Part shown: one piece after another, positions 1 to 64,000 of the stretch
Numbering within the stretch: position 1 is the stretch's first letter
Layout: every line of letters starts with the position of its first letter
Assembly (NCBI GenBank): GCA_963710365.1
Contig: CAVQAC010000015.1
Span: 496,125-560,124 of the forward strand
Length of the DNA stretch: 64,000 nucleotides
Direction of reading: 5' to 3'
Origin: an uncultured Planctomycetales bacterium
GTDB taxonomy: Bacteria; Planctomycetota; Planctomycetia; Pirellulales; PNKZ01
The notes under the pieces: generated by a model
Databases searched by the model: none
What the model was told of the DNA's origin: nothing
The model's input: only the letters and a program-made list of their open reading frames with translations
Position numbers and translations under genes: made by a program

Positions 1-633
1 GTCGCCGTGGGGCCGGCACTAATACTCAACAACGGCGGCTACCAAACCGGAGCGGCGGGGTTCGATATTGCCCTGCACACCATTTTTAACTATTTCTTCT
101 TTCTAGCCCGAGTGTTCCCTCATCGCTTTCCCGGCCTTTATCTGTCCCAGCGGGCATTCGCCGGCCACGCAGAAGCGGTCCGGGTGGATTGGCTGTGCGG
201 AGCCGCCATGCTCGTTCGCCGGGCCCCCCTCGTCGCGGTCGGCGGATTCCCCAGCGATTATTTCATGTATGCGGAGGATATTCGCGTTTGTCGATCGCTG
301 AGGCAGGCCGGCTACTGTGTCAAATACGTGCCGCGGGCGAGACTGCTGCACCATCATGGAGGCAGCGAGGGATCAGGAACTCCCAAGACACGTTGGCTGG
401 AATCCACGCTTGCCGAATGCAGCACCGTCATGACTCCTGCTCGATCGTTCCTGGCAAGAATAATATTTGCCACTGGATTTCTCATGAGATCATGCATCTA
501 TGGGGTAATGTCATTGGTTCGGTCTAGTCCCGGCACTCGAACGTCCTCGCGGAGAATGTGGCTCTTTTTCAAGGCGACGGTCGCCTACCGTCCAGCCGCC
601 AGGAAGTTCTCTAACGTCCCAAGTGCTCGCTGA
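1..633 (+). CDS. Glycosyltransferase family 2, C-terminal portion (5' end outside window)
   Basis: The frame is open from nt 1 to the stop at 631-633. 'VDWLCGAAMLVRRAPLVAVGGFPSDYFMYAEDIRVCRSLRQAGYCVKYVP' is the typical GT2 C-terminal block with the xED motif. Confidence 0.75.
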   Translation, partial: VAVGPALILNNGGYQTGAAGFDIALHTIFNYFFFLARVFPHRFPGLYLSQRAFAGHAEAVRVDWLCGAAMLVRRAPLVAVGGFPSDYFMYAEDIRVCRSLRQAGYCVKYVPRARLLHHHGGSEGSGTPKTRWLESTLAECSTVMTPARSFLARIIFATGFLMRSCIYGVMSLVRSSPGTRTSSRRMWLFFKATVAYRPAARKFSNVPSAR

Positions 634-713
634 CGTTGCGCATTTGGTGCCCGAGTGTTTCCGGTCCTGAGATGCGACGTCAATCGACGCGTTTCCGAAG
701 TGGGCGGGATTGA

Positions 714-1701
714 CTACGGGCAGACTCGCTTGCGGCGCAGCCAGATGCTCCCTCCTGGGTCTTTCAGGCAGAGAGGCATGTTTTTCTCAAACCAGTCGCG
801 ATGGCAGGTCTCGAGGAAGGTGTTGAAAAGGACGATTTCAAAGTCCGAGTTGAATTGCAGGAACGCTCGCAGCAGATACGCTTCATTCCAGCCACGGCCC
901 TCGAGAATCCAACTTTCCGGATAACGGAACGGATAGAAGATGTCGTGGAAGTGGACGTAAACTCCTGGCTGCAGGAGCGGGAGGATCTCGAAAAATAGAT
1001 AGTTGACGTCGCTGTCGATCTTTGAAACGTGCGTGGAATCGATGAATAAAACGTCGTTCGCTTGCAGTGAGGCGAACGCCCCTAGGGGCACCTCCTGGAG
1101 CGGTGAGGAAATGATCTGAACGCTTGCAAAGTCTTCGGTCTTCAACAGCGAACGTAGCAATTGCGGGTAAGGCTCGATGAATGTGCATTGCAGGCGACGA
1201 TCGAGCCAGAACTCGTTCGTATCCAGAGTCAGTGCCGAAGTGAAACCCGAGCCTGCCTCGATCAATCTTTGCGGCCGCAAATGCCGCAGCATACAGTGCA
1301 GGAAAATACCGTCCGAGTACGAATAGCTCGGGTTCTCGAAATAATAACGCCGCCCAGGCCGCGGGGTTGTCGGCAAGTCGAGTTCCTCGTAGTAGCGCTT
1401 GAGTTCTTCGGCTAGCGCGCTAACTGCTGCGACTCGCCGGATCGATGCCGGCGGGAAAAATCGTCGGCTCGGCGAAAACAATGTCGCGGCGGCGAATTAC
1501 GTCGCGCAGATTCGCCGTGGGCGAGTAGAAGTGGCCGGGTGGCATGTATTCGACATGCTCGCCGGTAAACAGCGAGCGTGCGTGCGCAGCCATGCCGCGC
1601 ACCGCGGAGAGGACGCGCCGAGGTACAAGCCGCCGTAGTGCTTTCTTCAACATGAAACAGGCTGCCTGACGTTCTAGCAGAGTCTTTCGGCTGAGACGCA
1701 A
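714..1701 (-). CDS. Class I SAM-dependent methyltransferase (polysaccharide-locus type), one frameshift near 1440
   Basis: ORF 1420..1701 ('MPPGHFYSPTANLRDV...FPAGID') and ORF 714..1481 ('RRVAAVSALAEELKRYYEELDLP...LIEAGSGFTSALTLD...LFIDSTHVSK') join into one family-typical protein after a 1-nt correction. Confidence 0.7.
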
Positions 1702-1874
1702 AGAAACAAGCCACTGCCGCGCACTGACTCGGACCGGCGGCGCATCGTTCGTCGACGGCGCTGCACAACCGTTCCGGCCAACTGCGTAGCCGGCGTCCAG
1801 GCACTATGCTAATTCGTCAGGAGCATAACGCAAGACCGGCGAATCGATGGACTTGATAGGTCGCGGCTGAAAGG

Positions 1875-3272
1875 TTATTTGGTAGAGCCGACGATCGACA
1901 AGGCGTTGAACGAGAGAAAGTTTATGGCGAAATTCCCGGCCACTTCCCCCGGCTTGTAGTACAGCATCACGACGTCTTCCGGTTGAATGATGATCCGTTC
2001 ACGGCAATCCGTCTTCATGCGCTTCAGATCGACTCTAATTTCAATCTGCTCGCAGTTGGGTAACTTGCGGAGAATCAGCACGCGCGTTGGAGGGATGATC
2101 GCGCCGGGGTTGTAGAGCCCGCGGAAGTTGAGCGTATTTGCGTTTGGCCCGCCGGGGGGGCCACCGGTCGAACCCGTGGCGAGCGCTAAGGCACCGATGA
2201 CATCGACGTCGTAATCCCGTGGCAAGGGAACCTGCCCGCCGGGCAACAGACCTCCACTGTAGAAGAATTCCGTCTGGCGCGTTTCGACGTACACGACGTC
2301 GCCAGTCTCCAAAACGATGTCCGTGGGGCCGAACGGCAACGGATCGTTGGGGCAGCCGCGCAAAGGAATGCGGACTGCGGAACGATTCACTTTGACCTGG
2401 CTTACCACGGTTTCCAACGACTCCCCGGTATCAACTCGCTGCTTAATGGCCTCCATCGCGTTCGGATCAGCCGTTCGAGCCCGGAAAATCCAGACTGTGC
2501 TGAATGCATCGACGCCGGGCAACCCGCCGGTCGTCGCCAGCGCATGGAGCACGTCATTCTCAAAAGCCGGCAAATCGATGACACTCGCCGTTCCGCGCCG
2601 CGTTAGCAGCGCCGCATTTCCTTGCGGTTGGAATGTCGGCTGAAAGGGAATATCGTCGCGCAATACGATGACCCGCTGTGTGCGCGGCCTGATGAGCGTG
2701 ACCATGATTCGTTCTCGGCCTTGCTCGAGAATGTGACGTTTGACCGAATACTCTTGCCGGATCGCCTCGACCGCCTGGGTGAGCGTAAGTCCAGCGAGCT
2801 TGATCGGTGGAACCAGCGGCAGTTGAACGGCGCCTTCGGAGTTGATCTCCATCGGAAGACCGACCGCCGGGGAATTGACCATACCGCGAGGGGGATAGTA
2901 ATCGGTTTGCGTCAGCACCGGCAGGTTCAAGATGTTTGGTTCTTGCCTGACATTAGTCGTGGGAACGATGTCCTGGATGTAGATACCCACAATGTCTCTT
3001 ACACCGATGATATAGACGCTGGGTGGCTGTTGCCGCAGAAGCGCAAAGTCGATCGGCACTCGCGACGACCGCGAAGGAGGCTGGAATTCCGGAGGCAACC
3101 GGCTGGCTGGAATCGCCCGGCTGGAAACCGACATGCAGAAGCAGCCGCCGGCAACCAAAGATACGACGAGCGCAGCCAATACACAGTTGTAACGCCGCAG
3201 CCCGCGGGCTCGCCTGAGCATCGTTTCCGATTCGATTTGGTGTCGATCAGCAATCATTCGTTGGGAATCCAT
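1875..3272 (-). CDS. Polysaccharide export protein (Wza-like, Poly_export/SLBB-type)
   Basis: 465-aa ORF with N-terminal anchor 'VLAALVVSLVAGGC'. Blocks 'INSEGAVQLPLVPPIKLAGLTLTQAVEAIRQEY', 'DIVLETGDVVYV' and 'IIIQPEDVVMLY' are typical of polysaccharide exporters. An alternative start lies at 3221. Confidence 0.8.
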   Translation of the reverse strand: MDSQRMIADRHQIESETMLRRARGLRRYNCVLAALVVSLVAGGCFCMSVSSRAIPASRLPPEFQPPSRSSRVPIDFALLRQQPPSVYIIGVRDIVGIYIQDIVPTTNVRQEPNILNLPVLTQTDYYPPRGMVNSPAVGLPMEINSEGAVQLPLVPPIKLAGLTLTQAVEAIRQEYSVKRHILEQGRERIMVTLIRPRTQRVIVLRDDIPFQPTFQPQGNAALLTRRGTASVIDLPAFENDVLHALATTGGLPGVDAFSTVWIFRARTADPNAMEAIKQRVDTGESLETVVSQVKVNRSAVRIPLRGCPNDPLPFGPTDIVLETGDVVYVETRQTEFFYSGGLLPGGQVPLPRDYDVDVIGALALATGSTGGPPGGPNANTLNFRGLYNPGAIIPPTRVLILRKLPNCEQIEIRVDLKRMKTDCRERIIIQPEDVVMLYYKPGEVAGNFAINFLSFNALSIVGSTK

Positions 3273-3309
3273 TCACGATTCGATGAAAGGCGTTCGTTCG
3301 CGCCCCTCC

Positions 3310-4032
3310 TCAATATATTTTGCGTGTAGTATCGCTGTCATTGCAAACTGGCAGTCGTTCCACGGTCAGATCAACGGGGGGCATCAATTTCGCCTGCGGC
3401 CCAAAGGGCGCTTCGAACATTGGCCCGCCGGGGTTCGGAACGGTGTTGGCCGGAGGCAATTCAAAACGTTGATCGCTAGGCGAGGCATCGATGGGCGACG
3501 TATTCATGTTTCGACCGGCGCCGGGCGGCAGAGTTTCTGGTGCCATCGCTGGCGGATACAGGTCCGCTGGCGGCGCGGCGACTTGCGACATCGGGGGAGT
3601 CTGAGCGGCCGAAAAATCGTGCGTGCCAGAATCATGCAGATCTGGCGGATTATGGCATTGAGTGCCAGGTGGGCGCAGGTAATGGTACTGGCCAACTCCT
3701 GCCCGCGCCGCACTGGCGGCGCCTTCCTGAAACCCCGCATACCAGGCCGCAACGGCTTCCTGCCCTTTGCACGATTGGTATTTCGGATGCCAATACTGCC
3801 TGGGCGGAACGGACGGGGGATGCCCGCTGCCGCCGGTCGCCACGCAAAGGTATCCTTCTTTCCAACCGTGTCCGTAGTCCGACGGACAGGCGATACGCAA
3901 AGGATTCTTGGTATAATCGGCCCAAGCCAACTCCGAGCGCATTCCGTTGGCAGTTCGATACTCCCAATCCTGGTATGCAGCGCAGCCCGGAAGGAGAAAC
4001 ATTATCGATATTGTCGCTAATACGGCTCGCAT
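3310..4032 (-). CDS. Lipoprotein of unknown function
   Basis: ATG at 4032 gives 'MRAVLATISIMFLLPGC' (lipobox). The C-terminal half is Pro-rich. It is co-oriented immediately upstream of the exporter gene. Confidence 0.6.
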   Translation of the reverse strand: MRAVLATISIMFLLPGCAAYQDWEYRTANGMRSELAWADYTKNPLRIACPSDYGHGWKEGYLCVATGGSGHPPSVPPRQYWHPKYQSCKGQEAVAAWYAGFQEGAASAARAGVGQYHYLRPPGTQCHNPPDLHDSGTHDFSAAQTPPMSQVAAPPADLYPPAMAPETLPPGAGRNMNTSPIDASPSDQRFELPPANTVPNPGGPMFEAPFGPQAKLMPPVDLTVERLPVCNDSDTTRKIY

Positions 4033-4373
4033 GCGCGGCACCTGTCCGTGGAGTCGGCATTCTCTCGTCCACCTTTGCCCCGGACATCCGGTGCCCGGTG
4101 CATGCACTGTCTAATCCGCGGCATGCCGACAATAGGTAGTTGCCTGAGATCCAAATCGGAACGAACTTGCGCTCGGCCAAGAAAATGTTGCAGCGTTGAT
4201 ATAACCGCTATCAAGCGGTCTATTTGTGCCCCGACAGGTCCGCTTTGGTGGAATTTTCCATACCTTCGAACCAAGCCGGCAGAAACGCACGACGTGGATT
4301 GCCAGAGCATTGGAGCTAACCGAACAGGTCGCCTGGTTCCTCAGAAACCAGTTCGGTTGGCCAGGGACCGATT

Positions 4374-5411
4374 TCAGTCCGTTGCTGGCAGCAGTTTGCG
4401 ATCGATGATTGCGTCCAAGGCTTCGGTGAGGTGATCGTAAAAACCTCCGGACCAACCCTGCGCAAGCGCGAAAGAATCCAGCTTTTCGATAGGGAATCTG
4501 GCTCGAGCGCGAACGGTGGTGCGCCGCGTTACTCCCTCGGCGGGAAGCAGGTTGGCCAGGCGGTATTCGGTGAATCGGATTGTCCCGCGAATTCCGCATT
4601 CTTCAGGGCGCTTGGGAAAAGTGAAAGGGCGAAGGTAATTCAGTACCCGGCGCCCCTCTGAGGTCGCAAAGGCGTGCAATTCCAACCCGTCACCGGCCGG
4701 GCGCCCCCTGATAAAAATGAACTCGTAAATGGGCTTGGCTTGCTTGGCATACAGCCCGTTTTCGACCGTCATCATCAGGCTTTTATGAATCATGACGAGC
4801 GTCCGATATGTCTCCGGGCTTTGTGGAGCGTTCGTCGGCACGAACAACCCCAGGCTGCGCATGTTCTGAACCGAATCGCTTACCAGTTCGGTGAATTCTT
4901 TCGTAAGCCTCGGGCCGCCGAATTCTGCCGTGGCTGCCAGCGGACGATGATGTAGATAACATTCCCGGCTATCGAGATCTCGCAATACCCGCACTTCGAC
5001 GCATACATAGTGCGCTCCCAGGTACTCCAGAATCTTCCCGCGCGTCAACGTCGGCAAGTCGGAACGATCCTCATCAGCCATATCAGTGCCGACGCTGAAT
5101 GTCGCTCGTCGCGAAGCCGGGATGGGAAACTCGCTGCCACCCGAAAGCCGGTCGCCCAGAAGCTCTGGGATAAAGCTCGACATTTCCAGCGATTCACCGC
5201 TGGCCAGGTGTTCGCAGGACTGCCCACGGTTCCGTTCGTGAGCCGCGATGATCTCGGCCTCGGTTCGAGGGACCGATCGCAGCGTCTTGATTCCGGCAAA
5301 AGTGTCGTCCGCGATGCATGGAACGACCAGGTTCGAACTCATTACGACAGTGAGGAAAAACAGCGATGCCGCTCGGCGGAGAGTCGAGATGGTTCGAAGC
5401 ACAGCAGTCAT
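4374..5411 (-). CDS. Secreted/membrane-anchored hypothetical protein
   Basis: ATG at 5411 gives 'MTAVLRTISTLRRAASLFFLTVVMSSNLVVPCIA', which is signal-like. I recognise no family motif. The ORF-track start at 5447 is a TTG. Confidence 0.55.
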   Translation of the reverse strand: MTAVLRTISTLRRAASLFFLTVVMSSNLVVPCIADDTFAGIKTLRSVPRTEAEIIAAHERNRGQSCEHLASGESLEMSSFIPELLGDRLSGGSEFPIPASRRATFSVGTDMADEDRSDLPTLTRGKILEYLGAHYVCVEVRVLRDLDSRECYLHHRPLAATAEFGGPRLTKEFTELVSDSVQNMRSLGLFVPTNAPQSPETYRTLVMIHKSLMMTVENGLYAKQAKPIYEFIFIRGRPAGDGLELHAFATSEGRRVLNYLRPFTFPKRPEECGIRGTIRFTEYRLANLLPAEGVTRRTTVRARARFPIEKLDSFALAQGWSGGFYDHLTEALDAIIDRKLLPATD

Positions 5412-5686
5412 GATTTGCAACGAAATTATCGGAACGACAACGGCCAATGATCGTCCCTTTCATTATCCTTGAGTGAACATACGGCGTCTATCAGCCAAAA
5501 ATCGTTTTCTCGCTGCTCTGGGCGGCTTATGCTATATGGGGGCGCACTGCGAGCGGGACGCATTGGTAGGAAAATCTCCGACAGATCGCGCAGCATTTAC
5601 CGAATTGCCGCTCCAAAACGTCTGCGGACTTTCCAAATCTGATCGATTTCAAACCACCTTGATTCAAGCATTGGAACAACCCTGGC

Positions 5687-7085
5687 GTGTGGTGGCTGTT
5701 CGCACTGATTTTGACGACCTGGGATCTTTGGGCAACGATCCGCGTGGGTCGCCGTTACGCTTTAGGGTCAACCGTCCTCTTATCATTGCTGGTTCCGAGT
5801 TGGCTGCAATTGCCGATCGGCGGTTTACCGATCGACTTGCGAATCACAAGCTCCGCGATTGCCCTGATCGTTTTTTGCCTCCACCCGCGAACCCGTTGGC
5901 GAGGACCGCTCGTCGGGACCGACCTGCTTCTGGCTGGTTTGGTCGTGTTGCATGTCGTCTCAGATTCGATCAACGACGGATTTCAATGGCTGCTTTTGCT
6001 GCGGGCGTACGGCGAATGGGTACTGCTCTATGTCGCCGGACGCTTCGCAATCCAGGAGACGTCGGATCTCAAGCGATTGCTGCCGATTGCTTGCTCGATT
6101 TCCGCGCTGTTGGGGCTGTGGTCGGTCGGTGAAGCTGTTTCGCACATCAACCCCGTTGATCTGATCGTGGGACAGCATCGCGATGCCCCCGAGTTGGCAG
6201 ACGCAGTGCGCTTTGGCTTGAAACGCGCTCTGGGACCGGTCCAGCATCCCATTTTCTTCGGGCTCCTGCAGGTGCTCTTATTCCCCTGGACTCTGGAAGC
6301 CGCGGCGCGGCCGGGACCATGAGGGCCCCGGCTGGTGGCGAATTACGCCTTGGGCAAGTGCCGCGGGCATTTTGGCCACCGTTTCGCGTGGACCTGCACT
6401 GGCGCTCTGCGTCCAGCTTTACTTTACGGCTTTGTTGACGGCGCCGCGTTGGCGGCGAGGGCTCCTGGCTGCCGGAATTTGCGTCGTTTTACTCGCCGCC
6501 CTCCGCTACGAGGCTGTTCTTAGCGGACTGTACTTCTGGTCCGGAGAAGTCAGCCGCGAAACGAATCCGAAAATCGTCGTCGACGGAAAACAAGTCGAGT
6601 ACAACGGCACAATGCATAGGTTGATGATTTGGAGAGTGTATCTTCGGGCAATGCAGCGTGCGAGTTGGCTGGGATTCGGTACGGAACGCACGAGTGGATT
6701 TCCGGTGCGCGTCCCCTTCGGACCGGAAGATCAGCAGACGCTGAAGAGTCTGCGGTACGTCGACAATGCCTACATTCTGATGGACCTGCGGTTTGGCCTG
6801 CTGGGAGTATTGTGCTTGTTGGCGCTATTGGCTTCTGTAATCGCCGACTTCCTGATTGCGTGGCGTGATCCTGCAAATTCCGGTGAGCTGCTCTGTGCGG
6901 GGCTGGCCTCGGGAGTTTTCGCCTTGATGCTGGCCTTGCTGACGGTATGGTTGCCGCACGACTTCTGCGCGTTGTTTCTCTGGACCGCCGGCGTCGGCAG
7001 TGGGCTTCGCGCTGCGCCGGCCGTCACGCATCGAACGCGTTCTTCACGTCGCCCATCGCATCGCGGTACTCTCACGAAGGAATAG
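5687..7085 (+). CDS. O-antigen ligase/polymerase-like membrane protein (Wzy_C type), one frameshift near 6310
   Basis: ORFs 5687..6322 and 6372..7085 are both polytopic. The second frame, read upstream of its first start codon, gives 'WASAAGILATVSRGPALAL'. A later 'VDNAYILMDLRFGLLG' matches the conserved SRG and HN.Y motifs of the family. Confidence 0.7.
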
Positions 7086-7087
7086 AT

Positions 7088-7852
7088 ATGATCGATTTGT
7101 CGAACCGTGTCGCGCTGGTGACCGGTGCTTCCCGTGGAATCGGTCGAGCCTGCGCACTGCGCCTGGCAGAGGCTGGAGCGGATGTGGTCGTCAATTTCGT
7201 ATCGTCGCAAGCGGCGGCCGAACAGGTTGGCGCAGAAATCGCGTCGCTGGGTCGCCGAGCGATCGTCATAAAAGCGGATGTCAGCGAGCGCGAGGACATT
7301 GATGCCATGGTCGGCATGATTGGCGACCAGTTTGGTCAGCTCGACATTCTCGTCAGTAACGCCGCGAGCGGTGGTTTTCGGCCTTTACTCGAAGCAACCC
7401 CCAAGAACTTCGAAGCCGCGATGAGGATTAACGCGCTGGCTCTAGTCAACCTGGTTCAGGCTTCCATGTCGTTGCTTGAGCGGCCGCATCGCCGCGCGAA
7501 AGTCGTCGCCATGTCCAGCCACGGCTCTCATCGCGCCCTGCCCGCCTATGGGCTGATTGGTGCATCCAAAGCGGCCTTAGCCAGCCTGGTTCGTCATCTG
7601 GCCCTGGAAATCGGCCATCGAGGCGTGAATCTGAATGTGCTTGAATCGGGCTTGGTCGAGACCGATTCGACGCGCCAGATGCCCGGTGCCCAGCAGATGT
7701 TCGCTGCGAGCAGCAGCCATGCCCTGGTTGGCGATCGCGTCTTGAATGCCAAGGACGTCGCCGACGCGGTCCTGTTTCTCAGCAGCCCCTTAAGCGACGC
7801 GATTCAGGGCCAGACCATCATTGTGGACGGCGGTGCGTCGGTTCGAATCTAA
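7088..7852 (+). CDS. SDR-family oxidoreductase, FabL-like enoyl-ACP reductase
   Basis: ATG at 7088. 'VALVTGASRGIGRACALRLAEAGADVVVNF', 'NAASGG', 'YGLIGASKAAL' (YxxxK) and the C-terminal 'GQTIIVDGG' resemble Bacillus FabL. Confidence 0.75.
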   Translation: MIDLSNRVALVTGASRGIGRACALRLAEAGADVVVNFVSSQAAAEQVGAEIASLGRRAIVIKADVSEREDIDAMVGMIGDQFGQLDILVSNAASGGFRPLLEATPKNFEAAMRINALALVNLVQASMSLLERPHRRAKVVAMSSHGSHRALPAYGLIGASKAALASLVRHLALEIGHRGVNLNVLESGLVETDSTRQMPGAQQMFAASSSHALVGDRVLNAKDVADAVLFLSSPLSDAIQGQTIIVDGGASVRI

Positions 7853-7918
7853 TCGCGTCGCGATCGGGCGTAATCGCGACGGAACCAGCCGGTTCGGCCA
7901 CCGTCGCGGGCATACCGA

Positions 7919-8626
7919 TCAAGACTTCGAGTTGGGTGGTGCCGACTCCAAGAAATCATCGAGCATCGCTTCTCGCGTCGCCCCCTTCTCATTCGCCTGC
8001 CAGATTTTCCCTGATTCGACGTCGAGACACGTCAACCACCCATTGCCATAGACCCAAGTATCAATGCAAACGGCGTAGCCCAGATTCCGTGGGACGCCAC
8101 TTCGCTGGTGGGTGTGGCCGCAAACCATGACTTTGCCGGAACAGTGCGGTCGCACGTGGGTGAATTTCTCCCATCGCAAGGTGCGCGCGGACTGCTGACC
8201 TAGCGGTAGCCTCGCGTCTACGCTGCCATGCACGAAGAAGTGCGTGTCCGTCTCGAAATAATCGACGCAGATTTCTTGAAGGAACGTCCAGTGCTGCTCT
8301 GGGATCGCATGCAGATCAGAACCCAAGCCAGCCCGGGCGTAGCTATCCAACGTTTCCTTCCCTCCGAACGCTAGCCACTCTTGCAAGGTGCTGAGATCCT
8401 CGCGCACGTCCAACAGCATTTCCTCATGGTTGCCGCTGATCGCGATCAGCCTTCCGCTGCGATGCACTTCCAACAACCGTTCGAGCACACCGCACGAATC
8501 GGGACCACGATCTATATAATCCCCTAGCGTTATGATCCAATCATTGGTTGCGGGCGCAACGAGCGACAGCAGCGTGTCCCAGGCACGAAGACAGCCATGG
8601 ATGTCACCGATTGCTAGAACCCGCAT
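7919..8626 (-). CDS. Metallophosphoesterase, Ser/Thr protein phosphatase family
   Basis: The motif series 'MRVLAIGDIHGC', 'LGDYIDRGPDS', 'GNHE' and 'VCGHTH' matches the PPP/ApaH-like metallophosphatase signature. Confidence 0.85.
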   Translation of the reverse strand: MRVLAIGDIHGCLRAWDTLLSLVAPATNDWIITLGDYIDRGPDSCGVLERLLEVHRSGRLIAISGNHEEMLLDVREDLSTLQEWLAFGGKETLDSYARAGLGSDLHAIPEQHWTFLQEICVDYFETDTHFFVHGSVDARLPLGQQSARTLRWEKFTHVRPHCSGKVMVCGHTHQRSGVPRNLGYAVCIDTWVYGNGWLTCLDVESGKIWQANEKGATREAMLDDFLESAPPNSKS

Positions 8627-8820
8627 CAGAAACCTATGCTATTTCCCATGGACACCGCGCCCGACAAGAATTGAAATGTCGGGGTGGTGCTCCGAAGCAT
8701 CATTCGCGAGACTTCGAGGTGCGTCTTCTGCAAAGAGTTCGTCGGAATTCGAAGTTCGCGCCGTTCAACGACTACTTGAATCATAACCTCGACATCGCGA
8801 TTTGTGAGCGCCGCATTCAA
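8626..8820 (-). CDS. Small hypothetical ORF (uncertain)
   Basis: TTG-start 64-aa ORF whose TGA (8628-8626) overlaps the phosphatase ATG (8626-8624). No recognised family. It lies in lower-GC DNA next to the recombinase relic. Confidence 0.25.
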   Translation of the reverse strand: MNAALTNRDVEVMIQVVVERRELRIPTNSLQKTHLEVSRMMLRSTTPTFQFLSGAVSMGNSIGF

Positions 8821-9055
8821 AGCAAGGGCGTCATTCGGATCAGGTTCGTACGGCTCGATTCGAAACGTGGGGCGTCACGATCAGCCTGGACGGATCCCGA
8901 CAGGTTCACTACGGCGAACGAGTGGAATACGTGCTTCGTCCGTCAAGGCAAGTCGATGAACACGCCAAGTACCACGCGGAATAGGTGCTTCTGGTGTCGT
9001 GATCCGAGTTGGCACGGATGCAAATAATCGTTCGTTCAATCCGTCATTCCAAGAA

Positions 9056-9585
9056 TTAACGAATTTGCAGGACTGTTGAATTCGCTGGAGGATGTCGTCC
9101 GAATCGATCGACTTGTCTTAATGGCTGGCTTGCAAGTTCGATCTGCCAATCATCGGCCTGCACTGGCGGACGCCCAACCCTTTCGGCCCAGGGCGCGGGC
9201 GGTAGCCAGTCCAGCATTTGTCCGCTCTTGAATAAGACGGCGCTCGAAATGTGCCAGCGTCGAAAACACAAAAACGTTCAACGCGCCAGCACGCGGTGGC
9301 CCTATTAATCGCCCGTCGCAGACGGAACGGAAGCCGATATGTCAATTGCGCAACCCGTCGATCAGCGTCAAGAGGTGCCGCACCGATCTGCCACGCGGAT
9401 CCAGTCGTCGGACGAATAAGACATTCCTCGCACGAAGCTGCGTGAGGCAAGTGTCGAATCCGGAACGTTGGCGTTTTGCGCCCGAGCCTTTTCGGTGAAG
9501 ATCAACTCCGAGGCGACCTTTCTACTCTACTTCGGAATCTCGACATTGCTGTTTTCAACCATTCCGATAAAGGGCCGACCGGGCT
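9056..9585 (-). pseudogene. Serine recombinase (resolvase/invertase) relic
   Basis: The minus strand reads 'SGAKRQRSGFDTCLTQLRARNVLFVRRLDPRGRSVRHLLTLIDGLRN*HIGFRSVCDGRLIGPPRAGALNVFVFSTLAHFERRLIQERTNAGLATARALGRKG', then a 1-nt shift to 'GRPPVQ...'. In-frame stops lie at about 9555-9557, 9522-9524 and 9342-9344. The catalytic 'RVS' position reads 'RNG'. Confidence 0.75.
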
Positions 9586-9698
9586 GGCAGTCCGCTGGCG
9601 CACCCCACGGCCCAACAGCGGTTCTCCCATGCCTCGGGGGTTGGCAGTTGAGAAAATTCCTTTCCAGATCCGTCTAGCGGAGCCGGGAGATGGATCTG

Positions 9699-9725
9699 TA
9701 TAATCGTTAGACTGACCAGTCAGTC
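9699..9725 (+). promoter_or_regulatory. Putative -10 box plus palindromic TetR operator
   Basis: TATAAT at 9699-9704 is followed by the perfect inverted repeat GACTGAC-CA-GTCAGTC at 9710-9725, about 20 nt upstream of the TetR start at 9744. Confidence 0.5.
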
Positions 9726-9743
9726 AGCCTCTGGAGTCCCCCA

Positions 9744-10385
9744 TTGAACTCTGAATCTGGCGTCACCGATGCCAAAGCCGACCGAAGCGCGGAGCGTCGC
9801 GAGGAAATCCTTGAGGCCGCAACGAAACTCTTTGCCGAGCATGGCTTTGCGGATACAGATACCCAGCAACTAGCAGATAAGCTTGGCGTCGGGAAAGGCA
9901 CTCTCTACCGCTACTTCCCGAGCAAACGCGAGCTGTTTTTGGCGGCCGCCGATCGGGGGATGCGCAAACTCTGCGCCTATATTGACGCCAGTATGGCCGT
10001 GATCGAAGACCCGCCCGAACGGATCGCCGAGGTGGTGCGTTCGTATCTGACATTCTTTGCCGACCACCCGGAACTGTGCGAACTGCTGATTCACGAGCGG
10101 GCTCTGTTCAAGGACCGCAAGAAGCCAACCTACGTCGAGCACCGCGAAGCGAACCGTGAGCGACTGCGGTCTCTCTATAGAACCTATATCGCCGAAGGTC
10201 AGATTCGCGACATCCCAGTTGACCAATTGCTCGATGTCCTCGGGGATCTCCTCTACGGAACCATGTTCACGAATTACTTTTCCTGCCGGAACGTCTCCGT
10301 TGAGGAACAGGCCCAGGGCATCTTGAACATCTTATTTCACGGCATCCTCAGCGACGTGGGGAGGCAGCGGAGGCCGCCGGGATGA
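9744..10385 (+). CDS. TetR/AcrR-family transcriptional regulator
   Basis: 'RREEILEAATKLFAEHGFADTDTQQLADKLGVGKGTLYRYFPSKRELF' is the TetR HTH signature. The stop overlaps the next ATG (ATGA at 10382-10385). Confidence 0.9.
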   Translation: MNSESGVTDAKADRSAERREEILEAATKLFAEHGFADTDTQQLADKLGVGKGTLYRYFPSKRELFLAAADRGMRKLCAYIDASMAVIEDPPERIAEVVRSYLTFFADHPELCELLIHERALFKDRKKPTYVEHREANRERLRSLYRTYIAEGQIRDIPVDQLLDVLGDLLYGTMFTNYFSCRNVSVEEQAQGILNILFHGILSDVGRQRRPPG

Positions 10386-11622
10386 ATTTCCTAAGTTCTC
10401 ACCTTCGAGTGGGTTTCATGAAGTCAGTGTGTGTGTGCTCCCTAGCGTTCAAGTCAGCTGGTATGGTTTGCCGCCGGCCGTGGTGGCCTGTAGCTGTGGC
10501 GTGTCTCTGGGCGGCCGGGTGCGATCAGCCGCCGCCAGCACTTCCGCCGGCCATGGCGCCGGAGGTCGAGGTTTGCCTGCCCACCTACCGGGAAGTCACG
10601 GATCGCGAAGACTTCACCGGCCAGACTGAAGCCGTGAAGACGATCGACATCCGAGCGCGGGTCACCGGTTACTTGAGAGCCGTGCATTTCCGGCACGGCG
10701 CCGAAGTGAACCAGGGCAATGTGCTATTCGAGATCGATCCGCCCTACTACAAGGCCGAGGCCGATCGGGCCGCGGGCGTGGCCGCCGAGGCCGAAGCCAA
10801 GCTGCAGCGTTTGAACCTCGACCATGAACGCGCAAGAAGCTGCACCCTAGCGGCATAATTACGAAGGAGCAGTACGACCTCGTATCGGGAGACGTGGCCC
10901 AGGCCGAAGCCACGCTACGCGCGGCTCGGGCCTCGCTCAAAATCGCCACGGTCAACCTGGGCTATTGTGAAATTCGGGCGCCGATCGGCGGCCGCATGAG
11001 CCGGCCCTACATCGATCCGGGCAACCTGGTAAAGGCCGACGACACGATCCTCACGCGCATTGTCAGCCAGGATCCAATGTGGGTCTACTTCGATCTCGAC
11101 GAGCGTACGATGCTTCGCCTGCGGCGGTTGGTGCAGCAGGGCGCGGTCGGCGTGTCCGCCGCCAAGGTGCCGGTGCAGATGGGTTTGGCCGATGAGCAGG
11201 GCTATTCGCGCGAAGGCGTGCTCGATTTCGAGGATAACCGGCTCGATCCGAGCACCGGCACGCTTCGCGTGCGTGCGGTGTTCGACAATCGCGACAGGTT
11301 GCTGTCGGCTGGAATGTTTGTGCGGGTTCGTTTGCCAACCGGCACGCCGCACCAGGCGCTACTCGTGCCCGAGCAGGCGCTGGGCACCGATCAGGGAAAG
11401 AAGTTCCTCTATGTATTAACGGCTCAGGATGAAATCGCGTATCGGCCGGTGGAGGTAGGCAAGGTCCACGACCGGCAACGCGTGATCAGCCAGGGGCTCG
11501 CTGCCGGTGAACGCGTGGTGGTTACTGGTTTGCAGCGCGTGAGGCCCGGCATCAAGGTCAAGGCGACGATGATCGCTCCGGCGGCTACGGCCGACACACG
11601 ATCGGCACCGCAGGCGAAGTAA
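10382..11622 (+). CDS. RND efflux periplasmic adaptor (membrane fusion protein), one frameshift near 10833
   Basis: The first ORF holds 'IRARVTGYLRAVHFRHGAEVNQGNVLFEIDPPYYKAEADRA'. The second holds 'KEQYDLVSGDVAQAEATLRAARASLKIATVNLGYCEIRAPIGGRMS'. They join if 1 nt is restored in 'gaacgcgcaagaag'. Confidence 0.85.
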
Positions 11623-11657
11623 GCGATCGGTTGTTCCTGTAAGGCGGCGAGGCGGAC

Positions 11658-14600
11658 GTGATCTCACGATTTTTCATCGATCGACCGATTTTCGCTGCGG
11701 TGCTATCGATCGTGATCACGCTGGCGGGCGGGGTCGCCGTCTTCAATCTGCCCATCGCGCAATTCCCGCAGGTTTCGCCGCCGACCGTACAGGTCACTTG
11801 CACCTATCCGGGGGCCAGCGCCAAAGACGTCGCCGAGGCGGTGGCCGCGCCGATCGAGCAGCAAGTCAATGGTGTCGAAGGCATGATGTTCATGTCGTCG
11901 AATTGCACCAATGACGGCCAATACAACCTGACCGTCACGTTCCACCACACGGTCAACGTCAACATGGCCCAGGTGCTGGTACAAAACCGCGTCAGCCTGG
12001 CCGTGCCGATGCTCCCCGACGTGATCAAGCAGACGGGCGTGAGTACGCTCAAGCGTTCCCCCGACATTTTGATGGGCATCGCCATCCTTTCACCCGACCG
12101 ACGCTACGACCAACTCTACCTGAGCAATTATGCCATTTTGCAGATCAAGGACGAGTTGGCGCGGATGGACGGCGTAGCCGACGTATTTGTCTTCGGCCAG
12201 CGCGACTACAGCATGCGAGTGTGGGTGAATCCGGAAGAGTTGGCTGCCCGCAGCCTGACAGCCGGCGACGTGGCCCGCGTCATCCGCGAGCAAAACATGC
12301 CTGTGGCCTCGGGCTCCATTGGGCAACAGCCGGCCCCCAAGGGACAGGAATTCCAGGTCACGCTCAACACGCTCGGACGGCTGAACGAACCTGAACAGTT
12401 CGGCGAAATCATTCTCAAAGCTACGCCCGAGGGGCGAGTCACGCGGCTGAAGGATGTGGCTCGGGTTGAACTGGCCGCGAAGAACCGGGACGTGAACGTC
12501 AGCATCGACGGGCAGCCGACCGTCTTTCTCGCCATCTTTCAAACGCCCGACGCCAACGCACTGGAAACCTACGACAGCGTCATGGCCAAGATGGCCGAAC
12601 TCTCGGAAGCCTTTCCCGAGGGGCTGACCTACGACATCGGATTTACCACGATTCCCTACACGCGTGAATCGATCCGCGAAGTATTCAACACCCTGCGCGA
12701 TGCGGTGATTCTTGTAGCCGTCGTGGTGCTTTTGTTCCTACAGAACTGGCGTTCGGCCATCATTCCTCTGGTGGCCGTTCCGGTGGCCATCATCGGTACG
12801 TTCGCAGCCATGCTAGTGTTCGGTTTCAGCCTGAACAATCTGACGTTATTCGGCCTGGTGCTGGCGATCGGCATTGTCGTGGACGACGCGATCGTGGTCG
12901 TCGAGGCCGTGGAGCACCATATTGAACATGGCTTGGCGCGCGCGAGGCCACGATCCTCGCCATGGAGCAGGTTTCCGGGCCGGTGATCGCAGTGGGTCTG
13001 GTATTGAGCGCCGTCTTCGTGCCCTGTGCTTTCATCAGTGGCATCACGGGCCAGTTCTTTCGCCAGTTCGCCATGACAATCGCCATCTCGACGGTCATCT
13101 CGGCCTTCAATTCGCTGACTTTGAGCCCGGCCCTGACGGCGCTTTTGCTGCGGCCGCGTGGCAAGCAGGCTCCGCCGCCACTCCCTTGGCTGGCCTTCCC
13201 CTTGATCGGCGGCGCGCTGGGCTGGTTCCTGGCGGCGGATCTGCAACCGGCTTTGGCGCGGGTGCTCGCCGTGTTGCCAACAGGGCTGGCGAAGCCGCTT
13301 ACGGACCACGGCGCGGTTACGACAGCCTTGCTGGCCACCATGGTCATGATGTTGCTGGGCACATCCCTCAATCGCTTGCTGAGTGTCGGCTTTCATTGGT
13401 TCGATCGCGCGTTCCACGTGGTCACGGGTTGGTATACGCGTGGCGTAGGCGGTTTGCTGCGAGTCAGCTTGCTCGTGCTCGTTGTCTACGGCGGGCTGCT
13501 CGGGGTCACCTGGTGGCGGTTCGTCAAAACGCCCAAAGGGTTCATTCCCTCGCAAGACATGGGCTACCTGATGGTCAACATCCAACTGCCCGATTCGGCC
13601 TCGATGGAGCGCACGCAGGAGGTTGTCGACCGCATCGTGCGCATTGCAACAGCCCATCCTGGCGTCAAGCATTGTTCGGGTATATCCGGCCAATCTTTCG
13701 TGCTCAATGCTTTCGGTTCGAATTTCGGATCGATGTTCGTGAACTTGCAGGATTACAGCCAGCGGCGCGATCCGAGCAATTCCAGCGATGCCATCGCCAA
13801 CCACTTGCGCACGGAATTTGCCAAGCAGATTGTGGGCGCCAACGTGCAGGTGTTTCCTCCCCCGCCAATTCGCGGAGTGGGCCGCGCCGGCGGTTTCATG
13901 ATCATGATCGAAGACCGAGGTGACGTCGGCCCGCATGTGCTGCAGGCGGAAACCGACAATTTGGCGAGCCTCGGCGGTAAGACGCCCGGTCTCTTGGCGT
14001 TGTTTTCCGTATTTCGCGCGAACGTGCCCCAGCTTCGCGTCGTGCCCGACCCGCGGCAGTGCATGCTCCGCCATGTGTCGCTGGCCGACTTCGCCGACAC
14101 GTTGCGCATTTACCAGGGATCACTGTACGTCAACGACTTCAATCGCTTCGGGCGCACCTGGCAAGTGATCGTCCAATCGGACCAGAAGTTCCGCGACAGC
14201 CCGGAATACATTTCAAGGTTGAAGGTGCGGAACAGCGACGGTGTGATGGTGCCGCTGGGTTCGCTGGCGAGCGTGCAGGAAGTCAACGGCCCGTTGGTGC
14301 TGACGCGCTACAATATGTACCCGGCCGCATCTATCAACGGCATGGCGGCGCCGGGCGCCAGTTCGCACCAGGCCATCGACGCGATGGAGCGACTTGCGAG
14401 GCAGCATTTGCCGCGGAACATGAACTTCGAGTGGACCGACATGTCCTACCTCGAGTTGCTGGCCGGCGATACGGCCACGGTGATCTTCGCCTTTGCCGTG
14501 GTGATGGTATTCCTGGTGCTGGCGGCTCAGTATGAAAGCTGGTCGCTTCCCCTGGCTGTGATCCTGGTCGTGCCGATGTGCCTGCTCAGCGCGCTGGTGG

Positions 14601-15229
14601 GCGTAAACATGGCCCACATGGACGTGAACATCTTTACCCGTATCGGATTCGTTGTGCTGGTGGGATTGGCGAGCAAGAACGCCATTCTGATCGTCGAGTT
14701 CGCCAAGCAGCGTCGACTGGCGGGCGCTTCGCGCCGCGAGGCGACGCTCGACGCCTGCCGGCTGCGTCTGCGCCCCATCATCATGACCAGCCTGGCCTTC
14801 ATCCTGGGCGTGGTCCCCTTGATTGTCTCACACGGCGCCGGCGCCGAGATGCGTAAAGCGCTGGGCGTGGCCGTGTTTAGCGGAATGCTCGGCGTCACGC
14901 TGTTCGGCCTGGCGCTGACCCCGGTGTTCTTCTCCACGATTGACTGGCTGGCCGAGGCGCGCCTGTTCAGTTCGTCGCGGCTGCGCCGCATGAGCGACCT
15001 CCTGCTGGCAGTGCTCAGCCTTCGTCCGCTGCGCCACTTCGGCACTAAGCGGCGGAGCAAGCCGGCGGTGGTCGTTGCATCCAAACCCGTTCCCCTGGAA
15101 CTGTTCGAGCACCTGCCCAAGGAGCGCCGCGAAGACGTTTCGCAGGAGCACGCTCCTCATGCGTCGACCCTCGCCCTGGGCGAGGGTCGCATCACGCTGG
15201 ACATCATTCGCCGTCCGGTTGAGAACTGA
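11658..15229 (+). CDS. RND multidrug efflux permease (AcrB/MdtB-like), copy 1, one frameshift near 12940
   Basis: GTG start gives '(M)ISRFFIDRPIFAAVLSIVITLAGG'. ORFs 11658..12986 and 12962..15229 align end to end with the paralog downstream. About 100 aa of C-terminal sequence lies after the last TM block. Confidence 0.9.
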
Positions 15230-15237
15230 GGTTTCTG

Positions 15238-18200
15238 TTGTTTTCACGATTCTTCATCAATCGTCCGATCTTCGCCTCGGTGTTGTCGATCATCATCACG
15301 CTGTCCGGTGGCGTGGCGTTGCTCACATTGCCCATTGCGCAATATCCGGAAATCACGCCTCCGACCGTCGAAGTTGCGGCCGTCTATCCAGGCGCGAATG
15401 CGCAAGTCCTGGCCGATACGGTGGCGGCGCCGATCGAGCAGCAGGTCAACGGCGTCGAGAAGATGCTCTACATGTCGTCGCAATGCACCAACGACGGCAC
15501 GTACACGTTGACGGTCACTTTCAAGCACGGCGTCGATTTGAACATGGCCCAAGTGCTTGTGCAAAACCGCGTGGCGCTGGCGCAGCCGATCTTGCCCAGC
15601 CTCGTGCAGCGGCGCGGCGTGATGGTGAAGAAGAAGTCGCCCAGCGTGCTGATGATCGTCAATCTCTTCTCGCCCGACAACAGCCGTGACAACCTGTACC
15701 TGAGCAACTACGCCACAATCCAGCTCAAAGACGAGTTGTCCAGGCTCGAAGGCGTCGGTGACATCACCTACATCGGCCAACGCGACTACAGCATGCGCTT
15801 ATGGCTCGATCCAGAACGGATGAGCTATCGCGGACTGACAACCAGTGACGTCGTCCGCACGATCGAGCAGCAGAACGTCCAAGTGGCGGCGGGGCAGATC
15901 GGGCAGCCGCCGATTGCCGACGGGCAGGCTTTTCAATTCACGATGAGCACGATGGGGCGGCTGGTCGACGTCGAGCAGTTCGACGAGATGATCCTCAAGA
16001 CCGACGCGGAAGGGCGCTTCGTGCGACTGCATGATGTGGCGAACATCGAGTTGGGCGCGCTGGTGTACAACCAGAGTTGCACGCTCGACGGCCGCCCCTC
16101 GGTCGCCCTGTCGATCTACCAGTTGCCCGGTTCCAACGCTCTGGATGTGGCCGATCAGGTGCGGGCCAAGATGATCGAACTGGAAGACCGCTTTCCTGAA
16201 GGGCTCGATTATTCGATCGTTTATGACACTACGCCCTTCATCCGCGAGTCGATCAACGAGGTATTCAAGACACTGCGCGACGCCGTCTTCCTCGTGGCCG
16301 TGGTCGTGCTCTTGTTTCTGCAGAACTGGCGTTCGGCGATCATTCCGCTCGTGGCGGTGCCCGTGGCCGTCGTGGGCACGTTCGCCGTGATGGCCGCCAT
16401 GGGCTTCAGCCTGAACAATCTCACGCTCTTTGGCCTGGTATTGGCCATTGGTATTGTCGTTGACGATGCGATCGTCGTCGTCGAGGCCGTCGAGCATCAC
16501 ATCGAACATGGATTGTCACCACGCGATGCTACCTTGCGCGCCATGGAACAAGTGTCGGGGCCAGTGATCGCCGTCGGCCTGGTGCTGAGCGCCGTTTTCA
16601 TTCCGTGCGCCTTTATCAGCGGTATCACGGGCCAGTTCTTCAGGCAGTTCGCGTTGACGATCGCCGTATCGACGGTGATCTCAGCCTTCAACTCGCTGAC
16701 GCTCAGCCCGGCACTGACGGCTTTGCTGCTTCGCCCGCGAGACAAAGGGATGGCCCCGCCGCTGCCGATCCTCGTATTTCCGCTGGCCGGAGGTTGGCTG
16801 GGTTGGACGTTCCTTGGCCCTCGATTGGTCGCGCTGCTCGAAATGCATTGGGCCGCTGTTGCTAAGGCGGTCGCCGAGCCAACGTGGACCGTACCCGCCG
16901 TGGCGGCTGCGGCAGGGATTCTGGCTGGCTGGCTGGCCGGACGCTGGCTCAACCGGTTGCTCGGCTGGTCGTTCCGTGCCTTCAATCGATGCTTCGATTG
17001 GGCAACGGGCATTTACGCCCGGATGGTGGGCGGCCTATTACGACTGAGCTTGATCGTGCTCGTGCTGTACGGCGGCTTGCTGGTGCTGACGTATAAGAGT
17101 TTTGTGGCTGCGCCCAAGGGCTTCATTCCTTCGCAGGACAAGGGATACCTGCTCGTCAACGTGCAATTGCCCGACTCGGCTTCGCTCGAGCGCACGCGTG
17201 TCACGATGCACTCGATCGAGCGTATCGCGGCCACGATTCCCGGTGTCAAGCACACGGTCACAATCGCCGGCCAGTCGATTCTGCTGGGAGCGACCGCCCC
17301 GAATTTCGGCGCGATGTACGTCATGCTCGACGACTTCCACCACCGCGCAAAGAGCGACTCACGGGCGACGTCGTGGCCGCGAAGTTGCAGGCCGGCTTGG
17401 AGCACGTCGTCGGCGACGGATTGATCAATATTTTCGGTGCCCCGCCGGTTGACGGCCTGGGGACTGCCGGCGGTTTCAAGATCGTCATTGAGGACCGAGG
17501 CGACTCTGGATCCAAAGCGTTGCAGGAAGTCGCCGATCGCATAATGGCTGTAGCAGGCCGCACTTCGCAATTGCGAGAATTGTTTTGCAGCTTTCGGGCC
17601 AACAGCCCTTGGCTGTACCTGGATATCGACCGGGCGGCCGCCAAGCGAATGGGGCTGGCCATGGACGAGGTCTTCAATACGCTGCAAGTCTATCTGGGTT
17701 CGCTCTACGTGAACGATTTCAATCGGTTCGGCCGTACCTGGCAGGTGAACGTCCAGGCCGCGGCGAATTTTCGCAGCAACATCGACGATCTGAAACGATT
17801 GAAGATCCGCAACGCCACCGGCCAGATGGTGCCCCTGGCCGCGCTGAGCGAAGTGCGCGAGGTCGATGGCCCGACGATGATCACTCGGTACAACCTGTAC
17901 CGCGCCGCCCCGATCAACGGCAGCCCTGTTGCGGGTGTCAGTTCTGGACGGGCCTTGGAACTGATGGAGCAGACTGCTCGGCGCGATCTGCCACGATCGA
18001 TGCGGGCCGAATGGACCGAGCTGGCGCTGTTGCAACTTCAAACCGGCAACACCGCCATGATCGTCTTCCTGCTGGCCGTGGTCTTGGTGCTGCTGGTGCT
18101 CGCCGCTCAATATGAAAGTTGGTCGCTCCCCATGGCGGTGATTCTGGTGGTGCCGATGTGCCTGCTGTGCTCGGTCTCCGCCGTGCTATTGGCCGACATG

Positions 18201-18560
18201 GACGTGAACATCTTTACGCAAATTGGTTTCGTCGTGCTGATTGGACTGGCCTGCAAGAATGCAATTCTGATCGTCGAATTCGCCAAGGCGCATCGCGAGA
18301 GCGGCGTGGCCCGTCGCGAGGCGACGCTGGAAGCCTGCCAATTGCGATTGCGGCCGATCGTGATGACATCGCTGGCATTCATTCTGGGGGTGGTGCCGCT
18401 GATGATTTCCGAGGGAGCTGGCGCCGAGATGCGTCGCACGCTCGGCACCGCCGTCTTCGGCGGCATGTTGGGCGTGACGTTGTTCGGCATTTTTCTGACG
18501 CCTGTGTTCTACTATGTCATCCAGTGGTTCGCTGATCGCCGAGAGTCCGGTGGCGGCTAA
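15238..18560 (+). CDS. RND multidrug efflux permease (AcrB/MdtC-like), copy 2, one frameshift near 17358
   Basis: TTG start gives '(M)FSRFFINRPIFASVLSIIITLSGG'. ORFs 15238..17424 and 17373..18560 join as '...DDFHHRAKSD/LTGDVVAAKLQAGLE...'. Confidence 0.9.
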
Positions 18561-18655
18561 GCAAGTGATATGTTGCTTGCAGCCGATCGACTGATTTGGT
18601 GCCGTAAGCTACAACGACGGGAAACCCCGTTTCATGCTTCAATACGCCGCTGGCA

Positions 18656-20027
18656 CTACATATTGATTTCGAACCCCTTGCGGTTTTCACGCGAGAGGAA
18701 CGAGTTCGCCTGACTGTCATCGATGACTTCCCGCCTGGCTGGATCCCACTTGAGTTCGCGGCCTAGACGCATCGCGATGTTCGAGAGGTGGCAGATCTCG
18801 AGCATGCGGTTATGCGACCAGACATCGGAGATCGGTTGCTTCCGCGTCTTCATGCCTTCAATGAAATTGGCGACGTGGTTCGCGCTGACCTTGCCGCCGT
18901 AGACTTTTTCGACGGCACCTTCTGGCAGTGGTTTGTCCTTCAGTTCTTCCACCGGCTTGCCGGCGAGCTTTCCGCGGTTGACGAAGAACCGACCTTCCGT
19001 CCCTTCGAACAGAATGCCATTGTCGCCCTTCGCTTGTAATGATCATCTCTACGTGGTTCGGCATGTCGACGCGGATGGTGAATTCGGTCGCCGCGTTGTA
19101 CTGATCGTCAACCGTGGGATAACCGTCCTTGTAGTCGACCGGTAACTTGTACTCGACGGGCGTGATTTTGCTTGGCCCCGTTTCGGTGGCGCCGAGCGCC
19201 CAGCAGGCTATGTCGACGTGATGGGCGCCCCAGTCGGTTAGCTTCCCGCCGGAGTACTCATGCCAGTTGCGGAATGAATAGTGGCAATTGCTGTAGAGCG
19301 GCACGCCACCGCCGTAACCTTTTCGCATTTCCGGCAGAGCCCGATACGGCACCTTGGGCGCCGGACCAAGCCAGAAGTCCCAATCAATCTGCTCGGGAAC
19401 AACCACCGTCGGAATGACCGGTGATGCCTCCATGTGGTCGATGCCGCAGGTCACTTTCTTAACCGTGCCGATGCGGCCGTCTCTAATGAGAGCGATCGCC
19501 TTCAAGAAACGCTGTTCAATCTCCGTTCGCTGCATCGTGCCGACCTGAAAAACGCGGCCGGTCTGTTTGACGATCTTCTCGATCAGCTTTCCTTCATCGA
19601 TCGTCAACGTGAGCGGCTTTTCACAATATACGTCTTTGCCCGCGAGCATCGCCTCGACTGCAATCTTTGTGTGCCAGTGATCGGGCGTGGCGATCATCAC
19701 CGCATCAATGTCTTTCCGCTCCAGGATCTTGCGGTAGTCCTTATACGCATCGGGCTTTTTGCCCTGGCCTTTCTCTACCTTGGCGACATTCTCCGCCAGC
19801 ACGTTGGCGTCGACATCGGCTAAAGCGGCGAAATCGGCGAAGCGAAACGACTTGTTGGTGATTGCCCAGCCTTGATTGCGCAGGCCAATCGTTGCAAAGA
19901 CCGGACGCTCGCTCGACGACGAAAAGCCAAAGACCCGGTTGGACGACGGGAGCAGAATGCTGGCGGTTCCAGCGGCGGCGACGCCTTGCAGGAACTGACG
20001 GCGGGATGCCTGTCGGGATGTCGACAT
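18656..20027 (-). CDS. Gfo/Idh/MocA-family oxidoreductase with twin-arginine signal, one frameshift near 19027
   Basis: 'MSTSRQASRRQFLQGVAAAG' is a Tat leader. 'DAVMIATPDHWH' and 'VYCEKPL' are family motifs. The C-terminus continues in ORF 18656..18952 ('NGILFEGTEGRFFVNRGKLAGKPVEELKDK') after a GGG-run indel. Confidence 0.85.
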
Positions 20028-20398
20028 TTGTGGAGATCCTTACTAGAGAAAACGAGTAAGACTAATCGCAGGAAGGCTTTTGGTCGCCCCGGGGTGGGCT
20101 TGCCAGGTTACTTGCCACAGAGCGTTCCCTGGGCACTGACGAAGAGAGATTCCAATCACGACTTCCCCATCAACGATAACACAAATCGTCAGCTGATTAA
20201 ACTTTTGCCCGGAGGAATCTGAATCGTCGGCCGCCCGACCGATGCCAGGTCAAAGCTGCTCAACCATCGTTGGATTTTCGGCACCGCCAACCGGTCGATT
20301 CGGCCAAGACTAGCGGTCAGACCGGCGTTCTCATGAAGGGCAGAAGAATCCGGCACCCTGTGCGTGACCCGAAAGGGGGGCGATGACGGAAGGTGTAG

Positions 20399-20596
20399 TC
20401 GGATATCACGCCCATCGCGCGCCGAGATTGGATTCACTGGATCGTCTCCGCCAAACAAGCAGAGACGCGTACGCTTCGAATCAGAACTGCCTGCGAAATG
20501 CTCGCCAAAGGAAAGCGACGCCCATGCTGCTTGGATCGGTCTGGGATGAATGGAATGACCCTGAGCTGCCCCGTAGCTGATGAGATCGCAAAGTGA
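20399..20596 (+). pseudogene. YdeI/OmpD-associated-family C-terminal remnant
   Basis: A frame not in the ORF track reads 'SDITPIARRDWIHWIVSAKQAETRTLRIRTACEMLAKGKRRPCC...'. It is preceded in frame by TAG (20396-20398) and TGA, with no start codon or N-terminal domain. Confidence 0.5.
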
Positions 20597-21084
20597 ATCC
20601 AGGTTGGGCTGCCCCGCGGAAGCTCAAATCCCGTCGCCAGTTGCTTCCGCAATCAGGGGCGAGGCGTGAGTTTGCGAAATCGTCGAGGCGGTTGGAGTTG
20701 AATTTGGCCCCAGTTGTTGGCTTCTTGGAACTGCCAACCCAATGATTCAGCCAAGCCAACATGGTCAGCATTCCTGTTTAGATCATGCCGTTGAAGCAGC
20801 CAGCGGGAGTCACGCAATTCGCGCTCGTCGCCAAGATGGCTGCAGATCCAGTCGCAAATCACGATGCTTTTCCTTCTGTCCACGCGTTTGACCCGCTTTC
20901 GATCAGCGCGATCACAAGCTGACCATGACTCGCAGAGTTCGTCGGCTTGAGGATCCGATTGAGTCGCGTCGGTCGGACTGTATCGGTAGCAGCGGTACGG
21001 CAAATGCAGCCTGTACGCTCTTGAACGTTGCGCTATTTCTCGACAATCTTCCAAGATCCTTTCCTGACCTAAGGAGGTACGGCG

Positions 21085-21261
21085 ATGAGACTACTACTCG
21101 TGATCCTGCTGGTGATGCTGTTAGTCGGCGCGCTGCCGGTTTGGCCTTATGCCGCCGGCTGGGGCGTGGGCTACTATCCCAGTGGTCTATTTGGATTGCT
21201 CTTACTCGTCATTCTGATTCTGGCGTTAACGCGAGGAGGTCGGAGAGTTCCGCCACTCTGA
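21085..21261 (+). CDS. DUF3309-family small membrane protein (58 aa)
   Basis: AAGGAGG at 21071-21077 precedes the ATG at 21085. 'MRLLLVILLVMLLVGALPVWPYAAGWGVGYYPSGLFGLLLLVILILALTRGG' matches the 'LP.WPYS..WGY.PSG' signature. It is below the 60-aa ORF-track cutoff. Confidence 0.75.
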   Translation: MRLLLVILLVMLLVGALPVWPYAAGWGVGYYPSGLFGLLLLVILILALTRGGRRVPPL

Positions 21262-21325
21262 CCGCGCCTCAAACTGCTGGCCATGCGGCGATGCCAGGCA
21301 GCAAAGTCGCAGCAGGAGGAATAAG

Positions 21326-21733
21326 ATGAAGACGGTGAGAGCTTGCATTCCCTTGGTATTATTAGCCGCGTGCTCCACGACCCGAGCACAATCCGTCGTT
21401 TTTGAAGGCCCGTGGCATACCACAAATCGAAAGCTGGACGGAACGATGACCTGTGCAATTACAAAAATGGGGAACGAGTTGTGGCTAGGTCATTTCTACG
21501 GTACTTGGCAGGGTGGTGGGTTTGATTTTACCGAGACGTTTTCCGGCCCGCCGTCAAAACTCCATGGGACAGCAATCATTGATGGAGCTGATTACGATTG
21601 GACGGGTGTAATTAAACGGGAATCTCCAGGGTCGTTCCGCGGAACCTTCGAAGGCTCCCGATACGAAGGCTACTTCGATCTGCAGGAACGGTCGAAAAGC
21701 GCTTCGTTGCATCAACTGCCGTCCGATAATTGA
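21326..21733 (+). CDS. Lipoprotein/secreted hypothetical protein
   Basis: AGGAGG lies upstream. 'MKTVRACIPLVLLAAC' has a lipobox. No recognised family. Confidence 0.6.
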   Translation: MKTVRACIPLVLLAACSTTRAQSVVFEGPWHTTNRKLDGTMTCAITKMGNELWLGHFYGTWQGGGFDFTETFSGPPSKLHGTAIIDGADYDWTGVIKRESPGSFRGTFEGSRYEGYFDLQERSKSASLHQLPSDN

Positions 21734-21747
21734 TTCCGGGACGCGCC

Positions 21748-23301
21748 ATGACGGTTCCTAGTAAGGTCACACACAGACCGAAGAGCGAGGTCGCCGTATT
21801 GATTGTAGGCGCCGGGCCTACCGGGCTCGTGCTCGCGCTGTGGCTGACCCGGCTTGGAGTTACGGTGCGGATTATCGACCAGACTGCCGAGGCGGGAACT
21901 ACGTCTCGGGCCTTGGCCGTACAGGGGCGAACGTTGGAATTCTATCGCCAGTTGGGAATTTCCGACGCCGTGGTCGAGAATGGCGTCAAGATTGCGGGCG
22001 TCAATCTCTGGGTAAAGGGCGCTAAGGCCGCCCGCGTGCCGCTGCAGAGTATCGGAGAGGGCTTGACCCCCTTTCCATTTGCATTGGTCTTTCCGCAGGA
22101 CGCCCACGAACGCTTGTTGATCGATCGGCTGAGTATGTTGGGGGTAAAGGTGGAGCGCCGGACCGAGTTAGTGCGATTTGATCTTGGCCGCGAGTGCGTG
22201 CGGTCGGTGCTCCAGCGTCCGGATGGCTCGCAGCAGTGCTGCGCTGCCGCCTATCTGGCGGGCTGCGACGGCGCGAGTTCGACTGTTAGGGAGGTGCTTG
22301 GCATCGGCTTTCCCGGCGGAACGTATGCGGGCCGGTTCTACGTCGCTGATGTCGAAGCCGGTGGCCCGGCGACTGACCATGAACTGCACATCGATCTCGA
22401 TGAGGCTGACCTGCTGCTGGTATTTCCTATGCGGGGTAAGGGCCGCGTGCGCCTGGTCGGAAACGTGCGCGACGAACCGCGAGGCGAAGAGCGGGAGTTG
22501 ACTTTCGACGATGTCAGCCCGCGTGCCATCAGCCACCTGAAGCTGACGATCTCGAAGGTAAACTGGTTCTCGACGTACCGAGTTCACCACCGGGTGGCCG
22601 GGAAATTCCGGCAAGGACGGGCATTCCTTCTTGGAGACGCGGCCCACGTCCATAGCCCTGTGGGCGGTCAGGGAATGAACACGGGCATTGGCGACGCAGT
22701 GAACTTGGCCTGGAAGCTCGCCGCCGTACTGAATGAAGGCACCGCAAACCGCCTGCTAGATACCTACGAAACGGAGCGGATCGGTTTTGCCCGTCGACTC
22801 GTCGCGACCACCGACCGCGTATTTTCTCTAGCCACGGCGCCGGGACATCTCGCGCAACTTGTCCGCACCCGGCTCGTCCCCTGGTTGGCTCCGACAATGT
22901 TTCATCTTCCCGGCGTGCGACCGTCCTTGTTCTGCACGGTGTCGCAAATCGGCATTCAATATCGCAAAAGTCCGCTGAGCGCGGGCAGGGCGGGAAGCGT
23001 CCGCGGCGGCGATCGTCTGCCTTGGGTACAAATTGCTCCGAACCAGGATAATTTCGCGCCGCTCGTTTCGCTTGGTTGGCAGGTTCACGTCTATGGAGAA
23101 CCGCGAGCCGACGTGGCCGACTCATGCGCGGAATTGCGGCTGCCACTCCATGTCTTCGCCTGGCAGTCAGCAATGAAGGCAGCTGGCCTGAGGCGCGCAG
23201 CGCTCTATTTGGTCAGGCCCGACGGTTATATCGCTCTCGCTGATCCCCAAGCCGATCCAATGAACTTGCGGCGTTATTTTACCCGGCTCAACGAGCCGTA
23301 A
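21748..23301 (+). CDS. FAD-dependent aromatic-ring monooxygenase (FAD_binding_3 type)
   Basis: ATG at 21748. 'VAVLIVGAGPTGLVLALWLTRLG' is a GxGxxG motif. 'GRAFLLGDAAHVHSPVGGQGMNTGIGDAVNLAWKL' is the flavin monooxygenase fingerprint. Confidence 0.85.
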   Translation: MTVPSKVTHRPKSEVAVLIVGAGPTGLVLALWLTRLGVTVRIIDQTAEAGTTSRALAVQGRTLEFYRQLGISDAVVENGVKIAGVNLWVKGAKAARVPLQSIGEGLTPFPFALVFPQDAHERLLIDRLSMLGVKVERRTELVRFDLGRECVRSVLQRPDGSQQCCAAAYLAGCDGASSTVREVLGIGFPGGTYAGRFYVADVEAGGPATDHELHIDLDEADLLLVFPMRGKGRVRLVGNVRDEPRGEERELTFDDVSPRAISHLKLTISKVNWFSTYRVHHRVAGKFRQGRAFLLGDAAHVHSPVGGQGMNTGIGDAVNLAWKLAAVLNEGTANRLLDTYETERIGFARRLVATTDRVFSLATAPGHLAQLVRTRLVPWLAPTMFHLPGVRPSLFCTVSQIGIQYRKSPLSAGRAGSVRGGDRLPWVQIAPNQDNFAPLVSLGWQVHVYGEPRADVADSCAELRLPLHVFAWQSAMKAAGLRRAALYLVRPDGYIALADPQADPMNLRRYFTRLNEP

Positions 23302-23366
23302 TCGCCGGTCCCGATCAGGGAGACGAGGGGCTCCTCGCCGCGAGAGCGATCATTTCTGCTTTCTCT

Positions 23367-23522
23367 CTACCCGCGCCCTCGCTTGAAGAATTGAACTTGT
23401 CGTTCATGTTGTTCGGCCTTTGCCCGCGTTGAGAACGTGCCCAAGTTTCTTCGCTTGCCTGTCTTGGGGTCGAGTTTTCTCGAATACAGTCGATACTCGC
23501 CCGAACTCAGTTTGCGTATCAT
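23367..23522 (-). CDS. Small conserved basic protein (51 aa)
   Basis: GGAGGA (complement of 23529-23534) precedes the ATG at 23522. 'MIRKLSSGEYRLYSRKLDPKTGKRRNLGTFSTRAKAEQHERQVQFFKRGRG' is a motif I recall from widespread ~50-aa hypothetical proteins. It is below the ORF-track cutoff. Confidence 0.6.
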   Translation of the reverse strand: MIRKLSSGEYRLYSRKLDPKTGKRRNLGTFSTRAKAEQHERQVQFFKRGRG

Positions 23523-23696
23523 GCGTTGTCCTCCATTCGTCGATCGTCAAGGCTTATGAGCCGGTTGCTCATCGGTCTAGCAAGCCATTCCAGCCTAAAA
23601 CCCCGCCCGGGATGAAATCGTCCGGTGGTTCCTCCGGCGGACTATGACCGGCACATTCGCGTTCTGATTTCTTCGCGGTCACGGCAGTACTCCTGT

Positions 23697-24459
23697 TCAA
23701 AGCGTCTCCTGCGGATGGCTGGTCGGCGAAATCGCGATTTCGAATCTACGAACCGGCAGTCGATCGGGAACATCTCGCTTGAGAGCAGATGCTGCCACGT
23801 TGAAGACTGGAATGCCGGTTCCCGTCCGCCCTTCGCAGCTTCCGCGATGTGCGTGGCCATGGAAGGCAACCGACACGCGATACGCGCTGGAGCGGCTCTT
23901 CAAGCCGGCTGCAACCCAAAAAAGGGAAAATCTCAGGGGGCTCTCCCGCGACCGTAGCCGCGATCGGCGCGTAGTGCAGCATCGCTACAATCTGCGGCGT
24001 CCGCAGTTGCGCCAGGGCCGTTTCCAGTTTGAGAGACTCGTTCACCGCTTCCTGGACGTAGGCCTTGACCGCCGGCTCGCCCCACGGCTGTAGCGTGCCC
24101 CGCCCAAAACCTCCGCCAAAGCCTTTTGTACCGGCAAACCCCACGCCATTGATCTCACATGCCGAGCCGTCGAGCACGCGGATGCCTTTCCCGACAAGAA
24201 TTCGGGTGACTTCATCCTGCCGACCTGACTCGTAGTCGTGATTGCCGAGAACTGCCAGCACGGGAATATTGACGTGCCCTAGCTCTTTCGCAAGTCCCTG
24301 GGCTTCGTCTGGCACACCGCGATCGGTCAGGTCGCCGCATAGCAAGAGTACGTCGGCCCCGGCCGCCAATTCGTGGAACGGCAAAACTGGACCGGCGTGC
24401 GTGCTGCCGTAGTGCAGATCGGCTACGGCGGCGAGTCGCAAGGGGCGAGGTTCTACCAA
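23697..24459 (-). CDS. Metallophosphoesterase-family protein, one frameshift near 23884
   Basis: 'LRLAAVADLHYG', 'LLLCGDLTDRG' and 'LAVLGNHDYE' are present. The C-terminal 'VSVAFHGHAHRG' block lies in the overlapping ORF 23697..23903. Confidence 0.8.
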
Positions 24460-24617
24460 GTGGATTTCTCCTTCCCGCGCGGACTGAGAAGCTGTTGGTC
24501 AGTTCGTGGAATGTGTCCGCAAACAGCATGCCACCGCGGCATGCCGTTTGCCGTTCATCGGCTAAGCATGTCTAGTCCAGGTTTTCTAAACGAGTCTCAT
24601 TGAACCGGCGCTTCACC

Positions 24618-25121
24618 ATGCCGTTCCACGCGTCTGCACGGAAATTCTATCGCCAGGTTTTGAAGACCTTATCTGCCGCCGAAATCCGCTTCTTAGTCGG
24701 AGGCGCCTATGCGCTTCGCGAACTTACCGGGATTTGCCGAATCACCAAGGATCTGGATGTCTTTGTAAGCTCCGCCGACCTCAGCCCGGCCTTGGCCTCA
24801 CTCGAGGTGGCAGGATACAAGGTAGAGTTAACGTACTCACACTGGTTGGCGAAAGCGCATTGTGGTCGGAAATTCGTCGACATCATTTTCAATGCCGGGA
24901 ATGGCTTCTGCCCGGTCGATCGTGGCTGGTCTGAGCATGCGACCGAAACTGCGGTCTTGGGCGTACCAGTCAAATTGTGTCCCGCCGAGGAAACCATTTG
25001 GCAGAAAGCATTCGTGATGGAACGCGAACGCTACGACGGGGCCGACGTCGCCCATTTGCTGCTGCCGCCATTTGGTGCCATGACGCCTCAGCAAGTGGCC
25101 GATTGGGCGTTCGACGCGTGA
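24618..25121 (+). CDS. Putative nucleotidyltransferase-family protein, apparently C-terminally short
   Basis: 'IRFLVGGAYALRELTGICRITKDLDVFV' (a GG...DxD-like NTase block) and 'PAEETIWQKAFVMERERYDGADVAHLL' are present. Homologs I recall continue for about 80 aa more. That tail is absent in all three frames. Confidence 0.5.
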   Translation: MPFHASARKFYRQVLKTLSAAEIRFLVGGAYALRELTGICRITKDLDVFVSSADLSPALASLEVAGYKVELTYSHWLAKAHCGRKFVDIIFNAGNGFCPVDRGWSEHATETAVLGVPVKLCPAEETIWQKAFVMERERYDGADVAHLLLPPFGAMTPQQVADWAFDA

Positions 25122-25465
25122 ACCAATCTACCGTTGATCGGCAGCCGCTCGCAGGGAGCCGACGCCCGTTGGCTCGGCGCCGATTTCGGGAATGGTACTT
25201 TGGCGCTTGACTCAAGCGATTTTTAAATCCCCCCTGCCCGGTCGCGGGACCGGTTTTCGCAGTCCTGGTTCTGAACAATCCAGGCTGGATTTGAATCGAG
25301 CCATGCGCGAGCTGGGTCGCGCTGCCTCAGTTCCTATTTGGACCGTCCCGAGCGTTGGCATCGGGCTTGCACTGATGAACCCCCAAGCCGACCGCCCCCT
25401 TTTGGGCGGCCGCCCGTCGCTTATGCGGACTGAAGCCAATTCATTCGCGAGTAAATCCGACTTTC

Positions 25466-27140
25466 TTGCAAAGGTCAACCGTGATTTCTCTCAAGCCTGC
25501 GCACATGTCGCGTTACGGAGCGATCGCGAAACTGTTGTTCAAGTACGGGCACGGCGATCTGGTTCATAAAATCGGCCTGGAGTCATTCGGTGATTCGGCG
25601 CGATCAGAGTCGAATGCCGGCCCGACATCGTTGGCAAAGGATCTGGAGCAATTGGGCCCGACCTTTATCAAACTAGGTCAATTACTCTCCACGCGGGCCG
25701 ATGTTCTACCGCCTGAATACCAGGAGGCACTTGCCCGACTGCAGGACGATGTCGAGCCGTTGCCGTTCGGCATCATCGCACAGACGATCGAGAAGGAATT
25801 ACAGGTGCGAGTGAGCCACGCCTTCTCTGACTTCGAGACGACGGCGATCGCGGCCGCTTCGATTGGCCAGGTTCATCGTGCCCGCATGCGCGATGGTCGC
25901 AGGGTCGTCGTTAAAGTTCAGCGACCCGACTTGCGAGCCCGGGTTGATGATGATCTGGCTGCCATGCAGGAACTGGGGGCCGTTCTCGACGAACACACTC
26001 AGCTAGGTCGTCGTATCCGTTTCGTGCAAATCGTCGAATCGCTCCGCGAAGTCATGACATCGGAGCTCGATTTCCGGCAGGAAGCCGAGAACTGCCGCAC
26101 GCTGAAGAAAAATCTCGAGCAGTTCGACCGGTTCATTGTGCCGCGCGTCATCGACGACTTTGTCAGCGAAAGAGTGATTACGCTTGAATACATCGAAGGG
26201 GCCAAGGTCACGGATCTCAGTTCCGTGGTGCTATTGGAGCTCGATCGCAAAATGCTGGCCGATCAGCTGTTCAAAGTGTATTTGCACCAGGTGCTGATCG
26301 ACGGGGTGTTCCATGCCGATCCTCACCCGGGCAACCTGCTGCTTACTCCGCACGGGAAGATTGCACTTATGGATTTTGGGATGGTGTCGCGCATTGCGCC
26401 AGCGACGCAGCGCCAGTTGCTCAGGCTATTGATGTCCTTGAGCGAAGGGCACGCGGACGAAGCCGCGCAAGATGCGATGGCCCTTGGCAGGCCGTACAAA
26501 AAAGGAGAATTCCATGAAGAGGAATTCCGTGAAAAAGTTGCCCGGGTGATCACGTCCAATCATGGCAAACCGCTGGCGGCAGATTCAAGCCGGACGACTT
26601 GTCATGGACCTCGACGGCCTAGCTGGAGAAACGGGCCTGAAACTTCCGAATGCAGTCGTGATGCTGGGCAAGACGCTCCTCAATCTCGACAAGGTGGTTA
26701 GCGTTCTCGACCCGGAGTTCGATCCGAATGCGGCCCTCCAGCGGCACACCACCAAAATGCTCGTGCAGCACAGCGCAAACCGGGTTGGTCCAGGCCGTTT
26801 GTATCATGCGCTGTTGGAGAGCGCGGAATTCGCGGAACGGCTTCCGGACCGCGTGAACAAGTTCGCCGACCTGCTTGCGAACAACAAGTTGCGAATCGAC
26901 GTTGACGCGTTCGACGAACGGCGACTGATGACCGGCCTGCAAAAAATAGCCAATCGCATTACCGCTGGCCTGATTCTCGCCGCCATGATCATTAGCGCAT
27001 CACTGATGATGCCGCTAAAGCTGACTCCGACGTTGTTCGGCTACCCCCTGCTGGCGGTGCTGTTCCTGTTAGGGGCGGCTTTGGCTGCCTGCGTCTTGCT
27101 TTGGCGGATTGCTTTCGGCGATGAATGGTCAAACCAGTAG
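25466..27140 (+). CDS. ABC1/UbiB/AarF-family atypical kinase, one frameshift near 26578
   Basis: 'LGPTFIKLGQLLSTRADVLPPEYQEALARLQD', 'AAASIGQVHRARM', 'VVVKVQRP' and 'FHADPHPGNLL' are present. The C-terminal TM-containing part lies in ORF 26562..27140. The start is uncertain (TTG 25466 or GTG 25481). Confidence 0.85.
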
Positions 27141-27956
27141 CGGTTCATTGGCAATCGAGTGGACGGCGAATTCGGGGAGAGATTGCCATGCGACCTGTAA
27201 GGAACCTTGGGCCGAATGCTCTCGCGGAGGATTCAGTGCGTCGAGCCATTTCGTTGGGCTATAGCCGCTTTCTTTGACTGCTGGCGACCTCGGACCGACT
27301 TCGGCGCAAATGGTCCTGCGAGTTGCGTTTTGCCGCCTCATGGCTCCCCTGCCCTTGCCGCATCTGCTGTAAACGGTTTTCAAGTTCGCCTTTTCGGACC
27401 GCAGAGAGCTTCTTGCGTTTTATGACCGACCACGCAGTGCCGTGATCCAACAGGTGCCTATTACGTTTGCTAGGAGTAAGATCGCAGTGAATTGTCTGGG
27501 AAGTCATTACATACTACTGTCCAGTTCGCAAAGATTGGTTGATATTCTTGGCGGTGCGAATGAAATCAACGTCATCCTGGCGAATGGTTCGGAACTTCAG
27601 CAAGGCATGAGAAATGCTCTGCGGGTGCGCGGGGCATGGGTTCGATGCGGAATCTGCGTTACTGGGTTTCTAGAAGGAAAGGGAGATGACCATGCGATTA
27701 GCAGTTGTTTTAGGAACAGTCGAAATCGCGATAGCCTTGACAACTTCGTTTCAATATGGCGAGAAACAAACCAAACCGGACGCTGCAGAATCGGCGCCGA
27801 CCGCGCCTTTAGCGGCGGCCAGCCTGACGGAGCGACCAATCGAAATCGCCACGGCAGCGGCTCCCTCGCGGAATTCCCCACGTATCGAGCGGCCGAATGG
27901 CAGGCAATAAGCCGCCGACAGGCGGCGTCGATTCTCTACTGTGGATGGAACGTACC

Positions 27957-28171
27957 ATGCCGGAAAAAAAGACCAGCCCAGAGGGCCGAAAAGGACTAGC
28001 TCGCGGGAAAATCCGCCGGTGCTCAAGCCGGTGAATTCGCGCGCGAGGAAAGTCGCTATATCCGCGAGGTGAGGCGCGGTGCGCCGATCGGCGAAGCAAG
28101 CGATCGCGATTGGGCTCTCGGCTAGAACCAAGGCGGCCCCCTCATCGTCGTCTTCCGGAAGATCCCCGTGA
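27957..28171 (+). pseudogene. Small 'KQAIAIGLS'-motif protein (recalled as DUF6496-like), two frameshifts
   Basis: Three frames give 'MPEKKTSPEGRKGLARGK' / 'SAGAQAGEFAREESRYIREVRRG' / 'RRSAKQAIAIGLSARTK'. The indels lie in an AAAA run near 28005 and near 28080. It is not visible in the ORF track. Confidence 0.5.
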
Positions 28172-28178
28172 ACTTATT

Positions 28179-28373
28179 ATGAATCTCTCATCCTTGAAAA
28201 TGACAACCGATGAACTGCAAGCGGCAAGGGAACAAGTCGCCCGCAGCGCCTACTTGAAATGGCTCGGCGCCGGTCAGCCAGCCGATGACGGGCTTTCCTT
28301 CTGGCACGCTGCCGAACGGGAATGGATCGAACAGAGCTATGTTCCAAACCGTGAATTAGCGCAATCAGAATAG
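28179..28373 (+). CDS. DUF2934-family small protein
   Basis: ATG at 28179. 'AREQVARSAYLKWLGAGQPADDGLSFWHAAEREW' matches the DUF2934 signature. Confidence 0.7.
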   Translation: MNLSSLKMTTDELQAAREQVARSAYLKWLGAGQPADDGLSFWHAAEREWIEQSYVPNRELAQSE

Positions 28374-28771
28374 TGGCAATGCGACAGATAGATAGAACAG
28401 AACTGGAGTCAGTCCGAGGCGCACTCCACGCGGGGCTCCGTTATTCGACGGACCGAGGTCCCGGGTTCCGACGCATCGGCAAGGGGCGGACGCTGTATTA
28501 CGTCAACTCGCACGGGCGGCGCATACGAGATCGAAGAACATTGGAGCGAATCCGTGCGTTGGCGATTCCCCCGGCATGGAACGATGTCTGGATAGCTCCC
28601 CATGCCAATCAACATCTGCAAGCGACCGGGCGGTATGCCAGGTGTCGGAAGCAATACCGTTACCATCCCCATTGGCGCGAAACGCGAGACGCTGCGAAAT
28701 ACGAAGGCCTAATCGGCTTCCCGCCTCTCCGGCAAAAGACGCACGCACCGGTCCGGCGATCAGATGTGTGA
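28373..28771 (+). pseudogene. DNA topoisomerase IB, N-terminal fragment only
   Basis: 'GLRYSTDRGPGFRRIGKGRTLYYVNSHGRRIRDRRTLERIRALAIPPAWNDVWIAPHANQHLQATGRYARCRKQYRYHPHW' is the bacterial Topo IB N-domain. No catalytic C-terminal domain follows in any frame. 'GRYARCRK' replaces the usual GRDARGRK. Confidence 0.7.
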
Positions 28772-29277
28772 GCAATTAATGCGCACACTGGTCGGGCGCT
28801 GACCACTGCCTGCAATTCTGTCGTACCATCGAGTCGAACGTCGACGGCTCCATTAAACGTCCGTATGGCCAAGTGTCGATAATGGGCTGGGACGGTAAAG
28901 GCTCTCCGTGGATGAACGCTGGTTGCCGACTGGACACGGCGACCAGCTTTTTCCAAGGCAGTCAATTACTTCGGAGAACTGCTCGGTATCTGTGATGAAA
29001 CTATGTCAGGAAAGCCGTTACGACACCTGGGTGGCTGGGATCGGCGACATGGTTTTTTTCATGGAAGATCCCCCGAATCCTGGCCACGAATCAGACCACG
29101 GTAGAAATGTGGTTCGATAAGCCCAGAGTTGCCAGAACTGTTCAAGACAATTGGAAAACTAGAGCCGCCCTGAACGATCGAGGCCAAGAATCACTTGCTC
29201 GATCAGCGCACGATAAACCTGGTCCCTTTGCCACTCATGTTCAGACAATAGGCTATGACAGAAAAGGAATTCGAGTC

Positions 29278-30492
29278 ATGGTACGGTGTCTCACACTCTA
29301 CTTCGGCTGTCGGATCCTTCTCGTCAGCCTGGTTCTATGCGGGTTCACTCTTACAACCCAGTTAACTACTGCTGCCACTCCTCCGAGTTCGACGGAGCTA
29401 AACAAAAGCAGCGACGACGCAGCCGCTGTGACGACTGAGATTATCCGGGAGCAGCATCCGAATGGGTTGCTAAATATCGAGCGTCACGTCGCACAAGACC
29501 CGCAGGGCAACTACGTAAATCACGGCCCTTGGTCCATGTGGGACGACAAAGGTCAACTCGTCGGTCGTGGCACGTACCGGTGGGGCTTGCGTCATGGGGC
29601 GTGGGAGCGTCACTTCCGCGACCGCGAAGCATCCATGCTTTCTGCATCGCCGGCGAGGGATTTCACCGCTCCATTCGTCTCGAATGTTTCATTTGTCCAC
29701 GGTGATTTAGACGGTGAATGGTCTGTTATTGACGCACAGTGTCGGAAGGTTGTCTGCTGGAAATTCAACCGTGGCGTTCGTGACGGGACGAGTACCTGGT
29801 TTTTTCCTAATGGGCAAAAATGCCGAGAGGTCGAGTATGCGAAGGGCGAAGTGGTCGGCCAAATAGCAAACTGGACCGCCGATGGAAAAACCATTGCCGA
29901 AGGACAATTGGTCGAAGGTCGAAGAACCGGTGTCAGGATCGAGTCTTATCCATCCGGGGCGACGCGAATTGAAGCACAATACCTGTTCGCTAAAGAGGTC
30001 GTCGATATCCGTGATGATTGGTGGAACGGCACCAGCGAAGTTCGTATCGTTGAAAAGCAGGGAAAAGACCAGCGGCACGGCCGTTGGATCGCCTTTTATC
30101 AAGATGGTCAAAAAGCCCTCGAGGGCGAATACCAACATGACTTACCGATCGGGACGTTTGTGTGGTGGCATCCCACAGGCCAGAAAGCGATTGAAGGCGA
30201 TTACAAGGATGGCCGGCAGTCCGGCTACTGGGCCTGGTGGTATCCGAGCGGCCAGGCGCAAATTCGCGGCGAGTATTTGGCGGGCCAGGTGTGCGGCAAA
30301 TGGATCTGGTGGAAAGAAACAGGAACGATCGCCCAAGCCCTGAGCTACGACGCTCAAGGGCGGCCTTCCCGTTCGCAGTCTACGTTCGACACAGTGGTTT
30401 CCATCCCCGATCCGCAGCGGTTACCGACGCTGCCGATCGTACCGACGCCTCTGCGAACTGCAAATCGAGGTCCAACTAGTAACATCAAATAG
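29278..30492 (+). CDS. MORN-repeat-variant protein (YwqK-like repeats), membrane-anchored/secreted
   Basis: ATG at 29278 gives a hydrophobic N-terminus 'CRILLVSLVLCGFTL'. Repeated 'G.W..W.P.GQK...G.Y..G...G.W' units are present, for example 'GTFVWWHPTGQKAIEGDYKDGRQSGYWAWWYPSGQAQIRGEY'. Confidence 0.7.
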   Translation: MVRCLTLYFGCRILLVSLVLCGFTLTTQLTTAATPPSSTELNKSSDDAAAVTTEIIREQHPNGLLNIERHVAQDPQGNYVNHGPWSMWDDKGQLVGRGTYRWGLRHGAWERHFRDREASMLSASPARDFTAPFVSNVSFVHGDLDGEWSVIDAQCRKVVCWKFNRGVRDGTSTWFFPNGQKCREVEYAKGEVVGQIANWTADGKTIAEGQLVEGRRTGVRIESYPSGATRIEAQYLFAKEVVDIRDDWWNGTSEVRIVEKQGKDQRHGRWIAFYQDGQKALEGEYQHDLPIGTFVWWHPTGQKAIEGDYKDGRQSGYWAWWYPSGQAQIRGEYLAGQVCGKWIWWKETGTIAQALSYDAQGRPSRSQSTFDTVVSIPDPQRLPTLPIVPTPLRTANRGPTSNIK

Positions 30493-30518
30493 GACACCGC
30501 CCCACGAGCAAATTGAAA

Positions 30519-31110
30519 TCACAAAACCTTCATTCGATCGATCAGCTCTCGGTTCGACGATTTGTCGGGGTTGATGTCCCGCCAATGGCAGTCTTTGGAG
30601 AATGGCCCGCTAGCTCTGCCGTGTGGATGCCGTCGCTGGAATCTGGCGATGGTATCGTGAAGCACGCTGGTAGTGTGCTCGTCGGGCCGGTCTCTCTTTC
30701 CCTTTCTTCGCCAGCTCGCGCGGATTGAGTGGCTTTCCGAAGGTGACATGGATTCACCGCAGCCATGGGACGAAACTTCCGGGAGGCAATGCCTCACGCG
30801 TTCCGTCGAGCGCCACTGGTTTGACTGAGGCAGGGTACCTCTCGAACAATAGTTCGGTTCCTGGCTGTAACGGCTCGAACTTGCCGGGTCTTCGAATGCC
30901 CCCTTGGGACTGCCACAACCAGGTAGTGCCCGTTGCGCGAAACGGACGCACCGAATGTAAGGCTCGACGCTGCCGCCCGCTCAATTAGCAAAGTTCGCCA
31001 GTTGCGGGTTCGAACCAGGACGTTTCGGTAAACTCTGCGGCCGACTTCCCGGATTCGATCGGGTTGCCGGATTCGTGCAGTGAACCGTGTGGTAGAGTTC
31101 CGTTGCAGTC
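30519..31110 (-). pseudogene. Possible IS200-like/REP-associated tyrosine transposase (RAYT-type) relic
   Basis: Minus-strand frames give 'ELYHTVHCTN', 'SRNGHYLVVAVPRG' (a degenerate HxH-hydrophobic block), 'RAVTARNRTI...TSG' and 'WRDINPDKSSNRELI', in the order expected for this family. They are spread over three frames. The match is from memory of the family consensus only. Confidence 0.3.
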
Positions 31111-31128
31111 GACCGGACTTGATGGAGC

Positions 31129-33033
31129 TTGAGCACGATGCCGCTGCTGTGCCAGGAAGGGCGCAAGCCAGGGAAGGTTCATGGGCGAGTTCTCGTCGCC
31201 ATGGCTCTGTTGGCCAGCCTTGCGCTGCACGCCGGGTGTAAGCACTGCGCGAGCCGTCCACAATGGAAAAACGGCGAATGCCAATACGATCGGAAGATTC
31301 AGGTCTCCCAATCCGGCCATTCGTACACAGTTCAACAATGCGACTATTCGTGCGCCATCGATACAGCCACTGAGCTGGCCAAGACCGCCAGCGTTTTGGA
31401 AGCGGCCGGCGATCCGGCTTGCGTGGACGTTTATTTTGAGGCCGTCTGTCGCGGCTGGTTGGACCTCGAAGCGCTCGGCAAAGACATTGCCACCGACGAC
31501 TACTTGTACGCGGCCGGCACTTATCATGCCAGCCTCGCCAAGTTGCTGACGACCGCCCAGCGCTATCGGCGCTGGAATCCGACCTCCGGCTTGCAGATCT
31601 TCCACGACGGCCAGCGGATGACGGTTCCCGTCGAGCGGTTCGGCTTTGCCTGGGGCGCGGAAGACTTCAACAGCTTCGAACTGATCGGCGAATACCGTCT
31701 CTCGAAATATGATAAGCCCGTGCGCAGCGATGGCCTCGGCGTGCCGTTGGTGGTCAAGCGCGTGCGGAGTGAGAGAGAAGAGTTCTTTCGACGCATTCAG
31801 CCCTTTTCCGCCACCGCCGTCTTGCGACTGCGGGGCGATGTCGCCTCGTCATGCGAGATCTACAACAAAGACGAGGACCGAGCGCGCTACTTCGTGCTGG
31901 AATTCTACAATCCGGCCCACTGCACGCGCGTGGCCGCCACGACGTCGCGCTGGCCGTTGGCCCGCGATCTCACGGCCCCCTTGGCGTGGCAGCGTGTCAA
32001 CGAACCCTACAACCCCGTCGAACAATACCTGAATCCCAATGTCCAGACTTCTCGACCCCAACTCGTCATGCTGGCGCCGTACCAGTGCGGCAAGATTCCG
32101 GTCGTCTTCGTGCATGGGCTGCTCTCCGATCCTGGAACCTGGATGCCGATGCGCAATCAACTGGACGCGGAATCCTGGTTTCGCGAGCGCTACCAGGTAT
32201 GGTTCTTCCGTTACCCGACCGGGATTCCCTTTCTGGTTAGTGCCGCTGCGCTGCGGCGCGAATTGAACGCGGCGCTGGCCTGTTGTCCCGGCGCCGCCGA
32301 TGATCCCGCCGCGCAGCACATGGTGGTCGTCGGCCACAGCATGGGTGGACTCATTTCAAAACTGCAAGTAAGCGACAGCGGCAATGACATCTGGAATTTG
32401 GCGGCCAATCGTCCGTTGGACGAAATCCGTGCCGATCCCGTCGACCGCGAGCGGCTGCGAGAAGTGTTTTTCTTCACCCCTCAGCCGTTTGTGCGTCGCG
32501 TGGTCATGATCGGCACGCCGCATCGTGGCTCGACGCTGGCTCGACGCGGCATCGGCCGCATTGGCTCTTGTCTGGCCCGGCCTACGACCGAAACCGACGA
32601 GCGCCAGCGGCGCGTAGTCCGCGAGAATCCGGGCGTGTTCCAGCCTTGGATCAGCCGTCGCGTGCCGACTAGCGTGGATTTGCTCGAGCCGGACAGTCCG
32701 CTATTGGCTGGCATGCTCAAGCTGCCGATCTGCCCTGACGTGCGGCTGCACTCGATCATCGGCGTGGCGCGCACGAATTCATTGCAAGGCCCGGGCGACG
32801 GGACCGTTTCCCTGGCCAGCGCCAGTCTACGGGGCGTCACTTCCGAAAAGCTGATTACCGCGACGCACGAGGAATTACACGACGTGGCGGCTTCCATCAT
32901 CGAGGTCGAGCGCATCTTACAGCAGCACCTTCGTGACTACGACATGCAGCTGAACAGCTCCGCTCGGTTTTCGCGTTGGTCGTCTGCGGCGAGCGCCTCT
33001 CGAGCCGGTGTGCCGGCCGTGCGTTCGCGATAA
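31129..33033 (+). CDS. Alpha/beta-hydrolase (lipase/esterase-like) lipoprotein
   Basis: 'VLVAMALLASLALHAGC' has a lipobox. 'VVFVHGLLSD' and the nucleophile elbow 'VVVGHSMGGL' are present, with a later 'GDGTVSL'. Confidence 0.75.
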   Translation: MSTMPLLCQEGRKPGKVHGRVLVAMALLASLALHAGCKHCASRPQWKNGECQYDRKIQVSQSGHSYTVQQCDYSCAIDTATELAKTASVLEAAGDPACVDVYFEAVCRGWLDLEALGKDIATDDYLYAAGTYHASLAKLLTTAQRYRRWNPTSGLQIFHDGQRMTVPVERFGFAWGAEDFNSFELIGEYRLSKYDKPVRSDGLGVPLVVKRVRSEREEFFRRIQPFSATAVLRLRGDVASSCEIYNKDEDRARYFVLEFYNPAHCTRVAATTSRWPLARDLTAPLAWQRVNEPYNPVEQYLNPNVQTSRPQLVMLAPYQCGKIPVVFVHGLLSDPGTWMPMRNQLDAESWFRERYQVWFFRYPTGIPFLVSAAALRRELNAALACCPGAADDPAAQHMVVVGHSMGGLISKLQVSDSGNDIWNLAANRPLDEIRADPVDRERLREVFFFTPQPFVRRVVMIGTPHRGSTLARRGIGRIGSCLARPTTETDERQRRVVRENPGVFQPWISRRVPTSVDLLEPDSPLLAGMLKLPICPDVRLHSIIGVARTNSLQGPGDGTVSLASASLRGVTSEKLITATHEELHDVAASIIEVERILQQHLRDYDMQLNSSARFSRWSSAASASRAGVPAVRSR

Positions 33034-33112
33034 GCCTCGCTCGCCGGCCCGGCGTCTCGGGCAGACGACGCAGGACGGCCGGCAATGTTCAGACGCACTC
33101 GGCAAGCGGCTC

Positions 33113-35624
33113 TTAAGATTCGCTCAGAATCCGCATCCCATAGAACGAGCGATGCACAAAGAACATGGAGATGAGCAGGAAGGTCACCGCCAAGGCAGTG
33201 GTCACACCGGCCCCTTCCTTTTCTGTAAGCGTGACGGCCAACGGCACGGCCAACAGGCCAAAGAGTGTGGTGAACTTGATGATCGGGTTCAGCGCGACCG
33301 ACGAGGTGTCTTTGAACGGATCGCCCACCGTGTCACCCACGACGCAGGCGTCGTGCAGATCGGTGCCCTTGGCCTTGAGTTCGGTCTCGACGATCTTCTT
33401 GGCGTTGTCCCACGCGCCGCCTGCATTGGCCATGAAGATTGCCTGATACAGTCCAAACAGCGCGATCGACACCAGGTATCCGATGAAGAAGTAAGGTTCA
33501 AGAAATGCGAAGCCCAGCGTCGAGAAGAACACAGTCATGAAGATATTGAACATCCCCTTCTGCGCATACTTCGTACAGATCTCGACCACCATCTTGCTGT
33601 CTTCTTTCGAGGCCGTGCGTACGGAGTCATCCAGCCTGATGTGGTCCTTGATGAACTCGGCCGCCCGGTACGCTCCGGTCGTGACGGCCTGGATGGAAGC
33701 GCCGGTGAACCAATAAATAACCGCTCCGCCGGCAATCAGGCCCAATAGAAACGGCGGATACAGGATCGAAAGGTGGGCCTCGAGTGCGGGCTCCAGTCCG
33801 TTGGTGAGCTCCAGGACGATCGAGAAGATCATGGTCGTCGATCCGACCACCGCAGTCCCAATCAGCACGGGCTTGGCCGTGGCTTTGAATGTGTTGCCGG
33901 CACCGTCGTTGGTCTCCAGGTTGTACTTGGCCAACTCAAAGTCGGGCACGAAACCAAATTCCCTCTCAAGATCCCGTTCGATGTTCGGTATGGTCTCAAT
34001 GGTGGACAGCTCGTAAACGCTCTGAGCATTATCAGTCACTGGACCATAGCTATCCACGGCGATGGTCACCGGCCCCATGCCGAGAAATCCGAACGCCACC
34101 AGTCCGAACGCGAATACGGACGGCGCGAGCATCATCTGCTCGTCGATTGTGGTGCTGATCTGATATGCCACGGCCATGAGGCCCAGGATGATCATTCCCA
34201 GCCAATAGGCGCTGAAGTTACCGGCCACCAGGCCGCTGAGGATATTCAACGAAGCTCCGCCCTTTTTGGACGACGTAACCACTTCCTGAACATGCGCACT
34301 GCTGGTGGACGTGAAAAGAGTGACGACTTCCGGGATGATCGCTCCGGCCAGTGTGCCGCAGCTGATAATTGCCGAGAGTTTCCACCACAGCGAGCTATCA
34401 CCGCCCAGCGTCGGGATCAGGGCGACCGATACCGCATAAGTGAGCAATACGGAAACGATGGACGTGATCCAAACTAGCACCGTTAATGGTGACTCAAAAT
34501 CAAAATGCCGGGCATCCTTGTACCTGGCCTTTGCCAGGGCATCGTTAATGAAATAGGAGCCGATGGACGCCACGACCATCATCACGCGCATCATGAAAAT
34601 CCATACCAGCAGCTGGATTTGCACCTGCGGTTCTTTGACGGCCAGCAGGATGAACGTGATGAGCGCCACGCCGGTAACGCCATAAGTCTCGAATCCGTCA
34701 GCCGAAGGGCCGACTGAGTCGCCAGCGTTGTCTCCTGTGCAGTCGGCAATTACGCCGGGATTGCGGGGATCGTCTTCCTTGATCTTGAAGACAATCTTCA
34801 TCAGATCCGCGCCGATGTCGGCAATTTTGGTAAAAATTCCGCCCGCGACGCGCAAGGCCGCGGCGCCCAGCGATTCACCGATGGCAAAGCCGATGAAGCA
34901 AGGGCCGGAATAGTCTCCCGGAATGAACATCAGGATGATGAGCATGAGCAGCAACTCGACACTGATGAGCAGCGCACCAATGCTGATGCCCGCTTTTAGC
35001 GGGATTGCATAGCACGGAAAGGCCTTGCCTTTCAAGCTGGCGAATGCCGTTCGCGAATTGGCGAAAGTATTAACGCGGATGCCGAACCAGGCCACGCCGT
35101 AGCTCCCCAGAATGCCGATTACGCTGAACAGCAAGATGATGCTTACCTTGGGCCAATCGAATTCCTGCAGATACTTGAAATAGAAGACAATGATGCTGCC
35201 GATGAAGATCCACAGCAGAAACAGGAACTTGCCCTGAGTGATCAGATACGTCTTGCAGGTTTCGTAGATGAGATCAGATACGTCTCGCATCGAGGAATGG
35301 ACGGGCAGGTTCTTGAGCTGCGCAGATCACCAAACCGAACACCAGCCCAAGGGTGGAAACGACCAGTCCCGCAAACAGCAGATCTCGGCCGCCGATCTGA
35401 TCGCCCAGGAACTTGGCGGCATTCAGATCGGGCAACTTCAAATTGGCTTCATTGCCTCCATGGTGCTGCGTCTCGGCGGCAATGGCTGGCTCGGCCAATG
35501 CGACGAGGAATAAAAGCGCGAACGCACCCTGGAAACAGGCTGCTAGCAAGGATCGCGGGATTCCAAGCGGGAATGACTTATGCGGGTTTCTCTGTCGCCG
35601 TTGAAAACGGTAGCACAAGCACAT
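33113..35624 (-). CDS. hppA: Membrane-bound proton/sodium-translocating pyrophosphatase, one frameshift near 35315
   Basis: 'DNAGDSVGPSADGFETY', 'AGGAWDNAKK' and 'GDTVGDPFKDTSSVALNPIIKF' are present. The N-terminal 'GLVFGLVI' + 'SAQLKNLPVHSSMRDVSDLIYETCKTYL' junction requires a 1-nt correction. The exact start is uncertain. Confidence 0.9.
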
Positions 35625-36090
35625 GCGACGATAGTCCTCTGGTAATCGGAAACGGTACCGCAGGGATCAAGGGATAGGCGATAAAGACTATCTGTCCAGC
35701 CGCTATGACGCAACCGCTCCTTGCGACGCCGGCCTGCCTTGATGCTCTAAGCGACCGGTGTTCAAATCGACCTGAAACGCTTGAAACCTGCTCGTTTTAT
35801 GGCCGAGTGTCAACACGACCGCCAGGGCCTGGTGCGCCGCCGGCCAGACGGTGACGAACATTAGACTCGCAGGGCACCCGCTTTCGGTGTCCCGACCCGG
35901 ATCGCGAACCAGGCCCTGGATCTTCGGAGGATCCCACGCTATCCGCTATACCATTCGTGCATCGTTGGTATCAGGGTCGGCAATTGGAATAGTGCCGGCT
36001 GGTTTACGAAAGCCGCAAATGACATGCGGTTGCCCGCTCTGGACACGTGACGTATTCTGATTGGGCGTCCGAGTCCGTGAGGGAGCGATT

Positions 36091-36411
36091 ATGCCAACAC
36101 CCGTGACGGTCAACATCAGCCACAACCTGGGCAAGGCGGAAGCCCGTCGCCGTATCGAGGATGGATTCGGCTCGATCCAGCAATCCATGTCCGGCGGGTT
36201 GATGGGGATGCTGTCCTTTCAAAAGCGATGGGAGAATGACCGGCTTCATTTTGAAGGCGGCGCTCTCGGCCAGAAAATGTCCGGGTCGCTCGAGGTGTTG
36301 GAAAACTCGGTGCAAATCCAGATCAATCTTCCGGACCTGCTCGCTTCAATCGCCGACCGGATGAAAGGATCGCTGCAGAAGCAGACGCAACGGCTGTTGG
36401 AGAAGAAATAG
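36091..36411 (+). CDS. Polyhydroxyalkanoic-acid-system-family small protein
   Basis: GAGGGAG precedes the ATG at 36091. 'VTVNISHNLGKAEARRRIEDGF...RLHFEGGALGQKMSGSLEVLENSVQIQINLPDLL' resembles the PHA_gran_rgn family layout. Confidence 0.6.
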   Translation: MPTPVTVNISHNLGKAEARRRIEDGFGSIQQSMSGGLMGMLSFQKRWENDRLHFEGGALGQKMSGSLEVLENSVQIQINLPDLLASIADRMKGSLQKQTQRLLEKK

Positions 36412-36523
36412 CCAGTACCTGTCGAGTAGCAATCCGAGCAATTTCATCGCTTGCGATTGTTGCTTTCTCAATGACCGCCTACTCTGACCGGTTCGTCGCA
36501 CACTCAGATCAATGGAGTATAAC

Positions 36524-36814
36524 ATGGCGAAGAAGAATCTTAATGGTCGAAAGTCGAACGGTGCAGCAGGGATTGCAGTCATCGAAGACCCGGCTGAACT
36601 GAATCAGGCTCCCGAAACCGCGGGCCGCGCAACTCACGAGGGCGAAACGACCCACTCGAAACCGAAGAGGAAAGCTAAAGATAATCAACCGTCCCATGGC
36701 AGTTTTGGGGTCGGCGAGATTCGCAAAGCGGCTGTTTTCGCCAACTCGATCGGCGGGTTGGACAAGGCGATCGCCCTGCTCCAGATTCTGAAAGTAGCGA
36801 AGGAAGTGCAGTAA
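36524..36814 (+). CDS. Small hypothetical protein
   Basis: GGAG lies 6 nt upstream of the ATG at 36524. The N-half is charged and low-complexity, and the C-terminus 'VGEIRKAAVFANSIGGLDKAIALLQILKVAKEV' looks helical. No known family. Confidence 0.45.
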   Translation: MAKKNLNGRKSNGAAGIAVIEDPAELNQAPETAGRATHEGETTHSKPKRKAKDNQPSHGSFGVGEIRKAAVFANSIGGLDKAIALLQILKVAKEVQ

Positions 36815-36815
36815 G

Positions 36816-36838
36816 CGAGCAAATTAAAAGTTTGCTCG
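36816..36838 (+). terminator. Weak hairpin after the small ORF
   Basis: CGAGCAAA-TTAAAAG-TTTGCTCG (8-bp stem) starts 2 nt after the stop at 36814. Only an interrupted T tract follows. Confidence 0.3.
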
Positions 36839-36935
36839 ATCGTTATTGGCGGTCCGGCCCGCCGCCACCGGGATGGCAGAGACGGCGAGCAGCGTCGAAT
36901 TCCAATGTCGCCGCCCAATTCTTGTCGGACGAGTC

Positions 36936-39598
36936 TTATTTCGAGTGAAATGCCTCGCTCGCAACGAGTGCCTGAATTAACTCACGCAGAGCGAAGTCTT
37001 TCTCCCGCGATTGGTTGGCGATGCTGGCCGCGAGATCCTCATCGGCGAACCCGAAAGGTCTGCCGAGCGCATATTCGATGAGGGCTTCCGTAAACCCCCG
37101 CACAAAGGCATCCGACTTCGACGCGACAATGTCGCGCAGCTCGAAATAGTTTTTGAACGCCGGACCGTTGTGGAATGCGGCGGCCGGATCGACGGGCCAG
37201 GTCTTTTTCACCCCGCCCATGCGCTCATAGGTGTCCTCCGTGCGCCACTTGCCCGCTGCGTCGAAGTTTTCCAGGCCAAAGCCGATGGGGTCGATTTTGC
37301 GATGGCAGTTCGCGCATTGCGGCTCTTCTTGATGTGCTCGCATCCGCTCGCGCACGTTCAGCACCTTGCCTTCGAGCCGCGCAAGCTGCGGGCACATTGG
37401 GCGGCGCGGGCGGCGGCGGGTCGTGGAGCAGTTTGCGCAGCACCCACGCGCCGCGCTCGACCGGGCTGGTGTATTGGCCGTTGCCCCCCATCGCGAGGAT
37501 CGCCGCCATGCCGAGCAGTCCGCCACGCGGCGAGCCGGCGGGCAGCGACACTTTGCGGAACGCATCGCCGCTCACGCCATCGAGTCCGTAGTAACTGGCG
37601 AGCAAGCCGTTGATGACCACGAAATCGGACTTTAACAAGCGGCGCAGGCTGAAGGTTCTCGCGCAGCAGGCAGGACATGGTTTGATAAACTTCTTCGCGA
37701 GCGGCGGCCTTGGTGCTGTCGTCGAAGCCGCGATGGAGCCGGAAGTCGAACTGGAAGAAATCCAGCCGATCCATGCCGAGCCACTGATGCGTGAAGCCGG
37801 AGGCAAATTGCCGCGACTTGTCGTCAGCGATCATGCGATCCACTTGCGCGGCGAGCACGGCGGGGTTTTGCAAGGCATCGCTGCGAGCGAGGGCGAGCAG
37901 TTCGTCGTCCGGCGGCCCGCTCCACAGAAAATAAGAAAGGCGACTGGCAAGTTCGAAACTATTGAGCCGGCGATGCCCTCGCTCGGTCGACGGCTCGCGC
38001 AGATAAAGGAAGCCCGGTGAGGCCAGGACAACGCTGAGCGGCTCTTTCAACGCTTCTTCGAACGAGTCTCCCCTGCTGCGGCGGGTCTCGAACAGCGACA
38101 TCGAGCCGGTCGAGATAATCAGCGCGATGGCTGCACGCCGCGAAAGGCACGCGTGGCAAAACGCTCGATTGCGCGCATGCGCTCCGGCGCGATCCTGCGT
38201 GGAGACGGCAGAGCAAGGCAACCGTCGGCACGTTGCGAGGTCGCAGGCCCCTCGATTTCCAGCCAGTCAATCCACACGGCCGGCACCGGGCCGTGACCGG
38301 TTTTCTCAAACTCGTCGTGGTAGCTGCGGATCTCCGCCGTGCGCGAATTCGGGCGTTTCTCTCGCACGGCAAACTCACGCTTGCCGCTGGTGCCCACTTC
38401 CACGGGCAGCTCGATGATTTGTGGCTCGCGCTAAGGTGCCGGTCACCTGATGCGCACTAAGCACGGTGAAGTCGCTCACGTCGTCGCCGCGCTGGCCGAC
38501 CTCGACAAAGCGTCGCTCGCTCGGCGCGGCGTCGTTGGCGGCCACGCGCATGCGCAAGATATAGCGACCGGCCGGCCACTGTGCTCGCCCGCCGAGACGT
38601 AGGTCTCACGATACGCCTGGTAAAAGAGCAGCCAGGCGCCGGTTTCGCGGTTCGGCAGCCGTTGATAGTCGGCGTAATAGCTGAAAAGTCCTTGTATTGC
38701 ATTCTCGTCGAAGAAGGCGGCCTGCGCGTCCTTGAAGCCGAACTCCGTCGGCGATGGTGCGCCGCTTGATCTGATCCCAGTCAAGATAGAACAGCAGCGG
38801 CGTCGCATAGGGAATGCCGGACGACGGGCGCGGCTTCTCGGCTTTCTTCCGCAATTGCTCGGCGATCTTCAGGTTCTCCGGGCGCTTCGCCGCTTCATCG
38901 ACCTCGGCCGTCCAGCGTACGTAGTTGTCGTGACATCTCCTTGTCCTGCTCGAACAGGCCGTTCATTCGTCTTGTTGCCGACAACCTCTGCTTCCGTGCG
39001 TGCCTTGAACGGTTGCTGCTGGCCGGCCGAGACGCGGGCAAAATGGTCGTCCAGCGCATGACGACCAAGCGCAAGGTACTGCTCGATCTGATCGCTCGAC
39101 ATGAACAGCGACGCACCGACCGTATCGAACGTGCCGGTGCCGCCGTCGGTCGGCAAATCGCGCACGTCGATCTCGACGCCGAGCAGATCGCGGATGGTAT
39201 TCCGGTATTCGCGTTGATTGAGTCGTCGCAGAGTGATGCGGCCTCCCTGGTCGCCGATGATCTTCCGCGCCGTCGCACAGCGTCTGCGACAGCGCGTCGA
39301 GGAATTCCGTTTTCCGTCCGCGATCAGGCTGCTTCGCGTCCTCGGGAGGCATTTCGCCGGAGTTGAGCTGGTTCAGAATCTTCTGCCAGCGGTCCGCCTC
39401 CTCGACGGACTTGATGACAAACGAAATCGTCATCCAGTCGCAGCTTGCCTTCTTGTTTCTCGGCGCCGTGGCACTGCGAAGCAGTAGTCTTTGAAGAACG
39501 CTCGCTGCGTTTCGTCGAGACGTGCCTGCGCCGGCTCCGCAGCCTGTGCCTGCGACGAGACAGAGGAAAACCAATGCGATCAGCAAGGACACTCTCAT
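36936..39598 (-). pseudogene. DUF1592-group multidomain protein with CxxCH N-terminus (copy 1), at least 13 frame changes
   Basis: Blocks can be traced across frames: 'MRVSLLIALVFLCLVAGTGC', 'FFKDYCF/QCHGAEKQEGKLRLDD', 'NQLNSGEMPPEDA', 'RRLNQREYRNTIRDLLGVE', 'SFELASRLSYFLWSGPPDDELL', 'GGLLGMAAILAMGGNGQYTSPVERGAWVLRKLL' and '[25 protein letters not shown]'. The ATG overlaps the upstream stop (ATGA at 39595-39598). Confidence 0.8.
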
Positions 39599-40891
39599 GC
39601 CCGCAGCTCCTTCACCACGCCAGTGCTGTCGCCATGACGTTCCGCTTCGATGCCGAGGCCGTGCAAGACTGTCAGCCAGGCATTGCACAGCGGCGTGCTC
39701 CGCGGCAACACGAGGTGCTGGCCAAGCTTGAGGCCCGCGCCCCGCCCTGCGAAAATCATCGGGCAGTTGTCGAGGTAATGGACCGTGCGAATGTTGCTGC
39801 CGTAGGCCAGCACCGTATGGTCGAGTAGCGAAGCTGCCGTCGGGCTCCTTGGTCGCTTTGAGCTTATCGAGCAGCCCGGCGAGCAACTCGCTCTGCGCCA
39901 CATCGCGACGCTGCGAAGCCTCGAGACGCTCGCCCGTCGTGTAATGGGTCATGTCGTGTGCGGCGATCTTCAGGCCGAGACTTCCCAGCAGCGTTCCCAC
40001 CGGTTGCCGATAAGTAATGACCCGCGTGGTGTCGGTCTGGAGCGCGACGACGATCAGGTCATACATGAGCTCGATCTCGTCGCGACCGGCGAGGCCAGGT
40101 TTCGGCTCGGTCAGCGAAGACTTCGCCTTTGGAATGGGGAGCCATTGCTCGTCCTTGGCGAGACGGGTCTCGATGTCGCGGACGCTTTGAAAGTATTCGT
40201 CGAGTTTGTCGGTGTCGGCTTTGTTGAGGCCGCGTTGCACACGTCGGGCATCGGCCAGCACGGCATCGAGCACGCTGCGCTTTTGCGCGAGCATGGCCTG
40301 CCGCTGAGCCAGCGGCACCGTCTCGTCGGAGAACAGGCGATGATAGGCGACCAGGGGATTCTCCATGCCCGCAAGCGGCTTGCCGCCGCGCGTCCCAGGC
40401 CAGCGAGAGGCCCGGGCCATGTCCGTTCGCCACGCCATCCGGGCTGCTCAACTGAATCGAGGCGAACCGCGTATCGGTCCCAAGTCGTTCGGCGACGACC
40501 TGATCGGCTGAGATGCTATTGTGAAAGCTCTGGCCTGGCTCCGCATAGCGGTTCGCCCCGGTGAGCCAGAACGTGCTGCCCCAGTGGGCTTCGTTGGCAA
40601 ACTTATTGGTGAGCCCCTGCACTACGGTGAAGTCCGCTTTGTGCCGCGCGAGCGGCGCCAGCCCTGGCGGAAGCGTGTAATCCGGCCCAGTCACTTTCGC
40701 GTCGGGCATCCACGTTTCCTCGCGTCACTCCCCAGCCAAAGCCCAGGAAGACGGCCCGCTTGGGCCGCGCTGCGGTGGTTGGCGGCAGCCGACGCAAAGC
40801 GACGGAAGCCGATGGATTCCAGCGCCGGCAGCGCGAGGATGCTGCCCGCCGCGCAGAGCAAATGGCGTCGACTAAGGCGGTTGGTTTTCAT
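39595..40891 (-). pseudogene. DUF1552-family Tat-signal protein (copy 1), at least 4 frame changes
   Basis: 'MKTNRLSRRHLLCAAGSILALPALE', 'PKRAVFLGFGWGVT', 'FTVVQGLTNK', '[11 protein letters not shown]' and 'LLDHTVLAYGSN' lie in different frames. The HxxSHH position reads 'HDMTHY'. Confidence 0.8.
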
Positions 40892-41596
40892 GAGGATCTG
40901 ATCCTTGGGTTCGCGCGCCGTACCGCGCCATAGTTGAATCCCGGTAGGGCTCGGTCACGCCCTTCCATGGAAGGCCGGATCACTTGCTGAACCGCGGTAT
41001 GGCGGAAAAATCAGGGTAGCACAGGGCGCGACGGCGGTGGGGGCTATTTCGCCGCGGCCACCCTGCGTGATTTCAACGGCAGGCGGGGGAATCTCTACCG
41101 TTGATTGTAGCTGGAATGGCTTGAGGAGGAAAGCATTTGCGCCAGCCGACCAGGGAGTCTGAAGACTGAGACGATGCCAGTCCCGTGACCAGCTGGGGCC
41201 ACCGGGTACACCGATCTCCGACGCGAGTTTTTACGGTGGCTGCCATCGGTAGCAGAGGTACGCATTCTGCGTCAGTCGCGTCGATCAAAGACTCGGCGCT
41301 GTTGCAATTCTTGACCAGAGAATCCATCGTCGGGCCCTCGTTTTGAGCGGTTCCATCAATGCCATGTGGAAATCTCATGCCTTGGATGGGGAGAGTCGGC
41401 CCGACCCGCCGTCTTGGCTGAATCGGCAGGACCTCCTGGGCGTGATCCACCCGGGAGTGTGCCAAGCAATCGGTTCCAAACTGATTCGCATCGCGGGATC
41501 GTAGGAGGTAAGATAGCTAATCCGTAGCGTTGCCAGGAATCCTCGGCTAATGCTTTCGCAACTCGTTGATCCCTCCACCCATTGATTTTGATTACC

Positions 41597-42856
41597 ATGC
41601 GACTTGTCTGCTCCGCTTTGATTGGCATCGCGGCTTTGATCTGTGGGCCGGGGACTTCCCGGTCGGCCGACACGAACTGGCCACAGTTCCGCGGTCCGCT
41701 AGGTAATGGCCAATCGTCGGCCAAGGGCCTGCCACTGAAATGGAACGAGACCGAGAACGTCCGCTGGAAAGCTCCGATCCACGGCAAGGGCTGGTCGTCG
41801 CCGGTTGTTTGGGACCGGCAGATTTGGCTCACGACCGCCACCGAAGACGGCAAGCAACGGTTTGCCGTGTGCGTCGATGCCGAATCGGGCCGGGTCGTGC
41901 ATGACATCGTGGTCATCAACGATCCCGATCCGCAGTTCTGCCACCCGATGAACAGCTACGCTTCGCCGACGCCGGTCATCGAAGCCGGTCGCGTCTATTT
42001 GCACTTTGGCAGCGCGGGAACGCTTTGTCTCGACACGCAGACGGCCAAGACGCTGTGGATGCGGCAGGATCTGCCCTGCAACCATTATCGTGGCGCGGCC
42101 TCGTCGCCGATTCTGTTCGAGAATCTTTTGATCGTGTCCTACGACGGTTATGACCAACAGTATGTAGTGGCCTTCGATAAGCAAACCGGCAAAACCGTTT
42201 GGAAGCGTGACCGGGCCATCACGACCTACAAAAGCGACGACGGCGACACCAAGAAGGCATATGGCACCTGCTCCGTGTTCGACGTGGCGGGTCGATTGCA
42301 GTTGATTGCGCCCAGCGCCGAGGCGACGATGGCTTATGATCCGCGCACGGGCAAAGAACTGTGGCGCGTGCGTCATGGCGGCATGAACGCTTCGGCTCGG
42401 CCACTTTTCGGCGACGGCCGGTTGATCCTCAATACCGGCGCCGGCGGTTTGAAGCTCTTGGCCGTTGACCCGCAGGGGGAGGGAGACATTACCGACACGA
42501 ACATCGTCTGGAAATATGCCAAGACCGTTCCCACGCGCTCGTCGCAGTTGCTAATCGGCGGCTTGTTGTTCATGGTCAATGATTCCGGAATCGCGTCCTG
42601 TCTCGATGCCGAAAAGGCGAAACAAAACTGGCAGGAGCGTTTCGGGGGCGACTATTCGGCCTCGCCCATCTACGCCGACGGGCGAATCTACTTTTTCTGC
42701 CAGGATGGCCGCACGCCGGTCGTCGAGCCGAGCGCCACGTTCAAGCTGCTGGCCGAGAACAAACTAGGCGATGGTTACATGGCTTCGCCAGCCGTCACGG
42801 GCAAGGCGTTCATCCTCCGCTCGCGTTCACACCTTTATCGCGTGGAGAGCCATTAG
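41597..42856 (+). CDS. PQQ-like beta-propeller repeat protein, secreted
   Basis: Signal 'MRLVCSALIGIAALICGPG' followed by 'NWPQFRGPLGNGQS...WKAPIHGKGWSSPVVWDRQIWLTTA', typical of planctomycete PQQ-like propeller proteins. Confidence 0.8.
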   Translation: MRLVCSALIGIAALICGPGTSRSADTNWPQFRGPLGNGQSSAKGLPLKWNETENVRWKAPIHGKGWSSPVVWDRQIWLTTATEDGKQRFAVCVDAESGRVVHDIVVINDPDPQFCHPMNSYASPTPVIEAGRVYLHFGSAGTLCLDTQTAKTLWMRQDLPCNHYRGAASSPILFENLLIVSYDGYDQQYVVAFDKQTGKTVWKRDRAITTYKSDDGDTKKAYGTCSVFDVAGRLQLIAPSAEATMAYDPRTGKELWRVRHGGMNASARPLFGDGRLILNTGAGGLKLLAVDPQGEGDITDTNIVWKYAKTVPTRSSQLLIGGLLFMVNDSGIASCLDAEKAKQNWQERFGGDYSASPIYADGRIYFFCQDGRTPVVEPSATFKLLAENKLGDGYMASPAVTGKAFILRSRSHLYRVESH

Positions 42857-43022
42857 CGATTGTTCTTGACGGGGATTTGCGGGCGTTTAGGATTCAGGCA
42901 AACTATGGCTCCAACCATCGGAGCGTGATTGGGCTTCGCGAGTTTTTTTCTCAAAATGCCGGCTTTTTATGTTGAATCGAATTGCTGCCTGCGCCATGGG
43001 TACTGGACGGCCCAACGGAGAA

Positions 43023-43752
43023 ATGATATCGATGCGAACCGCGTATTTCATCTTGGTCGGGGTGCTGCTGCTCGTTCCTGGAGCGTCGGACGTCATGGCG
43101 GACAAGCAACCCAGCGCACCGCCCTTCAACCCTCGGCTCAACGCGTATGTTCGCTTGAGAACAGGCGAATTCTCGCAGATCCCTGAGAGTCGCAAGGGCG
43201 ACTTGCAACGAATCGCGACCTATGTGCGTCGCCAAATCGATGCGGGCCGAACGGCCAAGCTGATCTTCATCTGCACCCATAATTCGCGTCGCAGCCACAT
43301 CTCTCAGATTTGGGCGAGCGACGCAGCCAGCTTTTATGGGATTTCCGGGGTCGAATGCTTCTCCGGTGGAACCGAGGGGACAGCGTTCAACCCTCGCGCC
43401 ATCGCGGCGCTCGAGCGCGCTGGGATGAAGATTGAGAAGTCCAGTGAAGACAGGAACCCCAGTTATCTGGTGCAAGGTGCTGAGGGGCAGACGCCGCTCA
43501 TTTGCTTCTCCAAGAAATTCAGCGATGCCACGAATCCAAAGTCGGATTTCTGTGCCGTGATGACCTGTCCGGAAGCTGACAAGAGCTGTCCGGTAATCGA
43601 CGGCGCAGCGCCTGCGCGTGGCAATCCATTTCGAGGATCCCAAAGTCGCCGATGGCACACCGCAAGAAGCCTCGAAATATGACGAGCGGTGCGCGCAAAT
43701 CGCCCGCGAGATGTTTTACCTGTTCTCGCAAGTGCGTCCGTCTACCCCCTAG
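43023..43752 (+). CDS. Low-molecular-weight phosphatase-family protein (arsenate-reductase/PTP-like), one frameshift near 43614
   Basis: 'LIFICTHNSRRSHISQIWA' is a CX5R P-loop. 'FSGGTEGTAFNPRAIAAL' and 'AVMTCPEADKSCPVIDGA' follow, then 'RVAIHFEDPKVADGTPQEASKYDERCAQIAREMFYLF' in the next frame. The N-terminus 'MISMRTAYFILVGVLLLVPGASDVMA' is signal-like. Confidence 0.75.
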
Positions 43753-43831
43753 GCAGCGCGGTTTGTCTCCCGTTGGGAGCGGCAATCTTGGCTGCAACCG
43801 AGCCGTTCCTGCTGCGCATTACTCCGGCAGC

Positions 43832-44385
43832 CTACTTCTCCGTGCGCAGGCCCCGGTTCGCAGCATAGGCCTGCACGAAACATTTCGGAATGACGTGATA
43901 GCCGTTGTTGGGAACTAGCGGCTGGGTCTCCCCGGCCGCTTCCAGGTGGACGTGTTGCCCGTCGACCTCCACAACATTCAGGCAATCGTCAACATCGAAA
44001 AGGTCGTCCGTATGGACTGAATCTGTTCCTCGCAAAAGCTCGCGCTTGCGCGCTGTTTGACTTCCTGCTCGTCATGACCGACCAAGAAGGCGTTGGCGTG
44101 CAACTCCGTGAACTCTCCGGGCCGATAGGCCCCGAGGTTGATGAAGAAGAGTCTTTCGTTTCCCTTTGACGGTTCCGGCGTCAGCACGACTTGGTATCCG
44201 TCGACCTGATGCAGTTCGAGCCACGAGTCGATATGCATTCGTAGCGGATCGCCAAACCATTTGTCCATGAGCCGCTCGTACGTATCCTCGATTGAAGTCC
44301 CGACCACAAAAACGACGTCATGTAGTTCCGTATTGCATTTCGGGGCCCGGCCACCGAGGTAGACAGCGAATAGTCGTTGGTTCAT
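43832..44385 (-). CDS. DUF1543-domain protein, one frameshift near 44036
   Basis: 'LFAVYLGGRAPKCNTELHDVVFVVGTSIEDTYERLMDKWFG' and a second-domain block 'VHTDDLFDVDDCLNVVEVDG...NGYHVIPK' lie in the overlapping ORF. The indel is in an A/T4 run. Confidence 0.7.
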
Positions 44386-44448
44386 TGGAACAGCGTTCTT
44401 CGTCGTGATTCATTCACGTGCGTTGTGCATTCACCCGTTTAGTCGGCG

Positions 44449-45393
44449 TTAGTCGGTGAGCTTGATGAACGCAACGGCGTTGTTGGGGTTCATCGGAATG
44501 ACGAGTTGGTGCTGCTTCGAGTCGTAGCCCATCGACGCGGCGCTCGGAATGCCGGCGGCGATCACCTTCGCCTTCTGGCCGGGGCGAATCTGCGACACAC
44601 TGCCGAATTTGACGCTGCTGACATACTTGGTGCCATCCGGTAAGACGACGATGCCGTCGTTGCCTCCTTCTGCGGCGTGCTCCGTACGAACCAGTTTTCC
44701 GGACAAGTCAAAGGTAATGACCGCATTGTCGCCGACGTTGACAACGACGACGTTGCCGTCTTGGTCAATTGCTACGCCGTTCGGCAGCGCCAGCGGCTTG
44801 CCTTCGACAAACGTCGAAACGTCGCCAGAGGGCGTGATTTTGTAAACGCATTCCGGTGGGCGGGTGTTCGAGACCAGAATCGTGCCGTCTTTCGTTACGG
44901 CAATGCCATTGAGGAATGTCGAACCGGGGACCGGAAACGCCCGGCCCGGACGACCGGTGGCGAGATCGAACGACCGCACAGTGTCGATATCCGCCGCGTA
45001 AAGCGTTCCACCTTGAATGCAACTGCCGAGCGGATGGTTCAGAGTTAGTCCGTCACGCGTGGCGCCGATCCATTTGGCCGTGTGTACCGTGCCGTCAGGA
45101 TTCAACAGCGACACATAGCCATCATTCGGCTCCTGCGTCTGCGGCACACCGGCGTTCATCACCACGATCAGGTTACGCGTGGGGTCAAACGTGCAGCTCT
45201 CGGCGAAGCGGAAGCTGCCGTATACCTTGACGTTTGGCGTCATGGTAATGAACTCACCGGCTTCGTTCACGGCACCGAGAGGTTTGCCGGCTTGAAATTC
45301 CTTTTGCTTCAGCGTGGCGGCCGGATTCTGCGCGTGCACCGCGCCCCCGATCAGCAAGACCGCCCAGACGGGAACAACAACGGATGCCTTCAT
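44449..45393 (-). CDS. Secreted beta-propeller protein (SMP-30/gluconolactonase/NHL-like)
   Basis: ATG at 45393 gives signal 'MKASVVVPVWAVLLIGGAVHA'. Repeated 'LNGIAVTKDGTILVSN' and 'PNGVAIDQDGNVVVVN' blades are present. Confidence 0.65.
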   Translation of the reverse strand: MKASVVVPVWAVLLIGGAVHAQNPAATLKQKEFQAGKPLGAVNEAGEFITMTPNVKVYGSFRFAESCTFDPTRNLIVVMNAGVPQTQEPNDGYVSLLNPDGTVHTAKWIGATRDGLTLNHPLGSCIQGGTLYAADIDTVRSFDLATGRPGRAFPVPGSTFLNGIAVTKDGTILVSNTRPPECVYKITPSGDVSTFVEGKPLALPNGVAIDQDGNVVVVNVGDNAVITFDLSGKLVRTEHAAEGGNDGIVVLPDGTKYVSSVKFGSVSQIRPGQKAKVIAAGIPSAASMGYDSKQHQLVIPMNPNNAVAFIKLTD

Positions 45394-45468
45394 GAGCGTG
45401 ATTCCTCTTTTTGTTAACGTAACTTTCAATGGTCAAGTGCCAAACCTATCGCGCGCCGTCGTAGAGTG

Positions 45469-45684
45469 CTAGACCTTGGCTTTGAATTTGACGCGCCTCG
45501 TCCGACCCTTTCGTGGCATGTGGGTTGGGAAGGTGGTTGGCATCAGGGGCGATTCCGTTTTTGATCCGGTAATTCTCGCATCGGGGTGGTGGCACGGTCG
45601 AACCACTGGGCAGGTTGGCCTGAAGGCGTACGTCGTCTCCGTGCTCTCGATCACGACGACCGTGCCGCAGAGAAAAGCGATCAA
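45469..45684 (-). CDS. Small hypothetical protein (uncertain frame)
   Basis: The TTG-start ORF '(M)IAFLCGTVVVIESTETTYAFRPTCPVV...RKGRTRRVKFKAKV' has a clearly higher third-position GC than the overlapping 82-aa ATG ORF (45446..45694). The ATG of that second ORF overlaps the upstream stop. Confidence 0.3.
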   Translation of the reverse strand: MIAFLCGTVVVIESTETTYAFRPTCPVVRPCHHPDARITGSKTESPLMPTTFPTHMPRKGRTRRVKFKAKV

Positions 45685-45690
45685 GAGACG

Positions 45691-46761
45691 TCATTTCTCC
45701 TCGATCTTGGCAGCCAAGACGCGTTGGAGCAACTCGGAGAATTGTTTCATGGAAACCTCGCGCTGGCTGTCATGCTCGCTGTCTGCCCGATGCACGATGA
45801 CCAGGTCGCGTACAGGATCGACGACCAGGAATTGCCCGCGATTGCCGCGAGCTGAAAACACCGTGCCTGGAAAACGGACCTGAAAGTGCCATCCATCGAC
45901 GCCGACCCACCACAAGTAACCATAGCCGATCCCGTTGCCGGCACTGGAGTGCGCCGTCGTGCTTTGCTTAACCCAGTTCGCAGACACGATTCGGCGGTCC
46001 TGCCAGCGGCCCCCGCGGCTCATCAGCAGGCCAATGCGAGCCAGATCGCGTGCGGACAGACGCATGATGTACGCCGGATGATCGGAAACGCTTTCGTACT
46101 CCAGGCGCGTATCACGGCTGAGGTCGAAATCTTCGAACTCCAGCGGCCCGGCCAGGTCGTCGCGCAGGCCCTTGAAGACCGTCTTACCGCTGAACTTCTT
46201 GTAAATCGTGCCCAGGGCGTTGAAGTCCCAGTTGTTGTAGTACCAATGTTGACCGGGGGCGAAACTGCCGCGGGCGGGCCGCGCGGCTTTCATGGCGGTC
46301 GTTTCGTAGGCCGCCGGATGATAGATGCCCGAGCGAGCCTCGAGCAATTGTCGAACCGTTGCCTGTCGCTCGACGGCCGAGAGGCCACCTCGATCATCAA
46401 TGCCCAATTGAACGAGTGTCTTGCTTGGATCGACCTGGCCACGATCAAAACCGATGCCCATCAGCACGCTCAGAATGCTTTTTCGCATCGAGTGGATGTT
46501 CGTAGGGTGCGACGTGGCGCCGTACTGGTGGACGATCGTGCCTTGGTCGACGACCAGGTAGGCGTCCGTTTGCAGCGTGCGTGCGAAGTCATCAGCAGCT
46601 TTGAGCTTCTGGCCTGACCAACCGAAGTCCTCGGCCGACGAGGCCTTGTCCCATTTTGCTCCGGGGAACGTCTCGGCGGCGCCCAGCGGAATCGGTGTTG
46701 GAAAAAATCCCGCGTTGGTGCAAATCACCACCGCCAACAGCCAGCGAGTAATCGTCTTCAT
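45691..46761 (-). CDS. Serine hydrolase, beta-lactamase/transpeptidase-like
   Basis: ATG at 46761 gives signal 'MKTITRWLLAVVICTNA'. The SxxK motif is 'IHSMRKSILSVLMG'. 'YYNNWDFNALG' and 'GYGYLWWV' are present. Confidence 0.8.
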   Translation of the reverse strand: MKTITRWLLAVVICTNAGFFPTPIPLGAAETFPGAKWDKASSAEDFGWSGQKLKAADDFARTLQTDAYLVVDQGTIVHQYGATSHPTNIHSMRKSILSVLMGIGFDRGQVDPSKTLVQLGIDDRGGLSAVERQATVRQLLEARSGIYHPAAYETTAMKAARPARGSFAPGQHWYYNNWDFNALGTIYKKFSGKTVFKGLRDDLAGPLEFEDFDLSRDTRLEYESVSDHPAYIMRLSARDLARIGLLMSRGGRWQDRRIVSANWVKQSTTAHSSAGNGIGYGYLWWVGVDGWHFQVRFPGTVFSARGNRGQFLVVDPVRDLVIVHRADSEHDSQREVSMKQFSELLQRVLAAKIEEK

Positions 46762-46855
46762 GCTTTGAATCCTCGGAAGTCTATGCCTGTGCGAACAAGC
46801 AACGCCGTCGCGCCGCGAGCGAGTCCTCGGATGACGGCAATCGTGGGCGCCGTGC

Positions 46856-47761
46856 TCATGGCTTGGTTGGCGTGGCCCCGAGTGCGTGCTCCATGAACGA
46901 AAATGCAGGCGGCAGCCCCTGCTCGACCATCGGAAACGTGTGTCCGCCGTGCATGAGCAGCGTCTCAACGGTGAAACCAGCGGCGTGGGCGTCGGCGAGA
47001 AACGATTCATTCATTTGCCGCTCGGCGGCCTGGTCGGCATAGGCGGCGAAAAGCGTGGTGCCGCGTAGGCGCGCCATCAGGTGACGCGGATCGTATTTTT
47101 CCCACACCGCTGGGTCGGTGCCGAAGCGTGGCGGCACTTCGTAATTCTGCTTGGGATCCCCCACGACCGGGCGTGGGAAATCGATGAGCCCGATGACCGA
47201 CGCGACCGCCACGAAATCTCCGCTGCGGCGGCACGCCGTGTACATCGCGCCGTAGCCGCCCATCGACCAGCCGCCGATCGCCCGGCTGCGGGCGGTGCGG
47301 CTCACGGGGAAATGCTTTTCCGCGAGGGTGATCACTTCGTCGACGTAACCGCCGTAGCGCTCGCCGGGCATCACGGGCGAATCCATGTACCAGCCATCGC
47401 GGCCACGCGGCAGCACGACCGCGCAGGGCGACGCGAGCACGCGGGCCCGCGTCTTCTCGTTTTCAATAAGCGTGCGCTCGTGTCGGCCGCGGCCGTGGAG
47501 AAAGTAAATGGTGGGCAGCGGAGAGCTTTCACGCGTGGCGCCGGCGGGCAGCACGACGAGGAATCGCATCGGCAGATGCACCGCCGCACTGGTGAATTCG
47601 CAACTCCAAATGCGGTCTTCGACCACCGTGATGCGCGGAGTGTCGTCGGCGGATTGGGCAGTCACTGGAGCGGACACGAATACCCCGAGAATGAGCAACA
47701 GACTCACCGCGAATGTCCAGGTGGTCCAGTTTCGAAACAAGGCCGATTTCGCTTCGCTCAT
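46856..47761 (-). CDS. Esterase-family alpha/beta hydrolase, secreted
   Basis: ATG at 47761 gives a signal/TM segment. 'PTIYFLHGRGRHE' and 'RAIGGWSMGGYGAMY' (GxSxG) are present. Confidence 0.8.
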   Translation of the reverse strand: MSEAKSALFRNWTTWTFAVSLLLILGVFVSAPVTAQSADDTPRITVVEDRIWSCEFTSAAVHLPMRFLVVLPAGATRESSPLPTIYFLHGRGRHERTLIENEKTRARVLASPCAVVLPRGRDGWYMDSPVMPGERYGGYVDEVITLAEKHFPVSRTARSRAIGGWSMGGYGAMYTACRRSGDFVAVASVIGLIDFPRPVVGDPKQNYEVPPRFGTDPAVWEKYDPRHLMARLRGTTLFAAYADQAAERQMNESFLADAHAAGFTVETLLMHGGHTFPMVEQGLPPAFSFMEHALGATPTKP

Positions 47762-48076
47762 ATGCGTGGCTCTTGGGCCCAGTTTCTCGAATGGTACGTT
47801 GTGCGTTTTCAATCTTTGCTGCGTAATTCTTTAGACGGCCGACGCGGAGACCCGGCTTCTGCGGACGACCGGCAATTGCACATGCCGGAACTGCTGGCGA
47901 TTGTATTCCAGGATCTTCATGTTGGCGATCTGCCTGGCGTTCTCAAGAGGTCATTCATAAGTGATCATTGGACGCAAGGGGCTGCGGCAGCGACAATTGA
48001 TCCTGCGACTTTGGTCGCCGCCGCTATTTTTTTCCGGCGCAGGGTAACCTCGATGCGGTTGCTGCCATTGTATTCC

Positions 48077-48675
48077 ATGAGCGAACCTCTCAAGACTCCC
48101 GGCGACGACCTGGCAGACGACGTCTACCGGCAAGCTCAGGCGGGGGAGATGCAGGCCATCGAGGCTATCGTCCGGCATTATCAGCGGCCCGTCCGAGCGT
48201 GGCTGGCGGCTCATTGTCCGGTGGGGGGGATGCCGACGAGGTGGCACAGCGCACGTTCGTGGCGGCCATCACCAGAATCGCTGAATTCCAGGTCGGCACG
48301 AGCTTCGGCGCGTGGTTGTTCACGATCGCTCGCTATCAACAGATGACTGAAACGACGCGGTTGCGACGGTTGGCAGACTACCACGCTCGTCTGGCACCGA
48401 ACCTGCTCGCTCGAGAGCTGGAACGCCGCGCTTGCGAGCCGGACGAACCTACCGGCCAGCGGCTGCACTACCTGCGCGAGTGTCTGGCGGCCCTGGATGA
48501 ATCGGCGCGTCAGCTCATCGAGTGGCGGTACACGGCGGAGATTTCTTTGGAAGAGATGGCCGCACGCACCGGTCGCACGACGGGCGCCATCAAAAAACAG
48601 CTCTGGCTGCTCCGGCGAAAGCTTCAGGAGTGTATCGAAGGCAAGCTTGCCGTAGACCCGGGAGGCGCTTCATGA
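48077..48675 (+). CDS. ECF-type RNA polymerase sigma factor, frameshift in a G7 run (48223-48229)
   Basis: 'EAIVRHYQRPVRAWLAAHCPVGG' (end of ORF 47081..48346) continues as 'ADEVAQRTFVAAITRIAEFQVGTSFGAWLFTIARY' and 'EISLEEMAARTGRTTGAIKKQLWLLRRKL' (region 4 HTH) in ORF 48199..48675. Confidence 0.8.
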
Positions 48676-49706
48676 ACCCCGACGAACGTTTCGAAAAGCT
48701 CTGGACGGATTTCCTGGAGGGCGAGCTTTCACCGGCCGGCATCGCCGAACTGCAATCGCTGCTGGAAGATCAGCCGTATCTTCAGACCAAGGCGGGAGAT
48801 TTGCTGCAAACGCACCGCCTGATCAGCTTCGCCTTGCCGGAGGACGTGGCAACCGGCGAAGCGTTCGTCCAAGAGACGCTCGCCAAGCTCCCTCGAACGG
48901 AGGCAGATTTCCATGATGCCGTGATGCGCCGAGTGCAACGCGCCGCTCCCATCCGCGCCGAAGCCCGGTGGCCCACGTGGCGCCCGATGGCTGCAGCCTC
49001 GGCCGGAATACTCTTGGGCATCGCCTGCACGACGGCGGTGTTTGCATACGTCGTTGCCGCGCCGACCAAGGTAACGACTTTGTTGCAGGAAGGTTTCGAA
49101 ACAGGGCCTGCGCCCGGCGTGGTCGGCGCGCCGCTGGAACCGGGAGAGTGGAGCGGAGACTATTCCGAAATCGCTGGCCCCCAGTCCGGCGTGAAACCGG
49201 CCGGCGGCAGCCGAATGCTGCGGTTTCTGCGAGGCGATTATGAAAGAAGGTCAATACCGCAGAGTTTCGGCTGCGATGTCTCGCGGTTGATCGACGTTCG
49301 GCCGTATCGGCAGGAATTCGCCGACGGCGACGGGTTCGTGCGACTCACGGGGGTCTTTAACTCGGCGGCGTTTGCCGAGCAGGCGGAGTTCGAATGCACG
49401 CTGACGATTTTCGCGCTCGATGCCGAAGTCGTGAATGGTCGATCGTTGAGAATCGAGGGGACGCTCTCCGCCGAGTCGTTGGCCTATTCGCGCAGCAGCC
49501 GTATTGCGCTTGATCGCAATCCGGAAACCTGGCAGAAGGCGAGCAACGAACTGCGTCTACCGCCGAACACCGATTATCTGATGATCCGCGTCGGAGTTTC
49601 CGACGTCGCTCGACGCAAGGGCAAGCAGACGGCCGGCTTCACCGGACAATTCGCCGACCAGGTGCAGTTGGTCATCGCGCATCGTCCGGAGATTTCCGTG
49701 CCGTAA
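48672..49706 (+). CDS. Putative anti-sigma factor (single transmembrane segment)
   Basis: The ATG overlaps the sigma stop (ATGA at 48672-48675). The N-terminus 'ERFEKLWTDFLEGELSPAGIAELQSLLEDQP' is typical of planctomycete anti-sigmas. The TM segment is 'AAASAGILLGIACTTAVFAYVVA'. Confidence 0.6.
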   Translation: MNPDERFEKLWTDFLEGELSPAGIAELQSLLEDQPYLQTKAGDLLQTHRLISFALPEDVATGEAFVQETLAKLPRTEADFHDAVMRRVQRAAPIRAEARWPTWRPMAAASAGILLGIACTTAVFAYVVAAPTKVTTLLQEGFETGPAPGVVGAPLEPGEWSGDYSEIAGPQSGVKPAGGSRMLRFLRGDYERRSIPQSFGCDVSRLIDVRPYRQEFADGDGFVRLTGVFNSAAFAEQAEFECTLTIFALDAEVVNGRSLRIEGTLSAESLAYSRSSRIALDRNPETWQKASNELRLPPNTDYLMIRVGVSDVARRKGKQTAGFTGQFADQVQLVIAHRPEISVP

Positions 49707-49719
49707 CACGCGGGGGGCC

Positions 49720-52095
49720 ATGAACCTGAGTAATCCTTCCGTTCGAATCGATATGACACCTTTGTTTTCAAAAAATCTTGGCATTGGATTGGCCCTTTTG
49801 TGCTGCTGGGTTCAGGCTGTCGCGGCGGCGGAATCGGTCGATTTCGAGCGACAGGTTCTTCCGCTGCTCTATAACCGCTGTTTCAGTTGTCACAGCGAGA
49901 AGCAGGCCAAGCCGAAGGCCGATCTGCGGCTCGATTCGGCCGAGGGAATTCACAGCAGCGGAGTCCTGGATGTCGAGCATCCAGACGAGAGCGAATTGCT
50001 GATTCGCGTTTCACTGCCGCATTCGGACGAAGGATTGATGCCCCCCTTGAAAGGCGGCGGTCAACCGTTGAGCGACTCGGAACGAACGCTGCTTCGTCGT
50101 TGGATTGCCGACGGAGCGAAATTGGGCGCCTGGCGGCGTTTCGACCATCGCCAACCGGCGGTCGAGTACCGTGGCGATCCTCGCACGCGCGCCGATGTGC
50201 CGAAGTTGGCCCGTCGCGTGGATGAGCTGGTCGAGCAGTATCACCACTCTCACGGTTCCGCGTTGAATCCTGGCGTGAGTGATGAAGGCTTCTTGCGGCG
50301 CGTCTACCTCGACGTGGCTGGTCGGATTCCGAGTTTGGCTGAAACGCGGCAGTTTCTCGACAGCAACTCTTCTGACAAACGCGCCCGGCTGATCGATCGC
50401 TTGCTCGACAGCGAAGCCTACGTCAGTCACACCTTCAATTGGAAGGCGGATCAACTGCGGCTCGTTACCAAGGGATTTCCCGGCCAGCCCGGATATATGT
50501 ACGACGACTGGGTGAAGCAGTCGATACGCTCTGGCATGCCGTACGACGAATTTGTCCGCCGCCTGGTCAGCGCCCGTGGGCAGCTCTGGGAAAACGGAGC
50601 CGTGGGTTTTTATCTTCGTGATCTGGGCATGCCGTTGGATCATATGTCGAACATGGCGCGGATTTTCCTGGGTACACGGATTGAATGTGCTCAGTGCCAC
50701 GATCATCCGTTCGAGCCGATCACGCAAAAGGATTTCTATCAGCTCTCGGCCTATACGTTCGGAGTCTCGAATCTCTACACCTCCGTGGGGTTCTCCACCG
50801 ACAACGTGAAGCACTGGGGTGAACTCGTGGCGAAGTTGGATGCGATGAACGCTCCCAAGGCGCTGCGAGACTCCGTAAGCCAGACGGTCGCTCCGCTCAA
50901 GCGACTAACGAAAGACACCGAGCATCGACTGACGTTTCCAGATCACTATATGACGGATGCAGCAGACCGCGGAAAGCAAGTCGAGTTTCGCACGCTCTTC
51001 GGCGACGAAGCTCCGGCCACGGTCGAGAACCGCCGCGTCGTGCTGGCCAACTGGATGACGTCGCCGCGCAACCCGCGCTTTGTCCGCAATATCGCCAATC
51101 GATTGTCCAAACGCGTGCTGGGCGTGGGGCTGATCGAACCGGTCGACAGTCTATCGCCCGTCAATCGACCGGAGCAACCCGAACTACTCGATTTCCTTTC
51201 ACAGTCAATGGCGGAGCTTCGCTTCGATGAACGGGCCTTTCTCGCGGTTCTGCTCAACTCCCGGCTGTATCAAAGCGAAGCGGAGCGGAAGCAGCTAGAG
51301 CCGGGCGAAATGTACTCGCTGCGTGGTCCGCTGGTGCGGCGTCTTTCCGCCGAGCAGCTGTGGGATTCGCTGCTTGTCCTGCTGGTCGAAGATCTCGACG
51401 CGCGTAAGCCGCTGCCCCCCGACCGCGGCCCACTAGGCCGCGAACAGTTGGACAAACTGACCCATATGACGGCCGACGAACTGATGGAGCGCGCAAAAGT
51501 GATGATGGATTACCATGTCGCGCGACGCCGTCACAACATCGACCTGGAGAATCAAAAGGCCGCGTTGAAACTTGCCAAGGAAGCAGGCAACATTGCAGAG
51601 GTTCGCCGACTGCAAGAGGAGTACGCCAAGGCGAACGAACCGTTCGAGCAACTCCATCAGGCGCTACAGATGGGCGGACCTTCGACAGTCCACGAAACCG
51701 ATCCGCGTTGGGTGCGGATTTCTCCGGCGTTCGTGCGCGCTTCGGAATTCCCCACTCCGATTGCGACGGGACATTTTCTTCGGCAGTTCGGGCAGTCGGA
51801 CCGTCGCGAGATCGATGCCTTCAACAAGAATCCCAACATCACCCACGCGCTGGCGCTCATGAACGGGGAGCTGACGCAAAAGGCACTCGAAGCGGGATCG
51901 TACCTGCGGACCAGCTTACGTCCGGCGAAGACCGACGACGAGCGGGTGGAAGCCATCTACCAATCGATCCTCGTTCGCAATCCCACGGCCGACGAAACCA
52001 GCCAGTGCCTGGAATTATTTCCGGCCAGCCACAATCCGGAAGCGGATCTCATCTGGGCGCTGCTCAACACGCCCGAATTCCTCTTCATCCAATAG
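49720..52095 (+). CDS. PSCyt/DUF1549/DUF1553-type protein with CxxCH motif
   Basis: Intact 791-aa ORF. A signal peptide is followed by 'LLYNRCFSCHSEKQAKPKADLRLD'. 'FLRRVYLDVAGRIPSLAE', 'CAQCHDHPFEP' and the C-terminal 'DLIWALLNTPEFLFIQ' are present. Confidence 0.9.
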   Translation: MNLSNPSVRIDMTPLFSKNLGIGLALLCCWVQAVAAAESVDFERQVLPLLYNRCFSCHSEKQAKPKADLRLDSAEGIHSSGVLDVEHPDESELLIRVSLPHSDEGLMPPLKGGGQPLSDSERTLLRRWIADGAKLGAWRRFDHRQPAVEYRGDPRTRADVPKLARRVDELVEQYHHSHGSALNPGVSDEGFLRRVYLDVAGRIPSLAETRQFLDSNSSDKRARLIDRLLDSEAYVSHTFNWKADQLRLVTKGFPGQPGYMYDDWVKQSIRSGMPYDEFVRRLVSARGQLWENGAVGFYLRDLGMPLDHMSNMARIFLGTRIECAQCHDHPFEPITQKDFYQLSAYTFGVSNLYTSVGFSTDNVKHWGELVAKLDAMNAPKALRDSVSQTVAPLKRLTKDTEHRLTFPDHYMTDAADRGKQVEFRTLFGDEAPATVENRRVVLANWMTSPRNPRFVRNIANRLSKRVLGVGLIEPVDSLSPVNRPEQPELLDFLSQSMAELRFDERAFLAVLLNSRLYQSEAERKQLEPGEMYSLRGPLVRRLSAEQLWDSLLVLLVEDLDARKPLPPDRGPLGREQLDKLTHMTADELMERAKVMMDYHVARRRHNIDLENQKAALKLAKEAGNIAEVRRLQEEYAKANEPFEQLHQALQMGGPSTVHETDPRWVRISPAFVRASEFPTPIATGHFLRQFGQSDRREIDAFNKNPNITHALALMNGELTQKALEAGSYLRTSLRPAKTDDERVEAIYQSILVRNPTADETSQCLELFPASHNPEADLIWALLNTPEFLFIQ

Positions 52096-52106
52096 GATCG
52101 CGCCCG

Positions 52107-53381
52107 ATGCGAACCATGCAGACCGAAATCTCACGTCGCCGTTGGATCGAGGCCTTTGCCAGCGCGTGCTGCGGCGTCAGCTTGTTGGGATGGCCCCCGG
52201 CAGCGTTGGCGGACTCGCGCCGGCGGCCGAAGGCCCAGAGTGTCGTCTATCTTTACCTGCGCGGCGGGATCTCGCACGTCGATACCTTTGATCCCAAGCC
52301 AGGCAAGCCCGAGATGGCCGGCGTGCAGGCGATCGGCACCAGCGCCGCGGGCGTGCAAATCTCAGAATGGTTTCCGCAAACCGCGAGGCAAATGCACCAT
52401 ATCTCGTTGGTTCGCTCGATGACCTCGACACAAGGTGTTCACGAGCGGGGCAATTACTTGGCACACACCAGTTATTACCAAACGCCGACGATCGCGCATC
52501 CGGCGCTCGGCGCTTGGGCCTTGAAGCAATTGGGGTCGACCAATCCCCTGCTGCCCGGGAACATCCTCATCAATGGCAGCCCTCAGCATCCCGGCAGCGG
52601 TTACATGGAGTCGCATTTGGCGCCGCTGCCGATCGTTGATCCTGCCGCCGGGTTGCAGAACTCCGCGTTCAGTCGCGACACCACGGAGATCGATTTCGTT
52701 CGCCGCTCGCAACTCGTTCAGTCGCTAGGAACCCGTTTTCTTGCCCGCACGCCCCATCGTTCGGCCGCGGCCTACGACAAGATTCGTGCCAAGGCCGTCG
52801 AGCTGATGAAGAGTCCGGATTTGCGGGCCTTCGACATCAGTCAGGAGAGCCCAAAAACGCAGGAGGCTTACGGAACGCATACTTTTGGCCAGGGGTGTTT
52901 GCTGGCGCGACGACTCATCGAGCACGGCGTGCGGTTCATCGAGGTTGAAGACGATCAGAACTGGGATACCCACAACGACCAACTCGTCTCCATGCAGCGC
53001 ATGACGCCCTCGGTCGATCAGACGTTTGCGGCGCTCCTCGACGATCTTCACCAGCGCGGGCTGCTGGACTCAACGCTGGTCGTGATGGCCACCGAGTTCG
53101 GTCGGACGCCGCAGATCAGCGAAGTCACTGCCGGCCGCGGGCATCATCCCGCCGTGTTCACCTGGTGGGTCGCCGGCGGAGGCATGAAGGGGGGCTATGT
53201 TTACGGCAAGTCCGACGCCACCGGTGAACGAGTTGCCGACCGCCCCGTGAACATGCCCGACTTCAACGCCACGATCGCCCAGGCACTGGGGATCGATTTG
53301 GAGAAAGTCGAGCATTCTCCCTCCGGGCGTCCGTTCACGATAGCCGACAAAGGTCGGCCCCTTGCTGATCTGTTCGCATAA
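52107..53381 (+). CDS. DUF1501-family protein (sulfatase-like fold), Tat signal
   Basis: ATG at 52107, 11 nt after the upstream stop. 'ISRRRWIEAFASAC' is a Tat-type leader. 'VVYLYLRGGISHVDTFDPKP', 'WDTHND' and 'VVMATEFGRTP' are present. Confidence 0.9.
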   Translation: MRTMQTEISRRRWIEAFASACCGVSLLGWPPAALADSRRRPKAQSVVYLYLRGGISHVDTFDPKPGKPEMAGVQAIGTSAAGVQISEWFPQTARQMHHISLVRSMTSTQGVHERGNYLAHTSYYQTPTIAHPALGAWALKQLGSTNPLLPGNILINGSPQHPGSGYMESHLAPLPIVDPAAGLQNSAFSRDTTEIDFVRRSQLVQSLGTRFLARTPHRSAAAYDKIRAKAVELMKSPDLRAFDISQESPKTQEAYGTHTFGQGCLLARRLIEHGVRFIEVEDDQNWDTHNDQLVSMQRMTPSVDQTFAALLDDLHQRGLLDSTLVVMATEFGRTPQISEVTAGRGHHPAVFTWWVAGGGMKGGYVYGKSDATGERVADRPVNMPDFNATIAQALGIDLEKVEHSPSGRPFTIADKGRPLADLFA

Positions 53382-53466
53382 TCTATTCGGAGTGCCAATA
53401 AGTTCCCGGAACCAAGAGCGACATGCTTGCCCAGGAAATTCTGGCCAAGATCCGGCATCAGGCAGG

Positions 53467-54717
53467 CTAATGCGGCTTTGCCTGCGGGGGCGGGGTGTCG
53501 CGATCGGCCACCGGTTTGGGGCCGACGTGGAAAATCCGAGTGTCGTTAGGCCAGAGCTCCAATTCGCGCGGGCGCGGCGGCGGGTTCCAGTCTCGCAGCG
53601 CGAGCAGGATCGTTCTTCCACCGCGAAAGCCTTCGAGCATCTCGTAAAGATGCATCCGTATTTCGACGCCGCTGTGGCCCGGCGGCGGGGCCTCGATTCG
53701 CGTGACGCTACTCACCGTGCCCGAGACAGAACCGTCCCATCCGCGCAGGCTGGGTTCGGCCGCCCAGATCGTGACCAAGGTATTGGCCTTGAAGGCATCG
53801 ACCAGTTCCGCTTCGATTCCGGCGGGAAAGGCGAACGTGACGTAACCGCGAGCACCCGCTCCAGGCATCGACTCGGTTTTGAGGACGATGGCGGGCAGAC
53901 CGCTACGTTTCAACTGGGCGATGTGGATCTGCCGCTGCTGCTCGGTCGCGACTCTGCGGCTCGCCGCGTCAATCCAGATTTCGCGGCACAGGCCGTCTTC
54001 CTTGGTAGAGCCCAACAGCGTGGCCCAGGTGAGATTGAGCTGAACGATCTGTCCTTGGGCGAGATCCTCGACCGAGGCAATCTCGCGGCCTTTCCAAATC
54101 CGCACGCCGCGGTCGAGTCGCAGCGTTTGCGTGGCCTCGACGCCGTCGTCGGTGTCTGTCACCGCGGCGCCATCGGTCAACTCGACGCGCTCGAAGGTGA
54201 CGGTGGCCTTGTCGGCTCCAAACGCGGCCAGTTTCCAGCCTTCGCCGCGCCGCTGGTGATAACTGAAGTCGTCCTCAAAACGGAGCACGCGCGAGTATTG
54301 CGAAACCACGGAGCGGAGATCAGGCGCGGCCATTCTGCTGGCGAAGTATCCGCTCTCGGGCGGCACAACCTTGAAATCGCCCTCGGGGCCGAGGTAGAAG
54401 ATGCCGTGCAGATGCGTGCCCAGCGGGAGGTCGCCCAACTCAACTCCAGCGCCGTGGTAGGTGATGTCCGCATAGGGCAGCATTTGAAAATGGTGTGGCA
54501 AATCCCAGTAGTATTTGTTGATTGTGCCATCGCGGTCCGGGCGCAGGATGCCGCGGCGATTCACGTGCTCGACGAGGATCAGCTCGCCTGCGAATCGTTT
54601 ACCCGCATTTGCCACCGGAAACACACCGTCGAGCGCGATGCGCCCGTCCGTCGGATCTGCCGCGTGCAATGGCGGGCTGGCAGCGATGAGCAAGGCGATC
54701 AAAAGCAGGATGCGCAT
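53467..54717 (-). CDS. Secreted hypothetical protein, third gene of the DUF1592-DUF1552 operon
   Basis: ATG at 54717 lies 4 nt after the DUF1552 stop. The signal is 'MRILLLIALLIAASPPLHA'. 416 aa, no recognised family. Confidence 0.65.
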   Translation of the reverse strand: MRILLLIALLIAASPPLHAADPTDGRIALDGVFPVANAGKRFAGELILVEHVNRRGILRPDRDGTINKYYWDLPHHFQMLPYADITYHGAGVELGDLPLGTHLHGIFYLGPEGDFKVVPPESGYFASRMAAPDLRSVVSQYSRVLRFEDDFSYHQRRGEGWKLAAFGADKATVTFERVELTDGAAVTDTDDGVEATQTLRLDRGVRIWKGREIASVEDLAQGQIVQLNLTWATLLGSTKEDGLCREIWIDAASRRVATEQQRQIHIAQLKRSGLPAIVLKTESMPGAGARGYVTFAFPAGIEAELVDAFKANTLVTIWAAEPSLRGWDGSVSGTVSSVTRIEAPPPGHSGVEIRMHLYEMLEGFRGGRTILLALRDWNPPPRPRELELWPNDTRIFHVGPKPVADRDTPPPQAKPH

Positions 54718-54721
54718 GGGC

Positions 54722-56092
54722 CTAACCCTCCAATTGCGAGATCGTCTGTAAGCTGTCGGCAAATGCGGGCGTTTCCACGTCCATCTTCTGCGCGAGAGTG
54801 AGCAGCAGGTTGCTGAAGCGTGCCCGGTCGTTCACGGGCGCGAGCAGATCTGGTAATGCGAGGTCTTCAGCGCTCCCTGTTCGTCGAGGGCGTAACCGTC
54901 GAAATGTCCCGCGTTGAAGTCGATGTGACTGCCATGTTTCAAGCCGAGCGCGCGGCCACCGGCCACGACGGTGGGGAGATTCGCATTGCCGTGACTGTGG
55001 CCGTAGGCCATGCCGCTGCCGTAGAGAGCCACGGTCAGGTCCAGCAGCGGTGTGTCGCCATCGTGCGTTTCGGCCAGGCGATCGAGGAAGTAGGCGAAGT
55101 GCTCGAAGTTGAAGGCATCGCTCTGCGTGAGGCGGTCCAACTGGTCGGGGTCGCCGTTGTGATGCGAGAGGGCGTGCCGGGTCTGGTTGATGCCGAGTTC
55201 GGGAATCGGCAGGCCTTTGCCTTCGTCGCCCGAACTGAATGTGATCACGCGGGTGGTGTCGGTTTGCAAGGCCAGGATCATCAGGTCGTAGAAAGTGCTG
55301 AAGTAATCGCTGGGTTTGGTTTGCGGAACGTCGCGCGTCAGGTGGCGGCGGACGGCGTCCGGCACTTGAGGACGCGGCACGTCGAGCCAACCATCGGCAC
55401 GTTCAGTTCGGATTTCCACCTCGCGGACCGAGGTGAGGTATTGATCCAGCCTGCCGCGATCTTCGCTGCCGATCTTGCGATCCAGCGCCTCGCGCTTCGC
55501 CGAGTACCGCGTCGAGCACGCTGCCGCGCCGACGCAGCGTCTCGCGCTCCTTGCCCACGCCGCCGTCCGGCGCTTCGAACAGACGGCGAAACACGTCGCG
55601 TGGCTTGGTCTCGGCAGGCAGGCCGATGCCACCGGCGGTGAAGGCAAGCGACCGGCCCGTGTCGCTCAGCTCCAACGAGGCAAAGCGAGTGTGCGCCGCC
55701 AGCTTTCCGGCGATCAATTGGTCCAGGCTGATGCTGTTGCGTTTTCCCTGGCCAATCTCGGCCCCGGTCAGCCAGATGCTCTGGCAGTCGTGATGATGCC
55801 CGAGCCCATTGGGATGATGCAGCCCCGAGATCGGCGTGATGTTGGCGCGATGTCGCTCGAGTGGTTTCAGCCCGCGGCTGAAGCGATAGTCTGGCCCGGC
55901 GTCCAGGATCTGATAGTCGAGCGTGTTCACACCGTTGGGTAGATAGACGAACACGCTGCGCTTGGCCTTCGGCGCAGCCGGCGCGGCCAACAATGGACGC
56001 ATGCAATTCAGCATGGGAAGGGCGATGGAGACACCCAGGCCGCGCAGCACGTGGCGCCGACTCAGCAGCCAGGATTGCTTAAGAACGTTCAT
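54722..56092 (-). CDS. DUF1552-family Tat-signal protein (copy 2), two frameshifts (~55500, ~54875)
   Basis: '[20 protein letters not shown]', '[11 protein letters not shown]', '[11 protein letters not shown]', '[11 protein letters not shown]' (HxxSHH) and '[12 protein letters not shown]' are spread over ORFs 55403..56092, 54832..55647 and 54722..55390. Confidence 0.85.
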
Positions 56093-56133
56093 GGTTTTTC
56101 AGCTCGTGCGCTCGATGGCTGGCAAGGGGTGGG

Positions 56134-58576
56134 TTAACGTCTTCGGAACAACTCTGAGGCGACGAAGGCATCGATGAGGTCACGCAGTCGGTAGCCGTGG
56201 TCGCGGGTTTGCCGAACGATCAAGTTGATGGCTGCTTCGTCTTCCAGGGTTATCGACCGTCGCAAGGCATACACGGCAAGCTTGCCCGTGAAGGCGCGAG
56301 CAAAGACTTCCGGCTTCGCCGCGAGCAATCGCTTGAAATCAGCGGCATCGGCAAAGCGGCGCCCGTCGGGAAGCTGGCCGCTGGCATCGACGGGTGGGTT
56401 GGCGCCTTTGCCTGCCAGGACAACTTCTTCCGTGCGCCAGCGGCCGATGGCGTCGTAGTTGTCGAAAGCCAGGCCCAGTGGATCGATCTTGGCATGGCAG
56501 GCAGCGCAATTCGCGTTGGCTTTGTGTGCGGCCAGCTTCTGGCGAATCGTAGCCTTGGGTTCGTTCACGGGGTTCGGCTCAATCGCGCTGACATTCGGCG
56601 GTGGCGGCGGAGGCGTCTTGCCAAAGACCGTTTGCGAGACCCACACCCCGCGATGCACGGGCCGGTGCCGCGTTCCGTCGGAAGTCAACGACAGCACGGA
56701 CGCCTGCGTGAGAATGCCTCCCCGATGCTCCTGGGGCTGCAGGACGACGCGCTCAAAGCCGCCACTGGCCGGCGGTTCTAGTCCATAGTGCAGCGCCAGT
56801 CGCGGATTGAGCATAGTCCAATCCGATTCGAGGAATTCGACCAGCGGAAGGTTTTTGCGGAACATTTCGGCGAAGTAATGCGTGGTCTCGAGGACCATGC
56901 TCTGCTCCAGCCAGTCGTCGTAGTCGGGGTAGAGTTTCGGATCCGGCGGAAAAGCTCCGACTCTCTTTAACTGCAACCATTGCCGCGGAAAGGATTCAGT
57001 AAACCTCGCGATCTTCGGATCGGCCAGCATGCGCGCGGCCTCGGCTCGCAGACCCTCGCGATCGTGCAATCTGTCATCCATCGCGGCGGCCAACAGATTC
57101 TCGTCTGGGCCGGAGCTCCACAGAAAAAACGACAGGCGCGAGGCCAATTCTTGATCATTCAACAGCGTGCGATTTTCGCCCGGCGAACCTTCCGCAATGT
57201 AGGCGAAATTCTTCGAGGCGAGCAGGCCCACCAGGGCAGTCCTGTACGCCACGCGAAAGGATGACTCGCGCCGCCAGTTCGCGCGAGACGATCGTCGCAT
57301 AAGGGCGGATTTCTTCCTCGGTGACGGGTCGGCGCCAGGCGCGCTGGGCGAAGCGCGTGAGGCAGGCCAGCACGTCCTCGGTACTCGCGTTGTCGGCGGG
57401 AAACAAGCCTGAGCGCTTACGCACGTCGTCCGGTTTCTCCAGCGGCCCTTGCCAGTCGATCCAATCGAAGATAAGCAACGGATAGAGCGGCCGGCCTTCG
57501 TCGTCGGTCATCTTGCGCTGCCAGGGCGCGCGGGATTTCGGATCGTTGAGTGTGGTGAACACAAAACCGCCCGGCCGGCCCGAGCGCGGCGCGTTCGAGG
57601 GGCCGGGTACCGCGTTGTTGATCGCGATGTCGAACTTGCCGGCCGGCAAAAATGTCTCGAACTCCAACACCACCGGCTTGTCCTCCGACGCGAGGACATC
57701 GGCCTCGAAGATCATGCGGTCCAATTCGGGAGAATACAGGCTGACGTGCGGCGACCGCCCGCCGGTCGGCCTCAGCCCGCTCAACTGCATCCTTGCCCGA
57801 TACAGCCCCGACGCCTGCCGGTAACCCGGATCGGGACGCAGGAAAGAAAGTTGCAGCCCGGGCCACATGAGCATGCGAATCCTGGGAGTGATGCCGATCC
57901 AATCCAGCTCTTTGCGTTTATCGCCATTCTGCCAGTCGATGGTCAGGGCATCGCGGTGGGTTTTGACTTGAAACGGCTTCGAGTCTGGAAATGCCTGATC
58001 GATAATCTCCGCGGCGGCTTTGAGGTATTGCTCGACGTGCGACGGCGACAGCGATAGTTCACTCCCCAGCCGCTCGATTCCCTGCCAATTCGGATCTTCC
58101 GCGAATGCACCGGGTGCGCGGGTGTCGTATCGCACGCCGAGGAGATCATACACGGCGTGCGAGTATTCTTCCCGGCTCAACCGGTAGTGGCTCACCGGCG
58201 CGCGTTTGGCCATGCGAGCGGCTTCGCCTTCCTTGATCCGCGCGGAGAGCCACTCCATCACTCGGCCAGACGCTTCGGCGGTGGGCTGCGGTTCATCTTC
58301 CGGTGGCATCTCTCCCGCGCCGATTCGCGTGATCACCTCGATCCAGCGCTCGGCCGCTGAACCGCCCGCGAAATCACGAGTCAGCGCATCCAGCCGCAGA
58401 TCTGCCTTGTGCTCGTCCGGGCCATGACAACGCAGGCAGTGCTTTCGCAAATAAGGCTCAACCGTTTCCGCAAACCCTGGCGACGCGTCCGCGGCAGCGA
58501 AGACTGTGCTCGTCAACGGGCAAGCGAGCACAAGGCTCAGCAGCACAATGGCTCGAATCAGCGGCATCGGATTCAT
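56134..58576 (-). CDS. DUF1592-group multidomain protein with CxxCH N-terminus (copy 2), one frameshift near 57270
   Basis: A signal peptide is followed by 'YLRKHCLRCHGPDEHKADLRLD'. 'GAGEMPPEDE', 'YRLSREEYSHAVYDLLGV', 'ELASRLSFFLWSSGPDENLL' and 'CAACHAKIDPLGLAFDNYDAIGRWR' are present. ORFs 57155..58576 and 56134..57300 join as 'SRELAA/ESSFRVAY'. Confidence 0.85.
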
Positions 58577-58770
58577 CTTCGAGGCGGGCGGCAGGCGGGC
58601 ACCGAGGGAAAGTGCATTTTAACTGGGCGTGCCGCCTCGGTATAGCGACGGTCAAGTCTCGAATTTGCTTGCTATCCGTACTGCCCGCGGATAGGCTTAG
58701 GTTCGCTCGCGCTTTCGGAAGACAAAGTGAATAGCACCCCGGCCCATCCGGGTGGCTCGTCAATGAGTAA

Positions 58771-58819
58771 GCCGACGTGGTAGAGCACCTTTTGGTGTTC
58801 TGCCACGTCGGCTTTTTTT
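58771..58819 (+). terminator. Strong rho-independent terminator, plus-strand specific
   Basis: A 19-bp stem (58771-58789 pairs with 58794-58812) needs only two G.U wobbles in the plus-strand RNA. The loop is UUUU and a U7 tract follows at 58813-58819. The minus-strand RNA would have A.C mismatches and no U tract. Confidence 0.8.
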
Positions 58820-58832
58820 GTTTCCCCTCAAT

Positions 58833-58904
58833 GTCAAGGTGACGACGGGGGTCAAGGTAACGACGGGGCCGGATTATTCCCTGCCGCCGGATTGGCCTCG
58901 CGAC
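58833..58904. repeat. Four 18-bp-periodic direct repeat units upstream of the VWA gene
   Basis: GTCAAGGTGACGACGGGG (58833-58850) and GTCAAGGTAACGACGGGG (58851-58868) are tandem. CCGGATT then recurs at 58869 and 58887, keeping the same 18-bp phase. Confidence 0.7.
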
Positions 58905-58968
58905 GAGACAGCGATTATTCGATCAGCGCTCGCTCAAACAGCGCTCAATCAAGTGGGAGAACGCAGTC

Positions 58969-61545
58969 ATGTCTAAGTCCAATCGCTGGGCGCGGGCCAC
59001 TGGGCTCGTCGTCGTATTCACATCGTTCGCGTGGGCGACAGCTTGCGCAAACGCGGAAGAGGTCGGGTTCGTGCGAGCAGCCTCGGGCGGAATCGGCGGG
59101 GATGCGAACACCGCTCGGCCGGGCAAGGCCTTCACGTTCGTCAAACCTGGCGGCGAGACGTACTTTGCAATCAGCCTGACTCCGAATGTCGCTCGGCCAG
59201 CTGCCGTAGCACAAGATATTCTGGTGATGTTCGATACGTCGGCCAGCCAGGCAGGCGATTTCCGCGATAAGGCGCTCGGCGCATTGCAATCGTTCCTGAC
59301 CGGCTTGGGCTCGAACGACCGCGTGAAGATCGTGGCTGTCGACTTGCAAACGATCGAACTCACCAAAGGGTTCGTCGCTCCCGGCAGTGCGCAGGCGCAG
59401 CAAGCGCTGTCGCAATTGCGCGAGCGGGTTCCCTTGGGCTCGACCGACCTGGAACTGGTGCTCGAGGCGGCCGCCGACAGTTTCGCGCATGCGCCCCCGG
59501 GGCGTGGTCGCGCCGTGGCATATATTGGCGACGGCATGAGCACCGCCCGGTTGATTCCCAATAGCCGTATGCAGCAGTTGGTTGATCGACTGGTCAGCGA
59601 ACAAGTATCGGTCGACAGCTACGCCGTCGGCCCGCGGTTGGACAACATTTTGCTCGGAGCACTCGCGAATCACACGGGCGGAATGCTGCTCGTCGATACC
59701 GAGAATTGGAATGCGAAACAGGTGGGCCTGTTGCTGGCCTCGAGCGTGAAAGAACCGGTTTTATGGCCGCAGCAGGTGCAGCTTCCGCCGAGCCTGGCCG
59801 ACGTCTATCCACGCCGGCTGCCGCCCTTGCGATTTGATCGCGATACGATTCTGATCGGCCGCGGCAAGGAACAGCCGACCGGAACGGTTCAAGTGATGGC
59901 CGAATCCAGTGGCCAGGAATTGCCGATGAGCTGGCAGCTTGCGCCGCAGAAGCCGAGCGACGACAACGCATATTTGGCCGATTTGGCCGCAAGCAGCCAG
60001 CGCGACGGCGGCTTGGGATTGCCTCTGGTCGGCAGCGCCGGACTGGTCGAGATGCGGCGCTTGGTGCGCATGGAAGGTCGTGCCCTGGTGCGATTGGGCC
60101 AGCAGGCCGTGGCCACCGGAGCGCTGGATCAGGCTGAAACGTTGGCCGCCCAGGCGCTGAAACTCGACTCCGGCGATCCCGAGGCTTTGGCCATTCGCAA
60201 TGCCGTGTCGAAAGCCCGTAAATCCGCGTTGCGCGGCCCAGGTCGCGAGCTGAAATTGGTGAATTTCCAGGCATCCGGCGAATTGCCGCCCGCTCAGACC
60301 GCCGCCGAGCAGGCCACGACGGCCCCCGCCGACGGCGATTTCCTCAACCAGGTTGAGCAGCAAAATCGCGTCCTGTCCGGTGCTCTGCAAGCCGAAGTGC
60401 AAAACGCTCTGAACCAGTCCCGCAACATGATGGGGACCAGTCCCGAACAAGCCATGAACACTCTGAAGCTGGAGTTGGAAAAGGTCCGGCAAGCTCCGGA
60501 ACTCAGCCCCGAACTGCGGCTGCAACTCGTCGCGCAGTTGGAAACGGCCCTACGTTCGGCCAGCCAGCAGGCCGTGGTCGCCGCCGATCGCAGTCTGAAG
60601 CAGCAGGAGATCCAGGCCGAGAGCGAAGCCCAACGGCAACTGGTGCGAGACCTGTTCGCGAAGGAGGACAAGGTCACGCAACTCATGGAACGCTTTAATG
60701 CGTTGATGGACGAAGGCCGGTATCTTGATGCCCGCAACGCCGCGGAATTAGCCCGCGATAATTCGCCGCACCGTGTGGGGCCGCAGGAAGCCGCCTTGAC
60801 CGACGCGCCAATCGAGGCTGCTCAGGTGAATAATATCACGTTCGCCTACGCAAACCGCGAAGCGCACCGCACTGGTTTCCAGAGCATGTTGATGTCGATC
60901 GAAAAGGCCGGAACCCTGTTGGTGGACGATCCCCCGGTGGTGTACCCGGATCCCGAGGTCTGGAAATTGCTCACCGAGCGCCGCGAGAAGTACAAGAGTG
61001 TCGACCTGGCGCGGAACAATCCGGCCGAAGTAAAGATCGTCAAGGCGCTGGATGAAACGACCGAGCTCGACAACATCCAGGAAATGCCGCTAACCGACGT
61101 CATCGACTATCTCAAGACGAAGCACAGCATCGAGATCCAGTTGGATAGCAAGGCCCTGGAAGAGGCCGGCGTGGCGCTCGATACGCCCATTACTCGCAAC
61201 TTGCGGGACATTACGCTGCGTTCCGCGTTGCGATTGATGCTGCGTGAACTCGACCTGACCTACGTGATTCGCGACGAAGTGCTGCTGATCACCACCAGCG
61301 CTGCGGCTGAAACCATCATGACCTCGAAGGTCTACCCGGTGGCCGACCTGGTGATCCCGATCAAAAACCAGGGAATGAGCGGCTTTGGCGGGCTCGGTGG
61401 CCAGGGCGGCGGCATGGGGATGGGCGGCGGCATGGGCGGCGGTGGCATGGGTGGCGGTGGCATGGGCGGTGGCATGGGAGGTGGCATGGGCGGCGGTGGC
61501 GGCATGTTTGCCGTTCGCGATGCCCTGAAGCCCTCATCCAAGTAA
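58969..61545 (+). CDS. Large secreted VWA-domain protein with C-terminal Gly/Met-repeat tail
   Basis: The signal is 'LVVVFTSFAWATACANA'. The MIDAS-type block is 'ILVMFDTSASQAG'. A long helical middle is followed by the block 'PLTDVIDYLKTKHSIEIQLDSKALEEAGVALDTPITRNLRDITLRSALRLMLRELDLTYVIRDEVLLITT', then 'GGMGMGGGMGGGGMGGGGMGGGMGGGMGGGGGMF'. Confidence 0.8.
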   Translation: MSKSNRWARATGLVVVFTSFAWATACANAEEVGFVRAASGGIGGDANTARPGKAFTFVKPGGETYFAISLTPNVARPAAVAQDILVMFDTSASQAGDFRDKALGALQSFLTGLGSNDRVKIVAVDLQTIELTKGFVAPGSAQAQQALSQLRERVPLGSTDLELVLEAAADSFAHAPPGRGRAVAYIGDGMSTARLIPNSRMQQLVDRLVSEQVSVDSYAVGPRLDNILLGALANHTGGMLLVDTENWNAKQVGLLLASSVKEPVLWPQQVQLPPSLADVYPRRLPPLRFDRDTILIGRGKEQPTGTVQVMAESSGQELPMSWQLAPQKPSDDNAYLADLAASSQRDGGLGLPLVGSAGLVEMRRLVRMEGRALVRLGQQAVATGALDQAETLAAQALKLDSGDPEALAIRNAVSKARKSALRGPGRELKLVNFQASGELPPAQTAAEQATTAPADGDFLNQVEQQNRVLSGALQAEVQNALNQSRNMMGTSPEQAMNTLKLELEKVRQAPELSPELRLQLVAQLETALRSASQQAVVAADRSLKQQEIQAESEAQRQLVRDLFAKEDKVTQLMERFNALMDEGRYLDARNAAELARDNSPHRVGPQEAALTDAPIEAAQVNNITFAYANREAHRTGFQSMLMSIEKAGTLLVDDPPVVYPDPEVWKLLTERREKYKSVDLARNNPAEVKIVKALDETTELDNIQEMPLTDVIDYLKTKHSIEIQLDSKALEEAGVALDTPITRNLRDITLRSALRLMLRELDLTYVIRDEVLLITTSAAAETIMTSKVYPVADLVIPIKNQGMSGFGGLGGQGGGMGMGGGMGGGGMGGGGMGGGMGGGMGGGGGMFAVRDALKPSSK
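61381..61506 (+). repeat. Imperfect tandem GGC/GGT-ATG repeats encoding the (G3-5M)n tail
   Basis: Repeated 'ggcggcatggg' and 'ggtggcatggg' units with a period of 12-15 nt lie inside the VWA gene. Confidence 0.8.
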
Positions 61546-61577
61546 CGCACCAATGACGATACTGCCAACAAACGTAC

Positions 61578-62453
61578 CTAGTCTCGACTATTGTCGATGG
61601 CTAACAGTTGGCCGGCGTTCCGAGCGGATTCTTCCGCAGTGGCAATCGCCCGCACAATCGCAACGTCATTTTCGAGCTGGGCCATATCCAGCTTCCCCGC
61701 ACGCAGCACGTTGATGAAATTCCCCAACTCACGCGTTAGCGGAAGTTCTTCATCGTACACGGGGAACGACGTGCCTTGGGGATTGCGCAGCGAAAGTTTT
61801 CTCTTGGCGCCATCGTCGAAGGTGAGCGATTCGTTCTCGCCAACAATCGTCATGCGATGACGTTTCAGCGGCGAGATCCAACTGGCATTCGCGATGAACG
61901 GTACGCCGCCGATCACAAAATGGGCGATCGCTGCCTTGAACTGCGATGGCTCGCCGACGCCCCAGGCCTGCGCAAAACCAGGACTCGCGCCGAAGATCGC
62001 TTGTGCCATGGAAAGACCATGAGGAAGCCAATCCCACAGCACCGATGAATCGGTGCGTGGATGAAGACTCATTCCCTCCCAGAACACGGCCTGCACCGAT
62101 TCGAATCTGGAAAAAAGTTGTATCGCAGCCTGAAACGCGGGGTTGTGCAATTGCACGTGTCCCACAACAACGGGTGTGCCAGACCGCAGTGCCGCCTCAC
62201 GAATGCGCATCGCGTCGTCAACAGCGGTCGCCATCGGCTTTTCGATGAATGTCGGCACTCCCGCTTCAAGGAACGGGAGCGCTAACCCGGCATGCGTCGT
62301 GGAAGGCGTTGCAATGACGACCCCGGCAGGCTTCTCGCGCAGGATGATGCTGAGATCCCTTGATTCTTCGATCAACTGCACGTCGCGCATCGTCGCCAGC
62401 GTGCGGACGATGTTCATGCCCCATTTGCCGCGTCCAATCACTGCGAGTCGCAT
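61578..62453 (-). CDS. Gfo/Idh/MocA-family oxidoreductase (sugar-nucleotide cluster)
   Basis: 'MRLAVIGRGKWGMNIVR' is a Rossmann N-terminus, followed by 'VVIATPSTTHAGLALPFLEAGVPTFIEKPMA'. Confidence 0.75.
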   Translation of the reverse strand: MRLAVIGRGKWGMNIVRTLATMRDVQLIEESRDLSIILREKPAGVVIATPSTTHAGLALPFLEAGVPTFIEKPMATAVDDAMRIREAALRSGTPVVVGHVQLHNPAFQAAIQLFSRFESVQAVFWEGMSLHPRTDSSVLWDWLPHGLSMAQAIFGASPGFAQAWGVGEPSQFKAAIAHFVIGGVPFIANASWISPLKRHRMTIVGENESLTFDDGAKRKLSLRNPQGTSFPVYDEELPLTRELGNFINVLRAGKLDMAQLENDVAIVRAIATAEESARNAGQLLAIDNSRD

Positions 62454-63517
62454 AGGCCCTTCCGATATGACGCCTGGTCCTTTGCCCAGGCGATGAATCG
62501 TGCGAGCCCGTCTTGAACGTCGACTTTTGCGTGGTAATTCAGTTGGTCGCGGGCTTTGGAGAGATCTGGACAGCGCCGCTGGGGCTCGCCACCGGGGTAA
62601 CTGTCGGGGTACTCGATATGCTGAAAAGTCGAGCCCGGGATGAGTTTTCCGTACAAGTCGGCCAGGTCATGCATCGAAATCTCATTGGCGGCATTTCCAA
62701 TGTTATAGGGTTCGCCCGGACGTCCGCGCAGCAGCACTTTCAAGAATCCGGTGATCGCATCGGTCGTGTAGCAGAACGTTCGCGTCTGCTGGCCTTGCCC
62801 ATGCACCGGAATCGTCTCGCCATTCAGCGCCTGATAGGTGAACATGGGCACGACGCGGCGATCGTTGTGCTTCATGCCCGGCCCGAACACGTTGAAGGGC
62901 CGCACGATCGTCACCGGCAGGCCATATTTCTGGTGATAGATCGTCGCGATCGTCTCTCCCAGCCGTTTCGACTCATCGTAGCAGGCACGCGGGCCAACGC
63001 TGGAGACGTGTCCGTGGTACGTCTCGGGGGTGGGCACGAAGCGCGGATCGGGATCGCCGTAGATTTCGCTCGAACTGAAGAACAAGAAGCCTGCCAGCGA
63101 TGGATTTCGGCGGCCCAACTCCAGCAAATTCTTGATGCCCGATACGGCGCTCTCGATGGTTTCGAGGGGATACTTCATGTAGTAGACAGGAGAAGCCAGG
63201 CCGGCCGCGTGCATGATGTAATGAATATCTTCGCGCACGGGCAGCGGATGCGTGACGTCGGCCCACACTTCGGCAATGTTTTCGTCACGATCGGCAGTGC
63301 TGGGATCGCCGGTGATGAAATTATCAACCGAAATCACGCGGACCGGCTGCTCCAAAATCGTATCGTTGAGCCGCTTGAATACCCGCAGAAAGTGCTTGCC
63401 AAGAAAGCCCGCGCCGCCGCTCAAGAGCACGGTTTTTCCTGAAAGCAGATGGGCATCGTCGCCGATTCCCTGGACGATTGCCTCGGTATCCCGGCGCAGG
63501 ATGAAATGTTCTGGCAT
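62438..63517 (-). CDS. NAD-dependent epimerase/dehydratase (extended SDR, UDP-glucuronate-decarboxylase-like)
   Basis: 'VLLSGGAGFLGKHFL', 'FFSSSEIYGDP' and 'YDESKRLGE' (YxxxK) are present. It overlaps the downstream gene by 16 nt. Confidence 0.8.
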   Translation of the reverse strand: MPEHFILRRDTEAIVQGIGDDAHLLSGKTVLLSGGAGFLGKHFLRVFKRLNDTILEQPVRVISVDNFITGDPSTADRDENIAEVWADVTHPLPVREDIHYIMHAAGLASPVYYMKYPLETIESAVSGIKNLLELGRRNPSLAGFLFFSSSEIYGDPDPRFVPTPETYHGHVSSVGPRACYDESKRLGETIATIYHQKYGLPVTIVRPFNVFGPGMKHNDRRVVPMFTYQALNGETIPVHGQGQQTRTFCYTTDAITGFLKVLLRGRPGEPYNIGNAANEISMHDLADLYGKLIPGSTFQHIEYPDSYPGGEPQRRCPDLSKARDQLNYHAKVDVQDGLARFIAWAKDQASYRKGLCDSQ

Positions 63518-63533
63518 GCGATGAACCTTCTGC

Positions 63534-64000
63534 TTATGTCAGCTCTGTGGGAGGAATGGGCTTCAGATAGCGGTATGCGCCGCCAGTCTTCTTCTTGATG
63601 TCGTCGAAATATTCGTACGCGAACACGACGAGCACGTCGGGCTTATGCTCATCCAGATAACTCTTGGGAACAATCGGAATGTGCGTGCCGGGGGTGAATT
63701 TGTTCTGCTTCAACGGGCTGTCATCGACGGTGAATGGGATCTCTTTGGGCCCGATCTGCCCGTAATTGCAAATGGTTGCCACACGTGCGGGCGAACCGTA
63801 ACCGCCAACTCGCAGGCCGGCTCGATGAAATTCCCCCAGCCGATCCTTGAACGCGGACACCTGAACATCGACGTTACGTCGAAACTCTCGCAGGGTTTCT
63901 TGCGTCAGATCCTTTGCTTCTCGTGCGAGCAGTCGGAGCGTAGCCTCGGAAGACGACCGTCCGCCCGAGCGTTGTACGAAAACTTGCAATGAGCCGCCAT
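63534..64000 (-). CDS. NDP-hexose C-methyltransferase, C-terminal part (5' end outside window)
   Basis: The frame is open to the window edge. 'GLRVGGYGSPARVATICNYGQIGPKEIPFTVDDSPLKQNKFTPGTHIPIVPKSYLDEHKPDVLVVFAYEY' matches the C-methyltransferase C-terminal domain. Confidence 0.7.
   Translation of the reverse strand, partial: GGSLQVFVQRSGGRSSSEATLRLLAREAKDLTQETLREFRRNVDVQVSAFKDRLGEFHRAGLRVGGYGSPARVATICNYGQIGPKEIPFTVDDSPLKQNKFTPGTHIPIVPKSYLDEHKPDVLVVFAYEYFDDIKKKTGGAYRYLKPIPPTELT

Follow-up and report, generated by a model that had tools for sequence, protein, structure and literature searches.

Roughly 20 frame breaks interrupt a pair of genes in this assembly of an uncultured Planctomycetales bacterium. 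The deposited sequence truly contains them, but very probably as consensus insertion errors left by poor polishing and not as marks of gene decay. Neither gene should be labelled a pseudogene. The window analysed here is a stretch of 64,000 nucleotides; the minus strand of its positions 36936-40891 is without any long open reading frame and carries overlapping short fragments across all three frames. Judged from the frame-corrected sequence, the underlying pair is most likely an ordinary and functional one, in which a DUF1552 gene and a PSD-family gene are translationally coupled.

Twenty frame breaks in a DUF1552 and PSD-family gene pair

Pfam matches and orthologue-guided translation located the two genes, and DNA alignment located the breaks within them. 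The features of the zone are as follows.

39595..40891, minus strand: DUF1552 (HXXSHH, PF07586) gene with a twin-arginine-type N-terminus, MKTNRLSRRHLL (Pfam and orthologue-guided translation)
~40776-40783, 40723, 40387 and 39832, minus strand: four single-base insertions in the DUF1552 gene (DNA alignment to relatives)
36936..39598, minus strand: PSD-family gene (DUF1595/DUF1592/DUF1588/DUF1585) with CxxCH motifs (Pfam and orthologue-guided translation)
Within the PSD-family gene, minus strand: 16 lasting frame changes, fifteen of +1 and one of +2 (DNA alignment), at the positions in the next two lines
39560, 39476, 39429, 39277, 38971, ~38940, 38767, 38583 (+2) and 38427, minus strand: first nine breaks of the PSD-family gene
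38229, 38208, 38174, 38124, 38101, ~37630 and 37393, minus strand: last seven breaks of the PSD-family gene
37393..40783, no strand assigned: minimum extent of the presumed error-rich patch, delimited by its outermost extra bases (alignment)
35291-41581, no strand assigned: maximum extent of the same patch, bounded by two unbroken neighbouring genes

With the extra bases removed, the DUF1552 gene is 430 codons long and the PSD-family gene ~880 codons. Fragments of the former match PF07586 (E 1.2e-40 and 2.8e-23), and fragments of the latter match PF07637, PF07631, PF07627 and PF07624 (DUF1595/1592/1588/1585). All five families scored above their curated cut-offs in the Pfam test and the full domain order is covered. 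The stop codon of the DUF1552 gene overlaps the ATG of the PSD-family gene as ATGA (39595-39598), and the same junction is found in the related genome G006. Neither flanking gene (33113-35290 and 41582-42856) has a break in its reading frame.

The orthologous locus was sought by DNA search in 40 related genomes, with G006 as the reference and G002 and G013 as further comparators. The G006 locus (L002) is ∼ 84-85% identical at the nucleotide level over the whole stretch, and its pair is intact, encoding a DUF1552 protein of 430 aa and a PSD-family protein of ∼ 880 aa. Gapped tblastn with the orthologue proteins crossed the shifts without resolving the frames, and global DNA alignment was used instead. 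This alignment of the window with G006 contains 54 indels (47 not multiples of 3), many of which lie close together at diverged places and cancel each other in pairs. Lasting changes were therefore counted through the running frame offset, discarding excursions of less than 15-30 nt. The two genes together have 20 lasting frame changes (4 + 16), of which 19 are +1 and one is +2; deletions number zero. The sequence-only reading had arrived at about 17 frame corrections, at least 4 in the DUF1552 gene and at least 13 in the DUF1592 gene, and so recognized the phenomenon correctly while undercounting it. The three breaks that it placed in the first ∼ 170 nt are those at 39560, 39476 and 39429 of the PSD-family gene, and its one indel per ∼ 230 nt compares with a measured density of ∼ 1 per 198 nt.

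Two closer, independently assembled comparators were available, a Logan contig (89% nucleotide identity) and a JGI metagenome contig (92%), neither of them from the same strain. Alignment with the orthologous locus of relatives, a check that the sequence-only reading had proposed, revealed that the extra bases are missing from three independent relatives (G006, the Logan contig and the JGI contig). The four extra bases of the DUF1552 gene are without counterpart in the loci L002, L036 and L037, and the PSD-family gene breaks from 39560 to 38427 are corroborated by L036. The 92% comparison aligned 1385 nt, in which five +1 insertions are the sole indels. No independent assembly of the same strain was found, the best matches in the protein collection being 93-95% identical; the DUF1552 reading is likewise 93-95% identical to intact proteins of 420-430 aa from independent assemblies.

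The broken copy has gained nothing except insertions

The guided translation of the DUF1552 gene is 88.6% identical to the 430-aa orthologue of G006, and that of the PSD-family gene is 84.6% identical to the 880-aa orthologue. There are no in-frame stops in the 1297 complete codons of the orthologue-guided frame. The impression gained from the letters, of family-typical peptides with no in-frame stop, was thus accurate (0 stops, 85-89% amino acid identity). The dN/dS values against G006 are 0.10 and 0.12 for the two genes, compared with 0.09-0.22 for an intact-versus-intact control (G002 or G013 against G006). An old pseudogene, for which uniform read support, dN/dS near 1 and overlooked nonsense codons had together been named as the signs, is contradicted by these values (0.10-0.12 against G006) and by the lack of stops. 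Because a pairwise dN/dS is blind to a recent event, a relative-rate test was run with G002 or G013 as the outgroup. It returned 227 window-specific and 225 G006-specific substitutions (p = 0.96), and the nonsynonymous fraction of the lineage-specific substitutions was 0.30 for the window against 0.36 for G006. Since there is neither an excess of substitutions nor a stop codon, the window copy has gained nothing except insertions.

These data bear on the possibility that the operon really has been inactivated, very recently and as a redundant copy, by ∼ 20 small insertions gathered in a living population. The broken stretch does coincide with one two-gene operon whose neighbours are both intact, and the presence of paralogous modules (copy 2 in the window and another at C17:600691-604441) could make this copy dispensable. 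However, bacterial pseudogenes have a deletion bias, and 20 of 20 changes here are insertions. A neutrally decaying gene is expected to collect extra substitutions that are mostly nonsynonymous, and deletions rather than insertions. If the usual substitution-to-indel ratios are assumed, neutral decay that lasted long enough for 20 indels should be accompanied by roughly two hundred substitutions and a number of stops. In the window copy there is no nonsense codon, the two lineages differ by two substitutions in their counts and the nonsynonymous fraction is not raised. Indeed, the same signature is seen in dnaE, rpoC and about 190 other clusters of the genome, as described below. Recent inactivation, which the sequence-only reading had put forward as one candidate, is therefore very unlikely.

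Nature of the extra bases

We analysed the 17 clean single-base insertions of the zone. The inserted bases include A, C, G and T, and all three codon positions are affected. Only 4 of the 17 equal a neighbouring base, and 12 of the 17 adjoin a third codon position, where 11.3 would be expected by chance. The contexts are heterogeneous, with no common motif, slippery or four-base, at the 17 sites, and no homopolymers or repeats were seen there. The few matches to neighbours, the chance-level codon positions and the missing motif together argue against homopolymer slippage and against slippery or four-base decoding.

The same observations weigh on the idea of a truly indel-prone or recoded locus, maintained by phase-variable repeats, programmed +1 frameshifting or four-base decoding. 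Such a locus would fit the fact that every change is in the + direction. It would hardly insert all four bases in unrelated contexts, with so few equal to their neighbours, at all codon positions and at sites that have neither a common motif nor repeats. Moreover, the events of this genome are patchy, run across gene borders and are piled at contig ends, unlike any decoding rule. We regard this explanation as practically negligible, and the indel-prone locus suggested from the letters loses its footing with the lack of repeats and homopolymers at the sites.

Extra bases could also result from a mis-assembly in which reads of two paralogous modules, or of two co-occurring strains, were merged into a mixed consensus. 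The genome has the look of a metagenome-type assembly, with 3.85% contamination, and at 40723 and 39832, where the relatives differ by a SNP, the window has both variants side by side. Paralogue merging is opposed by the lack of any blastn match between copy 2 and copy 1, and by the nearest paralogue in the genome, which is ∼ 70% identical. Identity to one orthologue is even (0.79-0.90 per 300 nt) and reveals no mosaic. A merger is highly improbable, and the mis-collapse of the two paralogous modules that had been considered before is rejected. A strain mixture may still have entered the consensus, and it would likewise be an artefact.

Strain SNPs written as tandem alleles were considered as a source of the insertions, as suggested by the two sites 40723 and 39832. 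A tandem-allele origin predicts adjacency to third codon positions, and the codon-position test (12 of 17 against 11.3 by chance) was unsupportive.

Frame switches in the rest of the window

Frame switches were called with a home-made detector, in which a codon-pair coding model trained on the genome is combined with a seven-state Viterbi path. An event is a direct same-strand frame switch with the old frame open for at least 18 nt. The detector under-resolves dense zones: of the 20 changes in the studied zone it reports 8. One control genome served to calibrate its false-positive rate. Nine events fall in the remaining 60 kb of the window, and at 7 of these 9 one Pfam domain alignment spans the junction. 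The domain-spanned frame switches, each seen by the detector and by Pfam, are listed below.

~10825: HlyD-type protein
~12934 and ~17341: two AcrB-type pumps
~19036: GFO/IDH/MocA oxidoreductase
~48184: sigma-70 factor
~55492 and ~57235: second DUF1552/PSD module (copy 2, 54.7-58.6 kb)

Outside the zone, background breaks occur at a rate of no less than 1 per ∼ 8.6 kb, and the ∼ 1 per ∼ 3.5 kb estimated by eye is compatible with this lower bound.

Dense patches throughout the genome

The assembly comprises 7.77 Mb in 27 contigs, with a completeness of 76.6% and a contamination of 3.85%. Genome-wide the detector found 4051 events, or 0.52 per kb. The control, 400 kb from a same-family genome in 5 contigs, gave 0.065-0.09 per kb, and none of its 4-kb segments exceeded 3 events. 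Up to 18 events fall in a single 4-kb segment of the studied genome, and about 100 separate regions have at least 8 events per 4 kb, whereas only a few would be expected under a Poisson distribution. Clusters of at least 5 events number 192 (median span 2.1 kb, maximum 7.2 kb) and contain 37% of the events within 5.8% of the genome. Stretches of 10 kb or more without any event are also over-represented, with 105 observed against 22 expected. The +1 type makes up 71% of the events in dense zones versus 57% of isolated ones. The studied zone, with 8 detector events in one cluster (37387-40387), belongs to the top ∼ 4% of 4-kb segments; it is far denser than the window background, yet one of many such zones in the genome.

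Event density was 0.92 per kb at less than 2 kb from a contig end, 0.78 at 2-5 kb and 0.65 at 5-10 kb, compared with ∼ 0.51 per kb in the contig interior. Because the density rises toward contig ends, the errors would seem to track consensus quality and not biology. The size of a contig did not predict its event density (Spearman -0.10).

GC content and event density were correlated (Spearman 0.38) in the output of a detector that sees coding DNA only and performs better at high GC. The GC content of the clusters was 0.637 versus 0.618 in their flanks, and the GC link is not relied upon here.

Essential genes carry the same pattern

One dense zone, C25:87060-91035, consists of 13 frame segments that when stitched together give the DNA polymerase III alpha subunit (dnaE), with its PHP, NTPase, finger, HhH and OB domains. 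This is the only replicative copy, the sole other homologue in the genome being 30-35% identical. Compared with the intact G006 orthologue, it has unpaired +1 insertions, no stops in the guided frame and 82% amino acid identity. The gene rpoC is divided among at least three frames, and further dense zones strike KdpB, an AcrB-type pump, glycogen phosphorylase, DUF1501 and others; some of the zones span gene borders. Since dnaE and rpoC cannot be pseudogenes, the occurrence of the same signature in both argues against real decay.

The extra bases might still be real in the DNA of the organism, either through an insertion-biased mutation process acting in patches of a few kb or because +1 shifts, including those in essential genes, are tolerated through a corrective mechanism acting on RNA or at the ribosome. 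We consider this extremely unlikely.

Proposed origin of the errors and consequences for annotation

We propose that the assembly is of the long-read type and that its consensus received poor or uneven polishing, which would leave scattered single-base indels over most of the genome. Some 6% of the genome would lie in patches of 1-7 kb with a much worse consensus, affected chiefly by single-base insertions, and the studied zone would be one such patch. The technical cause may be locally low coverage, or patches that the polisher skipped. An error profile dominated by insertions and poor in substitutions has been reported for PacBio continuous long reads. From the profile of the patches we infer that they are nearer to the PacBio continuous-long-read type than to the classic Nanopore type.

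The sequence-only reading had named a low-quality or collapsed stretch, an inactivated copy and, as less likely, an indel-prone locus, and had settled on none of them. Its locally low-quality stretch is the part that survives, on the strength of changes that are insertions only, the lack of stops and of excess substitutions, the involvement of dnaE, rpoC and ∼ 190 clusters, and the enrichment at contig ends; paralogue collapse is rejected, inactivation very unlikely and an indel-prone locus unsupported.

For annotation, thousands of other genes in this assembly should likewise not be called pseudogenes, and findings of 'decay', 'relic' or 'frameshift' from the same genome need equal caution. 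Claims about the gene content of the assembly first require frameshift-aware gene calling or re-polishing. Patchy, insertion-only errors are themselves a useful diagnostic for the assembly.

Comparison with known systems

Indel errors that break genes in long-read genome and metagenome assemblies are what proovframe (10.1101/2021.08.23.457338) sets out to correct, and they have been discussed for Nanopore MAGs (PMC9262707, PMC8103633). The present assembly resembles these cases in having thousands of frameshifts in conserved genes, essential ones included, in its low marker completeness despite large contiguous sequence, and in carrying no load of nonsense codons or substitutions. It departs from the classic Nanopore error, homopolymer deletion, in that its dense patches consist of insertions at non-homopolymer sites. 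The errors found here are also strongly clumped, in patches of 1-7 kb, instead of being distributed evenly.

As in decaying bacterial pseudogenes, the gene pair is untranslatable as written and has many frameshifts. Unlike such pseudogenes, it shows no stops, no raised dN/dS and no extra substitutions or deletions, and the pattern recurs in essential single-copy genes. The underlying pair is an ordinary example of the DUF1552 + PSD/PSCyt pairs of Planctomycetota and Verrucomicrobiota, with the complete domain order, the ATGA overlap and hundreds of intact 430-aa relatives. It differs from those other pairs solely by the extra bases in the assembly.

Frame changes in other genes of the window

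The codon-model detector, which calls same-strand switches of reading frame, was also followed through the window beyond the broken DUF1552 and PSD-family gene pair (copy 1).

Other genes of the window and their frame changes
11658-15229 (+), AcrB-type pump gene 1; one frame change at ~12934, -1 type
15238-18560 (+), AcrB-type pump gene 2, adjacent to gene 1; one frame change at ~17341, -1 type
~19036 (-), GFO/IDH/MocA oxidoreductase gene; single frame change
~35323 (-), N-terminus of an H+-pyrophosphatase gene; ambiguous detector event
~43603 (+), low-molecular-weight phosphatase gene; ambiguous detector event
~48184 (+), sigma-70-type factor gene; single frame change
49720-53381 (+), PSCyt1/PSCyt2/PSD1 gene, then DUF1501 gene; apparently unbroken
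~54700-58600 (-), second DUF1552 and PSD-family module (copy 2)

Upstream of the pump pair, an HlyD-type gene carries one frame change, at ~10825. In this gene and in both pump genes, the Pfam domain alignment spans the junction. Because the PSCyt1/PSCyt2/PSD1 and DUF1501 genes appear unbroken, a clean planctomycete-type gene module is possible within the window. Copy 2 has one frame change per gene (~55492 and ~57235), and no DNA similarity was detectable between it and copy 1.

Frame changes elsewhere in the genome

In three small contigs of the same genome (C13, C16 and C21; 26-39 kb), which may be low-depth contigs, the density of frame-switch events is ~1.35 per kb, or 2.6 times that of the genome on average; a kdpB on C16 is split into 12 frame segments. 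On contig C19, rpoC (1435795-1439894) occupies at least three reading frames. The sole replicative dnaE of the genome (contig C25, 87060-91035; locus L029) is divided into 13 frame segments, and its pattern is insertion-only and stop-free, as in copy 1.

Follow-up and report, generated by a model that had tools for sequence, protein, structure and literature searches.

The 64,000-nucleotide stretch of contig CAVQAC010000015.1 analyzed here (the window) carries three closely spaced gene pairs, each encoding a large CxxCH protein and a partner with a twin-arginine (Tat) leader, and one of these pairs follows an ECF sigma/anti-sigma pair. This raises the question of whether the three modules constitute one functional island served by a dedicated sigma factor, as a preliminary description of the sequence had proposed, and what such modules might do. 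The reading that we favor, with a probability of roughly 0.6, is that a PVC-specific module composed of a PSCyt protein and a Tat-exported partner is present three times in the window, twice in a seemingly working state and once heavily broken, the first copy being a sigma-controlled operon and the second a three-gene cassette, with artefactual frameshifts in both, the mechanism set out below, and no island.

Module 1 occupies the forward strand and comprises the following features.

48043..48069, + strand: promoter-like motif GGTAACC-N9-TTGCTGCCATT, with its 3' end 7 nt before the sigma ATG
48077..48675, + strand: ECF sigma gene of the TIGR02989 (Rhodopirellula/Verrucomicrobium) family, split by a frameshift in a G7 run at 48223-48229
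48672..49706, + strand: anti-sigma-like single-pass protein of 344 aa, with a helical N-terminal domain, one TM helix and a C-terminal beta-sandwich
49720..52095, + strand: Sec-signal protein of 791 aa with the Pfam domain order PSCyt1-PSCyt2 (DUF1549)-PSD1 (DUF1553), intact ORF
52107..53381, + strand: DUF1501 protein of 424 aa (Pfam E 9e-104) with the twin-arginine leader SRRRWI

The sigma stop and the anti-sigma start share an ATGA, placing the anti-sigma ATG at 48672, and gaps of only 13 nt and 11 nt separate the anti-sigma gene from the 791-aa gene and the latter from DUF1501. The sigma frame is not intact in the given sequence, being one base short in the G run. Addition of one G opened a frame of 199 aa, the same length as the intact sigma of a related locus (L083), to which it can be aligned over its whole extent, and the repaired protein scored 127.8 bits against TIGR02989 (cut-off 124.55), covering model positions 2–158. 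The unrepaired C-terminal piece, in which Pfam located the Sigma70_r2 and r4_2 regions, scored 115.6 by itself, under the cut-off. Downstream, the domain order of the 791-aa protein, the adjacency of the DUF1501 gene and the twin-arginine leader on its product are those of the PSCyt2/PSD1 + DUF1501 module.

The anti-sigma-like protein belongs to a family of 166 database matches without a Pfam domain, and a Pfam search with the protein itself returned no domain match, including none to an anti-sigma domain. Its layout may be that of a class I-type anti-sigma factor, combining the overlap with the sigma gene with N-terminal helices, one TM segment and an outer domain in the predicted model. The single hydrophobic segment spans residues 105–132, and the AlphaFold2 model (pLDDT 85) places helices at residues 3–91, the TM helix at 109–127 and the beta-sandwich at 135–337. 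Foldseek searches of the PDB with this model retrieved the Fbs1 sugar-binding domain (E 4e-9) and CBM22 (E 5e-7), as well as CBM16 and CBM15; E-values for the four lay between 4e-9 and 6e-4, and TM-scores normalised to the target between 0.47 and 0.68. A CBM-like fold serves binding in general, and in Eph and MAM domains its ligands are proteins. The modeled outer domain thus resembles carbohydrate-binding modules, a likeness that is new here.

The promoter-like motif occurs once in the whole window, with 0.02 chance matches expected. Across 89 loci scanned, a strict pattern matched only upstream of homologous sigma genes, in L083, L086/L087 and L088, and a looser pattern, applied after four loci had been added, gave a further match at the sigma start of L093. 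In three triad loci (L016, L020, L035) the looser pattern also matched, four times in all, and we took these matches as background. By eye, the motif is near-identical in L083 and L093 and looser in L086, L088 and L091, and it is absent from three of nine related loci. We consider this conserved element before the sigma start, which is new here as a candidate promoter, to be probably the autoregulated ECF promoter from which all four genes are transcribed; if so, the operon mRNA would be leaderless or nearly so. The order sigma, anti-sigma, PSCyt1/2/PSD1, DUF1501 recurs in five of the eight anti-sigma-family loci sampled (L083, L084/85, L091, L092, L093). Because this gene order recurs and a promoter-like motif is conserved before the sigma gene, the adjacent sigma factor very probably controls module 1, which bears out the earlier proposal that at least one module is under ECF control. 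Neighboring genes in the related loci often encode sulfatases, BNR sialidases, glycoside hydrolases and SASA proteins.

Module 2 lies on the opposite strand, convergent with module 1, and consists of three genes.

56134..58576, - strand: PSCyt1-PSD3-PSD5-PSD4-PSCyt3-PSD2 gene (domains from Pfam on two pieces), 813 aa after repair
54722..56092, - strand: DUF1552/HXXSHH gene (Pfam), 456 aa after repair, with the twin-arginine leader SRRHVL
53467..54717, - strand: F416, a signal-peptide protein of 416 aa from an unannotated family, third gene of the cassette

The PSCyt3-type and DUF1552 genes are 41 nt apart, and 4 nt separate DUF1552 from F416. These gaps, those of module 1 and the overlap at 48672 agree with the preliminary description, as do its open reading frames, its quoted peptides and both Tat motifs, SRRRWI and SRRHVL; its assignments to families (sigma, PSCyt1-PSCyt2-PSD1, DUF1501, PSCyt3-type, DUF1552) held in the Pfam domain search, including domain order. 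A PSCyt3 protein with PSD4, PSD2, PSD3 and PSD5 adjoining DUF1552 is the published PSCyt3 + DUF1552 arrangement, and an intact orthologous pair is found in L001.

F416 had been described as belonging to no recognised family, and it indeed matched nothing in Pfam or NCBIfam. Its family comprises 251 database matches, 455 relatives in species-representative genomes and 536 clusters at 50% identity. The protein is all-beta, with GTHLHG and EDD invariant, and its AlphaFold2 model (pLDDT 86.6) found no fold match in the PDB. Of 80 species loci compared, 65 have F416 alongside a PSCyt3-type and a DUF1552 gene. The identities of the three cassette proteins to the reference are correlated (r 0.93–0.96), and no conserved fourth gene was found in related loci. 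The trio is inherited together across phyla, independently of module 1, and the finding that F416 forms a three-gene cassette with one particular PSCyt3/DUF1552 subfamily is new here.

As in the sigma gene, the frames of the first two cassette genes are broken, and all three genes had previously been read as intact. Comparison with the intact 812-aa L001 ortholog, by tblastn and at the DNA level, placed a +1 nt frameshift in the PSCyt3-type gene near 57262-57264, inside PSD5; its repair restored an open frame (dN/dS 0.158). In the DUF1552 gene, Pfam positions 1–180 and 176–307 fall on two different frames, and alignment to L001 located a +1 nt shift near 55488-55490 and a −1 nt shift near 54835-54838. 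The repaired protein is 90% identical to its intact ortholog (dN/dS 0.087).

If these frameshifts were real, the sigma, PSCyt3-type and DUF1552 genes would be recent pseudogenes, leaving module 1 without its activator and module 2 as dead as module 3. The indels are, after all, present in the given sequence, a long homopolymer is found only at the sigma break, and module 3 shows that the lineage can carry decayed copies. Against this stand dN/dS values of 0.09–0.16 for the broken genes, not above that of an intact neighbor (0.175), and single-base repairs that leave no in-frame stops. Moreover, similar single frame breaks affect unrelated genes in the window, namely an HlyD gene, two AcrB (RND pump) genes and a GFO_IDH_MocA oxidoreductase gene, and the sigma break is one base lost from a G8 run, a classic long-read error. 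Strong purifying selection acts on the broken genes, and the equivalent breaks in unrelated genes suggest an error process that runs through the whole sequence; assembly errors are therefore the most likely source of the frameshifts in all three genes (sigma, PSCyt3-type, DUF1552), and recent pseudogenization is unlikely.

Module 3 differs in the extent of its damage.

39595..40891, - strand: DUF1552-like gene remnant with the Tat leader SRRHLL, HDMTHY at the HxxSHH position and at least four frame switches
36936..39598, - strand: PSCyt3-type gene remnant with at least six frame switches, one of them within the N-terminal CxxCH

In tblastn searches, the L086 DUF1552 protein matched the first remnant at 56–61% identity over three frames, with two more frame switches in the first 200 nt, and the L086/L087 PSCyt3-type protein matched the second at 33–73% identity in alternating frames. 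The earlier view of 36936-40891 as a degraded DUF1552-then-PSCyt3-type pair is therefore upheld: at least ten frame switches break it, one splitting a CxxCH motif, and the density of breaks is far above that in the rest of the window. Module 3 may be truly dead.

The proposal that the three modules and the sigma/anti-sigma pair form one island co-regulated by a dedicated ECF sigma draws on their clustering inside ~22 kb and on the closest relatives of module 3 among the loci compared (L086/L087), which are preceded by a sigma/anti-sigma pair belonging to the same family as that of module 1. An extra module was found within 10 kb at 23 of 80 comparable loci, equivalent to ~3.1 per 100 kb of flank. 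The R. baltica genome measures ~7 Mb. Taking that size, 41 PSCyt2/PSD1 copies and an assumed ~20 PSCyt3-type copies, we estimated that a genome carries roughly 0.8 modules per 100 kb on average, which the flank density exceeds ~3–4-fold, also in favor of an island; the 41 copies are those reported for R. baltica (PMC2754498). Chance is of no concern for the genes as such, but it is for the clustering of the three modules: by a rough Poisson estimate, two extra modules in ~20 kb would be expected at ~13% of such loci. The motif occurs only before the sigma gene, with no near-match upstream of module 2 or module 3 in the window. Modules 1 and 2 converge, and six unrelated genes (PQQ-like propeller, LMWPc, DUF1543, SGL/NHL, beta-lactamase, esterase) split module 3, itself broken at ten or more places, from module 1. 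Among the closest relatives, L001, L003 and L004 carry the module 2 cassette and L083 carries the module 1 operon, in different neighborhoods and in each case without the other module. Because the modules are not neighbors in their closest relatives, because two of them converge and because extra modules are common at such loci, the claim of an island with its own sigma is not supported and co-regulation of all three is highly improbable; the modules are close together because such paralogs are dense.

What the modules do must be approached through the proteins themselves. The exported CxxCH proteins have signal-peptide-like N-termini (a hydrophobic segment in the 791-aa protein), and each large protein carries two motifs, at residues 54 and 323 in module 1 (CAQCH at 323) and at residues 47 and 690 in module 2 (CAACH at 690). 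The N-terminal motifs had been noted correctly, and the second motif in each protein, at 323 and 690, had been missed. Both motifs are retained in 67 of 68 orthologs, and CxxCH is the motif to which haem is classically attached in c-type cytochromes. PSCyt1 scored 23.7 bits against Cytochrome_CBB3, under the Pfam cut-off of 27; PSCyt2 and PSCyt3 are called "cytochrome" only for the motif, and haem attachment is a prediction from it. The description of each pair as a secreted unit, with a Sec-signal CxxCH protein and an enzyme-like Tat-signal partner, fits these features.

Regarding the partners, profile–profile alignment with hhalign indicates full-length homology between DUF1552 and DUF1501 (probability 97.5%, E 6.5e-12), a relationship that is new here. 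The DUF1501 family profile gave 20 weak matches in the PDB, 17 of them sulfatases and one LtaS (E 0.014–0.95), and the DUF1552 profile gave no relevant match there. The formylglycine motif C/S-x-P/A-x-R is absent from DUF1501 and from repaired DUF1552. Judging from these weak matches, both families may be distantly sulfatase/alkaline-phosphatase-like, without the formylglycine motif.

We infer that the modules are glycan-responsive periplasmic units of a haem protein and a metalloenzyme. Under this model, a glycan-type extracytoplasmic ligand would bind the anti-sigma, freeing the sigma factor to switch on the operon that encodes it. In the periplasm, the haem-motif protein exported by Sec and the partner exported by Tat, already folded and loaded with metal, would then jointly process carbohydrate-derived substrates, joined in module 2 by F416, and the haem domains would couple the reaction to electron transfer. 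Alternatively, the PSCyt proteins could capture substrates or act as scaffolds for a purely hydrolytic Tat-exported enzyme, with CxxCH binding metal or forming disulfides. Only PSCyt1 looks like a genuine cytochrome c domain, with a score below the cut-off, and published surveys describe fusions of such proteins to carbohydrate-binding and to protein-interaction domains (PMC3542564, PMC5615132). In addition, the Tat partners look more like hydrolases than oxidoreductases. The strict conservation of the paired motif, a canonical haem site, speaks against the alternative, and a cofactor-loaded partner would suit Tat export; we regard a pure scaffold as doubtful and retain the haem-protein/metalloenzyme reading. 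A literature search found no experiment on any of these families.

The SorAB sulfite dehydrogenase pairs a Tat-exported catalytic subunit with a Sec-exported c-type cytochrome subunit encoded by an adjacent gene. The modules would share with such oxidoreductases only this logic of a Tat cofactor subunit and a Sec haem c subunit; they have no sequence or fold kinship with them, and their putative catalytic subunit would be of alkaline-phosphatase type instead of a molybdoenzyme. With sulfatases and other enzymes of the alkaline-phosphatase superfamily, DUF1501 would share a periplasmic location, and its profile weakly matches the C-terminal metal-site region of many sulfatases. Unlike them, DUF1501 keeps GGxSH, WDxH, EFGR and GRDH, DUF1552 keeps HxxSHH and GHSHGN, both lack C/S-x-P/A-x-R, and both are paired with a cytochrome-motif protein.

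Much closer precedents exist. Modules of this kind are known from planctomycetes and related bacteria, the present ones being unremarkable examples, and the pairings of PSCyt2/PSD1 with DUF1501 and of PSCyt3 with DUF1552 are published (Kamneva 2012, PMC3542564; He 2017, PMC5615132). Module 1 agrees with the DUF1501 + PSCyt1/PSCyt2/PSD1 module (PMC3542564; "Group II" in PMC5615132) in domain order, adjoining DUF1501 gene, twin-arginine leader on DUF1501, signal peptide on the cytochrome-motif protein and many paralogs per genome. Nothing essential differs, module 1 belonging to an orthologous subgroup with its own sigma/anti-sigma pair in front. Module 2 corresponds to the "Group III" PSCyt3/PSD4 + DUF1552 pairing (PMC5615132, Text S1, Fig. 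S7b), with PSCyt1-PSD3-PSD5-PSD4-PSCyt3-PSD2 adjoining DUF1552; its subfamily differs in the constant third gene F416, of which the searchable literature makes no mention, and its two known genes are frameshifted in this assembly. The link to ECF sigma factors is likewise published (Studholme 2004, as cited in PMC2754498), and the reading of a secreted unit under ECF control is essentially a published hypothesis (PMC3542564, PMC5615132 Text S1, PMC2754498). In R. baltica, an ECF sigma gene and a PSCyt2/PSD1 gene adjoin each other (RB10049 and RB10051; Studholme 2004, as cited in PMC2754498), and RB10049 is stress-induced. As in module 1, a sigma factor of the Rhodopirellula/Verrucomicrobium family lies directly upstream of PSCyt2/PSD1 as its proposed regulator; module 1 adds to this pair a characterized intervening anti-sigma, with a predicted CBM-like outer domain, and a named candidate promoter.

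Judged by gene neighbourhoods in related genomes, the minus-strand genes that we call module 2 are a conserved cassette of three genes, the last of which encodes a 416-aa protein; its family is referred to here as F416.

58576 to 56134, minus strand: PSCyt3-type gene, Pfam order PSCyt1-PSD3-PSD5-PSD4-PSCyt3-PSD2, frame broken
56092 to 54722, minus strand: DUF1552 gene (Pfam HXXSHH), 41-nt gap before it, frame broken
54717 to 53467, minus strand: F416 gene, 416 aa, 4-nt gap before it, no match in Pfam or NCBIfam

The ORFs, peptides and gaps quoted in the preliminary description were all recovered here, and Pfam agreed with its DUF1592-group and DUF1552 assignments. The DUF1552 protein has the twin-arginine leader SRRHVL. 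The N-terminal CxxCH reported for the large proteins is present but is not the only one, each protein having two; in the PSCyt3-type protein they lie at residues 47 and 690, and both are kept in 67 of 68 orthologs. Database matches yielded 251 F416 relatives, species-representative genomes held 455, and an exhaustive profile search gave 536 clusters at 50% identity. Eighty genomic loci were fetched as module 2 neighbourhoods, and in 65 of them F416, DUF1552 and PSCyt3-type genes (the triad) shared one strand within 6 kb. The order was PSCyt3-DUF1552-F416 in 47 loci and permuted in 18, and most of the 15 loci without a full triad were cut by contig ends. The partners of F416 fall into one specific subfamily with 50-90% identity to the reference, whereas other PSCyt3/DUF1552 pairs in the same flanks reached only about 30%, and the identities of the three triad proteins to the reference were correlated (r 0.93-0.96; 60 loci). 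No conserved fourth gene was found beside the triad across the loci, and when the sequence 5' of module 2 was aligned with that of its orthologs, conservation was slight beyond the last ~60 nt. Hosts come from Planctomycetota and Verrucomicrobiota, and one locus each is labelled Abditibacteriaceae and Poribacteria.

AlphaFold2 predicts with confidence (pLDDT 86.6) an all-beta F416 built of small barrels, and among the invariant residues are H51, the GTHLHG stretch and E148-D149-D150 (EDD). Comparison of the model with the PDB in Foldseek returned small-barrel fragments only (TM <0.2, none with E <1e-3) and no functional lead; the sequence had no PDB matches, and no mention of F416 as a third partner was found in the searchable literature. 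We give a probability of roughly 0.4 to the reading that the PSCyt3-type, DUF1552 and F416 proteins form a distinct three-component periplasmic system, in which F416 would serve as a subunit dedicated to handling metal or substrate and the cassette would travel as one piece among Planctomycetota, Verrucomicrobiota, Abditibacteriota and Poribacteria.

Within one set of F416 relatives (P0063 and P0077, 714 aa; P0361, 774 aa; P0392 and P0400, ~725 aa), some carry a C-terminal right-handed beta-helix fusion (PF13229, borderline scores), and others possess two complete copies or multiple repeats of the C-terminal half. A very strong terminator-like hairpin (58770-58813, plus strand; 20-bp stem, then T7, with an A-run on the other side) lies between the divergent starts of module 2 (58576, minus strand) and a VWA gene (58969, plus strand). 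No plus-strand gene lies upstream of this hairpin, and searches against tRNA and Rfam models gave no match. The VWA gene (58969-61545, plus strand), divergent from module 2, encodes an 858-aa signal-peptide protein with VWA_3 and C-terminal GGMGGG-type glycine/methionine repeats.

Module 1, on the plus strand, pairs a different large protein with a second Tat-exported partner and is, by its gene order in sampled relatives, a conserved operon headed by a sigma gene.

Start 48077, plus strand: sigma gene (Pfam Sigma70_r2 and r4_2), frame broken
48672-49706, plus strand: anti-sigma-like gene, 344 aa, ATG overlapping the sigma stop, no match in Pfam or NCBIfam
49720-52095, plus strand: 791-aa gene, Pfam PSCyt1-PSCyt2(DUF1549)-PSD1(DUF1553), 13 nt after the anti-sigma-like gene
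52107-53381, plus strand: 424-aa gene, Pfam DUF1501 (E 9e-104), 11 nt after the 791-aa gene

ORFs, peptides and gaps were again as first described, and the Pfam search upheld the sigma, DUF1549/DUF1553 and DUF1501 assignments. The two CxxCH motifs of the 791-aa protein lie at residues 54 and 323, and the DUF1501 protein has the twin-arginine leader SRRRWI. The anti-sigma-like protein has one hydrophobic segment, and its family drew 166 database matches, from which eight distinct loci were sampled. A sigma gene lay directly 5' of the anti-sigma-like gene in all eight, followed as in the window by PSCyt1/2/PSD1 and then DUF1501 genes in five (L083, L084/85, L091, L092, L093), by a PSCyt3-type gene, DUF1552 and a leucine-rich-repeat protein in one (L086/87), and by other secreted or glycoside-hydrolase genes in two (L088, L090). 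Module 1 is very probably under the control of the adjacent ECF sigma, the sigma-led gene order recurring in 5/8 loci. The AlphaFold2 model of the anti-sigma-like protein (pLDDT 85) comprises N-terminal helices, a single membrane helix and a C-terminal beta-sandwich, which in the PDB comes closest to the Fbs1 sugar-binding domain (E 4e-9) and to the xylan-binding modules CBM22, CBM16 and CBM15; in this model the sensor domain of the regulator looks sugar-binding-like.

Directly before the sigma gene lies a candidate promoter:

48043-48069: promoter-like motif GGTAACC-N9-TTGCTGCCATT, ending 7 nt from the sigma ATG

The motif occurs once in the window (chance expectation 0.02 matches). Among the 89 loci fetched by then, the strict pattern matched only before the homologous sigma genes of L083, L086/L087 and L088; with four added loci included, a looser pattern also matched the L093 sigma start, along with four more sites in three triad loci, which we take as background. 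On visual inspection, near-identical copies that keep the 7-nt spacing are seen in L083 and L093, and looser ones in L086, L088 and L091. Because exactly 7 nt separate the motif from the sigma start codon in three loci (motif-to-start region 48070-48079 in the window, 662-671 in L083, about 5398-5407 in L093), leaderless sigma mRNAs are implied, and we infer an autoregulated ECF promoter whose operon mRNA would be leaderless or nearly so. The TTG called as the L093 start falls within the motif; a GTG located 7 nt past the motif is likelier. The 13 nt before 49720 are too short for a promoter. With up to two mismatches allowed, the motif was absent near modules 2 and 3, background matches all lying elsewhere.

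The sigma, PSCyt3-type and DUF1552 genes had been treated as intact, but they are not continuous ORFs. The breaks in the latter two were placed by alignment to an intact locus (L001) of a Pirellulales MAG with 82% nucleotide identity.

Near 57262-57264: PSCyt3-type gene, +1 nt
Near 55488-55490: DUF1552 gene, +1 nt
Near 54835-54838: DUF1552 gene, −1 nt

Single-base repairs restored 813-aa (PSCyt3-type) and 456-aa (DUF1552) proteins free of internal stops, the latter 90% identical to its ortholog; used as homolog query, the in-frame DUF1552 piece had returned fragments only. One additional G in a G7 run (48223-48229) restored the sigma frame, and the repaired protein aligned end to end with the 199-aa L083 sigma and exceeded the TIGR02989 cut-off (127.8 versus 124.55 bits). 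A GC3 frame plot being too noisy, a codon-usage ORF score was used in its place to scan the window for other split genes, followed by Pfam; in each of four genes the domain coordinates continue across two frames.

10544-11622: split HlyD-type gene
11643-15229: split AcrB-type RND pump gene
15250-18560: split AcrB-type RND pump gene
18656-19997: split GFO_IDH_MocA oxidoreductase gene

These suggest frequent indels throughout the assembly, roughly one per few kb; the contig, ~1.07 Mb long, belongs to an NCBI/ENA assembly. Against intact orthologs, dN/dS was 0.087 for DUF1552, 0.158 for the PSCyt3-type gene and 0.175 for the unbroken F416 neighbour. The splitting of unrelated genes and the low dN/dS of the broken ones make assembly indels the likelier cause; real lesions in the three genes, a reading favoured by the presence of a long homopolymer at the sigma break only, are less likely. 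Programmed frameshifting was rejected, as the breaks are scattered across unrelated genes and share no slippery motif. With frameshifts this frequent, gene-decay arguments from this assembly are unsafe.

Module 3 (36936-40891) is, as first described, a DUF1552-then-PSCyt3-type pair. It has at least 10 frame switches, one of them splitting a CxxCH motif, and since their density is several times that of the remainder of the window, module 3 may be truly decayed. Its closest fetched relative is the PSCyt3-type and DUF1552 pair of L086/L087, where positions 7424-14454 hold a sigma/anti-sigma pair of the module 1 family, then this pair, then a leucine-rich-repeat protein at the place of F416, implying that the third gene can be exchanged in such cassettes.

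The preliminary description had combined the three modules into a functional island with a dedicated sigma. What had been observed is partly confirmed, and its interpretation is partly supported: the paired units and, very probably, control of module 1 by its ECF sigma are upheld, whereas the island is not, given the opposite strands, the intervening unrelated genes, the lack of a shared neighbourhood in the closest relatives and a usual paralog density. Modules 1 and 2 are convergent and 85 nt apart, and a PQQ-like propeller, an LMWPc-like protein, DUF1543, an SGL/NHL propeller, a beta-lactamase-family protein and an esterase separate module 3 from module 1. Among the closest relatives, an integrase, a Peptidase_C2 gene and PIN/ABC genes flank the cassette of module 2, a sulfatase and a methyltransferase come after the operon of module 1, and neither module was found near the other. 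Extra PSCyt-type modules occurred in the flanks (up to 10 kb) of 23/80 F416 loci, about 3.1 per 100 kb, with two or more in about 4/80 (read from the per-locus list), and a rough Poisson estimate puts two extra modules in ~20 kb at ~13% of such loci; three modules in 22 kb are therefore within the expectation from paralog density. The beta-lactamase-family ORF (45691-47010, minus strand) has a long N-terminal extension overlapping the end of the upstream esterase ORF (46856-47812, minus strand), and translation probably begins at the internal MKTITRWLL signal peptide, ~85 codons in. An intact membrane H+-translocating pyrophosphatase gene (H_PPase, E 3.5e-179) lies at 33113-35290 (minus strand).

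The Tat-exported partners of modules 1 and 2 proved to be related. Profile-profile comparison of the DUF1552 and DUF1501 alignments gave 97.5% probability (E 6.5e-12) over 361 columns covering both proteins, and the two partner families are therefore homologous. Against PDB sequences, the DUF1501 profile gave 20 weak matches (E 0.014-0.95), 17 of them sulfatases and one LtaS, with the sulfatase and LtaS matches all at the same C-terminal conserved region; the DUF1552 profile had no relevant PDB match, and the C/S-x-P/A-x-R formylglycine motif is absent from both proteins. If the three-component reading holds, it would, together with the common superfamily of DUF1552 and DUF1501, define one large class of machines ('haem protein + alkaline-phosphatase-like enzyme') whose accessory subunits are exchangeable and whose ECF switch senses glycans. 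In the mechanism proposed for the modules, a glycan would trigger release of the sigma, and a periplasmic haem-protein/metalloenzyme unit would act on carbohydrate-derived substrates.

In planctomycetes and verrucomicrobia few families of unknown function are as large as PSCyt, DUF1501 and DUF1552, which have tens of copies per genome, and to our knowledge these genes have been without explanation since 2004. No experimental function for the PSCyt, DUF1501 or DUF1552 families was found in the literature searched, and a search on DUF1501 with DUF1553 gave no results. The window supplies experimental handles: a three-gene cassette with a strongly conserved, formerly unnamed partner, the homology of the Tat partners, a sugar-binding-like sensor and a precise candidate promoter. 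Kamneva et al. 2012 (PMC3542564) set out the modules of DUF1501 with PSCyt1/PSCyt2/PSD1 along with the Tat and signal peptides that these carry, and hypothesised a role in electron transport, and He et al. 2017 (PMC5615132) counted up to 71 DUF1501 genes per genome and suggested a role in carbohydrate use. Wecker et al. 2009 (PMC2754498), citing Studholme et al. 2004, name the ECF sigma RB10049 as the regulator of RB10051, a PSCyt2/PSD1 protein. The earlier interpretation of the window thus restates published module and ECF hypotheses, and the gene pairs of the modules are ordinary examples of an already known kind, to which our analysis makes four modest additions: the F416 triad, the homology of DUF1552 with DUF1501, a CBM-like domain in the anti-sigma and the candidate promoter.

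Follow-up and report, generated by a model that had tools for sequence, protein, structure and literature searches.

The spacer of 392 nt studied here belongs to a window of 64,000 nucleotides (the whole stretch of planctomycete DNA that was analysed) and lies between a PSCyt1/PSD3/PSD5 gene on the minus strand, correctly called divergent in the initial annotation, and a VWA-domain gene on the plus strand (Table 1). Intrinsic (Rho-independent) terminators consist of a G+C-rich stem, a short loop, and a U-tract immediately after, and we detected such a structure on the plus strand of the spacer, with a 21-bp stem (arms 58769–58789 and 58794–58814), a 4-nt UUUU loop, and a run of seven T at 58813–58819. 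This makes it slightly longer than the near-perfect terminator first proposed at 58771–58819. The stem includes two G-U pairs and is therefore perfect only when read as plus-strand RNA; the RNA from 58700 to 58822 folds at -61.3 kcal/mol, with a z-score of -6.5 against shuffled sequences. A scan for tRNA and tmRNA genes found none. The terminator had been regarded as an orphan because no plus-strand gene precedes it, but it is instead the 3′ end of a conserved RNA core that has its own predicted promoter.

Table 1. Features of the spacer and its flanking genes, in window coordinates.
Feature	Position	Strand	Remarks
PSCyt1/PSD3/PSD5 gene	57155–58576	-	Divergent; outside the RNA element
-35 element TTGCTA	58669–58674	+	Fits the family promoter TTGCnT-N16-18-TAnnnT
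7-bp dyad CTATCCG-N9-CGGATAG	58672–58694	.	In promoter spacer; locus-specific operator or chance
-10 element TAGGCT	58692–58697	+	17-nt spacer; predicted transcription start near 58704
Conserved RNA core	58713–58819	+	107 model positions; covariance-model score 119.8 bits, E = 3e-25
5′ motif UCGGAAGACA	58715–58724	+	Family consensus UCGGAHGACU
Irregular rod hairpin	58722–58768	+	Helices ACA/AGU, UGA/UCA, AGC/GCU, CCCGG/CCGGG
Mini-ORF MSKPTW	58763–58783	+	Unconserved; taken as chance
Intrinsic terminator	58769–58819	+	Lower stem AAGCCGACGUGG/CCACGUCGGCUU almost invariant in family; upper stem covarying
Tandem GTCAAGGTRACGACGGGG, two copies	58833–58868	+	18-bp unit; 17/18 identical
GCCGGATT, two copies	58868–58893	+	Copies at 58868 and 58886; 18-nt spacing
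VWA-domain gene, 858 aa	58969–61545	+	Pfam VWA_3, E = 8e-18

When the spacer was compared by BLAST with the 7.8-Mb assembly, only the 110 nt ending in the terminator (58714–58823) recurred, in four further copies of 71–85% identity on two other contigs. A covariance model (R1) built from these five copies found exactly five full copies in the genome, and terminator-only relics are also present (C18:115326–115395 and C19:59334–59400), where they act as ordinary gene terminators. Common to the five aligned copies are the UCGGAHGAC motif, an interrupted hairpin, an AGUAAG linker, and the terminator. The rod hairpin has a variable apical loop (CCCAU in the window) and conserved A·G juxtapositions in its internal loops, and the unpaired segments are highly conserved in primary sequence across the family. 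We conclude that positions 58704–58819 are almost certainly the gene of a structured RNA about 115 nt long, counted from its predicted start, and that this RNA is a genuine member of a family with its own promoter and terminator.

The consensus structure is well supported. Standard pairs occupied 95.3% of cells and compensatory changes were found in 29 of 35 pairs in a 119-sequence alignment fitted to the covariance model, the loci of which were partly picked by an exact terminator-foot pattern. None of 500 shuffles was as good on any of the five measures used, and pairing fell to 26–46% when partners were slid by 1–3 columns. The exact-pattern choice of loci does not touch the covariation seen in the upper stem of the terminator or in the separate hairpin. 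The changes are not confined to the terminator and extend into the separate 55-nt hairpin. Among 226 distinct copies, paired positions held 773 G-U against 111 A-C combinations, a ratio of about 7:1, which indicates that the RNA is read from the plus strand of the element.

The predicted promoter is sigma70-like and belongs to the RNA itself. The -10 element reads TAGGAT and TAAGAT at the same distance in paralogues, and the promoter shared by the family's copies is TTGCnT-N16-18-TA(C/G/T)AAT. The distance from the end of the -10 element to UCGG is either 8–17 nt, a short form that includes the window copy, or about 42–69 nt, a long form with an extra 5′ hairpin. With a cut-off of at least 8 of 12 positions, an upstream promoter match was scored on the sense strand for 111 of the 216 copies and on the antisense strand for 8, while the 118 nt 3′ of the terminator hold a match in only one. 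The position of the promoter would place the transcription start near 58704 and predicts a terminated product of about 115 nt. Together with the covarying structure, the four paralogues, and the hundreds of relatives, the conserved promoter argues for a small plus-strand RNA ending at about 58819, one of the two readings originally offered for this spacer.

Within the order, 52 of 151 sampled genomes, from 38 of 96 genera, carry matches to the model, some with as many as 11 copies, often 0.1–6 kb apart; only 5 of 150 genomes sampled from the remainder of the phylum do so, all of these being counts from phylogenetically non-independent genomes. The exact terminator-foot pattern occurs at more than 119 loci in species-representative genomes, all but one labelled Planctomycetota, and these include Pirellulales, Planctomycetaceae, Gemmataceae, Isosphaeraceae, Thermoguttaceae, Phycisphaerae, Tepidisphaeraceae, and Candidatus Kuenenia. 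The full-length model gave 119 matches in 81 loci, 80 of them from the pattern scan and one on a viral (IMG/VR) contig.

This RNA family of Planctomycetota has apparently not been described before, and would represent a new family working by a known principle. A search of Rfam 15 at permissive E-values, a check that had been recommended at the outset, assigned no family to the terminator RNA: the best overlap with the window RNA was ctRNA_pGA1, at 16.3 bits against a gathering threshold of 45, and the RNA was without a match at eight related loci. The papers searched held no match to the family and no regulatory RNA of Planctomycetota other than one candidate motif, and the terms sRNA, riboswitch, and non-coding RNA are absent from a 2025 review of the phylum. 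That motif, Rhodopirellula-1, is the only planctomycete-labelled candidate RNA in that literature (Weinberg et al. 2010, PMC2864571). Like the present RNA it is a hairpin 5′ of genes, but its rows as given there (AACAA..CGGAU..GAAC ... GUUAUCC..UGACGUU), compared by eye, contain neither UCGGAHGACU nor AGUAAGCCGACG nor a terminator.

When neighbouring ORFs were clustered, the dominant family was MpsC (PF10057, formerly DUF2294), to which the RNA family is genetically coupled; the RNA also stands directly upstream of stress-type genes. An MpsC gene lies within 3 kb of 110 of the 226 copies. The 82 genes of the mpsC-A group are upstream and divergent and about 80% identical across the phylum, while mpsC-B genes are found downstream, 66 co-oriented versus one on the opposite strand, and start about 35–60 nt past the U-tract with a Shine-Dalgarno sequence. 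A second motif, GGAAGAC, considered as a shared protein site in mpsC-B leaders, proved to be confined to a subclade and was discarded. The RNA and MpsC occur together in 45 of the order's 151 genomes, the RNA alone in 7, and MpsC alone in 10, while 89 lack both; the resulting odds ratio of 57 is, given the relatedness of the genomes, no formal test.

Other genes found directly downstream encode CsbD, YflT, KaiC, sigma-70-family factors, CsrA (in three loci), BON, PRC-barrel, and ice-binding-like proteins, glycosyltransferases, and phosphoketolase. In one annotated locus the RNA precedes mpsC-B, an unknown gene, Band_7, a glycosyltransferase, another unknown gene, and two GH130 genes; in a second, two tandem RNAs stand before CsbD and a third before mpsC-B and csrA; and a third locus has, in series, RNA–Transgly_assoc, RNA–HSP20–HSP20–Band_7, and RNA–mpsC-B. 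All seven copies in these three independently gene-called loci are co-oriented with the next gene and lie 14–155 nt upstream of it, the next gene being MpsC three times and CsbD, Transgly_assoc, and HSP20 once each, while the seventh copy is the first of the CsbD tandem. The five copies in the source genome are likewise all co-oriented with the next gene: VWA, a Gly-rich/TPR gene, LRR, YflT (followed by a glycosyltransferase), and phosphoketolase. The regions around these copies also hold MpsC, KaiC/KaiB, and YfdX. Family-wide orientation figures are rough except for MpsC: the raw ORF-based value is 74% co-oriented, but many of the "convergent" calls are antisense frames of real genes, and our statements on orientation therefore rely on the HMM-based MpsC counts and the three gene-called loci.

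This arrangement suggests that the terminator is conditional. Genes begin a few dozen nucleotides behind it with almost no promoter between, and complete, well-conserved copies follow one another in tandem at distances of 7–16 nt, which argues that polymerase must sometimes pass the terminator. Such spacing leaves no room for a promoter, and the second copy of a tandem can be made only by read-through of the first. Riboswitches and attenuators are recognised by a covarying structured domain, placement upstream of genes without an intervening promoter, mutually exclusive antiterminator and terminator pairings, and a ligand or protein whose binding alters termination. The covarying domain is present in this family, as is the upstream, co-oriented position with a promoter-free gap to the genes behind. 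We estimate a probability of about 60% that the family acts chiefly by terminating transcription conditionally in cis, as an ON-type attenuator that may be either riboswitch-like or protein-dependent.

A possible antiterminator pairing can be recognised at the base of the rod. The UCGG at 58715–58718 can pair with CCGA at 58772–58775. When the nascent transcript is folded without the 3′ arm, this helix (P0) is predicted for the window copy and, across the family, for 156 of 199 copies. The invariant 5′ UCGG is often extended to GUCGG or CGUCGG, with its complement CCGA(CG) at the terminator foot. In the 5′ strand, 15 substitutions (C to U) leave the pairing intact and 5 (U to C or A) disrupt it; both strands are more than 94% invariant, so no covariation support for the antiterminator is possible. 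P0 comprises only 4–7 pairs versus the 21 bp of the terminator, which is longer than usual for the expression platform of a riboswitch.

We suggest that during transcription the 5′ UCGG would pair with CCGA at the foot of the terminator's 5′ arm and thereby close a long rod composed of P0, a 3×3 purine loop, ACU/AGU, and three more short helices, with the family's invariant purines carried in its internal loops. A ligand or protein holding this rod closed would block the lower seven terminator pairs, and the leftover hairpin would then be too distant from the U-tract to stop polymerase, allowing read-through into the downstream gene, in the window the VWA gene. If the rod were unlocked, the 3′ arm would displace P0, the 21-bp terminator would form, and a stable small RNA would be released. 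In such a switch AGUAAGCCGACG would be near-invariant because it is also the 3′ strand of the rod base, and the opposite terminator arm would be invariant because AGUAAGCCGACG is. The data show the family, its structure and gene linkage, the promoter, and the lack of promoters downstream; the switch, its trigger, and control of the VWA gene by the window copy are our inference.

Several known regulators are comparable to the switch proposed here. The adenine riboswitch of pbuE exemplifies the ON-type terminator riboswitches, in which the 3′ strand of the sensor's closing helix doubles as the terminator's 5′ foot, and the proposed closed helix of the planctomycete RNA would similarly prevent termination; unlike pbuE, however, the planctomycete RNA has no three-way junction, no purine-related genes, and no covariation in the closing helix. 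Antitermination can also depend on proteins, as at the RAT elements bound by BglG, LicT, and SacY or in leaders controlled by PyrR or HutP. There, as here, an irregular hairpin overlaps the terminator and a co-occurring small protein gene adjoins or follows the leader, but the known binding motifs are absent from the planctomycete RNA and the MpsC model is without a recognisable RNA-binding fold.

The HMP-PP (thiS motif) riboswitch, whose aptamer is embedded in its terminator, offers another parallel (Atilho et al. 2019, PMC6478431). It resembles the planctomycete RNA in having conserved nucleotides in or overlapping the intrinsic terminator stem and tandem arrangements, and it exerts the kind of compact ON-type control of read-through that is proposed here. 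The conserved positions of the planctomycete RNA, in contrast, lie mostly in a separate 55-nt upstream rod with only the terminator foot shared, its stem reaches 21 bp, its genes are of stress type or encode MpsC instead of serving thiamin, and it has no match in Rfam. A resemblance of genomic layout is seen in Bartonella, where the Brt1–9 RNAs are followed by the genes trp1–9 and action both in cis and in trans has been hypothesised (Tu et al. 2016, PMC5387305). These too are multicopy, clustered, highly conserved structured RNAs directly upstream of a small protein gene, though they are genus-specific, measure about 200 nt, precede helix-turn-helix proteins, and have no sequence likeness to the planctomycete RNA, which measures about 115–160 nt, occurs in several classes of its phylum, and has MpsC and many stress genes behind it.

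If a protein acts on the rod, its linkage makes MpsC-A the obvious candidate. An AlphaFold model of MpsC-A (pLDDT 89) gave only weak Foldseek matches (E ≥ 0.02, TM ≤ 0.44) to Bet3/TRAPPC3, H-NOX, YslB, and uL23, with no recognisable RNA-binding fold, and a PDB sequence search with MpsC returned nothing; to our knowledge, no RNA-binding activity has been attributed to MpsC/DUF2294. We consider it unlikely that the RNA and MpsC/DUF2294 form a single RNA–protein switch in which MpsC-A would sense stress, bind the rod, keep the UCGG:CCGA helix shut, and suppress the terminator. Were this so, mpsC-B, HSP20, CsbD, YflT, compatible-solute, and other genes would be switched on from constitutive-looking sigma70 promoters, giving a general stress response that works by antitermination instead of an alternative sigma factor, as well as a first molecular function for DUF2294.

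The strongest competitor of conditional termination, though a distinctly less probable one, is that the copies are independent trans-acting "sibling sRNAs", each a complete gene. The terminator would then serve only 3′-end formation and stability, UCGGAHG or the linker would be a seed or protein site, and the nearby stress genes would be co-regulated or merely linked. Sibling sRNAs such as Qrr1–5 and LhrC1–5 likewise come in multiple near-identical versions within one genome, every one equipped with a promoter and a terminator, and the conserved predicted promoter, the strong terminator with a U7–8 tail, the clustered multicopy occurrence, and the strong sequence conservation of unpaired segments, including the 5′ motif, are all in keeping with such a role. 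For the window copy and two others in the source genome, the next start codon is also over 100 nt away (149 nt for VWA), and VWA orthologues do without the RNA. Against this, many downstream genes start 14–60 nt past the U-tract with essentially no intervening promoter, and the tandem copies that lack a promoter, although well conserved, would have to count as dead genes; Qrr1–5 and LhrC1–5 neither stand a few dozen nucleotides before promoterless co-oriented genes nor form promoterless tandems.

The protein partners of known sRNAs bear on the same question. Hfq-type sRNAs have their own promoter and a terminator with a U-tail, are chaperoned by Hfq, and pair with their targets through a seed, but among 41 genomes of the order Hfq turned up in a single one, and it was not found in the source genome. 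CsrA is represented there by 12 paralogues, and together with the GGA in the 5′ motif and the csrA genes directly downstream in three loci this could favour an sRNA that sequesters CsrA. CsrB/RsmZ-type sRNAs, however, expose many GGA motifs in loops, whereas each copy of this RNA has a single conserved GGA, within UCGGAHG, and does not fit a sponge of that type. Conditional termination in cis and action in trans are not exclusive, as the terminated product could act in trans too.

We consider it very improbable that the family is a repeated DNA element of the REP or MITE kind, or a reused terminator module with no function as RNA. Its multicopy and patchy occurrence, the near-identical stem foot across distant lineages, the terminator-only relics serving as ordinary terminators, and the match on an IMG/VR contig would all suit such an element. 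The sevenfold excess of G-U over A-C combinations, the conserved predicted promoter on one side only, the fixed orientation relative to MpsC genes, and the covariation in the hairpin outside the terminator nevertheless argue against it, and an unsystematic inspection of flanks saw no terminal inverted repeats or target duplications.

Finally, leader-peptide attenuators need a conserved, translated leader ORF that has a start codon and a ribosome-binding site and overlaps alternative hairpins, and the proposal that ribosomes on the 6-codon ORF MSKPTW melt the terminator can be dismissed. This ORF exists as written and overlaps the 5′ stem arm, but its AUG falls where the linker is variable, and no more than 15 of 226 copies have an AUG at any point of this stretch (AUA, ACA, ACC, and ACG replace it in the four paralogues). 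No Shine-Dalgarno sequence precedes the AUG, and variation here follows base pairs, not codons. The shared MSK at the start of this ORF and of the VWA protein, which had itself been flagged as a possible coincidence, we also judge to be chance.

With hundreds of members, firm covariation, a clear genetic partner in MpsC/DUF2294, and a coherent downstream set (HSP20, CsbD, YflT, Transgly_assoc, Band_7, KaiC, and glycosyltransferase and GH130 operons), the family offers itself as a candidate orphan riboswitch or antiterminator. Through it one could learn how planctomycetes turn on stress protection and which role DUF2294 proteins play. The family also accounts for the very strong "orphan" terminators that form a class of their own between planctomycete genes, and would improve the annotation of planctomycete genomes.

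Whether the window copy itself controls the VWA gene is doubtful, though possible, and it would concern a cis target in the source genome only. The RNA is absent from 19 VWA orthologue loci and from the VWA paralogue on contig 17 of the same genome (78–91% identical), and we rejected the idea that it is a conserved component of VWA leaders. Synteny with the divergent PSCyt gene is lost as well, and the paralogue resembles the window sequence only from about 35 nt ahead of the ATG onwards. Given the RNA-less orthologues and paralogue and the gap of 149 nt between the U-tract and the start codon, cis control of VWA is the weakest step in our interpretation. The second of the original readings, a transcription-attenuation leader, appears apt, apart from its mini-ORF mechanism, for the family as a whole but does not describe something intrinsic to the VWA leader.

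The remaining features of the spacer are peculiar to this locus or ordinary. A hairpin ACCGAGG/CCTCGGT had been proposed upstream of the terminator, but positions 58577–58660 fold no more stably than shuffled sequences on either strand (z = -0.14 on the plus strand and -1.31 on the minus strand). The second proposed hairpin, CTATCCG/CGGATAG, is real as a dyad, although it is not an RNA hairpin, because it precedes the inferred start and sits in the gap that separates the -35 and -10 elements. As a family-wide operator this spacer dyad was rejected, since arms averaged 3.47 in the family against 3.38 in shuffles and are thus unenriched. Downstream of the terminator, where the fold from 58820 to 58968 is ordinary (z = +0.78), the "four 18-bp units" reported at 58833–58904 are really two unrelated two-copy repeats, and neither GTCAAGGTRACGACGGGG nor GCCGGATT was found elsewhere in the 7.8-Mb genome, which leaves them unique to this locus and not a feature of the family or the genome. 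These repeats and the promoter dyad may be operators of the window locus, or chance.

The remaining four full copies of the RNA family in the window's own genome assembly (G000) sit in two 'stress islands' on other contigs, C18:104000-122000 and C19:55000-78000, which contain MpsC (PF10057/DUF2294; three genes), KaiC/KaiB, YfdX, and YflT. Further island genes, named by the likeness of their first residues only, are those for PPK2, a GH130-like protein, a Na+/H+ antiporter, phosphoketolase, and aldolase. We also detected a terminator-only relic of the family on each of these contigs, one placed between a Gly/Tyr-rich protein gene, whose stop codon it follows directly, and a downstream mpsC-B gene, and the other forming a bidirectional terminator that separates convergent stretches. 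In other assemblies, Kuenenia-like and Planctomycetaceae, complete RNA units occur in direct tandem at three loci, spaced 7-16 nt apart.

Features associated with the RNA family and its neighboring genes
Feature	Location	Strand	Detail
Perfect 7-bp dyad	window 58672-58694		fills promoter spacer of window RNA copy
PSCyt/PSD ORF 1	window 57155-58576	-	C-terminal end: PSD5 profile positions 5-45
PSCyt/PSD ORF 2	window 56134-57300	-	start: PSD5 profile positions 36-62
VWA-gene paralogue	G000:C17:41659-44253	-	78-91% identity to window VWA gene
Terminator-only relic	G000:C18:115326-115395		
Terminator-only relic	G000:C19:59334-59400		
Tandem complete RNA units	L147:5164-5387		
Tandem complete RNA units	L215:9529-9760		
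Tandem complete RNA units	L120:6272-6510		
RNA-family copy	L193:2831-2937	-	IMG/VR contig IMGVR_UViG_3300032397_001619
Acido-Lenti-1 RNA match	L183:1122-1167	-	39.2 bits vs Rfam gathering score 37 bits

One RNA copy, followed by an MpsC gene after 145 nt, is carried by a contig classed as viral in IMG/VR (L193), which may be a chromosomal fragment, mis-binned, or a vehicle of lateral spread. The assembly with a separate match, to the Acido-Lenti-1 RNA, is planctomycete and so does not belong to the phyla that give the motif its name.

The dyad in the promoter spacer of the window copy is absent from other copies of the family, and of 2140 spacers shuffled as a control, 4 had arms as long as its own. 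Divergent from this copy, a single planctomycete PSCyt/PSD architecture (56134-58576) is divided between two overlapping ORFs that, with PSD5 profile positions split across their junction, are probably one gene that a frameshift or an assembly error has broken. The paralogue of the downstream VWA gene on contig C17 matches it in three pieces, one of which contains an internal TAA, so this paralogue is possibly a pseudogene. The region upstream of it holds a different terminator and no copy of the RNA family.

Whole-genome searches of G000 revealed 12 CsrA-family genes above the Pfam profile cut-off and no detectable Hfq; among 41 genomes of the order, Hfq was found in just one. This pattern suggests that post-transcriptional control in these planctomycetes includes an expanded layer built on CsrA.
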